From: a virus
Lineage: Duplodnaviria > Caudoviricetes
DNA: 55,993 bases
Virus record (IMG/VR): IMGVR_UViG_3300039106_000351
Location: 1 to 55,993 of that record
Strand: one strand, 5' to 3'
Shown here: one piece after another, positions 1-55,993 of the stretch
How positions within the stretch are numbered: the first letter of the stretch is position 1
How the letters are laid out: every line of letters starts with the position of its first letter
Translations under genes and position numbers: made by a program
Notes under the pieces: model-generated
What the model saw: only the letters and a program-made list of their open reading frames with translations
The model's database searches: none
What the model was told of the DNA's origin: nothing

Positions 1-2
1 AA

Positions 3-3000
3 TCTATTTAAAGCAAAAATAAAATCATCAGAATTTTCTCCATATAAAAATATTTTTTTATTTGTTTCTGAAAGAGAAATTCTTTTAGCATTAAGTTGTG
101 CAATCTGAATTTGTAAATCTGCTGTTCTTGATATAATAGAATTTTTAGTATAATTTACATTATTATCTTCCTCTCTATTATTAAGGCTTTTTCTAAGATT
201 AGATACCTTTTGAGCTAAACTATTAATTTGATTATCAATATCTTTAATTTGTTCAGCATTAGACATATAACTTAAAACAGTTATATTACCACTAGCATCA
301 CGCAATACTTCATATCTAACTCCATTTATTGAAGCAATACTTTCTTCTTTATTTGAAAAAGATGCATTTACAACTTTAGATTTTATTGTAGACACTTGAC
401 CTACAGATTCAATTGGAATAATTAACTGTACACCAACTTCATTAACAGTTAAACTACCATTAGAAACACCTTTACTATTTTTTTGTAATGGATATATTTC
501 AGTAAATCCTTCAGCAGAATTAATTGCATTTGAAAGTCTATTGATACTTTCTTTAAGTTCAGCAATATTTTCTTCATTAGTTTCAATAAGCAAATTAGCA
601 TTTAAAGTATCTAATGTAAGTTGTAATGTTGTTATGTCAGCATTAATAGTTACCTGAACACCAAAATTTCCATCTTGCATTTTAACTAACTTACCAGTTT
701 GACCATTAAAAATAATAGGTTTGTCTAAATTATCTTCAAGTTTATTTTTAATAGGATCTGATTGTGCTATACCAGTATCTATAATACTTTGATTATCTTC
801 TGTTTTTTTAATAGGAGTTTTAATATCTGGCTTTATTTTAATAATTCCAAAATTTTCAATTTCTGATAAGTATTCTAGATCAACTGTATCTTCACCATTT
901 TTTACAATAGGAGCAGTAGTTATATCATTTATATAACCATCAATTGTTACATCTATTTCAAAAGGCATTAGTTTTAATTCAGGTAAAATACCAGTCATAT
1001 TATAAACTGTATATCCATAAATAGATTGTTGAGCACGGAAATATGTAGAAGTATCATAATCTGTATTATCTCCAAAAGATTTCCATTTAGTAGCTTTTGA
1101 AGTTTTAATATCTACAATAGCAATTGTACCATCTGCTCTTACTAATAGTAAATCAAGTTCTCCTGTTACTCCATTTTCATTTCTTAAAGCTTTATCAAAA
1201 ACTTTTACATTTTCAGAAAGTATTCTATATGTACCATCAATAATTCCAAGTCTAAACTTAGTAATATATCCTCCAGGATTTGTAGTTGAAACTTGTGCAA
1301 AAAGTTTATCAAAAACTTTTCTAGACATTACATCTGATATCTTAACAGATTTACCTTTAATGTCTACAACAGAGTCATATTCAAATTCACTAAATTTAGA
1401 TTTAGTACCAGCATTAGGAGTTAAAAATACTCTAATTAAAGAATCTACTATATCTCCAGCACCTGATGATTCTCTAAATGCTAAATCTGCAATAAACTTT
1501 TTTAACTTTTCATAATTAGGTTTTGTATTTAAAAAATCTTCAAGATCTTTTAATTTTTTTTCTGATTTAAAAGTCTTCCATCCTGAGTATGCTTTTGCTT
1601 TAAAAGCTTCCATAAATAGTCTTACTCTATCTGCAGGTACAATATCAGGATCATTAAAGAACTGATTGTATAAGTTTTCAATTGGAGATAATGTAACAAC
1701 ACCATCTTCATCTACTACATCTTTTAAAGGTTGGATTATAAATGGATCTTTATTTTTTAAACTAGCCTCAACTTCTGTTGCAACTTCTGTAGTTCTTGAT
1801 GGAATAGGATCATTAGGACCTCTATCTTTAAAAGTTCTACCAATAACAATTCCATCTTCATTAACTATATCTACAAGTTCATCTTGTTTTGCTATTATAT
1901 TTTCTTCTATAATTTGAATAGTTTGTTCAGCAATATTTCTTGGTTCAGAGGCTTCAACCCTAGCACTTAAATAACCAGTTAAAGCTTCTATATCTTCTTT
2001 TAAATTAGCAAGATCTAATTTAGAAGCAGATATCATTTCTTTATTATTTTTAGGATTAGGATATTCTCCTGCATCTAAAAATGATTGAAATCTAGATATT
2101 ATATTAGATATAGTATAGGTTGTTGTTTGAGCATTAATTTCAATATCAATAAATTTTAATTGAGGTGCATTAGCTAATCTTTCAGCTTTATCTAAAGATT
2201 TTTGTTTTGCTTCTGTATTAAATGTATTAATTAAACCTGATTGTCTTTCTAACCAATTGGATCTAAGTCTTTCATATTCAAGTGGATTTTTTGTTTTAAT
2301 ATTTATATCTTCTTGTAAAACATCAACTAAATATGCATTAAATAACTCTGTAATTTTTTCTTGAAACTCAGAATCAAAATCTTCAAACTCTGTTTTAGTA
2401 GTATATTCATCAGGTGTATTTTCATCTATACCTTTTCTTTTAAACTCATCTTTTGTTTCAGCAATAAGATTATCATATCTTTCATTTATTGCATCTGTAG
2501 CTTCTTGATATACTAAATATTCTTTTGTTTTTTCTATATCAATAGTAGGAGTAGTATCTTGTTTAGCAAGTTCAGAATCAATTTCTGAAAGTCTACTTGC
2601 TGCAACTTCTTTAAATATTTCAGACTTAAGTGCAGTATCTACTTGAGTAGTTTGTGCTTCTTGTTCATCTTCAATATCAGAAACATCATATTTTCCAAAA
2701 AGAGAACCAATTAATTTTCTTTTTGCTTCATCATTTTGATATATATTAGTTTGTTCAGCTAGTATTTGTGCTGCATCAATTCCTTTAGGTTGTAAAATTT
2801 CAGTTGCTAAAATTTCTGCTGCAGACTGAACTTCAACATAATTTTCAGATTGTAACTTATCAATAATTTTAAGAACTAATTCTTTTTCTTTTTCAAGTGA
2901 AGCTCTTTCTTCTGGAGTTAATTCATTTTCTGCAATTCTAGTTGCCTCTTGTTGTAAATATTCATCTATAGTTAAACCATTTGCTTGTTTAAATTTATCT

Positions 3001-6000
3001 TCATATTTTATACGTTCTTTTTCTAAGAATTGTTTTCTTTCTTCTTCTAAAACTTCAATCCTCTTATCTAGTAATTGTTTTTGTGAAAGAGGTTCTCCAG
3101 CTGGCTTTTTTAAATCTAAATCAGCCATTTTTTGAAACAATTCAATATAATCCTCATATATAATAGAACCTTTATTAATCATTCTATTATTTGTTACATC
3201 AATAAAATATTCAGGTAACATATTAGAATTCTCTACCCATTTTGAAAATTGTTCAAGGTCAACAAATATTCCTTGATCAGCTAATGTATTTAATAAAGTA
3301 TTTTTTTCTATTGCAGAAATTTCTTGATTAACTATTTCTTTTACAATTTCTTCTCTATTATGATAGAGATCCTTCATAAATTTAAAGTTACCCATTACAT
3401 GCTCATAGAAATCTCTTGGATTGGCTAATAAATTAACATATTGATTAAGTTTTGCTGTTTCATTTCTTAAGATATGTGTTTCAAGTAAATCATTAAATAA
3501 AACATCTATACCACCCATGTTTTGTATCTCTTGTTCTAATTGTCTTTTCTTATCAGTAGTATCAGCTAATCCTATTAATAAATCATTGAATGCTTCTTTA
3601 TAATCTAAAAATTCATTACTTTCTCCTTTATCATATTGTTCAATAAGAGTATTTATTGTTTGTAAAGAAGCATCAGTGTCAGAAATTTGTGGATTATCTT
3701 TTTTAATACCATCTTTAATTTGTTCAAATACTTTTTTATAAATAAATAATTCTACAAGTTTTTCTTGTTTTTCTTGAAATCTAGAATATAGTTCTACCTT
3801 TTCTCTTTTTTTAGTAGCTTCCTCTATTGATTCAGCAGAGCCAAAAGATTCTAAACTTTCTATTTCAGTATTCATCATTTCAATTTCTCTTTGCAATCTA
3901 TTAGGATCTGTAAATCCTGCAAAATCAGAAAAATTAGAATTTTTTATAACAGACAATGAAGATAAAGTTTCAAATAATTTTTTCTCTCTATTTATATTAT
4001 CATCAAATGCTTGATGAACAAATACATAATTATACAATGCTTGATTATAAGCTTTATTATATACTTCAGCTATTCTATATTCTTCAGTATCTTTTTCATA
4101 GTCATCTAAATTAGCCATGAATTGCATCTTATCTTTAGCTGAAATCCATCTTTTAGATATTACCTTTGCACTCTCTATAGATTTATCAAATCTTTCTAAA
4201 GCTTTTGCACCTTGTCCTGGTTGTAATTCCCAAGCTTCTTCAATATCTTTTGGAGATGCTTGTTTATAACCCTCATAATGGTTTAAGAACATATCAAAAG
4301 TTCCATTCTGTAATGAACTTAATACAGCTGAGTGAAATGCAGTAAATTCATTATCTTTTATTTCTTTAGTTGTAAGGTCCCCTGGATTTGCTATTTCTTT
4401 AGCTACTAAAGATTGAGTAACATAATTATTAATTCTTGAGTCAAAAAAGTACTTACCATTTTTATACATGGTATTCATATTATTTACAACATCATCAGCC
4501 ATTTCTTCTCTTTGATCTAAATAAGTTTTATAAGAAGAATCTTTCTTTAAATAATCATTATAACCTACAGTTGCATATTTCTTTACAAAGCCCGGAGCTT
4601 GTAAAATACTACCCATTAAAAAACCTGATAAAAATGTTTCAAGTCCTTGTGCAGACCATTGCTTTCCTATTGCTTCTCCTAATAAACCAGAAGAATATCT
4701 AAAATTTCTTCCTTCAGTATTCTTATATGTATTTACATAATAGTTTTGTGTAGCCTCTTGAAGTACATCTTGTGCTAATTCTTGACCACCTTCAACTAAA
4801 TTTGCTTTAAAATAATTTAATCCTACTTTACCATATGTAGCAGGTTTTGCTAATGACTTTATTGCATTAGCAAGATTTATTCTTTGTTTTGCAAAAGTAC
4901 CTTCTAATGCAGATTTACCTGGATTAAAAACTACTTGAAAATCTTTTCCAACATTTGTAACAACTTTACCAAAACCAAATCTTGGAATCCCCTTTAAAAA
5001 ACTTGCATTTGTAATGGAAGGAAAAACTAATTTATTAGAGTAATAAACTAATGCAGTATTACTAAGAGTATTTTCAAATGAACCTTTAGAGGCTTGTCTC
5101 ATCATACTCTCTTGTTCTTCTAGAGTAGGAGGAGTTCCATTATGTTCTTCAACATGTTTATTATATAATCTATCATAGGTTTGAGTTCTTGTGAACCCAC
5201 CTTCAAGTTTTCCTTCTGATAAAGCAAGATTCATTACCATCATGTCATGCCATAAAGCACCAGCAGTAGTTGCACTTCTTGCAAGATTTGTAATATTATC
5301 TGTATTTTTTAATTGATTATAAGCTTGTAATGTATTATGTGCAGGATTAATAAAATTACCAAAGTTTTTTGAAGCTGATGCAAACAAACTTTTAGCCTCA
5401 GCTAATTTTGAATAATTTTTAACTCCTGAAAAAAGCTTACCTACTGCTTGACCAGTTTGTACTAATGATTTAGGAAGACTTCCAAGTTTACTAAGAAAAG
5501 TACCAGCTCCTTCTGCAGCTCCAGTAGCAACATTACCACCACCAAATAAACCACCAATTAAAAAACCTTCAACTGCACCTTCTGTTAAAATACCCATTGA
5601 ATAAGCAGCTGAATTAAAAAGATTTACTGTAAATCCGCCTAAGCCACCTTTTGTTGATGCTCCAATAGCATTATAATATTCATAATCTCTAGCACTTTGT
5701 GGATCTGCATCAAAGAAACCATCTCCATCTATTACACTTTTATATGATTTAATTGGATCTGTAAATCCTTTAGATAACATTGGCCACAAAGAATGTGAAC
5801 CCCATCTTTGTAAATCATCTCCAAATGTAGTATTCTGATTAAAAAAAGTTTCATTATCTATTAAAGGATGAAAACCAATTTCATTAAAAGTATCTTGTCC
5901 ATAAGCTTTATATCTTTCTCTAAAGGTACCTTTAGGAGAAGCATCATAAGCATAAGGTTGAGCATAATTACTAACATCAGATATAGAATTTATTTCTGAC

Positions 6001-6275
6001 ATTCCTTTATCAATAATAGCTTGAAGACCTCCTTCAGTAGCACCACTTCTTCTATCTGCACTTACTTGAGAAGGTGGATAACCAGGAGATACACCTGCTG
6101 TATTATCTTTAATATAATTTGTAGTATTAACAAAAGTATCTGGCCAATTAGCTTTTGGAGCAAGAGGTTGTTCAATCCTTGCTGGATTTAACAAATCACT
6201 TTCAGCCATAAGATCATTAACATCTGGCATAGGTGCATTTACATTTTCTGCAGTATTTATTGTTTCCTCAGCCAT
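3..6275 (-). CDS. Giant putative virion-ejected protein (>2090 aa, runs off the left edge); crAss-like large cargo/RNAP-locus protein with an internal PD-(D/E)XK nuclease domain
   Basis: Not in the ORF track. ATG at 6273-6275 (MAEETINTAENVNAPMPDV...). The same frame is open in every segment I translated and at the window edge (...ENSDDFIFALNR). The track lists no terminated minus-strand ORF here, consistent with no stop. It has Gly/Ala-rich hydrophobic segments (GILTEGAVEGFLIGGLFGGG; ETFLSGFLMGSIL), an EGGQELAQ motif, and sits after the cargo genes. Confidence 0.85.
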   Translation of the reverse strand, partial: MAEETINTAENVNAPMPDVNDLMAESDLLNPARIEQPLAPKANWPDTFVNTTNYIKDNTAGVSPGYPPSQVSADRRSGATEGGLQAIIDKGMSEINSISDVSNYAQPYAYDASPKGTFRERYKAYGQDTFNEIGFHPLIDNETFFNQNTTFGDDLQRWGSHSLWPMLSKGFTDPIKSYKSVIDGDGFFDADPQSARDYEYYNAIGASTKGGLGGFTVNLFNSAAYSMGILTEGAVEGFLIGGLFGGGNVATGAAEGAGTFLSKLGSLPKSLVQTGQAVGKLFSGVKNYSKLAEAKSLFASASKNFGNFINPAHNTLQAYNQLKNTDNITNLARSATTAGALWHDMMVMNLALSEGKLEGGFTRTQTYDRLYNKHVEEHNGTPPTLEEQESMMRQASKGSFENTLSNTALVYYSNKLVFPSITNASFLKGIPRFGFGKVVTNVGKDFQVVFNPGKSALEGTFAKQRINLANAIKSLAKPATYGKVGLNYFKANLVEGGQELAQDVLQEATQNYYVNTYKNTEGRNFRYSSGLLGEAIGKQWSAQGLETFLSGFLMGSILQAPGFVKKYATVGYNDYLKKDSSYKTYLDQREEMADDVVNNMNTMYKNGKYFFDSRINNYVTQSLVAKEIANPGDLTTKEIKDNEFTAFHSAVLSSLQNGTFDMFLNHYEGYKQASPKDIEEAWELQPGQGAKALERFDKSIESAKVISKRWISAKDKMQFMANLDDYEKDTEEYRIAEVYNKAYNQALYNYVFVHQAFDDNINREKKLFETLSSLSVIKNSNFSDFAGFTDPNRLQREIEMMNTEIESLESFGSAESIEEATKKREKVELYSRFQEKQEKLVELFIYKKVFEQIKDGIKKDNPQISDTDASLQTINTLIEQYDKGESNEFLDYKEAFNDLLIGLADTTDKKRQLEQEIQNMGGIDVLFNDLLETHILRNETAKLNQYVNLLANPRDFYEHVMGNFKFMKDLYHNREEIVKEIVNQEISAIEKNTLLNTLADQGIFVDLEQFSKWVENSNMLPEYFIDVTNNRMINKGSIIYEDYIELFQKMADLDLKKPAGEPLSQKQLLDKRIEVLEEERKQFLEKERIKYEDKFKQANGLTIDEYLQQEATRIAENELTPEERASLEKEKELVLKIIDKLQSENYVEVQSAAEILATEILQPKGIDAAQILAEQTNIYQNDEAKRKLIGSLFGKYDVSDIEDEQEAQTTQVDTALKSEIFKEVAASRLSEIDSELAKQDTTPTIDIEKTKEYLVYQEATDAINERYDNLIAETKDEFKRKGIDENTPDEYTTKTEFEDFDSEFQEKITELFNAYLVDVLQEDINIKTKNPLEYERLRSNWLERQSGLINTFNTEAKQKSLDKAERLANAPQLKFIDIEINAQTTTYTISNIISRFQSFLDAGEYPNPKNNKEMISASKLDLANLKEDIEALTGYLSARVEASEPRNIAEQTIQIIEENIIAKQDELVDIVNEDGIVIGRTFKDRGPNDPIPSRTTEVATEVEASLKNKDPFIIQPLKDVVDEDGVVTLSPIENLYNQFFNDPDIVPADRVRLFMEAFKAKAYSGWKTFKSEKKLKDLEDFLNTKPNYEKLKKFIADLAFRESSGAGDIVDSLIRVFLTPNAGTKSKFSEFEYDSVVDIKGKSVKISDVMSRKVFDKLFAQVSTTNPGGYITKFRLGIIDGTYRILSENVKVFDKALRNENGVTGELDLLLVRADGTIAIVDIKTSKATKWKSFGDNTDYDTSTYFRAQQSIYGYTVYNMTGILPELKLMPFEIDVTIDGYINDITTAPIVKNGEDTVDLEYLSEIENFGIIKIKPDIKTPIKKTEDNQSIIDTGIAQSDPIKNKLEDNLDKPIIFNGQTGKLVKMQDGNFGVQVTINADITTLQLTLDTLNANLLIETNEENIAELKESINRLSNAINSAEGFTEIYPLQKNSKGVSNGSLTVNEVGVQLIIPIESVGQVSTIKSKVVNASFSNKEESIASINGVRYEVLRDASGNITVLSYMSNAEQIKDIDNQINSLAQKVSNLRKSLNNREEDNNVNYTKNSIISRTADLQIQIAQLNAKRISLSETNKKIFLYGENSDDFIFALNR
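930..1830 (-). other. RecB/Cas4-like PD-(D/E)XK nuclease domain within the giant protein
   Basis: Manual translation: PSRTTEV...AGDIVDSLIRVFL...LSENVKV...GVTGELDLLLVRADGTIAIVDIKTS...YFRAQQSIYG. This gives GxxD, DxK and QxxxY motifs in the right order. Confidence 0.8.
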
Positions 6276-6280
6276 TTTAA

Positions 6281-9200
6281 TTAGTTATTATACTTATAAA
6301 AAGGATTCAATGGATTAAATCCAAAATTTTGTACAGCATTATTAATTCTTTTTTGATCACCAGATTTATGAATTTTGTTAAACATTGCAAAATTTAATTC
6401 TGCAGTATTCCTTAACATGGTATGCATAATTTGTTCTTTCTGATCAATAGTTTTTCCACTCCTTACACCAACATCCCATGCTTGATTAATTGCAGTTTTA
6501 GAACCATCTTCATTTAATTGATAAAAAGTTCCAAGACCTCTGTAGTCATCTGAACCAGGTTTCTTTTCTATTATATATCCACCATTTCCTCCAGGATCAT
6601 TATATTTAATTGGACCTTTATTTAATAAAACTTCTACTGGAGATTGGAATTGATCTCCAAATAATGGGTTATTTTCCCAAAGAGGTTTTGGAGCAATAAA
6701 TGTAAGACCTTTCTGATATATGTTATCAATTTTAGATTTAATAGAAGCTTCTGTTGCATCTTCACCTGCCATGCCTTTTATAACATTTTCAATAAGTTCT
6801 CTAGGAGCCATAACTTTCATTGATCCTAAATTATTACTTTCCATTGATATTGTTGTGGCACCTATTCCAAAAGGAGCTAATTTTTTATCTGTATTTAATC
6901 TTTGTTGTAGATCTCTAACAATAGCTAGTGCTTCAGATTGTGTTACACCAGTATCTTCATCAAAAGATCCTGGAAGTTTATTACCTTCAGTTGTAATTCT
7001 ATATTTACTTTCATCTTGATTCCAATTTGTAGATAATATAGTTGTAAACATTTGACCAGCTGATCTATTACCAGGATCCATAGTAACTCCTGGTGCAACC
7101 ATCATAACTCCTGTTTCTGTTCCTAAAGCATATTTATTACCAGATTGTTTATTTACATTTGTAATATATGTAGTTAAACCTGTTTTAGGATTATTATCTT
7201 TTAAAAGTTCTTCAAATGATATATCAAAAACATCAGCTGTCCATGAAGCTTTATCTTTAATATTTTCTCTTCCATCACCAAAAAGATTACCGACATTAGT
7301 TAATGGGAATACATAATTATACCATTTTGAAGTTCTCTCTTGATTAGTATTTTTAGTAACATCAAATCCAAGAATTGAAGATATTGCTTTATCTACTTCA
7401 GGAGCTAATGCTTTAAATTCTTCTAAATGACCATTACCATCTAAAGTATATTTTCTCATCATTAGATCTACAGCTTGTTTCATTTTATCTTCTGTTATAC
7501 TTCCATATAATTTAGGATCTTGTGTTTTTATTTTATTAACAATATGATGTAAATCTTGATTAAATTTATTTTGAATTTTTGTAAAATTTTGATCTTCTAT
7601 TATACTTAAAGCATCTGTTGTTCTAGCTAGTTGTTCTAATTTTATTATATTTTCATTACCAAAATATTGTTTAGAAAGACCACTTCCTGAATGTGATACT
7701 GACCACTTTCTCATAACATCATTTACATTATAGATCTGTCCAGAAGAAGCATACGTATTAGTAAATTTAGGAGCATCAGTTTTAAATTCATTCCAAATGC
7801 CTGACCAAGCTTTTTTAATTGCAATTAAATTTGCAGGAGTACTACCTTCTTTTAAAATTTGTGTTGCTATTTTATTACTAGGATTGAATTGCTTTACAAA
7901 AGTAGCTAATTGAGCAGAAGTAAAAGATCCAGAATCTACACCATTTTGAATCATTGTCATTAAATTATTTACAGGTTCAGTAGCATTTTGAGAAATTAAT
8001 TGTTCACTACTCATTTTTTGTAAATCATCAAATGTAAATGAACCATCTGTATTTGATCCAGATCCAGGTTCAATATTAACTATATTAAAGCCACCATTTT
8101 GAGGATTCTTATCTAATTTACCTGTATTTACATCAAATCTCCAATAACCTTTTTCTACTAAATTATCTACAGCTTTTCCAAACATATCATATTCAGACTT
8201 TATCCTCATTTCTTCAAGTTTATTATTATGAACTTGACGATCTCTTGCAGATGCATTTCTATGTCTTAAATTTTCTAAACCAATTGGATTTGCTTTATAC
8301 TCAACTTCATAATTAACCATTGCATAATCATTTGCAGCTCTCATTATATCTTGTTCTGCATTAATAGATGCAAATCCAGCATCTACTTTTAATCTTGCTA
8401 ATTCTAAATCATTTAATATATCATCATCAGGACTTTTTACAAGGTCTGAAGATTTAGTATTTATTTCTGAATCTAATTTTTGAGCATTATCGGCAATAGT
8501 AGAATTTACTTTTAATCCTAAATTTAATCTATCAGCATATGAATATTGTTGTGGATTAACATTTCCATCTTTAATATCTTTTTCAAGATTACCTTGTAAA
8601 TTTTCAGTAGTCTTTAATTCATCTTGAGCTTTACCATTTTTTTCAGCAGCATAAGTTTTTAAATACTCATATTTTTGTTTAATATATTCTTTTTCAGATT
8701 CTAATTTATTTCCACCAAATTTATCAGCATTTTGATATGCATAATTCATTCTTTCTACAAATGCTTTTTCTCTATATTTATCTTGTATATCTGGTCTATT
8801 TATATATTCTGTTAAAAACATATTTTGAAGAGTAGGTAATATTAATTCCCCATTCTTTTTTCTTATTAAATATAATCCTGATTCATCTGGTAATTGTGTA
8901 ACAGCTCCAACATTGAATTTTTTTGCTAAATTCATATACTCTTCATTAACTTTTACATCAGGAGTATATTTAACATTAGCCATATTTAAAGTCTCATCTA
9001 AAGTAGCATCTTTAAACATCTGTCTTCTTATATTCATTCCTTCTACACCTGTAGACCACCATTGCTTTCTTTGTTCAGCATCTGCTGAAGTTCTTAATGC
9101 TTCAGCTCCAGCATATGTATTTCTAAAATTTTTAGTCCAAGCCATATCTTTCATAAGATATCTATCTTCATAAAAAGGTTTAAATACTTGTGTAGCTTGA

Positions 9201-9469
9201 TTTACATTCTGTTCTAAAGAAAGATCTAATCCTGATGTTCTTTTTAAATTAAAATCAATTTGTTGTAAAAGTTTATCTTTTTTTTCAATATTTAAATCAT
9301 GTGTAAGATCCGCACCATATAATTGACCATATAATTTATTTACAGATTTCCAATTTGTATCATACTGTGTTTGTTTAGCTTGCAATAAATTTGAATAAAA
9401 ATTTAAGTCAGGCTGAAAAGGCTGATAATCAGGTATAAAATCCGTAACACCTTGAATGTATGTTGCCAT
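6281..9469 (-). CDS. Putative internal virion/cargo protein (1062 aa)
   Basis: Long ORF directly upstream of the giant protein, helical N-terminal half (MATYIQGVTDFIPDYQPFQPDLNF...). Position matches crAss-like ejected proteins. Confidence 0.6.
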   Translation of the reverse strand: MATYIQGVTDFIPDYQPFQPDLNFYSNLLQAKQTQYDTNWKSVNKLYGQLYGADLTHDLNIEKKDKLLQQIDFNLKRTSGLDLSLEQNVNQATQVFKPFYEDRYLMKDMAWTKNFRNTYAGAEALRTSADAEQRKQWWSTGVEGMNIRRQMFKDATLDETLNMANVKYTPDVKVNEEYMNLAKKFNVGAVTQLPDESGLYLIRKKNGELILPTLQNMFLTEYINRPDIQDKYREKAFVERMNYAYQNADKFGGNKLESEKEYIKQKYEYLKTYAAEKNGKAQDELKTTENLQGNLEKDIKDGNVNPQQYSYADRLNLGLKVNSTIADNAQKLDSEINTKSSDLVKSPDDDILNDLELARLKVDAGFASINAEQDIMRAANDYAMVNYEVEYKANPIGLENLRHRNASARDRQVHNNKLEEMRIKSEYDMFGKAVDNLVEKGYWRFDVNTGKLDKNPQNGGFNIVNIEPGSGSNTDGSFTFDDLQKMSSEQLISQNATEPVNNLMTMIQNGVDSGSFTSAQLATFVKQFNPSNKIATQILKEGSTPANLIAIKKAWSGIWNEFKTDAPKFTNTYASSGQIYNVNDVMRKWSVSHSGSGLSKQYFGNENIIKLEQLARTTDALSIIEDQNFTKIQNKFNQDLHHIVNKIKTQDPKLYGSITEDKMKQAVDLMMRKYTLDGNGHLEEFKALAPEVDKAISSILGFDVTKNTNQERTSKWYNYVFPLTNVGNLFGDGRENIKDKASWTADVFDISFEELLKDNNPKTGLTTYITNVNKQSGNKYALGTETGVMMVAPGVTMDPGNRSAGQMFTTILSTNWNQDESKYRITTEGNKLPGSFDEDTGVTQSEALAIVRDLQQRLNTDKKLAPFGIGATTISMESNNLGSMKVMAPRELIENVIKGMAGEDATEASIKSKIDNIYQKGLTFIAPKPLWENNPLFGDQFQSPVEVLLNKGPIKYNDPGGNGGYIIEKKPGSDDYRGLGTFYQLNEDGSKTAINQAWDVGVRSGKTIDQKEQIMHTMLRNTAELNFAMFNKIHKSGDQKRINNAVQNFGFNPLNPFYKYNN

Positions 9470-9502
9470 AATTTATTTTTTTATAAAACTATTAAAATTT
9501 TT

Positions 9503-9519
9503 TAAGTTTATTAAACTTA
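9503..9519. promoter_or_regulatory. 8-bp perfect inverted repeat TAAGTTTA-T-TAAACTTA, possible operator
   Basis: Palindrome in the short intergenic gap upstream of the 1062 aa gene. Confidence 0.3.
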
Positions 9520-9525
9520 TAAAGT

Positions 9526-12500
9526 TTATTTCAAATAAGGAAGCCATGATCCAATATCAATATATCCTCCATCTTTAAATATTGGCCCACCATATTTTCC
9601 TCCTGCTACTGGATCTACGTCAGCTACTCCAGCTACTCCAGGATAAGAGTTAGGTGGTGTCTGAGCATAATTAGTATCTTGTGATTTATTTTGAGACTCC
9701 ATCCTTCTACGAGCACAAGCTGATGGGTCTTTATCTTTTCTTGCTACACACCAGTCATATGCTTCATCAAAAGCTGCAGAACTACTACTAGTATCAATTT
9801 GATGATCTTTACCTTGTGTAAAATGCATTCTACCACCAACTCCTGGACTAACAGCATATTGTGGATACATTTGATTTGTTGCATCTGTTTTCCATCTATT
9901 AGTAATTGCGTTAGTAAATTGATTTACAAGGTTATTTCCAGCTGCTCTTTTACTATTATCATATTGTTGATTACCAATAGTATTTTCTCTATATAGTAAG
10001 GCTCCAGCATTAGAATTTGCAGTTCTTTCTTGATTCATAATATCTGTACCTTTAAGTTCAAAAGCATCTCCTATTCCTACATTTTTATTATCATAGGCAC
10101 TTAATGTATCTGCTGCTGATTTTGCAAGTTGTGATTGTATACCAGTTGATCTAGTTGATAATTCTTGTCCTCCTGCAAACCCTTCTAATCCTGCTGTAAG
10201 CATACTAGCATCTTCACGTTGTCTAGCAAGTTCTCTTGTAGGATCAACAAAGTTAGGTCTAGGATCTTGCATATCAAATCTTTGTGCCATAGGCCCATAA
10301 TTTTTAATACCTGCTAAATTAGCAGCTGCAGCAGCTGTTTTTATAGTATCTTGTAACCACCATTCTGCTGGTGGAGCTGGTTTATTTATTGTTACATCAT
10401 CTTCACATGGAGGACATACACCATTTACTGGTTCTAAATATACTAATCCTTCTGGTTTTTGACATGGACATTTTTTAGTTTTTTCAGGAGGTGTACAAGT
10501 ACATTTACCATCTTTATCTACATACTTACTATAAGTAGCTGTATTAGTTGGATCTGTACATTGACAGTCAGTATTTTCTACAACATCTTCAAAAATATTT
10601 TCTCTAGTAGCTGACATATATCTATGTCCTGTTGTTGTATCTCCATATGTAGTATTTTTTTTAGGTCCTCCATACCATGTATTATTAGCATAATCATATT
10701 TATCATCTAAAGGAGATATTTTAGCACCCATTGGTCCATATAAAGCACCCATTGATTTTTCATCATCTGCTCCTGAATGAACCATACTTACATTTCCTAA
10801 GAAATTATCCATAGCATATTGAGCATCTGGGTTATCTGCAAACTTTTTATCTGTAAAATCTTTATATGCTTGTGCATATCCATGCATTGTTGCTTGTTGT
10901 AATACTCTATCTTTTCCTAATGGATCAAGAGGCACACCTAAAGTTTCTACAGTTTTTGCAATAGTTGTAAATCCTTTACTTGTTAAACGTGCTAAAGCAT
11001 CTTTAGCTTCTTGTCTAGTATATAATTGTCCTGTTTGTGGATTTTTATATCCTTTAGCTATTATTTCATCAACTGTATCTAATCTACCACCACCATCACT
11101 AAATATTTGAGGATCTATATCATTTGCATCAAACATTAAATTTCTTTTTTGATGATTTAATGCTTGTTTTATAATTTCTTCATCAGATGGAAGAGTACCA
11201 TATTTTTTAGTCCATGTATCATTTGGATTTGCATTAGCTACATTTTTTCCTTTCCAAGCTTCAGGATTTTCTATAGCTGCTTTTGTATTTTTAATTATTT
11301 CAGCTTTAACTGTAGGATCATCTAAATTCTGTTTAATTAATAAATATTGTGCAGCTGCCATTCTTCCAGATTCTGTATCTGGAAAACCTTGTAAATCATG
11401 GGCATTAATATCTTTTCCAGTTGGAACTGACCATTTTGATTCTTTTAATATTTGAGTTTTAACTTTTCCATCAGCTCCTGTTCTAGTTACAGTAATTTGT
11501 ACTTTTGGATCTTTTTGTTGAGCATCATAAATTGCTCTCCTTAATGCAGCATCATCCATTTTTGTTGCATCAATAATAATTTTACCATCTTCAGCTTTTG
11601 GTAAGTTATTACTTCTAGAATAACGTCTATTAGAATAGTTGTCAATTACTGCACCTTGTTTAGCTTCTGGCATATCATAGAAAGGCATGTCATAACCACC
11701 CATTGCCATACCATAAGCTGCCATAGGAGCTTGTTGCATTTGTTGCTGTTGCATAGCCATCATCTCTTCTTCAGAAGGCTGACCTTGTGCCATTCCTTGA
11801 CCTTGAGGTTGTTCTACTTGTGACATTGATTGTTGTACAAGACCTGCTGCTTCTTGTTCAGAAGCTCCAAGTTGTACAAATATCTGTACAATTGCTTCCG
11901 GTGGAAGATTATTTTGTAATAAACTTAATACAATTTCAGGAGGAGAAATACCTTTTTGTAAAGCAGCTTCAACCTCTTGAATTATTTCCATCATCTGTTC
12001 TTGATCACCTCCTTGAGTTTGACCTTGTTCAGCTTGTTGTTGCTGCATCATCATCATCTCCTCCTCAGAAGGTTGTGCCATACCTTGTTCTGCTCTTCTT
12101 AATCTTCTTTGTCCACCCCATCTCATCATTTCTTGTTGTGCTCCTTGCATTTGTTGCATGATACTACCAATTAATTGCTGTACTTGATCTTGAGGCATTC
12201 CTAATTGAACAAATATTTGAGCAACTTGCTCTGGTGGAATTTGAGATTGTATTAATTGAGCAGCTACTTCTTCAGGAGCAGCTCCTTGTTGAAGAGCTTG
12301 TCCAACTTGTTGCATAATTTGTTGCATCTGATCACCACCTCCTTGTTGTTGTTGCTGTTGCTGTTGTTGCATCATCATCATTTCTTCTTGTGATGGCTGT
12401 TGCATTCCCTCTTCTGCTCTTTTTAATCTTTTCATACCTCCAAATCTCATCATTCCTTCTTGAGACATAGGTTGTTCTGCAGGTTGTCCTTGTGCAACAG

Positions 12501-13260
12501 GTTGTCCTTGATTCATACTCATTGCTTGAGCTTCTTGATTTTCTGAACCTAATGTTTCAGCAGAATTTTCTTGTTGTTCTTGTTGTTCTTTTTGTTTTTT
12601 AAGTTGACTATTTAAACCAGATAATTTTTCATCAGGTAAAATATCTTCTTCAGTTAATCCTCTTGCTTGCATACAAGGTTTAGCAACAACAGGAATTCCT
12701 TGAGGAAATCCTTTCATTGATTCTTGTTCTAAAGCTAAACAACCAAGTTTAATTACATATTTTTTTATCATTAATTCAGCAGTTCTTTTTTCTATTGCAT
12801 CTGAATTAGAATCTTCTAATATTTTTCTATACTTATCAACATCATAGCGTTTAGCAATAGCAGCTGGAGTATAACTACCAGACTTAGTTGTAAGACCAAA
12901 AGATTTTAAAACTTCTGGATCTTTAATTCTCATTCCTGGAGTATCACTAAAGATAAAAGTATCTTCTGGTAAACTTAAAGGTACTCCACCATGTGTATGT
13001 CTTGGACCTTTAATAATTTTATGTTCTGGAATACCATCACCATTTATATCTCCATAAACAGTTTCACCACCTTCAGCTTCAATATTAGCTTTATCTACTG
13101 GAACAGCTTTAATATATTTACTTTCTATTAATTTTGATTCTTCACTAGTAGTATTACGGTTACTACTAGCCATTCCAGCAAAGTCATTAAATAATGCACC
13201 TTGAACTTGCATTCCAGTTTTTGCTTGTGGTAACTTTTTAATTTTTACTTTGTAAAACAT
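9526..13260 (-). CDS. Putative internal virion/cargo protein (1244 aa) with EAEGGE..GPRH..GG motif, Gln/Met-rich tandem duplication and Cys module
   Basis: EAEGGETV...GPRHTHGGVPL...FIFSD motif, poly-Q repeats, CQC..CTC..CPC..CPPC module and a C-terminal KYGG/FKDGG. Confidence 0.65.
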   Translation of the reverse strand: MFYKVKIKKLPQAKTGMQVQGALFNDFAGMASSNRNTTSEESKLIESKYIKAVPVDKANIEAEGGETVYGDINGDGIPEHKIIKGPRHTHGGVPLSLPEDTFIFSDTPGMRIKDPEVLKSFGLTTKSGSYTPAAIAKRYDVDKYRKILEDSNSDAIEKRTAELMIKKYVIKLGCLALEQESMKGFPQGIPVVAKPCMQARGLTEEDILPDEKLSGLNSQLKKQKEQQEQQENSAETLGSENQEAQAMSMNQGQPVAQGQPAEQPMSQEGMMRFGGMKRLKRAEEGMQQPSQEEMMMMQQQQQQQQQGGGDQMQQIMQQVGQALQQGAAPEEVAAQLIQSQIPPEQVAQIFVQLGMPQDQVQQLIGSIMQQMQGAQQEMMRWGGQRRLRRAEQGMAQPSEEEMMMMQQQQAEQGQTQGGDQEQMMEIIQEVEAALQKGISPPEIVLSLLQNNLPPEAIVQIFVQLGASEQEAAGLVQQSMSQVEQPQGQGMAQGQPSEEEMMAMQQQQMQQAPMAAYGMAMGGYDMPFYDMPEAKQGAVIDNYSNRRYSRSNNLPKAEDGKIIIDATKMDDAALRRAIYDAQQKDPKVQITVTRTGADGKVKTQILKESKWSVPTGKDINAHDLQGFPDTESGRMAAAQYLLIKQNLDDPTVKAEIIKNTKAAIENPEAWKGKNVANANPNDTWTKKYGTLPSDEEIIKQALNHQKRNLMFDANDIDPQIFSDGGGRLDTVDEIIAKGYKNPQTGQLYTRQEAKDALARLTSKGFTTIAKTVETLGVPLDPLGKDRVLQQATMHGYAQAYKDFTDKKFADNPDAQYAMDNFLGNVSMVHSGADDEKSMGALYGPMGAKISPLDDKYDYANNTWYGGPKKNTTYGDTTTGHRYMSATRENIFEDVVENTDCQCTDPTNTATYSKYVDKDGKCTCTPPEKTKKCPCQKPEGLVYLEPVNGVCPPCEDDVTINKPAPPAEWWLQDTIKTAAAAANLAGIKNYGPMAQRFDMQDPRPNFVDPTRELARQREDASMLTAGLEGFAGGQELSTRSTGIQSQLAKSAADTLSAYDNKNVGIGDAFELKGTDIMNQERTANSNAGALLYRENTIGNQQYDNSKRAAGNNLVNQFTNAITNRWKTDATNQMYPQYAVSPGVGGRMHFTQGKDHQIDTSSSSAAFDEAYDWCVARKDKDPSACARRRMESQNKSQDTNYAQTPPNSYPGVAGVADVDPVAGGKYGGPIFKDGGYIDIGSWLPYLK
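11700..12453 (-). repeat. Intragenic tandem duplication of an ~108 aa Gln/Met-rich unit (two full copies plus a partial third)
   Basis: MMRFGGMKRLKRAEEGMQQPSQEEMMMMQQQ...PPEQVAQIFVQLG versus MMRWGGQRRLRRAEQGMAQPSEEEMMMMQQQ...PPEAIVQIFVQLG; starts are about 324 nt apart. Confidence 0.85.
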
Positions 13261-13269
13261 AATATAAAT

Positions 13270-16200
13270 TTATATATATTCAATTTGACCTCCAGCAGCT
13301 AAATACTGTTGAATTTGTTCTTCTGTCATATAAGCTTCATCATCATTTAATTGTTCTTGTTGTGGCAAATAACCATCTGTATAATAATTATATGGTTCTG
13401 CATATCCTCCGTTTGCCATATATCTACCATATTTAGCCATTGGTCCCATACCAAGAGTATCATTACCCGTAGTACCTTCATAAGAATTACCTGAATTAGG
13501 ATTCCACTTACCTTTATTTATTCTTGCCGTATCACCAGAAACTTGAGTTGCTCCCCAATTATTATCATAAAGTTCTTTTTGTTGATTTTTTCTTTCAAAG
13601 TTATTTAAAACTCCTATGCCAGCTCTTATTCCAGTATTACCTACATTTAACATAGCTTCTGGATCAAAAGTTTTCATATTTTGTACCTTATTTTCTACAC
13701 CAACATATTTTTTTTCATCAGCTTTATAATTAGGATCATAACAAGGACTATTAGGATCTAATACTTCATCTTCATTACAAGGACCTGTTCCACCTTCTCC
13801 TATTCCTCCTTGATTTTCAAATTCACTATTTGTTTTTTTAATAGACTCACCAAGATAATCATAACCAGGAGATCCAAATCCTGTATAAGATGTAGGTGTA
13901 TTAATCGGATTCCCATCTTGTGAAACAGAAGATGAAGCTAAGAAAGGAAATTGAATTTCTTCTCCATTAGCAGCTTGTGGTAAATAACCACCATAAGCCA
14001 TTTCTGTATTGATTGGTCCTACATTATTAATAGGATAACCTTCAGGCATAGGTTGTGGTATAGCAGGTTGCTCTGGTAAAGTTAATTGACTTTTTAAATA
14101 TGCACCTCTTGGGTCCCCTGGAGGAAAAAAACTTAATGGTAAAGGTGCTCCAACATTTGAATTCTCAATTACTGGAATAGAAGTTTCAGCACTTCTAAGT
14201 CTACCTTTACGGTCAATACCCATTGGAATACCATTAGGATCTAATTTAGTTTGATACATTTGGTTTCTACCAATTTTCATTCCTTCTACATATTTAGTAC
14301 CATTAGGTTGAATTCCTGTATTACTTGTTCTATTTCTAGAACGTCCTAAATTATTCTCAAGTTCTTTTAAACTTTCTAAATTAAGACTAGCACCAGCACC
14401 AGAACCAAAAGAAGACACATCATAAATATCTAAATATTTTTTAGGTCTACCAAACATACCTGTTTTAGTTACATACCTTGCTACAGCATCTTTTGGTAAT
14501 TGACCAGTATATGGATTTCCACTATTTATATAATAAGGATTTTTTGTTTGTTTTCCATAAGATCCTCTTGATCTTAATATTGGATTCCATGGTAATATAG
14601 TATCCCATAATCCAGGATTGTTTGCTGTAATTTGAGTATTATATTTTATACTAGCTAATGGAACACAATCACCATATTCAGCATTATATACAAAACCAGC
14701 AGGACATTCTTTAACAGTTTTTCTGTCAATGTCATCTCTGTTTTGTATGTTAGATACATTTGAATTATAAAAATCTAAATATTTTTCAAAATCTCCAACT
14801 CTGTTTGCTTCATTAGTAGCTTTCATGTATTCAGTTTTCCAACTGTCATAAGCATCTTTTTCAGTTTGATCTGTAATAAGATTGTCTCCAGGATTATTAC
14901 CTGCAGTAGCTCCTGGCCAATTGTCTGGATTAGTTTGATCATCTAACCATTCTTGATAAGCTTGTTTATCACTTATCATACTAGTTCTACCTGATTTATT
15001 TTTTACTTCTACTCCATTTCTAGCTTCATAAAGACCATATGGTTGATAGTATTTATCTTCATCACCACCATACATAAACTTTGTAAGTGGATTTTCAGCA
15101 TTCATATCTATGAATCCTCCAAATGCTCCTACTGGATTTTGAACTACTTCTTCTTCTCCAACTAAATTTTCTTTAGGACCATCTTGCATTATAAGATTCA
15201 TGATCTCAGGATTGTATTTAGCATTTTCATATACTTCTTTTGAAATAGCTTTATTAGAATTATTTTTAAGTTTTTTAATAAAAGTAGATTTTAAATCAGA
15301 AATATCATTTGTTAATGTATCTTGTCTTACACCTTGTCCTATTTTATTATCTTCAGTTTGTCCACCTTCATCAAACATTAAAGATAATTTTGTTATAAAT
15401 TTCTTTTTAGTAATACCACCTTTTTTAAAGTCATCACTTGGTATATCTGTTGATAAATTTTGATTATGTCTATAATAATTTCTTTTTTTATCTGAAAAAC
15501 CTGGTTCAATATATTGCATAGAATCAGGTCCTTTTAATATTTTTGGATCTATTTCACCTTCATTTGAACGGACAACATCCTCAAGTTGTCTTGATGGTCC
15601 CATTGCACCTATATCAGTACCACAAGGACAATTATTATTAAGATCTGGTTCCATATAATTAGGTTGACCAGGATCTACACATTGACAAGGATTTGCAATA
15701 GCATCATATGTTTGATAACCAGCATAACCTAAACCAGTACCAAGAAGAGAACCTTTTAAACCTAATCTAAATTTATAATTTTTAGCATTTTTAATATCTG
15801 CTGCTGTTTTAGCAAAAGGAATATCTACAGGATTTACTAAACCTTGTCCTCCTAATGTATTAACATAACCAAAAGCAGGAAGATCAATTGCTTGTATATT
15901 ACTTTTATTAGTTCTAAAAAATTGATTTAATCCAGTAGTTCCATAGGTTTCTAATCCTCTAGAAATTTGCCCTCTAAGACTTAAATCTGGACGAGGTGTA
16001 GGTGGAAGACCTGTAACATTAATTCCTTCTCCACGATTAAAATTTGGAAAATTAGTGTTTGAATCTCTAAGAAGACTCTCTTGTAAAAACTGTGTTCCTC
16101 TTGTACCAAATGGTGGTTTAACTGTCCATTTAGTTTGTGTACCAAGCTTTAAAGGATTACCACCTGTATCAAAAATTTTTGTTTCACCTGTAGCAGCATC

Positions 16201-17676
16201 TTTAGTAAAATAAAATCTATTTTTAAATGTTATTTCTTGTGCTTTTTTTGGTGTTGCACCAAATGGTAATTGTTGATTAGGTCCAAATTTATTTTTAATC
16301 TCAAAGAAATTATTATCATTTTCATCTACTCCACTTATGATTTTAGAAGTCATAGGATATACACCACTAACTAAACCTTCTTCCATTGAAATAGGGTTTA
16401 TATCTGATAATGGAAAACTAGATTTACCTGACTCTATATTTTTAATTATATTATTTACATCATCTTGATATAAAACTAATTTATCAACACTTAAACTTCC
16501 ATCAAAAGCTGCTCTATCTCCACCAATAGTTGAGTTTTTACTAAATATTCCTTTTGTAGGTTCTAATCCATTTAGAACATTCCACAATTCATATCTGTTT
16601 TGTGTAAAAGGTGTTTCTAATTTAGGTCCAAATTTCTTTCCTATCCAAGGTAAATTAGATATACCTTGTCCAACCAATGAAGCAAGAGGTGCAGCTTTAC
16701 GTGCTCCTGATATATTTTGCATTGGATTATTTTGATTTATATAATCAAAACCATATTTTATTTTATGTTCTCCAGGTATATATGCATCATCTATAATGGG
16801 TTGTACAGGAATATTTTGCTGAATTGGCATATTAAAATTAGGTGCTACTTTAGATACCTTTTGCATAATTGATTCCATTCCTGGAAGAGCTTCTGCTTTA
16901 TTTAAAGAAGAAAGTAACCTTTGAAATTCAGATTCTGGTTTTAAAAATTTAGTAAGACCTTTTGCAGTTTTACCAATAATTTCTAAACCACCGTCAGCTC
17001 TTGGTAATTCATCTTCTTCAGATTCTGTTTTATAACTTCCAAAATAATTTTCTAAATCAGAAAAACTGTCTGTTCCTTCCATACCTGGTGTTACAGTCAT
17101 TAAGTCTTGAATAGAAAAAGGTTTTTGTTGTTCTCCACCATTACTATAAAATCCACCATATTTAGCTGAAAAAGCACCTTGTTGTTGTGATTGCTCAGTT
17201 TCTAAATGTGAATTGTCATCTCTATAAGAATCATCACCTTCATAACCTTCATTTGATAATGCAAGTTCTTCTTGTTCTGCATCACTTGATTCTCTTTCTG
17301 CAACTTCATTAGGATCTTCTGATTGGTCTACAGGTTGTCCATCTTCTGAAACTTCTGGATTTACTTTATCTAAAAGATCAGGATTTAAATATCCTTCTTC
17401 AGTAAGTTTAGTTATAGCAGCTTGAATAATATTTAAAGATGTAGTCTGATCTAAAGCATATTCTGTAATAAGTTTATTATAAACTAAATCAGGTAAGCCA
17501 CTATTTTTTATTGTTGAATAAGTATAGTCATATATTTTATTAAGTCTTGCCGGATCCATTACTGAGGAAGACATTTGCATACCATTACTAGCTTTTTTTA
17601 AAAACTTAGATGCATTAGTAATATAACCAGGAGTTTCTCCTGGAAGAGCTTTTCTAATTCTTACTGTTTTTTTCAT
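13270..17676 (-). CDS. Modular putative virion cargo protein (1468 aa)
   Basis: Long ORF with many [YFM]xxGG and AxxG linkers (KYGG, YSNGG, LPRADGG, FKKGG, FDEGG, FMYGG, YGGYLPQAANG, MANGG) and the terminal tag MTEEQIQQYLAAGGQIEYI. Confidence 0.65.
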   Translation of the reverse strand: MKKTVRIRKALPGETPGYITNASKFLKKASNGMQMSSSVMDPARLNKIYDYTYSTIKNSGLPDLVYNKLITEYALDQTTSLNIIQAAITKLTEEGYLNPDLLDKVNPEVSEDGQPVDQSEDPNEVAERESSDAEQEELALSNEGYEGDDSYRDDNSHLETEQSQQQGAFSAKYGGFYSNGGEQQKPFSIQDLMTVTPGMEGTDSFSDLENYFGSYKTESEEDELPRADGGLEIIGKTAKGLTKFLKPESEFQRLLSSLNKAEALPGMESIMQKVSKVAPNFNMPIQQNIPVQPIIDDAYIPGEHKIKYGFDYINQNNPMQNISGARKAAPLASLVGQGISNLPWIGKKFGPKLETPFTQNRYELWNVLNGLEPTKGIFSKNSTIGGDRAAFDGSLSVDKLVLYQDDVNNIIKNIESGKSSFPLSDINPISMEEGLVSGVYPMTSKIISGVDENDNNFFEIKNKFGPNQQLPFGATPKKAQEITFKNRFYFTKDAATGETKIFDTGGNPLKLGTQTKWTVKPPFGTRGTQFLQESLLRDSNTNFPNFNRGEGINVTGLPPTPRPDLSLRGQISRGLETYGTTGLNQFFRTNKSNIQAIDLPAFGYVNTLGGQGLVNPVDIPFAKTAADIKNAKNYKFRLGLKGSLLGTGLGYAGYQTYDAIANPCQCVDPGQPNYMEPDLNNNCPCGTDIGAMGPSRQLEDVVRSNEGEIDPKILKGPDSMQYIEPGFSDKKRNYYRHNQNLSTDIPSDDFKKGGITKKKFITKLSLMFDEGGQTEDNKIGQGVRQDTLTNDISDLKSTFIKKLKNNSNKAISKEVYENAKYNPEIMNLIMQDGPKENLVGEEEVVQNPVGAFGGFIDMNAENPLTKFMYGGDEDKYYQPYGLYEARNGVEVKNKSGRTSMISDKQAYQEWLDDQTNPDNWPGATAGNNPGDNLITDQTEKDAYDSWKTEYMKATNEANRVGDFEKYLDFYNSNVSNIQNRDDIDRKTVKECPAGFVYNAEYGDCVPLASIKYNTQITANNPGLWDTILPWNPILRSRGSYGKQTKNPYYINSGNPYTGQLPKDAVARYVTKTGMFGRPKKYLDIYDVSSFGSGAGASLNLESLKELENNLGRSRNRTSNTGIQPNGTKYVEGMKIGRNQMYQTKLDPNGIPMGIDRKGRLRSAETSIPVIENSNVGAPLPLSFFPPGDPRGAYLKSQLTLPEQPAIPQPMPEGYPINNVGPINTEMAYGGYLPQAANGEEIQFPFLASSSVSQDGNPINTPTSYTGFGSPGYDYLGESIKKTNSEFENQGGIGEGGTGPCNEDEVLDPNSPCYDPNYKADEKKYVGVENKVQNMKTFDPEAMLNVGNTGIRAGIGVLNNFERKNQQKELYDNNWGATQVSGDTARINKGKWNPNSGNSYEGTTGNDTLGMGPMAKYGRYMANGGYAEPYNYYTDGYLPQQEQLNDDEAYMTEEQIQQYLAAGGQIEYI

Positions 17677-17692
17677 AATACTTATCTATATA

Positions 17693-17704
17693 TAATATAC
17701 TAAA
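17693..17704 (-). promoter_or_regulatory. Putative phage promoter motif TTTAGTATATTA
   Basis: Copy of an intergenic motif found at four sites plus variants; 16 nt upstream of the ATG at 17676. Confidence 0.6.
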
Positions 17705-17733
17705 TTTTAATTTAACAAATAAACATTAAAAGT

Positions 17734-20700
17734 TTATTCTTCTTCAATGATATAACCTCCTTTAACATATTCCTCTATTTCTTTTTGAGATAGTTTTGTT
17801 ACTACTCCACCATTTTTATTTTTATATCCAGATTGTTTACTTATTTGTTTCCAAGCATCTTGTACTGTAAGTGGTTTACTAATGTCACTTTCCCATTTTT
17901 CAAGATCCTGTTTACCCATTTTTATAACTATCTGTCTTCTCCATTTTTCAAGTTGTTCTGGTGATGCATTTAAAACTTCTTCTAAACTTAAACCAAGTTT
18001 ACCTCTCATTTCACTAACAACAATTTTAGCAGGACCTGTTTGTAAAAAATCATTTCCTTTCTGATTTTTTAATAATTGTTGATATGTTTTAGGTAAAGTT
18101 TCAAAACCAGTATTTATTGTTTTTAATGATTCTACCTTAAGCTTACCTTTGTTTGATAAGTTATTTCCCCATGCATAGTTTTTTTGTAACCAAGCTTCCT
18201 GTTCAGGTTGGAGAATCTTACTCCTAAAATTTGGTAATCCTACATTGGGAAATAAATTAGAAAATAATTCATCTCTAGAAGTATCTCCTCTTACATTATT
18301 ATAACCTTTAAATTTTAAAAATGCATCAAGTGCAGCATTATTAGGATCATCAGGATACATTTTATTAAAGTTTTGCCATGCTGTTTGCCATTGATTTTGT
18401 TGAGTAATAAGTTTTTTTAATTCAGAGTTAGTAAAAAAATCTTCTTTTCCAGGTACCCATTGTGGTCCAGATGGTTCAATACCAAATGATGCTAAATTTG
18501 AAAGATCATTTCTTACTTCCCAACCATCTGACCCAGCAGCAAAATTAAAATCACCTACTCCTTCAAATGTATCTTTACCATATGGAGGTTTATTTGATAA
18601 ATATTTATCTAAAGAATTATTAGCATCTATGTTAGCTTCATTTTTCCAATCTTTTATTCCTGGATAATCTAAAGGATCTGCATGATAAAAAGATTCACCT
18701 TGAAAAGGTTCATCACCATATTGTATTAATGAATTTCCTCCTGTTGTATTAGAAAGATTTTTTAAATCAACCATAGGAACTTCACTTACACCTTTAAAAT
18801 AATCTAGAGCAGGAAGAAGTTGATTAACTTTTAAATTCATTCCTTTATCTAAATTTCTAATTGGAATTTTTGAAACAGAATTAGGAATATTTAATCCTTT
18901 TATACTTCTTACTATTCTTCCTATATTAGCTTTAGGTAATGATCCACCTTTTTTATATTGACCTCTCCATCCAGTATTAAAATTATTAATTATGGAATTT
19001 TTATTATTTTCCATATCTAAACGATCTTGAGCAGACATGTTTTTAAGATCAGTAAACTTAAATGTAGGATCAATTGTTCCTATTTTATTCCCTGTACCAC
19101 TAAGCCAATGTCTTGTATTTAATCCAGTTGCATTTGATAAACCTATAGTCTTATTAAATGAATCACGTGCTGATTGACCTACAGTACCTTTTGATTGACC
19201 TGAATTAAAATATATTTCTTCAGGTAATAAAGATTTATTTAAATATCCAGATTCATATAAAGGTTTTTTATTTACAATATATTTTTGATACCAATCTTGC
19301 CAATTTCCAGTACTAAAATCAGTAGGTAATTGAACTTTAAATTGATATGGTCCATAAGATTGTTTTTCAGGTAAAGAAGCTAAATACATTCCATCCATTC
19401 CATACATATCAGGTAAACCAGCTCTATATCCATATTGTTCCATAGGTATATGAGTAGCTTGATATGCAGCAAGAGATAATGGATCTGCTCTATTTACATT
19501 AGCTAAATCCATATTCTCAACTTCACTTCTAGGATTATCATATCTTCTTCTATACATATCAAATGTTCTATGACCATAGCCATCTAAACTTACACCTCTT
19601 GGATTAAAATCTCCTTTAACTTGCCTATAACCTGTTCTATCATGATCAATTGCTAATTGCATAATTTTATTCATGCTATCATTAGTTCTTGCCATTTTAA
19701 ATAAATCTTCAGCCCCAACATCATTTCCAACATAACCTAAATTTTTTAATGCATCAGCTGCATTACGTCTATTTGCAAATTCTAAAGTACTTCTATCAAA
19801 GTTTGAAAGATCACCTATATTATAATCTGATGCTGGTTGATTATATATATCACCTAAAACATCATATGGATTATCTGTTTTACTTAATATATCAGTTAAT
19901 AAATATTGTGAATCCAAATTACTTATAGGATTAATCATATCTAATATAGGCTGTATATTTGGATTTTTATAAACACTATTAGCTATATTTTGATATATAG
20001 CAGGCATTAATATATTTTTAGTAGGTGTCTTAAATTCATTTATTAATTTTCCAGTATTTTTTAAAATTTCTAAACCATTCCAAGCTTTAGGAAGTGAACC
20101 TCCTTTTTTATATCCAAGTAGTTTAGGATTAAATTGTATATCAGAGTTTGAATTAGATTTAATTAAAGGATTAAACTGATATCCTTCAGGTGAAGGTCTT
20201 AATAATATTTCTTCTACTGTTAAAGGTTTAAATCTATTTTCTCCAAAATTAAATTTATAATTATTTTTTAAATTAAAAGCTGGTGATTCAACAATACCAA
20301 CTTTTCCAGAATCAATATTAATTGGATAAGTTCTATTAAAACCTGGAACCATAGTAGTTCTATTTGGTACTGATGTTAAATTTCCAAGATTTGCTGAAGC
20401 ATTAGATCCAACTTGATTAGAATATATACCAGCATCAGGATGAAATTGTTTATATAAAGTATTTATATTTTTCCTAGTATTAAGTCCTAACTCTGAAGCT
20501 AAGGCTTCATTACTAGTAGCATATGAAAGATTTGGTGCAGGTATATTTGCTTGTTTAAAACCATAATATTTACCACTAGGTGTTGTAACACCTAAGTTAA
20601 ATGCTTTAGTTGGAGTTTGTCCATATCTTAATAAATTTGTAGTTGCTCTAAGTGGAGACATAACACCCTGTATTCCCATTAAAGCATCCCATGCTGCAGT

Positions 20701-22734
20701 TCCATAATTTCCTTCTTGAAAATTAGTTCCTGCATTTGAAAAATTTTGAGGAGCTTGTAATGCAAAACCTGCATTAAATGCAGGATTACTAAAACCAGAT
20801 AGAAGAGCACCTACTCCTTTTCTAAAACCAGCACCCTTAGCAAGATTACCAAGTGCATTAGCACCTTTAATTGGTGCAACTGCCATTCCTGCATTTGATA
20901 AACTTTCTCCTAAAGAACTCCAAAAATGACCATTATCATAACCTTGTCTTACATCTGCACCTACTTTTATAGGATTTGCAGCATTAAACATATTATGAAA
21001 TACTCCTAGTGGAGAATCATAATTTATGGTTCCCATATCTACACCAGTCTCATCTTTAATTTTTTCTCTTTCTGTATAAGACATGTTACTATTACCCCAC
21101 ATTGTTTTACGAGGATTCATCCAAGCATCAAATGCAGGAATAGGATTGTATAAAACATCTTTAACTTTATCCCAAGGATGATCATTTATATTATATTGAT
21201 TTGTTCTACCTTCTGATATTGCATCATCATTTCTACCAAAATTATTACGTGACCATGCAAAATTTATATTACTTTTAATATCTTCATCATTAAAAAGATT
21301 GTTTAATGTTTCATTTTCTCCAGTTATTGTACTTTTTCCAATATCATCATTAAGGGATTTTAAAAATTCTATTTGTGTTTTTGGATCATTTTTTATAGCA
21401 TTTAATTTTTTTTCTACTCCAGATTTTAATATATCAGCACCAAAATTTTGTTTATACAATGTTAATGCATCTATAGCATCTTTATTTTTTGCTTCATATC
21501 CAACAGCAGTTCTTTTATCAATATCTTTTTTAAGATTCATTTGATTAAGACCTAATATATTTTGTTCTCTAACTTTAGCATTTGTATCTCCATACATAAG
21601 ATTACCAAAACTTTCTGTTTTATCTATAAGATTTTTATTTTTTTCTGCTTGAGCTTTGTCATATTCAGAAAGAGCATTGGTTTGATTATTAAATTGTTGA
21701 AATTGATAAGCAAAATCATTTGGATGATTAGCATCATTCCAAGATGCTACTGGATCATTTGATTTTCTAAATATATTTTCACCACTAGCAACTTGATCTT
21801 TATCTGTTGAAGGTATTGAATTAACTATATTTTGTTGTGTAGAATTAAAAAGATCAGTAATAATTTTTTCAGTAGATTTTTTAAAGTCCTTTGTTAAACC
21901 TGCTTGTCCTCCAAGTTTTGTAGGTAATTCACTAATAACTTGATCTACAGTTTTTCCTTCTTTTAAAGCTCGTGTTACTATTTTATTAGTCATGGTATTT
22001 GTAAATACCTCATGTGCAAGTTTCATTGTTGGTTCAAATTCAGAAGTAATTTGTTCTTTATCAAACCCCCATTTTTCAAAGTCACTAACTTTATATCCAT
22101 TATTCATTATCCTATTGTTCATTATTTCTCTAGGATATAATTCTATCTTTCCTGTTTTTTTATTTTTATTTATATAATAAGCATTTTTAATTTCTTTTTC
22201 TTTTTCAGGTGTAACATCAGATGGAGAAAGTATTAAAATAGGTTCTGGTTTTATAAATTTTGTCTTAAGATTTTTAGTATTTGCTTCTTTATATTTATCA
22301 TAATAATTTTTTACAGTACCTTGCCATGCAATATTTTGTTTTTTTATACGTTCAGTTTCTTCTTTTATATATTTATCCTCTGCCATTTTTTGTTTAGCTG
22401 CATCTTCAATAGCCCAACCTTCTTCAATTTTAGTAACTCTCAAACGATCTTGTCTATCCTGTTCTTGTAATTCTTGAGGTGTTACACAACCTCGGTCTAT
22501 GCCATCCATTCCTATACCACCATAAACTTTACCTGGAGGACATCCTTGTGTTGTTCCATAACCTTTAGTAGACTCAGTCATATATGGAGATTGCATTTGA
22601 TCCCAATATGAAGATGGTGCAATACCTTGAACTGGTACTGGCTCAGGTGTTACATTTTCTTTATTTAAAATAGTTAAACCTTTTTTAGCTTGTGGCAATG
22701 ATTGAGGTATACTAGTTATTCTATATTTTGCCAT
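17734..22734 (-). CDS. Modular putative virion cargo protein (1666 aa)
   Basis: Long ORF with N-terminal LPQAKKG, two internal YKKGGSLPKA linkers and the terminal tag LSQKEIEEYVKGGYIIEEE. Confidence 0.65.
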   Translation of the reverse strand: MAKYRITSIPQSLPQAKKGLTILNKENVTPEPVPVQGIAPSSYWDQMQSPYMTESTKGYGTTQGCPPGKVYGGIGMDGIDRGCVTPQELQEQDRQDRLRVTKIEEGWAIEDAAKQKMAEDKYIKEETERIKKQNIAWQGTVKNYYDKYKEANTKNLKTKFIKPEPILILSPSDVTPEKEKEIKNAYYINKNKKTGKIELYPREIMNNRIMNNGYKVSDFEKWGFDKEQITSEFEPTMKLAHEVFTNTMTNKIVTRALKEGKTVDQVISELPTKLGGQAGLTKDFKKSTEKIITDLFNSTQQNIVNSIPSTDKDQVASGENIFRKSNDPVASWNDANHPNDFAYQFQQFNNQTNALSEYDKAQAEKNKNLIDKTESFGNLMYGDTNAKVREQNILGLNQMNLKKDIDKRTAVGYEAKNKDAIDALTLYKQNFGADILKSGVEKKLNAIKNDPKTQIEFLKSLNDDIGKSTITGENETLNNLFNDEDIKSNINFAWSRNNFGRNDDAISEGRTNQYNINDHPWDKVKDVLYNPIPAFDAWMNPRKTMWGNSNMSYTEREKIKDETGVDMGTINYDSPLGVFHNMFNAANPIKVGADVRQGYDNGHFWSSLGESLSNAGMAVAPIKGANALGNLAKGAGFRKGVGALLSGFSNPAFNAGFALQAPQNFSNAGTNFQEGNYGTAAWDALMGIQGVMSPLRATTNLLRYGQTPTKAFNLGVTTPSGKYYGFKQANIPAPNLSYATSNEALASELGLNTRKNINTLYKQFHPDAGIYSNQVGSNASANLGNLTSVPNRTTMVPGFNRTYPINIDSGKVGIVESPAFNLKNNYKFNFGENRFKPLTVEEILLRPSPEGYQFNPLIKSNSNSDIQFNPKLLGYKKGGSLPKAWNGLEILKNTGKLINEFKTPTKNILMPAIYQNIANSVYKNPNIQPILDMINPISNLDSQYLLTDILSKTDNPYDVLGDIYNQPASDYNIGDLSNFDRSTLEFANRRNAADALKNLGYVGNDVGAEDLFKMARTNDSMNKIMQLAIDHDRTGYRQVKGDFNPRGVSLDGYGHRTFDMYRRRYDNPRSEVENMDLANVNRADPLSLAAYQATHIPMEQYGYRAGLPDMYGMDGMYLASLPEKQSYGPYQFKVQLPTDFSTGNWQDWYQKYIVNKKPLYESGYLNKSLLPEEIYFNSGQSKGTVGQSARDSFNKTIGLSNATGLNTRHWLSGTGNKIGTIDPTFKFTDLKNMSAQDRLDMENNKNSIINNFNTGWRGQYKKGGSLPKANIGRIVRSIKGLNIPNSVSKIPIRNLDKGMNLKVNQLLPALDYFKGVSEVPMVDLKNLSNTTGGNSLIQYGDEPFQGESFYHADPLDYPGIKDWKNEANIDANNSLDKYLSNKPPYGKDTFEGVGDFNFAAGSDGWEVRNDLSNLASFGIEPSGPQWVPGKEDFFTNSELKKLITQQNQWQTAWQNFNKMYPDDPNNAALDAFLKFKGYNNVRGDTSRDELFSNLFPNVGLPNFRSKILQPEQEAWLQKNYAWGNNLSNKGKLKVESLKTINTGFETLPKTYQQLLKNQKGNDFLQTGPAKIVVSEMRGKLGLSLEEVLNASPEQLEKWRRQIVIKMGKQDLEKWESDISKPLTVQDAWKQISKQSGYKNKNGGVVTKLSQKEIEEYVKGGYIIEEE

Positions 22735-22736
22735 GA

Positions 22737-25700
22737 TTAAATTGTTTCAAATGTATAACCTAAACTTTCTAAATATTTTTTAGTTTCTTCATCTACCTCA
22801 TCTCCTAGTTCATAATCAGTTTCTCCACCTTCATTATATTTTCTAGTAAGTCTATAATTAGGAATTTTAAAAGATCCAAGAGGATCCCAATAAGCTTTTT
22901 CACTAAAACCTTTTTTAAATATATCTTCATTTAATAAATTAACAGCTTTATCAATATCTGATTTTGGAGCTGTCCTAGCACTTAATATAAAATCACGACT
23001 ATTTATTCCAGGTATTATATCATCAAATAATTTACTATGTATTGACATAGTATTTAATGGAAGATAATTTTCATGATTTATATCCCAATCTTTTCTTTTT
23101 CCCATATTCAATAGCGCATTAAGGGAATCTAAACTTAAACTACTTGTTTCTAATATAGAAGGATTTGGTTTTGGAAAAACTTCATTCATTATTTTCATTG
23201 CTCTTCCAGATTCAAAAGGATTATACATTGAAGATGTAAAATGCCAATCATTATCATTGTTACTATAATTATTTTTAGCTACTTGCCAAAAACCACTATC
23301 ACCTTTTACTTGAAATGGAAAACTTACATTTTTTGGATCAAAATTAGTAGGAATATTTTTTAAGTTTATTTCATCAATAGGAGAATCTGCAAAATTAGAT
23401 TCTAATTCTGTATAGTCTGAGTATTCAGGACTTGTATATAAATCTTGATATGGAATTTGATATTGATTATTTTGTGGATTTAATTGTAATAATTCTGTAT
23501 AAGTAGGAGTTTCTCTAATTTGATTATTTAACATCTCAATCATTTGATCACTATGAGAAAGAGGACGAGTTTGATTATTCAATATATTTTGTTCAACCTC
23601 TAAAGCAGGAGGAAGTATTGTACTTGTTGCTCTAGCAGCATTTAATAATGTAGCATTTACTGGAGCAGTAACTTTACCTAACTTAGTTAACTTACTTAAA
23701 AAAGGTATACCTTTTTTAGCAACAACTTCTAGACCACCATCTGCTCTTGGTAAAGCTTTAGATACTTCTTCAACAATATAGCCATCTTTAATATACTTAT
23801 CTATTTCTTTTTGGGAAAGATTAGCATTTATATAATTTTGTTCTCCACCTTGTTTAAATATAAGAGGTTTATTACCAAATAAATGTTTACCTCTTTTATC
23901 TGTATATGAAGTAGGTATATTTATTTTTTCACATTTACATTTTTCACAAGGTCTTTCATAACCATCTGGGCAATCTGCTTTTCCTACACCTTGTCCATCA
24001 AAATTTAATTGAATATCATTATTAATTGTAGGTTTTTCATTAGTTTCTGTTTCAGTTTCAGTTTCTGTTTCTATTTCTTCATTATCATAATTGTTTCTTT
24101 CAGGCATTCTAGCACTTACTTTTCTTTTTGTTTCACCAAGTGGTATACTATATCTAACATTGCCATAAAAATTTGGAGTTAATGGTACACCCTCACGTTG
24201 TTTTCCACCCTCATAATTAAGTCTTGCTCCTGCAGTAGCAGAAAATATTCCTGGAATATTCTTAAATGGTTTTGCTTGAAATGTTAATTCCGGACTTAGA
24301 AAAGAAAGATCAAAAGGATCTCCTTTATCCATTTTATATTGATATGGTCTAGCTGTTTGAGTTCCATTTATAGCATCTTCTCCCATTAATCTTACTAGTT
24401 CATCTTCTTGTACTTTATTATAATCAGCACGTTGTTTTATTTGTGCATTAAATATATTTAATTTAGGTATAAAAGCCATGTCACCTTGTCTAGTTAAACC
24501 TTGACTATAATATCTATTAGGTGTTATTTTTTGACCATGTTTTCTTCTACCAAAAACACCCAACATACTTGCATCTATATTACCATATAATCCTGATTCA
24601 GGTGCATATCCTGCATGAGTACTAAATGCTCCTGTAAAAGGACCATTTGAAGAACTTCCAAAAGCATTACCAACTAAATCATAACCAATATCTGCTGTAA
24701 AAGGTAATCCTTTTTTATATAAAGGTTTTAAATTAGCTAAGTTTTGTGCAGCTTGATAACTATTAAAAGTTGCTGCATTATTTCCACCAGCTGTTGCATT
24801 TTGCCAAAAGTTTTGATATGCAGGATTATTTTGATTACCTGCATCATTATAATCCCAAGAAGTATTAGTACTTAAATCTAATGTAGGATTTGTTAAATCA
24901 GCAGCACTTGTATTATATGGTCTTCCTAATGTAAATGATAATGCATTACTAGCTGCATCCATTTTCTTAAATAACTTTGGATTTGTATAAGTTAGACTGT
25001 AATTTGGATTTCTATTATAATTACCTATTTGTCCATAGTTAGATCTAAAATCAAATGGTGTAGCTGTTATAGAACTTTTATCTCCAAGACCTATTGCATA
25101 TCCACCTTCAGCTTTAGGTAAAGAACCTCCATCTTCATAGTACTTTGCATTAGGATCATAGATTTTATTCTTTCTAGATTTAGCTTTTGCAAAGAATGGA
25201 TGTACTGCAAATAACTTATTAGTTGCTTCTAAACTTCTAGAATATGCTTTTTCATTTCTACGATTTGGTAATCTAGATCTACTACTTCCTCCATTTTTAA
25301 AATCATTTCCAAAATCTTTTGGTTTTTCTAATGTTGGATCATCTATAGAAGTATAGTCTGATGTTATTTCTTCTCCTACTTGTATATCTTTAATAGCTTT
25401 TAAATATCTTTTATTACCTTCAACTATTGATTCAGTATTAGTATCTTCAGAATGATTATGATAAGCTCCTAAAATTGGTGTTGCATTACTTGTTATATAT
25501 TCATTTCCATTTTTTGAATAAGATGATTTAACATGTGATAAGCCAATAATTTCTCCAGCTCTTATAGGTTCTTCAGCAAACAAACCTTTACCATGTATAT
25601 TAGATTTTTTTACATTAACTTCTTTTTCAGGATAATCTCCAATAGCAGGAGCATTATGTTCTGATCTACCTAGTACTTCATAATCTTGTGTATCTCCACC

Positions 25701-27344
25701 TTCTGTAAATTTATTTAGTCCACCACCATATTTAAAATCACCATAAAGTTTTACATACTCTTCACGATTCATTCCATATTCATTTAAAAGATCTTCATTC
25801 TGTTTTCTAATTAGTTTATTTTCTTCTTCACTATTTGCCCACTTTTTATTATATTTTTTTTGCTGTTTTTTATCTCTTAAAGAACTTGCTCCTTTAAAAT
25901 TTATTTGTCTACCTTCTTGTTCTGCTTTTTCAATTTCACCTGGAATATAATTACCTTCATCATCTTCATAACCCTCCATAAATTTTCTATCATATCCTGT
26001 AGCTTTTTGAACCATTTTAGGAATAAATCTAGTTACTTCTCTTTCTCCAATATCAATATTTCCTCTTGTTCTTGGTATACCTTTATCAAATAATCTTTTA
26101 ATTGGATTAATTGGTAATTTAACACCAAATGTAGGAACATCCATATAAGTATCTGTAGGAGAATAACTAGGTCTATCAACACCTTGTTCAAATTCTAATT
26201 TTGGATACATTGATTCTATAGAAGGATCTGCATATTCATATTCTAAAGGTGTTTCTGATTCCCAATCAAATTCTTTAGGGGGCAAAAGATTATTATAAAG
26301 ATTTGTATTTTCATATAAATAATCATTACCAACTTTATATCTTTGTCCATGTCCATATGAACAATCTTTACAAAGATATTTATAGTTTTCTTTAACTGTA
26401 CCAGGTCTTCCTTTATAGAAGTCTTCATAAGAAACATCTTTTGGAACATAACCTAAATATTCTGGATCATTATAAAATTCTTGAGCACGTTTTTCTTCAG
26501 CTCTTACTTTTTTTGGATCCCATCCTTCTTTATATATATCTGAAGGAATGTAAGTATTTCCATCTGCATCTACTATAGGTTCTGCAGATGTATAATAATC
26601 AGAAGAAACTTTAGGTAACATAACAGGTATACTATCAGATTCTTGAATATTAAATCCTGCATCTGTTAATTTTTGAATATTCTGTTTTTCTAAATTTTTT
26701 AATTTTTCCCACTCTTTATATTTTCTAGCTTGATGAGTATTTTCAGAATTTACATAATAAATATTTTCAGTTTTATTAAAACCTTCTGGTTTAGATGGAT
26801 CAATAACTACTTTATAATTTAAATCTGGATATCTTCTTATGGTAGCTAAATCTTTTAAATCATCATTATACGTATTTTTATAATTTGGATGTGTAACAGT
26901 TAATTGTGTTTGTGCTTCTGGAAAATATACTGGATTTTGTATTTGTTCTATATTTAAATCTTCAGGCCAATCATTTTTATATTTTGAAGTTAATTGATCT
27001 GGTGTAGCTGTAGTAAAGTCATTTGTTCCTCTAGGTTTAACTTTTACAGTAGTCTTTCCTTCTTTCTGATAATTAGAAATACATCTTCCTGATTTTGGAT
27101 CAAATGTAAAGTCATCTGGACAACCTGATGTTTTTTCACATCTTTTAGTTTCTGAATTCCATTTATAATCTTTAGGACATGTAGGATTACCTCCACCATC
27201 TAAAAACTTAAGTAGTCCACCTCTTTTCATAGTTGGCATACCCATTTGATTAAATGGATTAACAATAATATCTTTTTTAACTGCAGGTGCTTTTACACTA
27301 TCTAGTTTTTTAAGAGCATCAATAAGAACTTTTTTATTATACAT
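22737..27344 (-). CDS. Modular putative virion cargo protein (1535 aa) containing a SET domain
   Basis: Long ORF immediately after the muzzle gene (TAATG overlap). Linkers MKRGG/FLDGGG, FKYGG/FTEGG, FKNGG, YEDGGSLPKAEGG, FKQGG, LPRADGG and YNEGG; SET motifs present. Confidence 0.7.
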   Translation of the reverse strand: MYNKKVLIDALKKLDSVKAPAVKKDIIVNPFNQMGMPTMKRGGLLKFLDGGGNPTCPKDYKWNSETKRCEKTSGCPDDFTFDPKSGRCISNYQKEGKTTVKVKPRGTNDFTTATPDQLTSKYKNDWPEDLNIEQIQNPVYFPEAQTQLTVTHPNYKNTYNDDLKDLATIRRYPDLNYKVVIDPSKPEGFNKTENIYYVNSENTHQARKYKEWEKLKNLEKQNIQKLTDAGFNIQESDSIPVMLPKVSSDYYTSAEPIVDADGNTYIPSDIYKEGWDPKKVRAEEKRAQEFYNDPEYLGYVPKDVSYEDFYKGRPGTVKENYKYLCKDCSYGHGQRYKVGNDYLYENTNLYNNLLPPKEFDWESETPLEYEYADPSIESMYPKLEFEQGVDRPSYSPTDTYMDVPTFGVKLPINPIKRLFDKGIPRTRGNIDIGEREVTRFIPKMVQKATGYDRKFMEGYEDDEGNYIPGEIEKAEQEGRQINFKGASSLRDKKQQKKYNKKWANSEEENKLIRKQNEDLLNEYGMNREEYVKLYGDFKYGGGLNKFTEGGDTQDYEVLGRSEHNAPAIGDYPEKEVNVKKSNIHGKGLFAEEPIRAGEIIGLSHVKSSYSKNGNEYITSNATPILGAYHNHSEDTNTESIVEGNKRYLKAIKDIQVGEEITSDYTSIDDPTLEKPKDFGNDFKNGGSSRSRLPNRRNEKAYSRSLEATNKLFAVHPFFAKAKSRKNKIYDPNAKYYEDGGSLPKAEGGYAIGLGDKSSITATPFDFRSNYGQIGNYNRNPNYSLTYTNPKLFKKMDAASNALSFTLGRPYNTSAADLTNPTLDLSTNTSWDYNDAGNQNNPAYQNFWQNATAGGNNAATFNSYQAAQNLANLKPLYKKGLPFTADIGYDLVGNAFGSSSNGPFTGAFSTHAGYAPESGLYGNIDASMLGVFGRRKHGQKITPNRYYSQGLTRQGDMAFIPKLNIFNAQIKQRADYNKVQEDELVRLMGEDAINGTQTARPYQYKMDKGDPFDLSFLSPELTFQAKPFKNIPGIFSATAGARLNYEGGKQREGVPLTPNFYGNVRYSIPLGETKRKVSARMPERNNYDNEEIETETETETETNEKPTINNDIQLNFDGQGVGKADCPDGYERPCEKCKCEKINIPTSYTDKRGKHLFGNKPLIFKQGGEQNYINANLSQKEIDKYIKDGYIVEEVSKALPRADGGLEVVAKKGIPFLSKLTKLGKVTAPVNATLLNAARATSTILPPALEVEQNILNNQTRPLSHSDQMIEMLNNQIRETPTYTELLQLNPQNNQYQIPYQDLYTSPEYSDYTELESNFADSPIDEINLKNIPTNFDPKNVSFPFQVKGDSGFWQVAKNNYSNNDNDWHFTSSMYNPFESGRAMKIMNEVFPKPNPSILETSSLSLDSLNALLNMGKRKDWDINHENYLPLNTMSIHSKLFDDIIPGINSRDFILSARTAPKSDIDKAVNLLNEDIFKKGFSEKAYWDPLGSFKIPNYRLTRKYNEGGETDYELGDEVDEETKKYLESLGYTFETI
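25345..25625 (-). other. SET-domain lysine methyltransferase module
   Basis: VKKSNIHGKGLFAEEPIRAGEII (GxG motif I), YHNHS..N (NHS motif) and AIKDIQVGEEITSDY (pseudoknot motif with catalytic Tyr), all in canonical order. Confidence 0.88.
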
Positions 27345-30300
27345 TATCTTGGAGAAAATTGATTTTTACTATTTGTAATTTTTAATAACATATTTGTATT
27401 CCCTGACACATCTTTAATAAAATTAATAAAATTTGTGTAATGTCTAAACTTTTTTCTTTGTAATTCTGGTTTTGCATAATTAAGATTTAATGGATTTAAA
27501 ACTCTAATATATCCATTAGGTTCTGTTTCCCAAATAACTTCTTGATTATAGTTTCCATTTAAAATAGTTGTACCTGGAATAAGAGGTCCTGTTGGGGGAT
27601 AATCTGATCCTATTGGGAACTCTCCTCTATTCTTAGTAATATCCCAGAATTGATTAATTCTATATTTATTTTCTTCTTTAGAAAATAAAACATCAAATGA
27701 ATTATTATTTGGATTAAGTTTAGGATAAGATAAACTTAAAGTAACATTATTCTTAGGAAATAAATTAAGATTTAAATAACCTGAAACTTGTTCTGAATTA
27801 TATATAACTGCTCTATCAAAATTAAAATCTAAAACATGAAATTGATCATAACAATTTTCTCTATGTCTATTGCATTCTAAAATATATTCTAATGATTTAA
27901 TTGTTGTTATACTTTGTCCTGAATTAACAGGTAGTTCAACTTCAAAAGGATAATCTTTATCATAGAAATTACAAAACTTCTGACAATTTAAATTATGTTT
28001 CCAAAAAGTATTTAATTTAGAAGTTAAAAATGTATCCTTAGTTGCTATAACTAAATCAGGATGCCAGTCATGAAAAGAAATAAAGAATTGATTTTTAGGG
28101 TCAAAACTTATTGTCCATGATGCAGCTGAAAATAATAATTCATCTCCTAATAAAAAGACAGAACCTGGATAATCTATATGTGTAAAATAATCACCTTGAC
28201 CTTTTTGTTTTCCAAAAGTAATTAATGGTACATAGGATACCTTACCTTTATATTCTGGTTTTAATTCATAATCTTTTTTAGAAAAATATAATATTGAATT
28301 TTGGTTATCATAAGTTGCTTGACATCCAATTCCTGAAACAGGATTATCTTTCCAAGGATAATCAGGAAAATCATCTGTAAGTTTATATGGTAAAAAATTA
28401 TTAAACCACCACTTCATTCCTATTTGTGATATTTCTTTTAATCCATCACCATAAGAAAATATTTTACCTTGATTTTGTGAAATATAAAAAATTCCTGCAG
28501 GAGTACTAATTACTGCTAGTTTACTTTGTGAAGAACCATATTCATAAGATCTATCAGCATTAGATACAGATTGTTGAGGCTGTGAAAATAATCCACCATC
28601 ACCTATAGTAATCTTTGTATTTAAAGCTGTTTCTAAAACATCTACACCTTGATACATTAATGGACTATCATTTTTAAATGTGATTATAATACCACTTTTA
28701 TTAATAGACTTTACTGCAGATACTTGAGATTTAAAATCTTTATAATTATTTACTAAGTATATAAACCAACTATCTTTATAGGCAGCTTGTTGTTGAGGTA
28801 AAGAATATATAATTCTATCAGGTAAATAAGTATAACATAGTAATGATACAAAAGGATCATAATTTCTATTTTGTAAATTACCAGATGAAAAATATTGATT
28901 ATATAATTTTGTTATACTAAATGAATAATCATATCTCCACATATTACCTCTTGTAATAATATTAGGATCTGTAGTAAACATTGAATATAAGTCTGTATAC
29001 CTATAAGGATCATAATGTTTTTCATTTTCATAATCTCCAGAGATTCTAAAATCTACTAAAACTTCACTCTCTACAAAAAAGTCTCTTACACTTGAATTAG
29101 CTAAATAAAAATAAGATTCTTTTACTCTCCAAAAACCTGGGTAATTACTAACTGAATCATTACTAAAATCATATTCTTCATTATCCAGTTTATAAAAATC
29201 AGTAGGTAAATTACCAGAAACTGAAGTAGGTAAATTGGCTGACCAGTTAGAAAGGTTAGTTAAATTTTGTGCATCATATTTAACAGAATTAACCCAAAAT
29301 CTTGATCTTGGAATCATTGAGTATAAATAATAATTATAAGAAAATCCATCAGGAAATTTATATAACCAATTATAAAAAAACAACATTGTGTTCTTTTCAG
29401 TATATCTATTTATATATACGTCTCCTCCAAAAAATATATTTGTTATTCTTATTCCAGTTAGAACAGATTGTCCACCTGGACAAACAGTATTACTTAATGT
29501 TTGTAATGGATAATCAGAAATATTTTGTTCACATGGAGTAATTGGAATTTGTTTAATAGATTCTAATTGACCATATTGATTTCTTATTCTATATTTTAAT
29601 GCAGCATAGTGACTTGTAATTGGTAGACTAAATGATTGGTCAATATTATTCCAAGAAGGATTTTGATTATTTAATCCGTTAGTTGTTGTGTTAGAGTTAA
29701 TATTTGTATTTCCAGATAATCCAGATAATGTAATTAAAGACTTATCTTCAAAAGCACCCCCTATATAATAAGGACCAAGACTTGTTCCATTTGGATTTGC
29801 TAAATTATAGTAAGGACCTGATAAAGTTCTTATAACTACAGTATCAGATCTTTGTAAATTATTAATTGTATATCTAGTATATAAACCATTTGTATTTTGT
29901 TGATAGGCTGGCATTTGTTGTACAGTATCTCTAATATAAAAAGAGTCATCTATCTTAAATCTTTTAACTTCATTTATTGAAGTTTGATTCCAATTAGAAT
30001 ATAAACCATGTGCAATAGATTGTAGAGCATATTGTTCATATGGTACTAATGCAGTTACTGCTTCTATAGCAACATCAGCTCCTTGTGAAAAATAAAAAGA
30101 AAAAGCATTTATACCACCAATAGCTGCTAAGGCAGGAGGTAAATAAGCATAGTCTGGAAGTTCAATTAATCCTGTAATAGAAGTAGGATTAATTCCTGCA
30201 TTAGCAGCTGCTGTATTTAAAGCTGTTATTAAATTTTGTTCATAAAGTTCATATTGTGTTTGTAGTCCAATTAGTCCTAAAAATACATCTCCAACAGCAG

Positions 30301-32842
30301 TCCATGATGAATAATAAGTATCAACAAAACTATTAAATATTCCAACTGGACCTGTCAAAGCAGCTAAAGCTGCTACTTGTGTAGGGTCAGTAATTCCTAC
30401 TCCAGAAACATCATATATACGTTGTAAATTTTCTGTTACATCAGGAAGATTATAAGTTTTTTTACCTGTTAATGCTATTATAGCTTCAGCTATACCTGCT
30501 ATTAATGCTAAAAGTCCAATAACATCACTAAGTAATTTAAACTCAGAATGACTATCTGGATACTTAAAAAATTGATTTGAGTAACCAGCTAATTCTCCAT
30601 ATATTTTTAATTCAGTAGCTGACAAATATGGATAAGTAAACATTAGATCTGGTGAATGAATACTTGTTATATCAGTTGGAACAGTTTGAAATAATTTTGA
30701 TTTTATATAAGGATCTGAATATACTCCTCCAGGCATATTACCTGCTTGTACTGGTTTAATTGTATTAAAAGGATAGTTAGCATATAAGCCTTGTTTAATA
30801 GATGTACCAGCTAGACCAAAAGGATAATCAGGTAAAGCATAAGTTCTAAAATTATTTATCATTCCTTTTGCTAAGATAGTTCTACTACCTTCTCTTGATC
30901 CTCTTAAAATTTCATATCCAACTATGTTTGGAATTAATACACCATCATTATCTACAGGAAGTATAATATTTTCAAATGTTACTCCCATTATTCTAATGTT
31001 TAGTTCATTTGTATTAATACCTGGATTAGGTTTATAATGTAATCCAACAGGATTACCATTAGAATCTATTAAACTATTGTCAGGAAACTTATGATGTCTA
31101 ATTGGTTTACCACAAAGATCATTATTATAAACAGCCATACCATTTACCATAATAGGTAATCCTCCCGGACCAGTCCAACAATGAGCACTTGAATTCCAAA
31201 TTTCTGGTTTAGTATTAGGGTAATGTTCAGTTGACTCCCAATAACCCATTTCTCCACAAGCTATAACAACTCCACCATCATCAATAGTTGTATTTAATGA
31301 TGCAGGTATTGGAGATACAGTAGCTGTATTATAAATTTCAAATACTTGATCTGTATTATCTAAAGTATTTATATCATTAATACTAATAGATGTTTCAGCA
31401 ACAATTTGAATAGGACCTCCACTTGGTGGACTATATGCATAATTACCAGGAGGTCTTCCAGGAATATGATAGGATGCAGACTTGTCTCCTGTATCATATA
31501 CCCATCTTATAAAAAATGCATATACTTCATCTCTATAATAACTTCCTTTGTTTCCACCTTTTACATAATAGTCTGCTGGATATTCTACTGCTACCCATTT
31601 AGATCTAATTAAATTAGCTAAAGGTTGATAGTTAAAATCAAATTTTGATCTTGGACCTATTCTTAATAAATAATTATTTACATCAGTTATTTGATCTGAT
31701 GTTTCATACACTGGAGTTTTAAGAGGAAGTAATTCAAGAGGAACAGTTAATAAATCTTCTTTAATTCTATCTATTTCAATCTTAGTAGTTTTAGTAGAAT
31801 AGAAACCTATTTGTTTAGCAACAGTACCTTGATTAACATTTTGAACTATAACTAATATAAATTCTTCAAAATTTACACTATCTGCTGATAGTTCTATAGT
31901 AAGAGATCCTCTACTATCACTTGGATGCCAAACTTGTTGTATATTACTTGGTGAAAAATAATCAGTAACTCTTTGTCCTTTAATACTATATGCTATTGTA
32001 ACAAAATAAGTTCCATTTAGTAATGTTCCTCCTATAGGACCTAACTCTAATTTAATACAAGGAGTATTCATTAATTTTGATAATCTTATTTTTTCACAAT
32101 TAAGATCTTGAGTATCTGTACAAATTATACATGCATCAGGAGGAGGACAGTTTGGAAGGTTTGGCCAAACACCAGGTGTTGTTTGAATACATCCTCCACC
32201 CGCATCACATAACTGTGTCCATTTTACACCTGGCCATTGAACAGTATTTCCTGCTAAAGATGAATAAGTATTTTGAGTTGCTGTACCGTATGTTCCAAAT
32301 ATTGTAAATATATTTGGATCAGGCCAAGTTTGTGGGTCTCCTATATTAAGAAATCTATCTGGATTTAATCCATCAGCCCAATATACTTGCCAAGAACAAT
32401 CTTCTTTTTCTCTTGCTGATCCAGAAATTAAATATCTTTTATCAAAATATAGACAATTAGATTGAACAATTGGCATATAAATACACCTCTCTTCAATTAA
32501 TAAACCTATCTCAGATAAAATAGGAACTCCAATTTGATTATGACCAGCTGTAAAGATTATCCATTTATCACTAAATAGATTAATAGCACCTATAATATAT
32601 TTATATGCAACAGTAAACAATCCTGATGTAGGCATTGTTAAACCTGCTTCCATACATAAATAGTTAGCATCTTCATTAGATAAAGTTCCAACAGATCCTT
32701 CAACAGTATTATTTACTGCATTCCTAGCATGAGTCCATAATCCTTCTTCTACATAAGATGGATCTGAATCTTTATTAAGTCCTTTAGTAAAACTGTTAGT
32801 GAGTATTTGTGCACTATTTCCACCACCTTCTTGCTTTGCCAT
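27344..32842 (-). CDS. Tail stabilisation / muzzle protein (crAss-like, P22 gp10-like)
   Basis: 1832 aa. N-terminal FTKGLNKD..HARNA, YYRDEVYAFFIRW motif, FFGGDVYINRY, YGSSQS, WTISFD..FISFHDWHP. Follows the ring-protein genes as in crAss-like tail modules. Confidence 0.75.
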   Translation of the reverse strand: MAKQEGGGNSAQILTNSFTKGLNKDSDPSYVEEGLWTHARNAVNNTVEGSVGTLSNEDANYLCMEAGLTMPTSGLFTVAYKYIIGAINLFSDKWIIFTAGHNQIGVPILSEIGLLIEERCIYMPIVQSNCLYFDKRYLISGSAREKEDCSWQVYWADGLNPDRFLNIGDPQTWPDPNIFTIFGTYGTATQNTYSSLAGNTVQWPGVKWTQLCDAGGGCIQTTPGVWPNLPNCPPPDACIICTDTQDLNCEKIRLSKLMNTPCIKLELGPIGGTLLNGTYFVTIAYSIKGQRVTDYFSPSNIQQVWHPSDSRGSLTIELSADSVNFEEFILVIVQNVNQGTVAKQIGFYSTKTTKIEIDRIKEDLLTVPLELLPLKTPVYETSDQITDVNNYLLRIGPRSKFDFNYQPLANLIRSKWVAVEYPADYYVKGGNKGSYYRDEVYAFFIRWVYDTGDKSASYHIPGRPPGNYAYSPPSGGPIQIVAETSISINDINTLDNTDQVFEIYNTATVSPIPASLNTTIDDGGVVIACGEMGYWESTEHYPNTKPEIWNSSAHCWTGPGGLPIMVNGMAVYNNDLCGKPIRHHKFPDNSLIDSNGNPVGLHYKPNPGINTNELNIRIMGVTFENIILPVDNDGVLIPNIVGYEILRGSREGSRTILAKGMINNFRTYALPDYPFGLAGTSIKQGLYANYPFNTIKPVQAGNMPGGVYSDPYIKSKLFQTVPTDITSIHSPDLMFTYPYLSATELKIYGELAGYSNQFFKYPDSHSEFKLLSDVIGLLALIAGIAEAIIALTGKKTYNLPDVTENLQRIYDVSGVGITDPTQVAALAALTGPVGIFNSFVDTYYSSWTAVGDVFLGLIGLQTQYELYEQNLITALNTAAANAGINPTSITGLIELPDYAYLPPALAAIGGINAFSFYFSQGADVAIEAVTALVPYEQYALQSIAHGLYSNWNQTSINEVKRFKIDDSFYIRDTVQQMPAYQQNTNGLYTRYTINNLQRSDTVVIRTLSGPYYNLANPNGTSLGPYYIGGAFEDKSLITLSGLSGNTNINSNTTTNGLNNQNPSWNNIDQSFSLPITSHYAALKYRIRNQYGQLESIKQIPITPCEQNISDYPLQTLSNTVCPGGQSVLTGIRITNIFFGGDVYINRYTEKNTMLFFYNWLYKFPDGFSYNYYLYSMIPRSRFWVNSVKYDAQNLTNLSNWSANLPTSVSGNLPTDFYKLDNEEYDFSNDSVSNYPGFWRVKESYFYLANSSVRDFFVESEVLVDFRISGDYENEKHYDPYRYTDLYSMFTTDPNIITRGNMWRYDYSFSITKLYNQYFSSGNLQNRNYDPFVSLLCYTYLPDRIIYSLPQQQAAYKDSWFIYLVNNYKDFKSQVSAVKSINKSGIIITFKNDSPLMYQGVDVLETALNTKITIGDGGLFSQPQQSVSNADRSYEYGSSQSKLAVISTPAGIFYISQNQGKIFSYGDGLKEISQIGMKWWFNNFLPYKLTDDFPDYPWKDNPVSGIGCQATYDNQNSILYFSKKDYELKPEYKGKVSYVPLITFGKQKGQGDYFTHIDYPGSVFLLGDELLFSAASWTISFDPKNQFFISFHDWHPDLVIATKDTFLTSKLNTFWKHNLNCQKFCNFYDKDYPFEVELPVNSGQSITTIKSLEYILECNRHRENCYDQFHVLDFNFDRAVIYNSEQVSGYLNLNLFPKNNVTLSLSYPKLNPNNNSFDVLFSKEENKYRINQFWDITKNRGEFPIGSDYPPTGPLIPGTTILNGNYNQEVIWETEPNGYIRVLNPLNLNYAKPELQRKKFRHYTNFINFIKDVSGNTNMLLKITNSKNQFSPR

Positions 32843-32848
32843 ATTTCA

Positions 32849-33877
32849 TTAATAATTATTTCTTCTTCTATTGTAATTAAAATTAGGAGAATAACTTGCA
32901 AACATGTTATAATATTTACCATACATTGCTCTTCTATTTGTCATCCACATATCTTCTAGTTCTCTAAAGTTTGGAGTGTTAACTACACTAAGTGCTTGAT
33001 TTCTTGCAGCCTTTAATCTTTGTTCAACAAGTTGCATTCTTTGTGCAACATCTTCTCCATTCAAATATAAGTTTTCAAATATTCTTGCTTTTAAGGCATA
33101 CTCATAATATTCATTTAAAAGATCATGATCTGGAACTAATAAGTTTCCTTGATCATCTTCCATCTGACCTTGATAGTTTAAATAAACTTTACATGTATCT
33201 AGTGTAGTAAATAAGAAGCCTCCTTTAATCCATCCTTCATTTCCTGAATTAATATATAAGTTAGGACAGTCACATTCTATTTCTTGACTAGCTCTCATTC
33301 TTAATGGAATAGTTGCAGAATAAGTTCTTGTTTCACCATTACCTCCTACAATTTGTATAAGTTCATATTTGTCTCCCTTACAGTTCATAAAAACTCTTGG
33401 AGGTATACAAGTATCACCATAAGGATTTAAAGGGTCATAAGCTACTGGTATTGGATCTACTATAGGAAAATTAAGATCACATCCTGCAGTATGATTACAA
33501 GGATTAGCATTACATGTTCTACAGTTAACACTTATAGGAGAACATACATCTACAGTAGAGGGAACTTCTGTATAAGGAACTTCTTGAATATTAGTTCCTC
33601 CAATATTATATCCTACATTTACAGTATACTCACCACAAAGTAAAGCAAAATTAAATACATAAAAATCATCAGGTAATTTTACTCTCCCGTGACATACTTC
33701 TAATATAACTTCTTTAGTTTGATTAACTCTAAGACCTAAATCATAATTAATTTTTTTAGTTAATTTGATAAGCTGTTGAGGCTCTATCATATTTTCTAAA
33801 GCAAAAGTATTTAGGTCTACTGTTACATCTTCTAAAAGACTATCAAAAGTGCGATATTTAATTGTATAGTTATACAT
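32849..33877 (-). CDS. Tail tubular / ring protein
   Basis: 342 aa. GRVKLPDDF and YLNYQGQMEDDQGNLLVPDH..EYYEYALK motifs; directly precedes the muzzle gene; internal Cys-rich insert. Confidence 0.65.
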   Translation of the reverse strand: MYNYTIKYRTFDSLLEDVTVDLNTFALENMIEPQQLIKLTKKINYDLGLRVNQTKEVILEVCHGRVKLPDDFYVFNFALLCGEYTVNVGYNIGGTNIQEVPYTEVPSTVDVCSPISVNCRTCNANPCNHTAGCDLNFPIVDPIPVAYDPLNPYGDTCIPPRVFMNCKGDKYELIQIVGGNGETRTYSATIPLRMRASQEIECDCPNLYINSGNEGWIKGGFLFTTLDTCKVYLNYQGQMEDDQGNLLVPDHDLLNEYYEYALKARIFENLYLNGEDVAQRMQLVEQRLKAARNQALSVVNTPNFRELEDMWMTNRRAMYGKYYNMFASYSPNFNYNRRRNNY

Positions 33878-34536
33878 TATCTAAGTGAATTTTGACCATC
33901 ATCAGAACCATCTGTTGGTATTGACATAGTCATTGTTAATTCTTTAATTACAAATTGTTCTACTTCAGAAAATAAATATGCTGGAAGTGATAATTGTTTA
34001 TTTTGAGCAATATCACATTCTTCAGTACAAGGATCTGTTACTCCTTCAAATATTGCTTCCATTCTTATTGCATCCCAATCTGTATTAGGACAATAAAGAT
34101 ATCCATTTAAAAACCAAAAATATTTTTTTGTATTGTATCTCCAAGTTGTTGTTCTTGTCATAGATACCCAAGTACCAGGATCTGTTCTAAACATTTCTAT
34201 AGTACCATCTATTGAAGATGTAGTACGTATAATAGGTCCCATTGCTCCATCTAAAATAGCTGGAAGTTTTTCTTTAGTTCTTTTAAAATAACATCCTGAA
34301 AAAACACCAAGACATCCTGCCTCTACTTTATCTACATCTATTAGTTCAATATATGGAAGTACTTGAAAGATAGAACTTATCTTCATTAACCTAAATTGAT
34401 TGTCTTCTCTTTTAAGTAATGTTTGACCATATTTAATTAAGGAAGAATATATAACTCTATCTGTTAAGAAAGGATCTTCTTTAACAGCTTTTAAAGTATT
34501 TCTAACTCTTGATATAGATTCTCCAATTGTTGTCAT
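33877..34536 (-). CDS. Tail tubular / ring protein
   Basis: 219 aa. MTTIGESISRVR..LTDR, YFWFLNGYLY, AIFE motifs; sits between the IHF-like gene and the next ring gene. Confidence 0.6.
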   Translation of the reverse strand: MTTIGESISRVRNTLKAVKEDPFLTDRVIYSSLIKYGQTLLKREDNQFRLMKISSIFQVLPYIELIDVDKVEAGCLGVFSGCYFKRTKEKLPAILDGAMGPIIRTTSSIDGTIEMFRTDPGTWVSMTRTTTWRYNTKKYFWFLNGYLYCPNTDWDAIRMEAIFEGVTDPCTEECDIAQNKQLSLPAYLFSEVEQFVIKELTMTMSIPTDGSDDGQNSLR

Positions 34537-35114
34537 AGGTCAAATTCATTATAGTCTTTTAAATCTTTTTCAGTTTTAGCAGATAAAATATGTTTATAAG
34601 ATATTTTTTTATAATCTAATTTTAATTTTTTATTTGGGTCAACTGCTACATACATATTCCAATTTTCCGAATAAGCTTTTGAAACTGATCTTTTAAAATC
34701 TCTGCATGCTATAAAACTCCAAAATTCTCTATTCTTCATTTTATGTTTTAATGCATAACTTGTAAAAAAGATTTTAGCTAATTTCCCATCTGTTTCCCAA
34801 TTTTTATTTGATACTGCAACACCATACTTATTTGATTTTGCAAAATCTATATTTTCTTTTTTTGGACTTTGACAAGTACCAATAAATAACCAACCTATTT
34901 GTTCTGGTAATTGAACACCATCTCTAGTTTCTATTACCATATTATATATATATTCATTGAAAGATTTTACTATCTTTCTTATATCTTTATTATCTAAGTC
35001 TTTATACTTAGGATATTTTTCTTTAAAACTGTCAAAGAACTCTTTGTTCATTATATTATGCACCACTGGTCTATACCGTGGAGCATTTAAATTTGGTTTT
35101 TTAAATTCTCTCAT
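34533..35114 (-). CDS. IHF/HU-like DNA-binding protein
   Basis: Basic 193 aa protein with helix-helix-beta pattern (DIRKIVKSFNEYIYNMVIE..GVQLPEQIGWLFI). IHF-like genes next to tail tubular genes are typical of crAss-like phages. Confidence 0.6.
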   Translation of the reverse strand: MREFKKPNLNAPRYRPVVHNIMNKEFFDSFKEKYPKYKDLDNKDIRKIVKSFNEYIYNMVIETRDGVQLPEQIGWLFIGTCQSPKKENIDFAKSNKYGVAVSNKNWETDGKLAKIFFTSYALKHKMKNREFWSFIACRDFKRSVSKAYSENWNMYVAVDPNKKLKLDYKKISYKHILSAKTEKDLKDYNEFDL

Positions 35115-35125
35115 ACTATACTAAT

Positions 35126-35137
35126 TAATATACTAAA
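35126..35137 (-). promoter_or_regulatory. Putative phage promoter motif TTTAGTATATTA
   Basis: Identical to the 17693 copy; 11 nt upstream of the ATG at 35114 and just downstream of a terminator. Confidence 0.6.
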
Positions 35138-35165
35138 AATAAATGACTTTAGCAAATATAGGTAT

Positions 35166-35198
35166 AAAAACAAAACCCCCACAAGTGTGAGGGCTTTG
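35166..35198 (-). terminator. Rho-independent terminator
   Basis: Minus strand CAAAGCCCTCACA-CT-TGTGGGGGTTTTG followed by TTTTT, after the 84 aa gene. Confidence 0.75.
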
Positions 35199-35237
35199 CG
35201 TGTTGTTACAGAAACCAACAACTGCAACTTTATTTTT

Positions 35238-35492
35238 TTATGGTTGACCGCAAAAATAGGCTACTATTAAAGCTAATGCATCTGCCATAGATGTATCAGT
35301 AGGAACTACTTCAACTAAGCCACACATAATTGGATCACCAGTATAGATAACACATTGTGCATCAAGAACTTCTGAACATGGTTCAGGATTAGGACAACCT
35401 AAAGGAGTTGGACATGCAATGGGAGTAATCAGACCAGTGTCTGTACATCCACATTTTTTACATCCACAATCAGTACAAGTATTAGTAGCCAT
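35238..35492 (-). CDS. Small Cys-rich structural protein (fibre-associated?)
   Basis: 84 aa. CVIYTGDPIMC..TSMADAL resembles the N-terminal CVIWQGPDIPC..DTVSDVI of the 569 aa neighbour. Confidence 0.55.
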   Translation of the reverse strand: MATNTCTDCGCKKCGCTDTGLITPIACPTPLGCPNPEPCSEVLDAQCVIYTGDPIMCGLVEVVPTDTSMADALALIVAYFCGQP

Positions 35493-35503
35493 AGTTTAAA
35501 TTA

Positions 35504-37213
35504 TTAAGGACAGATTATTGCTATTGGTATATCAGTAGTACACGGATCTATATAAGCAGTAAGACCATCTAGTTGAATTCTAAATCCTCCTACTTGTTGT
35601 TCACTATTTGCGTTACAAGAAAAAGGATAAATATTAGCAGCAGAATATTCTAAATCAAGTCCAATAGTTCCTGCAGCAGGATTACTATTTACATTAGTAT
35701 TTGCACTAGAAAAACTAGGTACATTATCTCCTGCTGTTACATGAGAAATAATATAGTTTAAATGTGATGTATCAAAAGCTGCTGTTCCTGAAAAAGAATT
35801 TTGTTCTGCATTTTTAGGAAGAGATAATGTTAATAATTTAGAACTTGAAATAGAAATATTAAATAGTCCAGATAGTATAGTACTTGTTACTGGAGCAGCA
35901 TCTACTTGACATGGTCTAGTTCCTACAACAAAAGTCATTGCATAATTATCATCAAAAGTTTCTCCAAGTCCCATAATAGTAGTTGGAATAACTGAAGTAC
36001 CTTGATTAAAAGTTAAAGATCCAGCTGTAGATAAAAGAACAGAACCAGCACCTCCTGTAGCAGGTGTAATTGTATTAGATAAATAATATGTATCAACTGG
36101 TGGTGCAGATTCATATTGCCATAATAAGGGTGCTCCTGCTCCATTATCAATAGGAATAGTTATTAAACCTTTAAAATGAACAGTATTACCAATTCTTCTA
36201 GCTTTTGGTTTTAAATTATTTGTTTCAACTCCAGTATAATAACCAAAACCTTCTAAGTCTATCCATCCAGTATCTAATAGATTTGCACTAACTACATATG
36301 CTGGACCAGGTGATACTGTTACAGCAATTGTATTTGATGTATCTCCTGTAACAGATAATGATGATACATAATTATATACATCACATAAAGCAATCCAAAT
36401 ATTAGTTATTGCATCTGCTACAGTATTGGTAGATGCAATTGGAACCCACAAACCTAAATAAGCAATTGAAAATGGCGTATTATAAACTAATGATGTATCA
36501 GTATCATCTATGCATTGTGATTGCACTGCTGCTAAAATATCAGCAGGAAGTCCAGTAGTAGATGTTAAAGCACAATACCCATATGTACTATCATTTACTA
36601 ATGCATCTAACACATCTGTAATAGTATACGTTCCTGGAGATACAACACTTGCACTTAAATCACAACTTACTGAAATAGAAGGCATAGTAAATGGAGGAGT
36701 AGGTGTATTTTCTAATACAGTTACTCTTACATCTAAATTAGTAATTGAATTTATTATGGCTGTTATTTGATTGACAATTCCACAAATAGCAGTTCCCATA
36801 GCTATTGCATATTCTGAAATAGTCATAACAGTTGTAGTACCTACAATAAAACAAGGAGCTACAGTGATTAAAGTATCAGCAGTAGTTGATCTTGTTGTTC
36901 CTGTTGTAACTATATTAACTCCAGTAACTGCATCAACTTTTAAATTTAATTCACAAATTTTATTTATTAAAAATTGTATTAATTCTTCAAAAGTAGAAGG
37001 AGGACATGCGGCAAGATCAAAACATGAAAGATCATAATTAGATACTTTTAATGTTTCCATTATTATACATAATTCTGTTGCAAGTTTATGAATAACATCA
37101 GAAACTGTATCTCCATTACATAATTTTATACAAGGAATATCTGGTCCTTGCCAAATAACGCAGTTACTTGATATTGGACTACAAGGAGAATTATCTAAAT
37201 TTAAAGGTTTCAT
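35504..37213 (-). CDS. Putative tail or head fibre protein
   Basis: 569 aa. Cys-containing N-terminal module, short coiled coils, then DTGWIDL..RRIGNTVHFKG, which resembles fibre-tip/receptor-binding domains. Confidence 0.55.
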   Translation of the reverse strand: MKPLNLDNSPCSPISSNCVIWQGPDIPCIKLCNGDTVSDVIHKLATELCIIMETLKVSNYDLSCFDLAACPPSTFEELIQFLINKICELNLKVDAVTGVNIVTTGTTRSTTADTLITVAPCFIVGTTTVMTISEYAIAMGTAICGIVNQITAIINSITNLDVRVTVLENTPTPPFTMPSISVSCDLSASVVSPGTYTITDVLDALVNDSTYGYCALTSTTGLPADILAAVQSQCIDDTDTSLVYNTPFSIAYLGLWVPIASTNTVADAITNIWIALCDVYNYVSSLSVTGDTSNTIAVTVSPGPAYVVSANLLDTGWIDLEGFGYYTGVETNNLKPKARRIGNTVHFKGLITIPIDNGAGAPLLWQYESAPPVDTYYLSNTITPATGGAGSVLLSTAGSLTFNQGTSVIPTTIMGLGETFDDNYAMTFVVGTRPCQVDAAPVTSTILSGLFNISISSSKLLTLSLPKNAEQNSFSGTAAFDTSHLNYIISHVTAGDNVPSFSSANTNVNSNPAAGTIGLDLEYSAANIYPFSCNANSEQQVGGFRIQLDGLTAYIDPCTTDIPIAIICP

Positions 37214-37229
37214 ATCTTTTCTATTAATA

Positions 37230-37241
37230 TAATATACAAAA
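37230..37241 (-). promoter_or_regulatory. Putative phage promoter motif TTTTGTATATTA
   Basis: Motif copy 16 nt upstream of the ATG at 37213. Confidence 0.55.
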
Positions 37242-37246
37242 TTTTA

Positions 37247-39670
37247 TTAAGAATTACAAGTCTTTAATGGTGTACATCCACAATTAGGTGCCTCATTACA
37301 ACAAGATTGAATAGACTCACATATATAATTTGGATCTACTAATCCTGCTAAGTCTATTAATTCTTTTTTAATTAACCATTTACTATCATCTTCAGGACAA
37401 CAATTAGATATACCATATCTTTGCTCTAATACTTTTTTATACATTGCTTCTGCTGCTTTGCAAGTTATTTTTTCAAACTTATCAATTGAACAAGCGGGTA
37501 CATAATATCCAGGTCTTATAAATCTTCTAGGATATATTGGTGCTGGACAAATCCAAGGATCTTGTACTGTTACTTGTGAACAATTACCAAAAGTTTCTAC
37601 ATAATCTGTAGTAGGGTGATTATATTGCCAAGCTACTATACAAAATTTTGGAGATGTTTCTCCAAATAGTAATGTAAAATTTTGAAGAACATGATCACAG
37701 TCTAAATATCTATACTCATTACTAACTGCTGATGTATCATCATTTCTTACTGTAGTACATATACAAGGTAATGTATCTAAACAGGTATCACAATTTAAAT
37801 ATTCTTGATCTATAAATACTACTTCTCCAGCATTTGTTGAATTAAGAGTTATAGAAACTTCCCAACATGTTTCTGGACAATATTCTAATTTAATTACAGA
37901 TCCTACATATGCACTTAAATCTGTATAAGTAATTGCATTAGGTAAATAACCACTACAATCTTCAAGTAAATAATAAGTTCTTGCACACTCTATACAATCT
38001 ATATAACTTGCATCTACTACTATAACAACATCAGATGGAATTAAATCTACTTCTTCTACTAACCAACATCCTGGACAATCTAATCTAATTATTACTTGAT
38101 TTACATAAGCACTTAAATTTGTACTTGTATAAATAATAGTTCCAGGATCATCACAATTAGTAAGTTTATATTTAGGAGTACCTTTACAAGTTGGACAATT
38201 TAAAAAGTATTGAAATACAGTAACATCTATTGCACAGTCACATACAACTGTTTCTGTTACTTCCCAACAAGTATTTGGATAACCATCTATTATTACTACT
38301 GCTCCAATTATAGCATAAATACCTAATGAAGTTTTAGTAGTATAAATATCGGGTAATATACCATCACAGTCTTCAAGTTTATAACATAGTATTGGACATG
38401 TATCATTTACACATAGACCACTATTAGTTATAAGAATAGGTGATCCAATAACATTACCTTGTATAAAAGGATAAACTGAAGAACAAAATTCTACTAATCC
38501 TCCTGTTAATAATCCTGTATTTTGTAAATCACCATTACAATCTACATAGATACAATCTTTAGCAGTTGCAATAACTGAATAACAATCACAATCACAAGGA
38601 GTTGGAAGTATTGGATCTACTGTAAATCCTGTTACAGCACCATTACAATTTCCACTATTATTTTCTAAGACATACCATGGTCCTGAAGATACTCCTCCTT
38701 GAATTATAGTTATAAATTCATTTAAATATGTAGATAAATCTATCTCAGTATTAAAATGATTACCATCACAATCATATAATGTATAACATTGTTTAATACA
38801 ACTTGGACATTCATTAGCATAGACACTACATTCTACATTACTGTCATTAGTCAGTTGACTAAAAGTCAAACCCTCAACATATATTGGAGGATCTGGTAAC
38901 AGATTATACGCTGCCACATCTGGCACTTCTATATCTCCAACTACACCAGAAGTAATTCTATAACATAAATTTTCTAATCCATTTATAGGAGTTCCTAAAT
39001 ATTCTCTTATTCCTGTATAAGTTGAAACAGGAAAAGGACCTTTAAATAAAATTTCAGTGTCATCACAACAACTTGTAAATATTAAAAATTCTAAAGCTAA
39101 AGCACATGCAGGACATGCTCCATTAGCTGCAGCTAATTGACAAGTATCATAATTTGTTATAGTAAAATCAATACAATCTGGTCCTACTTCGTATGTTCCA
39201 TCTGCTATCTCAGTAACAGTATAACAATCTCCTGGAGTAAAAATAAAACCACTAATTGGCTGTACATAACCAGGACCATCATATATCCATACTCCATCAT
39301 TTATTATACATGTTCCTGGATTAATATTTAAATTAACAATAACAGAAGTATCACAACAATTAAATACTGAAAATGCTGGTAACTTAGAACCACAAGGAGC
39401 ACACAATAGATCATCACAATCAGTAAGTAATTGTAATGCACCTGAATTAAAAGCTGGAGGATAATATCCAGAATTACTACCTAAATATTGAACAGTATAA
39501 CAAAATCCAAAATCAAATACCATACCTGTTGAAACTTCAGTAAAGGTAGGTCCTGTATATTGGTATGTTCCATCAGGAACTATACCTAAACCTGGAATAT
39601 GAAATTCATCAGATAGAGTTGCTTGAGGACAACAGCTTGTTATTAAATAATAAGGAGTAGTTATTGCCAT
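37247..39670 (-). CDS. Very Cys-rich repeat structural protein (tail hub/fibre-like)
   Basis: 807 aa of tandem modules starting YxLxxC[CD] and often ending CxxC; C-terminal YKKVLEQRYGISNCC; lies in the tail module. Confidence 0.55.
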   Translation of the reverse strand: MAITTPYYLITSCCPQATLSDEFHIPGLGIVPDGTYQYTGPTFTEVSTGMVFDFGFCYTVQYLGSNSGYYPPAFNSGALQLLTDCDDLLCAPCGSKLPAFSVFNCCDTSVIVNLNINPGTCIINDGVWIYDGPGYVQPISGFIFTPGDCYTVTEIADGTYEVGPDCIDFTITNYDTCQLAAANGACPACALALEFLIFTSCCDDTEILFKGPFPVSTYTGIREYLGTPINGLENLCYRITSGVVGDIEVPDVAAYNLLPDPPIYVEGLTFSQLTNDSNVECSVYANECPSCIKQCYTLYDCDGNHFNTEIDLSTYLNEFITIIQGGVSSGPWYVLENNSGNCNGAVTGFTVDPILPTPCDCDCYSVIATAKDCIYVDCNGDLQNTGLLTGGLVEFCSSVYPFIQGNVIGSPILITNSGLCVNDTCPILCYKLEDCDGILPDIYTTKTSLGIYAIIGAVVIIDGYPNTCWEVTETVVCDCAIDVTVFQYFLNCPTCKGTPKYKLTNCDDPGTIIYTSTNLSAYVNQVIIRLDCPGCWLVEEVDLIPSDVVIVVDASYIDCIECARTYYLLEDCSGYLPNAITYTDLSAYVGSVIKLEYCPETCWEVSITLNSTNAGEVVFIDQEYLNCDTCLDTLPCICTTVRNDDTSAVSNEYRYLDCDHVLQNFTLLFGETSPKFCIVAWQYNHPTTDYVETFGNCSQVTVQDPWICPAPIYPRRFIRPGYYVPACSIDKFEKITCKAAEAMYKKVLEQRYGISNCCPEDDSKWLIKKELIDLAGLVDPNYICESIQSCCNEAPNCGCTPLKTCNS

Positions 39671-39678
39671 TTATTTAT

Positions 39679-39870
39679 TTATTTTTTTTTAGAATGTATT
39701 TCTGGACCCCAGAAGTTTTTTAATATAGTATTTTTATTAACAGTATTTATAGGTTGTTTAGTATTTGTTGTACTAGTAATACAACTAGTACATCCTACTA
39801 CTCCTTCTGGTGAAGTTCTTTTCTGACATCCACAAGATAAATTCTTTTTACAATTTGAACATTGAGCCAT
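39679..39870 (-). CDS. Small Cys-rich (zinc-finger-like) protein
   Basis: 63 aa, CSNC..SCGC..CTSC, with an AC-rich leader. Confidence 0.6.
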   Translation of the reverse strand: MAQCSNCKKNLSCGCQKRTSPEGVVGCTSCITSTTNTKQPINTVNKNTILKNFWGPEIHSKKK

Positions 39871-39888
39871 TGGTTTAGTTTTAGTTGG

Positions 39889-40449
39889 TTAACAATTTAT
39901 ACAGTCTAATTTATTTAAAAGTTTTAAAGCATAATTGTATAAGCTCATTCCTTTCTGAGGCTCATGACAAGTTTCTACTTTAGATTTTGCAGATTGAAGA
40001 TACATAAAAATTAATCTTAATGCTTCAAGTTTTTCCTTTATTATAAAAGGGGGATCACAAGCAGCTACATCTACATCACATAATATCTTATTATATTTTA
40101 TTAAAGCTTGAGTAATTCTTAAATGATTATATTCTACAAATACATCAGTATTTGGGGACACACTGTATTTTATTATATATATACCGTCTGGTATATTTAC
40201 ATATTTTGTTCCACAATCAGTTGTTTGTAATTGTAAATCACAGGCTGTTAATGTAATATGAGAATCATTTACAAATGCTATCATATCAAGACCTTCTATT
40301 TGATTTGAATATCCAAATCCTGGAACAGTAATATTCAAGGTTGGACAAGTAATTGGAATAAGAGGTGTATACACACTTGTATCAAATATTTTAAGTATAC
40401 AAGGATTCATTACTGTAGGGACCTCTAAACTTAATACATGATTTGCCAT
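39889..40449 (-). CDS. Putative tail hub protein
   Basis: 186 aa with an IPDGIYIIKYSV beta-sandwich part then a helical C-terminus; follows the auxiliary-capsid-like gene. Confidence 0.5.
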   Translation of the reverse strand: MANHVLSLEVPTVMNPCILKIFDTSVYTPLIPITCPTLNITVPGFGYSNQIEGLDMIAFVNDSHITLTACDLQLQTTDCGTKYVNIPDGIYIIKYSVSPNTDVFVEYNHLRITQALIKYNKILCDVDVAACDPPFIIKEKLEALRLIFMYLQSAKSKVETCHEPQKGMSLYNYALKLLNKLDCINC

Positions 40450-40461
40450 AATGATTATAAT

Positions 40462-40500
40462 AAAAAAAGGGGAAAGGAGTTTAGAACTCTTCTCCCCTTT
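40462..40500 (-). terminator. Rho-independent terminator
   Basis: Minus strand AAAGGGGAGAAGAGTT-CTA-AACTCCTTTCCCCTTT plus T-run, after the 570 aa gene. Confidence 0.8.
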
Positions 40501-40521
40501 AGAGTTAGTAATTAATTATTC

Positions 40522-42234
40522 TTAGTTACAAGAATTTACATTGTACGGGTTATAAACGGGTACTGCAGGGAATGGAATAGGAACTACACAAACTGTAGAA
40601 CAAGTATAACCTGTTGTATCACAAACATCTGAACAATTAGTTAACCAAGCAAGTGTATTAGCTTTAAATGTTACAAGTGGTGCTAAAGAGAATATCTCTA
40701 ACATGTATTGATCAGCATCAAATGTACCAGAAGGATTATAATTCCTTGGAACATTATGTTGTAACATATATCTGTAGTATAATGCAGTACGGTCAACTGA
40801 ACTAATAATTTGGTTTCCTTGAGTAATCTCACGAATCCTAAAGTCAGATGCTAAGAAGTTTTGTCTGTAAGATTCTGACATAGTCAAATCTCTTACTACA
40901 GTTTCTCCTAAACCTTGAACTTGAAGTCCTTGACATTCTGTTACTACACAAAGAGTAGTAAATGCACATGGATCACCATTATAATCTACTTCAGAAGCAT
41001 ATAATCTAACTGGCTCTTTCTCATAGAAATCAGAAAGTTGGAAAGTACAATCTCCAAATGTAGTATCTACATAAGCACCATTTAAAATTAAACCTGCACA
41101 AGCATTAGCAGTATGTCCTGGAGATACATAGTTATCCCAAGTAATAGCATTATTAAGAGCTAAAAATGCAGCTGATGTTCCAGGAGCATATAATAATTGA
41201 CCAAGTTCTGTTTGTACAACAACTTGTACAAAAGGACCTACAATTGGATTAGTAGTTAAACCATTTGCCCATAAGATCATTACTTCAGTTGAGTCAACTG
41301 CAACAGGAGCAATAGCACCAGCTGGACAACATCCTGTGTAAGCATCTTGTGTTGTATATGCATTGTGATTTAAGAATCTTAATGCAGGAGAACCTTTTAC
41401 ATCTACACGTAAAGAGTAAGTTTCACCACATAAATATTCTTTACAACAATCTGGAGAAATTCCACATCCTTCTTGAGCATGAGCTGTAGTTACTGAATTA
41501 GGACCTGCACCAACAGTATAAATTGCAAGAGTAACCGGTACACCAGTAGGAGAAACAATTGTAACTGTATCACCAGCTGCATATCCTTTACCAGGATTTA
41601 CAATACCAGTAACTGTTGGAACACCACCAGCTATTGTAATAGCTAATTCTAAACCAGTTCCTGTTCCTGTTACAGTTACTGTACCAGTACCAACTGGTGA
41701 AGCAGAGTTAGGAGTATAACCTACACCTGCAGTAGTAATAGATCCTGATAATACACCACCACCAGCAGTCCAATATGTTGAACCAACATGGATTACATTG
41801 TTTTGTGGAGCACATGGATCTACTGAATAAAAACGAGATACATACTTAGGGTTTACCATTTTAGACTTGTTAGTCTCTTGGTAACCACCAGTTAAAGGTC
41901 CAATTTTGTCATTAGAATAAATTGCAGAACCTGCAAGATATGCATTACAACAACCTGTTGAAGTAGAACTAACATCAATTGTTAAATTACTAGATGGACT
42001 AAACCATCCAATATATCCATCAGTAGTAGCTGTAGTAGCTGTTAAACCACCACCAGTAGTACTAATTGCTGATAATTGATTTAAACCATAAGTAGGCATA
42101 CCAGTTGATACTACATATCCTAAAGATGTTGTAACAGGAATTGTAGTATTATTAGGAAAAGTAACAGGAAATCCTGTTTGTGTCGGTCCTGTTGCCAGGA
42201 AGCTTTTTTTGAAAGCATGATTAAAATAAGCCAT
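40522..42234 (-). CDS. Abundant structural protein, probably auxiliary capsid/decoration protein
   Basis: 570 aa with its own promoter motif and terminator, suggesting high expression. Position matches the crAss-like gene after the first ring protein. Contains a GxGY-repeat insert. Confidence 0.55.
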   Translation of the reverse strand: MAYFNHAFKKSFLATGPTQTGFPVTFPNNTTIPVTTSLGYVVSTGMPTYGLNQLSAISTTGGGLTATTATTDGYIGWFSPSSNLTIDVSSTSTGCCNAYLAGSAIYSNDKIGPLTGGYQETNKSKMVNPKYVSRFYSVDPCAPQNNVIHVGSTYWTAGGGVLSGSITTAGVGYTPNSASPVGTGTVTVTGTGTGLELAITIAGGVPTVTGIVNPGKGYAAGDTVTIVSPTGVPVTLAIYTVGAGPNSVTTAHAQEGCGISPDCCKEYLCGETYSLRVDVKGSPALRFLNHNAYTTQDAYTGCCPAGAIAPVAVDSTEVMILWANGLTTNPIVGPFVQVVVQTELGQLLYAPGTSAAFLALNNAITWDNYVSPGHTANACAGLILNGAYVDTTFGDCTFQLSDFYEKEPVRLYASEVDYNGDPCAFTTLCVVTECQGLQVQGLGETVVRDLTMSESYRQNFLASDFRIREITQGNQIISSVDRTALYYRYMLQHNVPRNYNPSGTFDADQYMLEIFSLAPLVTFKANTLAWLTNCSDVCDTTGYTCSTVCVVPIPFPAVPVYNPYNVNSCN

Positions 42235-42261
42235 TTTGTTTTTTTGTTTTAGTTAATAATA

Positions 42262-42283
42262 TAATATACTATAATATAGTAAA
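42262..42283 (-). promoter_or_regulatory. Two overlapping variants of the promoter motif (TTTACTATATTA / TATAGTATATTA)
   Basis: Intergenic, upstream of the 570 aa gene. Confidence 0.45.
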
Positions 42284-42302
42284 AGTTTTTGATATAACAA
42301 AA

Positions 42303-42755
42303 TTATTTCAAAAACTTTAATTTATATTTAGCTGAGTTTAATGTAGACTTAACTGTGTCAAGATCATTTACTAATTCTGAGTAAGGCATTTTAGACTGTA
42401 AGTTAGATACCATACTAGTAATATCACGGATGTATGATAGAGCATCATCTACAGTATTTAATACTCTAGGAGATGTTTCAGAATATGAAAGTAGCATTTC
42501 TGCTGCTCCTTGGTAACCTTCTGCTAAATCATCAGCATGTCCTGGTAAAGCATCATATAATTCATTAAGAGCTTTATGAGCTGAAAATGATCCTACACCA
42601 GTTACTTTAAGATGTAGTTTATGAAAACTTGTTCCAGCATTCATTAATTCTGACACACAAGCTGCTGTCATTGTATCACAACTTCCTCCTGTAGGTGCAC
42701 TTGAGTATGATGAACTTTGTACATTATCTCTTCTTAACATTCTAGGTTTTTCCAT
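42303..42755 (-). CDS. Dps/ferritin-like protein
   Basis: FHKLHLKVTG..FSAHKALNELYDAL..HADDLAE matches the Dps-type H...H...DxxxE ferroxidase pattern; four-helix-bundle size. Confidence 0.75.
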   Translation of the reverse strand: MEKPRMLRRDNVQSSSYSSAPTGGSCDTMTAACVSELMNAGTSFHKLHLKVTGVGSFSAHKALNELYDALPGHADDLAEGYQGAAEMLLSYSETSPRVLNTVDDALSYIRDITSMVSNLQSKMPYSELVNDLDTVKSTLNSAKYKLKFLK

Positions 42756-42765
42756 TTTTTAGTTT

Positions 42766-43467
42766 TTAATTATTTCTTTCTGCTCCTTGAGTTCCTCTAC
42801 CATATTGACCCATTGATTCTATATCTCCAGCTATTATACTTACTGCTTCATCTATTATTAATTCTATTATATCATCTTTAAACTCACATGGTACATTTAC
42901 TGTAGACTGAAGATTAGTATAAGGATCTACACATCCTTGAATTTGAATTTTAATAGGTTGTCTATAATATGTAAACTCAACTTCTTGAATATCAAATTCA
43001 CCATTAGTGTAAATATTAATATCATTATTTATTAAAGTTGCAAAAGTTTCTGCCCATTCAAAACTTGGTTGTTTTAATTTATCTCTAAGTAATATTGATA
43101 CATTACCTTCTTCTGCAAGATATATCACCATTCTTCTTTTATCACAACAATCTTTTTTAGCAAATACATCTACTCTTTTCCATTGCAAATAATTTTCTGG
43201 AATATTTACAAAAGAATAATCACCCTTATCAATTGCATTAGTTAATGTAGCTTTATTTAAAAGAACTTGTAAATCATCTTTTCTTCTAGTAGATTGTTCA
43301 TCACCTTCTTTAACTACATTAATACCATGCAATTGTCTTCTAGACCATTCTACTTGAGCTTTATTAAAAGCTTCTACTATTTGCCAGCACTCTATATTAT
43401 CATAGTCTTGAGAATCAAGCTTATTGATCCTCTGTTTTATCTTTATGGTAATAGTACTATTTTGCAT
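42766..43467 (-). CDS. Head-tail ring / connector protein
   Basis: 233 aa. INKLDSQ..FNKAQ..DDLQVL, PSFEW.ET, YYRQP, EAVSIIAG motifs; conserved crAss-like gene downstream of the capsid block. Confidence 0.6.
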   Translation of the reverse strand: MQNSTITIKIKQRINKLDSQDYDNIECWQIVEAFNKAQVEWSRRQLHGINVVKEGDEQSTRRKDDLQVLLNKATLTNAIDKGDYSFVNIPENYLQWKRVDVFAKKDCCDKRRMVIYLAEEGNVSILLRDKLKQPSFEWAETFATLINNDINIYTNGEFDIQEVEFTYYRQPIKIQIQGCVDPYTNLQSTVNVPCEFKDDIIELIIDEAVSIIAGDIESMGQYGRGTQGAERNN

Positions 43468-43470
43468 GGA

Positions 43471-44094
43471 TTACTTCTTTTTACGTGCATTTTTCTTAGC
43501 ACCAACAATTCTATCAGCAGCAGTTGCTTTGTTAAAAGGAGGTGCTAATGCTGCAAATTTCTTAACTTTAGTTGCTCCACCTTTTTTATAAGGCATCAAA
43601 TTTTGAAGTTTTTCAGGTAAAGTATAATTAAAATCTTCTTGAGCACTATAAGCATCCATATATTTTTGATCATCATCAGAAAAATAACCAAAATTATTAT
43701 TTGGGTCTGGTGCTTTAGATGTACCATACTCATCTGATGTATAATACTGTCTTTCAGGATTATTTTTTTCTTTAGGATTTTCTTTATAGTACTTATTCAT
43801 AGGAGACTTAGCACCAAGTTGCCAAACATCATATGGAATTCTAGTTGTACCAGAACCCATAGTCTTAAATTGTTGACCAGGAGTAAATTCAGTATCTCTT
43901 TTCTTATTTGCAGCAGCTTCTTGTTGTTTTTTATATGCTTCATATCCAGCATCTATAACAGTACCATTATTAGCTTTTCTCAAAGTTTGTTTAGGTTCAG
44001 CAGATCTTTTTGCTTTTTGAGAATTAAAAAAACCTAATGGATTTCCAAGAGGATTTCCTAAAGGACCCATCTTAACTTTATTTGTCTTTTTCAT
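43471..44094 (-). CDS. Basic protein with LRKANNG / YKKGG motifs
   Basis: 207 aa ORF in the operon, ending FAALAPPFNKATAADRIVGAKK. Confidence 0.65.
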   Translation of the reverse strand: MKKTNKVKMGPLGNPLGNPLGFFNSQKAKRSAEPKQTLRKANNGTVIDAGYEAYKKQQEAAANKKRDTEFTPGQQFKTMGSGTTRIPYDVWQLGAKSPMNKYYKENPKEKNNPERQYYTSDEYGTSKAPDPNNNFGYFSDDDQKYMDAYSAQEDFNYTLPEKLQNLMPYKKGGATKVKKFAALAPPFNKATAADRIVGAKKNARKKK

Positions 44095-44096
44095 AG

Positions 44097-44243
44097 TTAT
44101 TTATTTTTAGCCATTTTTTTAAAAGTTCTTGCCAAAGCCTTTCTCTTTGGTGTACATGTAGGTTTAGACATAGGAGTACAGAAACCCTTATGTTTAGGGT
44201 TAACTGCTTTTTGTATCCAATTCTTATCCTTCTTAGTTGCCAC
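44097..44243 (-). CDS. Small basic protein (48 aa, GTG start), not in the ORF track
   Basis: MATKKDKNWIQKAVNPKHKGFCTPMSKPTCTPKRKALARTFKKMAKNK*. Fills the gap between neighbours with 2-nt spacers on each side. Confidence 0.75.
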   Translation of the reverse strand: MATKKDKNWIQKAVNPKHKGFCTPMSKPTCTPKRKALARTFKKMAKNK

Positions 44244-44245
44244 TA

Positions 44246-44674
44246 TTATTTCTTTTTAACACCTCCTCCAAACTTACTTATTTTATTTCCTTTATTATCA
44301 TACGTGTCTCTAATACTTTTAAGTTTTTCAAGTTTTCCTTTTTTAATAAGTTTATCTTCTTTTCTTTCTGCTCTACGTGCTTGTCCTCTTTCAGTAGTAA
44401 GAAGTCCAATTAGACCACCTGCTACACTTGCAATACCTAGATTTTTTAAAACTGAATTTGGTTTAGGATCACCTGGATCTCCACCTAATTTCATTTTTTT
44501 AACAGCACCAACACGCCCGCCTTTTTTCATAGTAGGTGCACTATAGTTTGTGGTTCCTTCTTGAGGAATACCATAGTTTAAACCCATCTTAGCTTTAGGT
44601 AATATTTTTTTAGGAGTAGCTCCACCTTTAGCCATTACTTTACCACCACATGATTTACACGCTAACTTTGCCAT
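44246..44674 (-). CDS. Small basic protein with multiple MxKGG motifs and one hydrophobic segment
   Basis: MAKGG, LPKAKMG, MKKGG, MKLGG, KFGGG; hydrophobic LGIASVAGGLIGLL. Confidence 0.65.
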   Translation of the reverse strand: MAKLACKSCGGKVMAKGGATPKKILPKAKMGLNYGIPQEGTTNYSAPTMKKGGRVGAVKKMKLGGDPGDPKPNSVLKNLGIASVAGGLIGLLTTERGQARRAERKEDKLIKKGKLEKLKSIRDTYDNKGNKISKFGGGVKKK

Positions 44675-44690
44675 AATTTCTATATTTTAT

Positions 44691-44933
44691 TTATTGTTTA
44701 GTAAAAGTATTTAATACATTGACTTGTTCCTGAGCTAATTTTTTTATATCAGCCATCATCTTAGTATTTTTTCTAATCTCATCAGCTCTTTTCAAAGTAC
44801 TTAAGGCAGATTCAACTTCATACTTTCTCATGTCAGCTTTATTACCACCAAAAATAGAAATACCTAATGAAGAACTCTTTTTAGCAGGTGTTGCTTTTGT
44901 TGTTGCTTTTGTTGTTGTTTTTTTAATTGCCAT
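44691..44933 (-). CDS. Small basic hypothetical protein
   Basis: 80 aa, Lys/Thr-rich N-terminus, helical C-terminus, A-rich leader. Confidence 0.65.
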   Translation of the reverse strand: MAIKKTTTKATTKATPAKKSSSLGISIFGGNKADMRKYEVESALSTLKRADEIRKNTKMMADIKKLAQEQVNVLNTFTKQ

Positions 44934-44945
44934 AATAAAAAATTT

Positions 44946-44976
44946 AAAAATCTAGGTACTTTTACATACCTAGATT
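44946..44976 (-). terminator. Hairpin, possible terminator
   Basis: AATCTAGGTA-N8-TACCTAGATT perfect 10-bp stem followed by T-runs on the minus strand. Confidence 0.55.
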
Positions 44977-44983
44977 AAAAATA

Positions 44984-45289
44984 TTAACACTTTCCTTTTT
45001 TCATTTTACTACCACCCATTTTATATTTAGTAGCTTTAACAGGACCACCTTTTTTAGACATACTTGGTTTAGACATAGTTGGTTTAGGTGTATTTAGTTC
45101 TTCATTTGCATTATTTATTAATTTTCTTGATGATTTTGCTCCCATTGCATAATTTTTTATTTTTCTAAATACTTTACCGGGACCTTCTTCTAAAGTATTT
45201 AAATCTTTTACTCTAGATCTTACACCTGATTTGATGGTTTGTTTTTCTTGTCTAGAAATTTTTTTGTCTTTATCATTAAGTAGTGCCAT
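44984..45289 (-). CDS. Small basic protein with KKGG / YKMGG motifs
   Basis: 101 aa, Lys-rich, ending SKKGGPVKATKYKMGGSKMKKGKC. Confidence 0.65.
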   Translation of the reverse strand: MALLNDKDKKISRQEKQTIKSGVRSRVKDLNTLEEGPGKVFRKIKNYAMGAKSSRKLINNANEELNTPKPTMSKPSMSKKGGPVKATKYKMGGSKMKKGKC

Positions 45290-45316
45290 TTTATTTTAGT
45301 TTTAAATTGTTTATAA

Positions 45317-46333
45317 TTAAGAGTTCCATAATTTTTCTACAGCCATGTTAAGATCTTTAAGAATATCTTCATTTAAAGGATTCTTCATGTACTCAACTAC
45401 ATCTGATACATTCCTACCAAGTAAAGCATTTGACTTTGCATGATAAATATAACCATCTGGCTTATTAATAATATACTTAAAAAATACGGAATCTCTAACA
45501 ATTGATTTAATTTTTAATGTTTCCATATCCATATTAGTTGCTTCAATGAAAGATTTTGCTGCTCTTTCCTTGTTGCTTTCTCCACCTTCACCATTAATGT
45601 ACATATCCATATTCTCATAGATAACATCATTTGGTGTTGACTTTCTATATTGTGTACTGTTAATATCTACTACTTTTGCAATGTAGAATAACTTAGTACT
45701 ATTCTTATCAAATAATTTTTGAAGTTCAGCTAAAGCTTTATTCCTCATTTTCTTGTATTCAGTTCTGATCATTACAGTCTCTTCCTCTTTGTCTAAGTAA
45801 AACTTAGGAGCTACTGCTCTAGATCTTGCATCATCAAAACTTTTTGCTACTATTGAAAAACCTCCTGCTTCAATAGCCATTAACTTAATTCTATCATATG
45901 GATCTTTTGCATCCAAAAATAAAGGGTCATTTCCACAAGCAATATTTATTTTATTCCAGAATGCTTTATTATCTGGTCTTAATAACTGAACTTTGCTCCA
46001 AAACTCTTTATCATCAATATCTATAACATTAGCAGCTAAATCTTTTTCAAGTTCTATAATTGCTAATCTAATTTCTCTTATTCTTGCTTCTCTAACTTCT
46101 GTTGGTAACAATTTAATCTCAGGAGCAAATTCATTTAATCCTGTTATATATCTTATTACACCATTGTTTTCTAGACAAGCTAGTTGTTCATAATGTTTCA
46201 CTCCATCATAAAGTGACATTCCATAATTTTCCAGCCCCATGTTAGTTGCTGCATTGTCAAAAAAAGGTCTAACTGCAATTGCTGTTTTTTTGTTGTTAGC
46301 CTTGTTGGTTTCCACCATTGTAAAATTTTCCAT
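45317..46333 (-). CDS. Conserved crAss-like protein following the MCP (gene 75-like)
   Basis: 338 aa. YITGL..FW..LD..DP..E....K.....A...L pattern; position immediately after the MCP. Confidence 0.6.
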   Translation of the reverse strand: MENFTMVETNKANNKKTAIAVRPFFDNAATNMGLENYGMSLYDGVKHYEQLACLENNGVIRYITGLNEFAPEIKLLPTEVREARIREIRLAIIELEKDLAANVIDIDDKEFWSKVQLLRPDNKAFWNKINIACGNDPLFLDAKDPYDRIKLMAIEAGGFSIVAKSFDDARSRAVAPKFYLDKEEETVMIRTEYKKMRNKALAELQKLFDKNSTKLFYIAKVVDINSTQYRKSTPNDVIYENMDMYINGEGGESNKERAAKSFIEATNMDMETLKIKSIVRDSVFFKYIINKPDGYIYHAKSNALLGRNVSDVVEYMKNPLNEDILKDLNMAVEKLWNS

Positions 46334-46364
46334 TGTTTTGGTTTTTGTTGGTTTATATTTAAGT

Positions 46365-46395
46365 AAAAAAAAGGGAGAGTATTAGTCTCCCTTTT
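46365..46395 (-). terminator. Rho-independent terminator after the MCP
   Basis: Minus strand AAAAGGGAGA-CTAATAC-TCTCCCTTTT plus further T's. Confidence 0.8.
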
Positions 46396-46411
46396 AGTTT
46401 GTTATTGTTTA

Positions 46412-48028
46412 TTAGAATGATCCACCAGTTACTGGGTTTCTCATAACTATTTTTAACACCTTAGTTGGATCTTTTACCCAAATTGCAGGCATGGTTTGTG
46501 ACATCATTACACGGTAACCATTGAATTGTCCAGAAGACTGGAATCCTTGGCTACGGCCCATGTAGTCCATTGTACCATTTTGGTACCACCACTTCAATTG
46601 ATTATCCCAAGATAATTTCAACATAAAGATATTATCATTTGTATTATCTGTGATATCAAAGATAATGAATGAGTAAGAACTTAATGGGAAACCATCAATG
46701 ATTGGATTCTCAATATCATTTGTATGTACATTGTCAAATGCAGGATTCAAGACAAACTTAACATTTGCCAAGAAAGGAATTACATAAGATGTGTAAGAGA
46801 AACCAAAGTTCAAGTCCATACCTTTACCAGTGATAGCACCAATATCAGCAGCTTGAATTAATAAACCTGAAGAAACTGCTTCTTGTTTAATAGCTTCATT
46901 TACCATACGCATTCCACCCATACCTGTTTGAACTACTAGAGAACGCTTAGGATCTGGACCTTGGAATTCAACCTTACCATTGAAGAAGTTATAGATTTCT
47001 CCACGGAACAAGTCAAGTGTAAAGTTATTTTTGTTGTATACTCTTTTGAAAGAGTTATCCAACTGCTTCCATAAACCTACAGATAATCTTACATCATCTG
47101 GACCATCTTGACGAACTCTACCACCATGACCCCACATTAAGTAAGTCTCAATATCAGTTGCTACCTTAGAAAGGTGAGCAGCTTCCATATTAGTTAAGAA
47201 AGTTCTAGAAAGATCTCCATTATCAAATGCTTTTTTCACTTTGTCTTTACCCATAGTCTTAACCATATCTTCCAAAGAAGCAATAGAAGGATCTATGTTT
47301 TTATCAAATGTTCTCCAGATTTCAGTTACAGGAACTGTACCATCTGCATTCATTCCACCTTTGATCATTAAGTCTGCTCTTGAAGATACAGAATAGTGAA
47401 CGTGAGCTTCAGCACCACCAACATAGTTATAGAATTCACGGAATCCTGTGTTAGTGATAATGTCAGAGAATCTCTCACCATATTCACCTCTTGCAGAACC
47501 TTTACGGAATACTTTAGTACCATTAGTAAGATACTTATTATCTATAAATTTATAGTTGTCATTATTAACTAATTGTACTGTGTATATAAAACCATCACCC
47601 ATTGGAAGAATATCTTCTGCAGTGATGTACATCTCACAACCATTGTATTTGTCATAAGTGATGATATCACCATGTCCAAATTCTCTTTTATTTAACTTGA
47701 TACGGAAGGTTGTACCATCTATACCTTTAAAGTCATTACCTGACTCAATGTCTTCTATAATGAAAGGAAGATCTACAGAGACAGGAGTCTGCCACTTGTA
47801 CTCTCCACGAGCATTATCAACATTAATTACATTCTTACCACCAAAAGATGATAATTGGTAAAGAGGCATTTCAACTCTTTGAGCCATTGCCCAAAGGTCT
47901 ACTGGACCTAAGTCCATTGGTTCTGCATCTTTCAGCATATTCACCAGGTGGTATGAATCCACATGGGAACTTGCCGCATAGGCTGTATCCCGTAGGAATA
48001 TGCCATTGTTCATTACTGGAGTTGCCAT
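46412..48028 (-). CDS. Major capsid protein (crAss-like, HK97 fold)
   Basis: 538 aa in the order terL-portal-acidic gene-MCP. Motifs EYKW, ETYLMWG, GLWKQL, QTGMGGM, NPAFD, IWVKDPT. Visibly more C-ending codons; followed by a terminator. Confidence 0.85.
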   Translation of the reverse strand: MATPVMNNGIFLRDTAYAASSHVDSYHLVNMLKDAEPMDLGPVDLWAMAQRVEMPLYQLSSFGGKNVINVDNARGEYKWQTPVSVDLPFIIEDIESGNDFKGIDGTTFRIKLNKREFGHGDIITYDKYNGCEMYITAEDILPMGDGFIYTVQLVNNDNYKFIDNKYLTNGTKVFRKGSARGEYGERFSDIITNTGFREFYNYVGGAEAHVHYSVSSRADLMIKGGMNADGTVPVTEIWRTFDKNIDPSIASLEDMVKTMGKDKVKKAFDNGDLSRTFLTNMEAAHLSKVATDIETYLMWGHGGRVRQDGPDDVRLSVGLWKQLDNSFKRVYNKNNFTLDLFRGEIYNFFNGKVEFQGPDPKRSLVVQTGMGGMRMVNEAIKQEAVSSGLLIQAADIGAITGKGMDLNFGFSYTSYVIPFLANVKFVLNPAFDNVHTNDIENPIIDGFPLSSYSFIIFDITDNTNDNIFMLKLSWDNQLKWWYQNGTMDYMGRSQGFQSSGQFNGYRVMMSQTMPAIWVKDPTKVLKIVMRNPVTGGSF

Positions 48029-48056
48029 TTTTATATTTGTTTTATTTGTTACTTAA

Positions 48057-49289
48057 TTAAAATCTTCTAAACATATTACCTTTAGAAAATGTTTTTTGTT
48101 CTGACCTTCCACTTGGTTTCCTAGTATCATTGTCATAGTGGTTATTTACTGAAGAAGTAAGTTTTCTTGATTCTTCTGTTTTTAACTGTCTTACTACTTT
48201 TTCAGTTACTTGTTTACCTGCTTGCTCTTTTATTTTTGATTTATATCCTGTTGGATCTGCAAGTAACCAAAGTGCTTCTGCAATCAAGTCATGTCTTGGT
48301 TCTACAAACTGATATTTCTCTAAAAGGTGGCCTAATAAATTAGTAGGTTTTCCTGATATAGAAGGATAATTTGGTTGAACAAGACCTGAAAATAATAAAC
48401 TTTGAATTTTTTTATCAAGCTTTATTCCACTTATATTTCCAGCTGCTAAAGTATTATAAACATTATCTTGATATGCTTTTGCTTGATGAGCTTGTTTATT
48501 TTTTTTCTGCTCTTGTTGTGCTAACTCATATGCAACAACCTCTTCTTGCATTGCATCTAATTTTGGTTTAAATGTTTTAGCTTTTTGCTCTAACTTATTT
48601 AAATCTTTCCAATCTTGAATTTCTTCTTCAATTTCTTCTGGACTTCCAAATTGAGTAGTATGTAAATATCTTCTTGCAATTTCAGCTTGATCATATTCAT
48701 CTGTTGGATCAAGTTGTCTCATTTCTTCTACATGAGCAAGAGTTCTAAATAAACCTTTAAGATCTTGTCCACCATCGGCTACATATTTAGCAGCATATTG
48801 AAGTTCTTCTGGTAAAGCATTAAAGAATTCTCTTGGAGTATTTTCTCTAATTACATTTTCTCTTTCTTGAAAATTTGCTTCAAATAACTCTCTAAAATCT
48901 TTTGTTGAATATTCATCTAAAGACTTATCATCATCAAAAGCCATTAAAGATCCTTCTTCAATCATTTTAGAAGCTAATTCATAAAGACCTGATTTATCTA
49001 CTTTAGGTCTACCTTTATTACCAGCATCTTCTTCTTGAGATATTAAATCATCAAGTTCAGCTATTGCTTCTTTTACTTCTTCATTCTGTGCTTCCTTTTC
49101 TGTAAAGGAAGACTTGTCAAGGAACGTAGTGTCTACATTTTCTTTAGAAAACATAGTCTTTGGTTTTTCTTCTTCGGATGGGAGCATGATATTATCAGCT
49201 CCAGGCATTCCAAACATCTCATCAATATTAACATCTACTTGTTCTACCGTTGTAGAATTTAGCATTTGGTTTTCATCTTCTTCTTTCAT
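48057..49289 (-). CDS. Acidic scaffold-like protein (crAss gene 77-like)
   Basis: 410 aa, acidic N-terminus, coiled coil, between portal and MCP. Confidence 0.65.
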   Translation of the reverse strand: MKEEDENQMLNSTTVEQVDVNIDEMFGMPGADNIMLPSEEEKPKTMFSKENVDTTFLDKSSFTEKEAQNEEVKEAIAELDDLISQEEDAGNKGRPKVDKSGLYELASKMIEEGSLMAFDDDKSLDEYSTKDFRELFEANFQERENVIRENTPREFFNALPEELQYAAKYVADGGQDLKGLFRTLAHVEEMRQLDPTDEYDQAEIARRYLHTTQFGSPEEIEEEIQDWKDLNKLEQKAKTFKPKLDAMQEEVVAYELAQQEQKKNKQAHQAKAYQDNVYNTLAAGNISGIKLDKKIQSLLFSGLVQPNYPSISGKPTNLLGHLLEKYQFVEPRHDLIAEALWLLADPTGYKSKIKEQAGKQVTEKVVRQLKTEESRKLTSSVNNHYDNDTRKPSGRSEQKTFSKGNMFRRF

Positions 49290-49312
49290 GTTGGTTGGTT
49301 TTAATTATACTT

Positions 49313-49324
49313 TAATATACAAAA
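49313..49324 (-). promoter_or_regulatory. Putative phage promoter motif TTTTGTATATTA
   Basis: Motif copy 23 nt upstream of the scaffold-MCP operon start. Confidence 0.6.
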
Positions 49325-49389
49325 TAAACTTTAGTTATTTAAAATAAATGTAAAAAAAAAATTTTTTTTTTGGAATATATAGCTAAGTA

Positions 49390-52131
49390 TTATTTTCCTT
49401 TATTAATATTTATATCAAATTTATTTTTATTTTCTTGTGCTATTTGTAATTGTTTATCAGCTATCTCTCTTTGTGCTTGTAATTTTTCTCTTTCCATTTG
49501 AGTTTTTTGAGATTCAATAGTCATTCTATTTGTTTCTTTTTCTCTTTGTAAGCTTGTTTGTTCTTGATATTGATCTGTATCTTTAATATCTTTCATAGCA
49601 TCTCTATAGTCAGACATTTGATTTTGATCTACATCAGATGTAGCACCATAACCAGCAGCTCTTATTTCAGCAACAAGAATATCTCTTTGTCTATCTTTTT
49701 CTTTTTCCATTGCTTGAGAATCAAGTTTCATCTTTTCAATTTCTTGTTGAGATTTAGATTGTTCTTGTTGCATCTGTTGTTGTTGTTGCATTTCAGCATT
49801 CTTTTGTTGTTGCATTTTTTCTTCAGACTCTTTAAGTACAACATTAAGTGCAGAAACAGAATCAGATTGTACAACTTTTCCAAGATCATATATACTTGCG
49901 CCAGTAGTATTATTTTGTAATGCCATTTGTTTAAGTTGTTCTAGAACAGCTCTATGATTAGCATTTGTACTTATAGAAATATTTAGATCTCTAAGAAGTA
50001 GATCCGTTCCATTAATTTCAAAATTTACTTTTTCATCAGCAGAAGTAATATAAGTTAATCTTTCTGATGGTTTAGTAGAATGATAAAATTGTGCTAAGTC
50101 AGTTCTCATTTGATGAACCCTTGGCATTAAGTAATCACAGTGTTGTATAAAATATATTTCTGTTTGAGCATAAGATGCTGCAGCAGCTTGTTCTACACCT
50201 GTTGCAGTCATTTGTGAAATTTGTTGTCCCATCCTTTGTGGATTAACACCAATTACTTCAAATGCTTGTTGTTTAAAATGATTAGATAAACTTACTCTAG
50301 ACATTAATCTTTCTGTCTGAGATAGATCTAGTTTCTGAAAATGTTGGAAGTTAAGAGCATTCTCTGTATTAGTAATAGAAGTATCTAAAGGAAGCATTTG
50401 AAAATTCTTCATAGCTACATATGCTTTAGCATAATTACCTTTACCCCAATCTTCTCCTAAAGAGTGCTTAGGAAGAGTGTTCTGATCTAACATGATAATA
50501 GTACCTAACTCATCTACTAATATATCAGCAATCTGGTTGTTTACTATATTATATCCAATTTGGTATGGCTTCATTAAATCAATAAGAGCAGTTGACTTAG
50601 TATTCCTATCTGAAAATACTGAACCTTCTACAGGAAGTTTACAACCATATAAAGAATTGTCTCCTTTAAATTGAAATTTAAGAGGTCCAATATTATGTCT
50701 ATTGACACCAATATATATAGGAGAAAATCCATCAGTATTCATTCCCCAAAATGAAGGAATATTAGGTCCAATTTTTACACCACCCCATACTTCATTAATC
50801 CAAATCCAATCTATATGTTCTCCAAATAATAAATTATCTTTTGATTTATTTTTAAATAATCTATCATCATAGATTGGCTTATCTGTTATTACATAATCTT
50901 CTGATACTATATCATTAGTTACTTCTCCTTCTTCAGTAATTTTTACTAAGTGTCCTACTTTCTTTTGAGATTTCCAATAGGTTGTTGTTACTCTTAATAA
51001 AAATGAAGTGCCACTATCAACATAATCTTCACCCTGTGATAAAATTTGATTTATAACATCATTTCCATATAAACCTCCATTTATTGCTGAAGATGCATAT
51101 TGTCTCATACCAAGTGAAGGCATATCTGTATTCCATGCATGTGATTTAGTAGCATCATAAAAAGTACCATCATTTTGATAACCACTCATATTATAACCAG
51201 CTGCTCTAATAGGATATATAGCTTCTAAAGAAACATGTTGTTCTTCTGTAAGAAGGTACCCATATTTATCTATTACATCAGAAGGAGTTAACATATCTGT
51301 TTTACCAACCCAATTACCTTGAGAGATATATCTAGCATCTGGAGATTTATGATAAAATGTTAAAACAGGATTCCATAATTCTACATCATAATCATCTTCC
51401 ATCATATGAAAATGCCAGAATTCTCTATCAGTAATAAGCATATCTCTAAAACCTCTTTCTTCAAGTTCATCTATTTTAAATCTTTCAACATCTACATTAT
51501 GTTGATGAGATGCCCACTCTTCTACCATAGAACGGTAATCTTTTTTAAAGAACTGTTCTATTTCAGGTAATGTTTTTAATTTTTCAGGAGTTAGTTCTTG
51601 TTTTGCTTCTTCAGATTCAGGATCTAATCCTTGTTCTAACATTGCTGCCATTATTTTTTCTGAAGCATCAGCTAATAATGTATCTTCAACCATTGCTCTT
51701 TTTTGTTCAAGCATTTCATTATATGAAAAATCATCCATAGCTCTATAAGCTAACTTAGTTGATCTCTTAGCAAATTCAGCTACCAGAACATTAATAACAT
51801 TTGGTATAATAGGATAGAACTTTAATTCTAAAGCAGATTCATCTTCTCTTGTAAGTATATCAATTATTTCTCTATATTCATTATTTTCTTCAACTATATA
51901 ATCTGTTCTATCTATTAATCCTTTTGCAAGTTTATAATTTTTCATTAATCTTCTTGCATTTCTTCTAAGTTGTTTAGCTCCTTCCCATTCTAACCAATCC
52001 ATATTCCAAGCAGCCCATTCTTCAGTTTTTTCTGATTTAGGAATAAATTGTAGAGGTTGAGTAATACCACCCAATCTTTGTTTTTCTACTTTAGCTCCAG
52101 CCTTAAGCTGCATTGCATTATATACTTGCAT
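49390..52131 (-). CDS. Portal protein
   Basis: 913 aa after terL. YPIIPNVINVLVAE, WINEVWGG.KIG, LIDLMKPYQ..YN and GVNPQRMG motifs; Gln-rich C-terminal coiled-coil barrel. Confidence 0.88.
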   Translation of the reverse strand: MQVYNAMQLKAGAKVEKQRLGGITQPLQFIPKSEKTEEWAAWNMDWLEWEGAKQLRRNARRLMKNYKLAKGLIDRTDYIVEENNEYREIIDILTREDESALELKFYPIIPNVINVLVAEFAKRSTKLAYRAMDDFSYNEMLEQKRAMVEDTLLADASEKIMAAMLEQGLDPESEEAKQELTPEKLKTLPEIEQFFKKDYRSMVEEWASHQHNVDVERFKIDELEERGFRDMLITDREFWHFHMMEDDYDVELWNPVLTFYHKSPDARYISQGNWVGKTDMLTPSDVIDKYGYLLTEEQHVSLEAIYPIRAAGYNMSGYQNDGTFYDATKSHAWNTDMPSLGMRQYASSAINGGLYGNDVINQILSQGEDYVDSGTSFLLRVTTTYWKSQKKVGHLVKITEEGEVTNDIVSEDYVITDKPIYDDRLFKNKSKDNLLFGEHIDWIWINEVWGGVKIGPNIPSFWGMNTDGFSPIYIGVNRHNIGPLKFQFKGDNSLYGCKLPVEGSVFSDRNTKSTALIDLMKPYQIGYNIVNNQIADILVDELGTIIMLDQNTLPKHSLGEDWGKGNYAKAYVAMKNFQMLPLDTSITNTENALNFQHFQKLDLSQTERLMSRVSLSNHFKQQAFEVIGVNPQRMGQQISQMTATGVEQAAAASYAQTEIYFIQHCDYLMPRVHQMRTDLAQFYHSTKPSERLTYITSADEKVNFEINGTDLLLRDLNISISTNANHRAVLEQLKQMALQNNTTGASIYDLGKVVQSDSVSALNVVLKESEEKMQQQKNAEMQQQQQMQQEQSKSQQEIEKMKLDSQAMEKEKDRQRDILVAEIRAAGYGATSDVDQNQMSDYRDAMKDIKDTDQYQEQTSLQREKETNRMTIESQKTQMEREKLQAQREIADKQLQIAQENKNKFDININKGK

Positions 52132-52136
52132 ATCTA

Positions 52137-54344
52137 TTATTTAAAGTTCTTAAAAGCTGATCTTTTAATATATTGACCGTTAACCTTAGTACCTCTTCCT
52201 CCCATATGACGGAAAGGACTGCTATTTAATTTAAACAAATTTTCTGACTTTTGCAAGTTTTTACTTGCATCATCCATAATAACTCTTTTAGTATAACCTA
52301 TATTTGCTTGTTGTATTCTCATAAATGCAACCATTGCAGAAAATGCAACTAATCTATCCACGTTTAAGCCATCTACATAAGCATGCATTTCTTTAAGTAA
52401 CATAATATCTGGAATCCTTTCTACACCATATGTAGTTCTTACTATAGTTCCATCAGGTTTAGTTACTGTATCTAGTTCTTCTTTACAATATTCTATAACA
52501 TAACTTAGTAAATGATGTTTAAATAATACTCCTGTATTTCTCCAACCATACTCCTGGAAGACGTTAGCATTTGCACCTAAGTCTTTCAAGAACATAATTT
52601 GATTTTTGGGAACTAGATATCTTTGTCTTTTTCTAGATATCATATATAGAATAAATAAAGATATATTATTCTCAATTACAGTCTGAGCATTATACCACTC
52701 TATAATCATTTCTAATCTTTCATGTGTTTGTTTGATATCATCAAATCTTCCACACCATGCTGCTACTATTTTATCTTGTTCTATATAAGTTTCTGTTTCT
52801 CCTGCTGTAACCTTAGTTACTTCTACTGGAGCTTTCATAACATAGATAGAACATAATGAGTCTGAAGTAGTTGTCTTTCCTTCTGCTACCGGGTCAATAG
52901 ATGCATAATACTGACCATATACTGGATCTTTAACTGGTCTTTCCCATACAACTAGACATCCAGTTTTATCTTCAGTCTTTTTACTTATTGGAAATTCAGA
53001 TATTGGTAACTTATTACTATCTTTTACTTTAATCTTTCCTGTATCATCTCTAGATATATCTAGATATTCATAAGCATATTCTTTATCTTCTATTCTCCTT
53101 ATCTGTGCAGTAATAAGATGTGATGGAAACTTAGATACTTTTCTATGCTTAAATGCTTCTGCTATATTTCTAGGATGCTGAGATATTTCCAACTGGTAAT
53201 CTTCAGGATCCATAGATTTTTTTATCTTCTCAAAATAATCATCTAATGCTTGTAATGCTTCTTCTACAAGTGAATTACCATAATCATCTATATAAGGTGG
53301 CATTGACCATTGTTCTGGAATAAACAAACCTGACTTACCTAAAGTACCTTGTTCATCTAATAAGTCTGTCTCTACAGAAAATATATCATTTGCTTCTGGA
53401 TCTAGAATCATTTTCTTTAATGGCTCACATTGATCTAAATCACCAACTGATCCTGCTGCAATAAATAATCCTGTAGTAATCATACCTGATTTAAGAGCTG
53501 GTTTAATGTATCCAAATGTTGTATTCATCTTAGGAGCAATCCCGGCCTCTTCATGAAAGAAGTATTTAACTGGTCCACCTACTCCATTTGTTGGATCTTT
53601 ATCAAAAGACATTCCTTGTAGTGTTCCTTTTAATCCTACTTCAGCTTTTCTATCTCCTTTTCTTACTTCAATCTTTTGTTGCCACATCATTACTTTATCT
53701 GGGGACATAGGTCTATACCAAGCAGTGTGTTCATTTAGGAATGCAGCATATTCATTAAGAAACTTCCATGTGCCTTTCTCATTAATATAATCTTTAAGAC
53801 TAGCTCCCATTTTAAGAGTAACTCCGGCCTCAAACCATAACTGATTAATTAGTTTTCCTGCATGAAAATAACTAGATGCAATCTGTCTTTTCTTTAATAT
53901 AGCAGCATGTAAATAGAATAGTTCTGCAAGTACTTCATATAAGGCCATATGATATTGAGCATCTCTTATTTGAGCAAAGTCAAACTTCTGTTGTTCCTTA
54001 TCAAAGATAGGTAAGAAGTTTAACCACATATAATAATCTCTAGTAAGATACCATGTTTTATTATCTGATTTAACTAATACTCCTAGTCTACATTTATTTT
54101 TTTGATCATCCCAGTAATTAATAAAGTCCCTAGATTTAAATGGTGCAGTGCAGTATACTTTGGTTTCTCTAAACTTTCTAGATTCAGCAATAAATATTTC
54201 ATTGGTTACTTCATTAAACTCATATTTACCAGGTTCCCTAAATATAGCAAATAAAAAGTCTCTCCATTCATCTCTTGAATCAAATGATGTTGTTGTCCAT
54301 GTACCATTATCCCATGTAGGAATATCTTTATAAATATCATCCAT
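52137..54344 (-). CDS. terL: Terminase large subunit
   Basis: Walker A-like LKKRQIASSY, Walker B FFHEEAG, RNase H-like YYASIDP, IENN and C-terminal NVDRL. Confidence 0.92.
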   Translation of the reverse strand: MDDIYKDIPTWDNGTWTTTSFDSRDEWRDFLFAIFREPGKYEFNEVTNEIFIAESRKFRETKVYCTAPFKSRDFINYWDDQKNKCRLGVLVKSDNKTWYLTRDYYMWLNFLPIFDKEQQKFDFAQIRDAQYHMALYEVLAELFYLHAAILKKRQIASSYFHAGKLINQLWFEAGVTLKMGASLKDYINEKGTWKFLNEYAAFLNEHTAWYRPMSPDKVMMWQQKIEVRKGDRKAEVGLKGTLQGMSFDKDPTNGVGGPVKYFFHEEAGIAPKMNTTFGYIKPALKSGMITTGLFIAAGSVGDLDQCEPLKKMILDPEANDIFSVETDLLDEQGTLGKSGLFIPEQWSMPPYIDDYGNSLVEEALQALDDYFEKIKKSMDPEDYQLEISQHPRNIAEAFKHRKVSKFPSHLITAQIRRIEDKEYAYEYLDISRDDTGKIKVKDSNKLPISEFPISKKTEDKTGCLVVWERPVKDPVYGQYYASIDPVAEGKTTTSDSLCSIYVMKAPVEVTKVTAGETETYIEQDKIVAAWCGRFDDIKQTHERLEMIIEWYNAQTVIENNISLFILYMISRKRQRYLVPKNQIMFLKDLGANANVFQEYGWRNTGVLFKHHLLSYVIEYCKEELDTVTKPDGTIVRTTYGVERIPDIMLLKEMHAYVDGLNVDRLVAFSAMVAFMRIQQANIGYTKRVIMDDASKNLQKSENLFKLNSSPFRHMGGRGTKVNGQYIKRSAFKNFK

Positions 54345-54346
54345 AA

Positions 54347-54862
54347 TTAACTGTCATATGCTAGCCCTTGACCACCTCTAACTTTACTAGATTGTTCTTC
54401 TTGTAAATCTTTATATACTCCTTTAAAAGAAGCTCTAATCTGATCAAAGTTTTTAGCTGCAGCAACTATAGAATTAATGTTACCATCTCTTCCATCTGTA
54501 ATTGGAGTATTCTCCATATATCTACCTAATCTATCTAACATAGATGCAATACCTTTATATGCTCTAGAGGTAGGTGTCTCATACATTCTTTTGCAAAATT
54601 CTAAAGCAACATGGATATCATCATCTTCTAATGAAAAATCTCCATTTATTTCTTTCATAATTAAATATTCTTTATCTATATCAGGAGCATAGAAAAAAGG
54701 ATTCATATCTGGGTTAGGACATGTCATATAAAATAAATACAAGTATATCTTAAGATGTTCTTCTGGATAGTTATCCATTATATCTTTTAAAGCTTTTAGT
54801 GTATAGCAATGTTCTGTTGGTATTACAATACCATTTTGTACATCAAATAATCTTACTATCAT
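54347..54862 (-). CDS. Conserved pre-terminase protein (candidate small terminase)
   Basis: 171 aa helical protein directly upstream of terL, ending VRGG. Confidence 0.5.
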   Translation of the reverse strand: MIVRLFDVQNGIVIPTEHCYTLKALKDIMDNYPEEHLKIYLYLFYMTCPNPDMNPFFYAPDIDKEYLIMKEINGDFSLEDDDIHVALEFCKRMYETPTSRAYKGIASMLDRLGRYMENTPITDGRDGNINSIVAAAKNFDQIRASFKGVYKDLQEEQSSKVRGGQGLAYDS

Positions 54863-54863
54863 A

Positions 54864-55694
54864 TTATTTTTTTTTAATTGGGTTATCTTTCATATAATTT
54901 ATAATAGCAAGAACTTCATCATAAAGATACGGTATAGACATTAGTGTAATATCACTTACTATAGGATCTCCATTATCTAAATATTTAGTTATTGGATATC
55001 CATAATCATCTTTACCTTCTTCTTCAAATGATATATGTTGTATAAACATTTTACCTGGAATAAGTTTAGGATTATGCTTTAGTATAATGTACATATAAAT
55101 ACTTAATTGTAAAGCATAATGATTAAAATTACAATCATCTAATGAAGATAAAGGAGACTTCATTTTATCTGATACACCCTCCCAGTTCTTATAAGATTCT
55201 TTTTTAATTTCTTTATTTGTTTTATAGTCAATAATATTTACTTTATTATTAACTACTTCTACAAAATCTGATTGACCACATATGCCTGCAGACTTAAGAT
55301 ATACCATATGTTCAGGATATACTCCTGTATCTAATTTTTGTGAAGGAGCTACTCTAATACCATTACTTTCTCCAGATGGTGGATATATGGGAACTACTAT
55401 TCCTTCTCTTTCCATAGATGCTAATCCACATATATCAGATTCTCTTTGATTATGATAGAAAGTACCTAGAGTCATAGCTCTATCTGATTCAGCATTCCAT
55501 ATAGCTTCAATTGCTATAGGATCAATTCCAAACCATTTAGATCTTTTACTTTTAGTTACTTTAGCAGCTACGGCTTTAGCATCAAAAGGTTTTTTAAAAT
55601 GAGATACTAATGTAGTTACACTTATCCAATTAATTTTATCAGCATTATCTATACTCTTATAACTATGATCTGATGCTTGGAATACTATACTCAT
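54864..55694 (-). CDS. PD-(D/E)XK (RecB/Cas4-like) nuclease
   Basis: ISVTT, GTFYH, PE, CGQSD, IIDYKT and QLSIY motifs. Confidence 0.85.
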   Translation of the reverse strand: MSIVFQASDHSYKSIDNADKINWISVTTLVSHFKKPFDAKAVAAKVTKSKRSKWFGIDPIAIEAIWNAESDRAMTLGTFYHNQRESDICGLASMEREGIVVPIYPPSGESNGIRVAPSQKLDTGVYPEHMVYLKSAGICGQSDFVEVVNNKVNIIDYKTNKEIKKESYKNWEGVSDKMKSPLSSLDDCNFNHYALQLSIYMYIILKHNPKLIPGKMFIQHISFEEEGKDDYGYPITKYLDNGDPIVSDITLMSIPYLYDEVLAIINYMKDNPIKKK

Positions 55695-55984
55695 AATGCA
55701 TCTAATTTATCTTCTTCTTCTTCTGTAATAATAGCTTTCCATTTACCTAATGGACATTCTGATGATAAAGATTTTGTTTTAAATAATAATGAACAACCAC
55801 ATTCATTACAACAAGGAGCTGTTGCTTTTATTGCACATTTAGTTCCTTTGCTTGGACATTCATCACATATATCATATCTAAGTCTAGCAATTTCTTCTAC
55901 TGTTTCGTCTCTTATAATAGAATTTTTTATTCCTTCATATATTTGAGATCTGTTTTGCCAAATAAGGTTAAGTATGTTTTTCAT
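55691..55984 (-). CDS. Small Cys-rich zinc-binding protein
   Basis: RYDICDEC..CCNECGC...K......CPLGKW pattern; ATGA overlap with the nuclease gene. Confidence 0.7.
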   Translation of the reverse strand: MKNILNLIWQNRSQIYEGIKNSIIRDETVEEIARLRYDICDECPSKGTKCAIKATAPCCNECGCSLLFKTKSLSSECPLGKWKAIITEEEEDKLDAL

Positions 55985-55993
55985 CTTTTTTAT

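Follow-up and report, generated by a model that had tools for sequence, protein, structure and literature searches.

The stretch of DNA analysed here (the window; IMG/VR record IMGVR_UViG_3300039106_000351, 55,993 nucleotides) is, by its marker genes, a deep-branching crAss-like phage. It has Pfam matches to Crass_capsid, CrAss_Ring_1/2 and crAss_MUZ together with a portal and a TerL, and the identity of TerL to INPHARED phages is 24–25% in the 15 best of the 138 matching records and below 60% in all 138. The tail ring and muzzle genes are followed by a series of giant ORFs (Table 1), the first of which, P0001, has a start codon (ATG) that shares 1 nt with the muzzle stop codon. The last giant ORF of the window shows a weak match (E 4e-5) to crAss001 gp47, an RNAP-associated cargo protein. 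This arrangement recurs outside the window: a leader-bearing gene lies directly after a muzzle homologue (51–59% identity) in 17 of the 17 related IMG/VR loci with upstream DNA, and the cargo block occupies about half of the genome in one related record.

Table 1. Features of the window in and around P0001. Positions are those of the window and residues are those of P0001.
Feature	Positions	Strand	Residues	Remarks
crAss tail ring proteins 1 and 2	32849..34536	−		
crAss muzzle protein gene	27344..32842	−		Directly upstream of P0001; PF25731, E 9.5e-23
P0001, modular polyvalent-type putative cargo protein with SET	22737..27344	−	1–1535	Intact ORF, 1535 aa
N-terminal leader	27234..27344	−	1–37	MYNKKVL...; conserved
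Module A	25695..27233	−	38–550	
Upstream linker	25695..25727	−		FKYGGGLNKFTEGG; GG at aa 540 and 549; matches HSP borders
SET-bearing interval	25345-25625	−	574–667	
SET core	25353..25592	−	585–664	Pfam PF00856 envelope
GxG motif, GKGLFA	25575..25592	−	585–590	HGKGLFA, aa 584–590
SET motif III, NHS	25449..25457	−	630–632	HNHSE, aa 629–633
SET motif IV, GEEITSDY	25353..25376	−	657–664	
C-flank of SET module	25293..25343	−	668–684	DDPTLEKPKDF...
Downstream linker, GG	25287..25292	−	685–686	DFKNGG
Basic module	25104..25286	−	687–747	pI 10.2
Module C	24090..25103	−	748–1085	Gly/Asn/Tyr-rich; about 12 long predicted beta strands
Module D	22824..23387	−	1320–1507	
C-terminal tail	22740..22823	−	1508–1535	Acidic, conserved; ...LGYTFETI
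Five more giant ORFs	3..22734	−		1666, 1468, 1244, 1062 and >2091 aa; linker motifs common with P0001

P0001 is a string of interchangeable modules with GG-containing junctions and conserved ends, and at least seven modules shuffle independently across its family. The leader is found in 53 of 101 homologues, at the extreme N-terminus in 52 of those, and the acidic tail in 39 of 101, at the extreme C-terminus in 36. Conserved termini around a shuffled interior fit packaging or ejection signals, and the leader is a candidate packaging or docking signal. Whereas most relatives pass directly from the leader to a SET module, module A separates the two in P0001. The downstream linker reads DFKKGG in most homologues, and the basic module comes after SET in nearly all of them; it also exists without SET, being found in 74 of 101 homologues as against 61 of 101 for SET. 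Module C may be a barrel, which is only a lead from prediction. An outer-membrane-type beta-barrel in particular was not borne out: the AF2 model has a mean pLDDT of only 55.7. A Foldseek search with module C gave no match at E<=1e-3, its weak rows being porins, autotransporters and unrelated folds, and its atlas neighbours score 0.80, inside the chance range. The highest 19-residue Kyte-Doolittle mean in P0001 is 0.71, so that no transmembrane helix is predicted.

Several homologues carry enzymatic modules of other kinds. Amidase_2 is present in P0092, which according to our own HMM also has an N-terminal SET, and Phage_lysozyme2 and NlpC/P60 are present in P0100; homologues pair SET with Amidase_2, lysozyme/NlpC-P60 or His_Phos_1 (a phosphatase). 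Cell-wall hydrolases are a usual component of virion proteins that are ejected. Recurrent modules with an HExxH motif are found in 48 of 102 homologues; they match nothing in Pfam, and a feature comparison gives zincin-like families and LPD23 as weak neighbours. Neither P0001 nor the other cargo ORFs of the window have this peptidase motif. The idea that the GG junctions are cleavage sites for a Ulp1/C48-type protease was rejected because Peptidase_C48 is absent from five related records of 70–89% completeness. A DUF2201 metallopeptidase + VWA gene, which is not known to be connected with GG sites, is present in one related record.

The first-pass annotation had reported an intact SET lysine methyltransferase at 25345..25625, within a putative ejected phage protein and with no strand given, and had proposed a PF00856 search, a structure prediction and a survey of orthologues as checks; at the level of computation its core claim of an intact SET domain in a giant phage protein holds. 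The module is encoded on the minus strand, in the giant protein directly after the crAss muzzle gene; a plus-strand reading of the interval was rejected, its translation being riddled with stops. PF00856 matches over profile positions 1–104 of 105 with E 6.4e-8 and 33.4 bits, above the curated cut-off of 22.4, and the match was reproduced on the raw DNA. In PHROG, phrog_28741 matches the SET core at E 1.3e-7. The match to SET is not due to chance, and the observation is real. All three motifs named in that annotation were located, as were the GG linkers around the module, and the absence of post-SET cysteines also holds, there being no Cys within the SET module or in residues 665–760. The GxG motif is the N-terminal SET motif, with a role in SAM binding and the cofactor pocket. 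The best sequence match in the PDB is vSET (phmmer E 2.7e-5, residues 6–115 of 119 aligned), and in this alignment Y664 of P0001 pairs with vSET Y105, which we take to be the catalytic Tyr. MLL-type SETs have a Tyr in motif II; in the family-profile alignment the phage module has Leu at this place, and in the phmmer alignment vSET likewise lacks the Tyr. With the family profile, E values were 2e-14 for the MLL1 SET, 2.4e-11 for vSET and 4e-9 for EZH2; since MLL1 outscores vSET, this comparison does not make the phage module and vSET specific sisters. Across the family of the phage module, the C-flank is an acidic conserved segment, P(E/D)LExP(E/D)DF, standing where a post-SET region would be, and P[ED]LExP occurs in 88 of 127 further representatives.

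Structure prediction agrees with the motifs. The AF2 model of the SET module has a mean pLDDT of 79.4, with residues 10–110 mostly above 85, and the C-flank, which would be expected to close the lysine channel, is modelled at low confidence (pLDDT 69 dropping to 47). A Foldseek search with this model gave 316 matches at E<=1e-3, and SET enzymes appear throughout among the matches listed, the top one being vSET (3kma_A; E 6.4e-7, TM 0.68 normalised to the target). VIA comparison gave Z scores of 10–12.8 over EZH2, MLL1, SETD8 and vSET: EZH2 has Z 12.8 with an rmsd of 3.1 across 109 residues, and vSET has Z 10.2 with an rmsd of 3.1 over 90 of 105 residues, which are 31% identical. The predicted complex of a SET homodimer scored 0.00 in a run without controls, which speaks neither for nor against dimerisation. 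Judged from its sequence motifs and predicted fold, the stretch of residues ~574–684 holds up as a minimal vSET-like SET domain, ~100–105 residues in size, with intact catalytic motifs.

The SET module is present in some members of the family and missing from others. Forty-nine unique homologous modules retain GxG, NHS and the Tyr of motif IV; in alignment A1 the two GxG glycines and the Asn and His of NHS do not vary, the motif-IV Tyr varies hardly at all, and 123 of 127 further representatives show the pattern NH[SNQDC]. As judged from a dN/dS of ~0.2 (0.21 and 0.18 in the two pairs with unsaturated dS), the module is under purifying selection. In comparison with the P0034–P0052 group, no part of P0001 is better preserved than SET together with the basic module (58–61% identity, against 38–39% for the N-terminus and 44–48% for module D). 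An HMM search found SET in 62 of 102 homologues of P0001 and not in the other 40. Related IMG/VR loci, which were retrieved with an alignment of close homologues (A2), a search with a single protein as query having given no relatives, carry SET in 8 of 18 cases; the post-muzzle gene is without SET in 10 of 18, or in 7 of 14 distinct loci. SET is an optional, dispensable module.

The module is widespread in the library searched. At E<=1e-3 it matched 740 representatives of clusters at 50% identity, and 155 at E<=1e-10; the best of them are mostly large multidomain proteins with SET close to the N-terminus, and standalone relatives of 98–135 residues also exist. The source names of the six homologue clusters looked up all read 'hypothetical protein'. 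Among INPHARED phages, tblastn with the whole of P0001 found nothing at 1e-5, and the SET module alone gave 10 weak matches with E between 6e-6 and 0.07, all on small ORFs of phages outside the crAss-like group, among them the cyanophages P-SSM7 and P-RSM6 and Stenotrophomonas phage Yut2. A search of 185,579 species genomes for a clue to the host returned one uninformative match, on a 2-kb contig in a CPR MAG.

How could a SET domain within such a protein reach a substrate? In the explanation that we favour, P0001 is a polyvalent cargo protein that would be packaged in the virion and ejected, and its SET module would methylate a basic target early in infection; we put the probability of this reading as a whole at roughly 0.55. 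P0001 would travel in the virion as cargo and, on infection, pass through the tail in unfolded form, after which the small SET module would refold in the host cytoplasm, draw on host SAM and methylate lysines on a basic target. This could be a phage protein injected along with it or a protein of the host that serves in the nucleoid, transcription or translation. The conservation of its motifs and the purifying selection on it suggest that the module most likely works as a SAM-dependent methyltransferase of protein lysines. Observations that count against the explanation include the absence of sequence similarity between P0001 and crAss001 gp45 or gp46, its lack of a TM-like hydrophobic stretch, the dispensability of SET, the Leu in place of the motif-II Tyr and the low confidence of the predicted C-flank. 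As no HExxH motif is found in the cargo ORFs of the window, release of the SET module is in doubt. A bolder proposal can be made tentatively, namely that a SET bead arriving before or alongside the DNA would methylate a host nucleoid-associated, RNA-polymerase or defence protein, or the K-x-GG junctions of co-injected cargo, which could thereby be shielded from host proteolysis or ubiquitin-like tagging.

The adjacency of an acidic SET module (pI 5.5) to a Lys/Arg-rich basic module (pI 10.2), which is seen in most SET-bearing homologues, would also suit a different and rather doubtful scenario in which SET acts in the producer cell, methylating Lys-rich cargo or virion proteins of the phage itself before or during packaging. 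The basic module, the K-x-GG linkers and P0230 would then be candidate substrates, and methylation could tune packing or unfolding or protect lysines from host proteolysis or ubiquitin-like tagging. P0001 lies within the late structural operon, translationally coupled to the muzzle gene, and [KR]-x(0-2)-GG is somewhat enriched in the cargo ORFs, with 26 occurrences compared with 17.0 ± 4.2 in shuffled sequences, a count that was reached in 10 of 500 shuffles. The first-pass annotation had mentioned Lys-rich neighbours of a KKGG and an IHF-like kind. The former is P0230 (44246-44674), a Lys-rich protein with several KKGG-type motifs; the latter found no confirmation, as the ORF at 42303-42755 matches only DUF5856/phrog_858 and that at 34533-35114 has no similarity to crAss001 gp42. 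The basic module is, however, equally found without SET, for example at the SET-less loci L011, L012, L014 and L017, and phages with similar cargo blocks manage without SET. Methylation in the producer cell is compatible with delivery of the module to the next host.

The crAss001 proteins C1 and C2 have been proposed to form a trans-envelope channel (PMC10172136, PMC10136315), and P0001 might by analogy be a structural part for envelope penetration, at the tail tip or forming a channel, in which SET is a passenger or a structural or binding domain without access to SAM. The many long predicted beta strands of module C, with their weak barrel-like neighbours, and the periplasm-acting cell-wall hydrolases of homologues are in line with this, but strictly conserved SAM-binding and catalytic motifs under purifying selection would be hard to explain if SAM were never met, and a beads-on-a-string design lets modules reach different compartments, which makes a purely structural role unlikely. 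Least probable is a catalytically dead SET-like fold serving binding only, as in some eukaryotic SET proteins: inactive SET proteins are on record (PMC5094779, PMC12886896), the motif-II Tyr is missing and the C-flank is poorly modelled, but every motif of active vSET, which also lacks the motif-II Tyr, is kept, and the NHS N and H and the GxG glycines are invariant, and the motif-IV Tyr nearly so, even in distant relatives.

Protein-lysine methylation by SET domains is a hallmark of eukaryotic chromatin control. To our knowledge, chlorovirus vSET is the one viral case in which it is established. The phage module would be an enzyme of the same kind, smaller still, that is often, though not always, part of the first giant protein after the muzzle in a crAss-like lineage. 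No description of SET in phage cargo proteins or crAss phages was found in open-licence PMC papers and bioRxiv, and a report in a subscription journal could exist. A 'SET domain protein (ORF62)' is mentioned in the annotation of Stenotrophomonas phage Ps15 (PMC9025141). In the crAss001 paper, 'set' occurs in the immunoglobulin wording 'C2-set'. If the module is delivered and active, it would point to an unstudied mechanism of post-translational takeover or counter-defence in bacteria, would assign a defined enzymatic role to a portion of the long run of unannotated cargo genes in crAss-like phages, and would offer very small natural SET domains for enzymology. If methylation by the injected module proves true, lysine methylation would be a phage weapon and a bacterial counterpart to host shut-off by vSET, and the freely shuffled, GG-delimited beads would represent a plug-and-play scaffold for effector delivery.

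In its position P0001 equals C1 (gp45) of crAss001: each is the next gene downstream of the muzzle and opens a block that reaches as far as the RNAP-associated cargo. In crAss001 the cargo proteins C1 and C2 (gp46) come after the muzzle and are followed by the RNAP-associated cargo, and C1 is described as large, presumably stored in a partly unfolded state and the first to be ejected (PMC10172136). P0001 was rejected as a gp45 homologue, as BLASTP against gp45 and gp46 gave best E values of 1.0 and 7.3, and it has no Pfam or PHROG match to crAss cargo families; it is a positional counterpart only. It also differs in lacking a predicted transmembrane helix, whereas gp45 has an N-proximal one, and in its lineage five giant ORFs lie between the muzzle and the gp47-like ORF, compared with two in crAss001. 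With neither similarity to gp45/gp46 nor a TM-like stretch, it is only gene position and architecture that suggest a cargo role for P0001. No enzymatic domain is reported for gp45 or gp46 in the available text of the crAss001 study (PMC10172136).

The architecture resembles that of the polyvalent proteins described by Iyer et al. (2017; PMC5512222), giant multidomain proteins with unrelated effector domains in late or structural phage gene contexts. These are believed to accompany the DNA on delivery and to be cleaved into units by zincin-like peptidase modules (PMC5512222). The P0001 family likewise combines several unrelated domains per giant polypeptide in a late, structural context; unlike proteins with such zincin-like modules, P0001 itself has no HExxH. 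In the main text of that paper as available, 'set' occurs 8 times, always as the ordinary word, and 'crass' not once.

SET-fold lysine methyltransferases encoded by non-eukaryotic genes are also known from prokaryotes, namely Chlamydia cpnSET/NUE, Methanosarcina Go1-SET, Legionella RomA/LegAS4 and Bacillus BaSET. The substrate of cpnSET is Hc1, a histone-like protein of bacteria, and that of Go1-SET is MC1-alpha, a chromatin protein of archaea (PMC3980110), which sets a precedent for nucleoid proteins as SET targets, and some prokaryotic SETs enter another cell through a secretion system (PMC3980110, PMC10117894). These are cellular genes and for the most part free-standing proteins. Where their delivery is known, type III/IV secretion systems carry them into eukaryotic cells, whereas the phage module would pass through a tail into a bacterium; the words 'phage' and 'virus' are absent from the available text of a 2014 review of prokaryotic SETs (PMC3980110).

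The closest parallel is vSET (PBCV-1 A612L), the histone H3K27 methyltransferase of a chlorovirus. Both vSET and the phage module are virus-encoded minimal SET domains without pre-SET and post-SET Cys regions, and they have GxG, NHS and the GEEIT-x-x-Y motif in common. vSET is called dimeric in the title of a reference cited by PMC7019647, and the PBCV-1 virion packages it for action upon infection (PMC7019647); packaging of the phage protein is suggested by its gene position. vSET is a free-standing protein of 119 residues from a eukaryotic virus with histone H3 as substrate, whereas the phage module is one bead of a 1535-residue protein with an acidic C-flank, P(E/D)LExP(E/D)DF, that is the phage family's own, and its host is presumably a bacterium without histones. 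By analogy, such phages may mark bacterial proteins much as the algal virus marks histones.

The stretch 25345-25625, in which the first-pass annotation had recognized a SET methyltransferase without giving a strand, encodes aa 574-667 of P0001, an intact 1535-aa ORF on the minus strand (22737-27344); a plus-strand reading is ruled out by stops throughout. The motifs GKGLFA, NHS and GEEITSDY that it had named are all present, GG dipeptides flank the module as described (aa 540 and 549 upstream, aa 685 downstream), and aa 665-760 contain no cysteine, in agreement with the claimed absence of post-SET cysteines. The Pfam search that it had proposed assigns aa 585-664 to SET (PF00856) over profile positions 1-104 of 105 (E 6.4e-8; 33.4 bits, above the curated cut-off of 22.4 bits), and the same stretch matches phrog_28741, a 100-position profile of a PHROG of unknown function. 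By phmmer, the best PDB chain is that of the chlorovirus SET enzyme vSET (1n3j_A, 119 aa; residues 6-115 aligned; E 2.7e-5), and because GEEITSDY is aligned to GEEITISY of vSET, Y664 of P0001 pairs with Y105. A profile of a 17-sequence family alignment that includes distant standalone forms matches the SET domains of MLL1 (2e-14), vSET (2.4e-11) and EZH2 (4e-9).

Structure prediction, also proposed in that annotation, yielded a SET fold, so the refuting outcome named there, the lack of such a prediction, did not occur. The AlphaFold2 model built from the family alignment has a mean pLDDT of 79.4 and a pTM of 0.69, with residues about 10-110 mostly above 85 and the two ends disordered. Foldseek gave 316 matches in the PDB at E<=1e-3, the top one being vSET (3kma_A; E 6.4e-7; TM 0.68, normalized to the target), and all of the matches listed are SET enzymes. 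In the VIA comparison, Z was at least 8 for 296 of 999 chains, including EZH2 (Z 12.8; rmsd 3.1 over 109 aa) and vSET (Z 10.2; rmsd 3.1; 90 of 105 aa; 31% identity).

The SET domain is one of several modules of P0001 that are shuffled independently of each other among its 101 homologues, as revealed by BLASTP. In most relatives it directly follows the leader, at residues about 40-170, whereas in P0001 module A separates the two. The leader and the acidic tail are conserved across relatives with shuffled interiors, and these termini are candidate signals for packaging, docking or ejection. ORFs 17734-22734 and 13270-17676 end in tails resembling that of P0001.

Features of P0001 and of two other proteins of the window (occurrence: homologues with the feature, of 101 compared with P0001 by BLASTP)
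Feature	aa	Window	Strand	Occurrence
N-terminal leader (MYNKKVL...)	1-37	27234-27344	minus	53/101, 52 at very N-terminus
Module A	38-550		minus	31/101
First Cys-rich mini-domain (CP.GY...C)	about 55-90	about 27075-27180	minus	
SET	574-684		minus	61/101
GKGLFA	585-590		minus	
NHS	630-632		minus	
GEEITSDY	657-664		minus	
Basic module	687-747		minus	74/101
Module C	748-1085	24090-25103	minus	26/101
Acidic (ET)n repeat spacer EEIETETETETETNE	about 1090-1100	about 24050-24080	minus	
Second Cys-rich mini-domain (CP.GY...C)	about 1115-1140	about 23920-24000	minus	
Module D	1320-1507		minus	29/101
Acidic C-terminal tail (...GY.FE.I)	1508-1535	22740-22823	minus	39/101, 36 at very C-terminus
P0230		44246-44674	minus	
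P0231		42303-42755	minus	

Module C is rich in Gly, Asn and Tyr. Its model, at a low mean pLDDT of 55.7, consists of about 12 long beta strands and two helical inserts and has no significant structural match; as a lead only, the module might insert into membranes as a barrel of the ejection channel. The (ET)n spacer separates module C from the second of two short Cys-rich mini-domains, and homologue stretches matching these mini-domains show weak similarity to CBM_14 (chitin-binding peritrophin-A), none passing alone.

Ten of the 12 GG dipeptides of P0001 sit at module borders, and identical or nearly identical linker peptides turn up in more than one of the window's cargo ORFs. ORF 17734-22734 contains YKKGGSLPKA twice, P0001 has a variant of it (EDGGSLPKA) at aa 739, and LPRADGGLE is shared by ORF 13270-17676 and P0001 (aa 1203). 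The pattern [FYWM]-x(1-3)-GG is found 39 times in the six cargo ORFs (3-27344) against 17.6 +/- 4.3 after shuffling (0 of 500 shuffles reach 39), whereas ten other structural proteins show no enrichment (18 against 12.6; 64 of 500 shuffles). The linkers may mark sites of processing or joints of recombination, or may act as flexible hinges while the protein is threaded through the tail. No GG-specific protease was found when Peptidase_C48 was sought in five related records (70-89% complete).

The window, an entire IMG/VR record with an estimated completeness of 47%, has all its ORFs on the minus strand and includes Crass_capsid, CrAss_Ring_1, CrAss_Ring_2 and crAss_MUZ by Pfam and portal and large terminase by PHROGs. 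Its TerL matched 138 INPHARED records, all below 60% identity and at 24-25% in the best 15 of the 138; among the matches listed by name, each is either a crAss-like phage or one that infects Bacteroides, Flavobacterium or Cellulophaga. The phage represents a deep-branching crAss-like lineage without a cultured relative. Ring 2, ring 1 and the muzzle are followed by P0001 and then by five further giant ORFs, the last of which weakly resembles crAss001 gp47 (E 4e-5). In crAss001, the genes after the muzzle (gp44) encode the cargo proteins C1 (gp45) and C2 (gp46) and RNAP-associated cargo, and this order makes P0001 the positional counterpart of C1. P0001 has no sequence similarity to gp45 or gp46 and no TM-like segment, and it is not accepted as a gp45 homologue. 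ORF 34533-35114 has no similarity to crAss001 gp42. The KKGG protein that had been noticed nearby is P0230, a Lys/Gly-rich protein of 142 aa with repeated (K/L)-x-GG motifs, one hydrophobic segment and no Pfam or PHROG match. An IHF-like neighbor, in contrast, finds no support in the window: P0231 matches DUF5856 and phrog_858, labeled 'starvation-inducible transcriptional regulator'.

We propose that P0001 would be packed as cargo, possibly via its conserved termini, and threaded unfolded through the tail, and that the small SET bead would refold in the cytoplasm and methylate lysines using host SAM. For crAss001, the cargo proteins have been described as located in the capsid and the tail, and they are believed to leave the particle partly unfolded (PMC10172136, PMC10136315). 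The module is acidic (pI 5.5) and has an acidic flank, which suggests a basic substrate. A plausible alternative is methylation, inside the producer cell, of Lys-rich cargo that belongs to the phage itself. Such a role would fit the basic module next to SET, the K-x-GG junctions and P0230, but the basic module is equally found without SET. According to another rival explanation, P0001 never reaches the cytoplasm. The putative ejection named in the first-pass annotation is favored by a giant modular protein gene adjoining the muzzle in the C1 position, but not by any similarity to gp45 or gp46.

Among 49 unique SET modules, G-KGLF, IG(L/V)(S/A)H, (Y/H)NHS(E/D) and G(E/T)E(I/L)..(D/N)Y are kept, as is a family-specific acidic flank, P(E/D)LExP(E/D)DF, followed by the KKGG linker. 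In the 17-sequence alignment, neither the two glycines of GxG nor the N and H of NHS vary at all, and the Tyr of motif IV hardly does. The dN/dS is 0.21 and 0.18 for the two locus pairs with unsaturated dS, remoter pairs being saturated in dS and uninformative. These results, together with the predicted structure, show that the module is modeled as a complete SET fold, has the motifs for cofactor binding and catalysis and evolves under purifying selection. A dead, binding-only SET is the least likely rival. The motif-II Tyr of MLL-type enzymes, replaced by Leu here, is likewise missing from vSET, which is active.

A survey of orthologues, also suggested earlier, covered 102 proteins found with whole P0001 as the query; a PF00856 match is precomputed in 50, and our own HMM finds the module in 62. 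An IMG/VR scan with close homologues gave 18 related loci, and a muzzle homologue (51-59% identity) lies directly upstream of the MYNKKVL-leader gene in all 17 that have upstream DNA. This post-muzzle gene has SET in eight loci (L001-L005, L008-L010) and lacks it in ten (L006, L007, L011-L018, of which L017 is truncated where its contig ends), or in seven each when identical locus pairs are counted once. The SET-less genes have the same leader and then other modules, with no SET match even at E<=10. The SET module is therefore optional and can be swapped. Against 1.84 billion cluster representatives, the 141-aa module gave 740 matches at E<=1e-3, 155 at E<=1e-10 and 7 at E<=1e-30. Of 127 further representatives drawn from the best 150 matches, 93 have at least 400 aa, SET starts by residue 130 in 111, the C-tail motif is present in 49 and the MYNKK leader in 26. 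A few relatives are standalone SETs of 98-135 aa, a length below or close to that of vSET. Among 185,579 species genomes scanned, the single match was on one 2-kb contig, uninformative for the host, and judging from these searches the family seems to be confined to viruses. INPHARED also contains short free-standing ORFs that resemble SET and carry a hypothetical annotation (GU071103.1, HQ634193.1, PV130723.1 and others; E 6e-6 to 0.07). They belong to the cyanomyophages P-SSM7 and P-RSM6, to Stenotrophomonas phage Yut2 and to an uncultured phage of 735 kb; in one record, the annotation of the ORF refers to its resemblance to the structure of vSET.

Further enzymatic modules occur in relatives: Amidase_2 in P0092, which has an N-terminal SET module by our own HMM, Phage_lysozyme2 and NlpC/P60 in P0100, and His_Phos_1 in P0081 and P0087. 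HExxH motifs, one to four each, recur in similar contexts in 48 of the 102 homologues; these modules have no Pfam match, and their weak feature neighbors, zincin-like peptidases and LPD23 (scores 0.78-0.82), are leads only. In the related 97,955-base record G002 (L021-L025; estimated 82% complete), nine consecutive giant ORFs of 1062-3623 aa run from the muzzle onward (33657-86813, about 53 of 98 kb); the last has a LysM domain, and a gene with DUF2201 metallopeptidase and VWA lies at 95183-96367.

SET sits in a modular giant protein encoded beside the muzzle, with relatives bearing cell-wall hydrolase modules. No description of SET in a phage cargo or polyvalent protein was found in the open-licence PMC and bioRxiv full text, including work on the crAss001 structure, on Crassvirales, on polyvalent proteins and on bacterial methyltransferases and SET proteins; a phage SET turned up there only in an annotation line for ORF62 of Stenotrophomonas phage Ps15 (PMC9025141). 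Six homologue clusters that were looked up are all named 'hypothetical protein' at source. The enzyme fold is known; the proposed delivery context and the host domain would be new. The P0001 family has the same architecture as phage-type polyvalent proteins, whose peptidase modules are thought to split the delivered protein into units, according to the model in PMC5512222, whereas P0001 and the other cargo ORFs of the window have no HExxH. As for the proposed action of the phage SET, precedents are provided by vSET, which PBCV-1 is reported to carry in its virions and which has been implicated in shutting off the host (PMC7019647), and by prokaryotic SETs reported to methylate Hc1 and MC1-alpha (PMC3980110).
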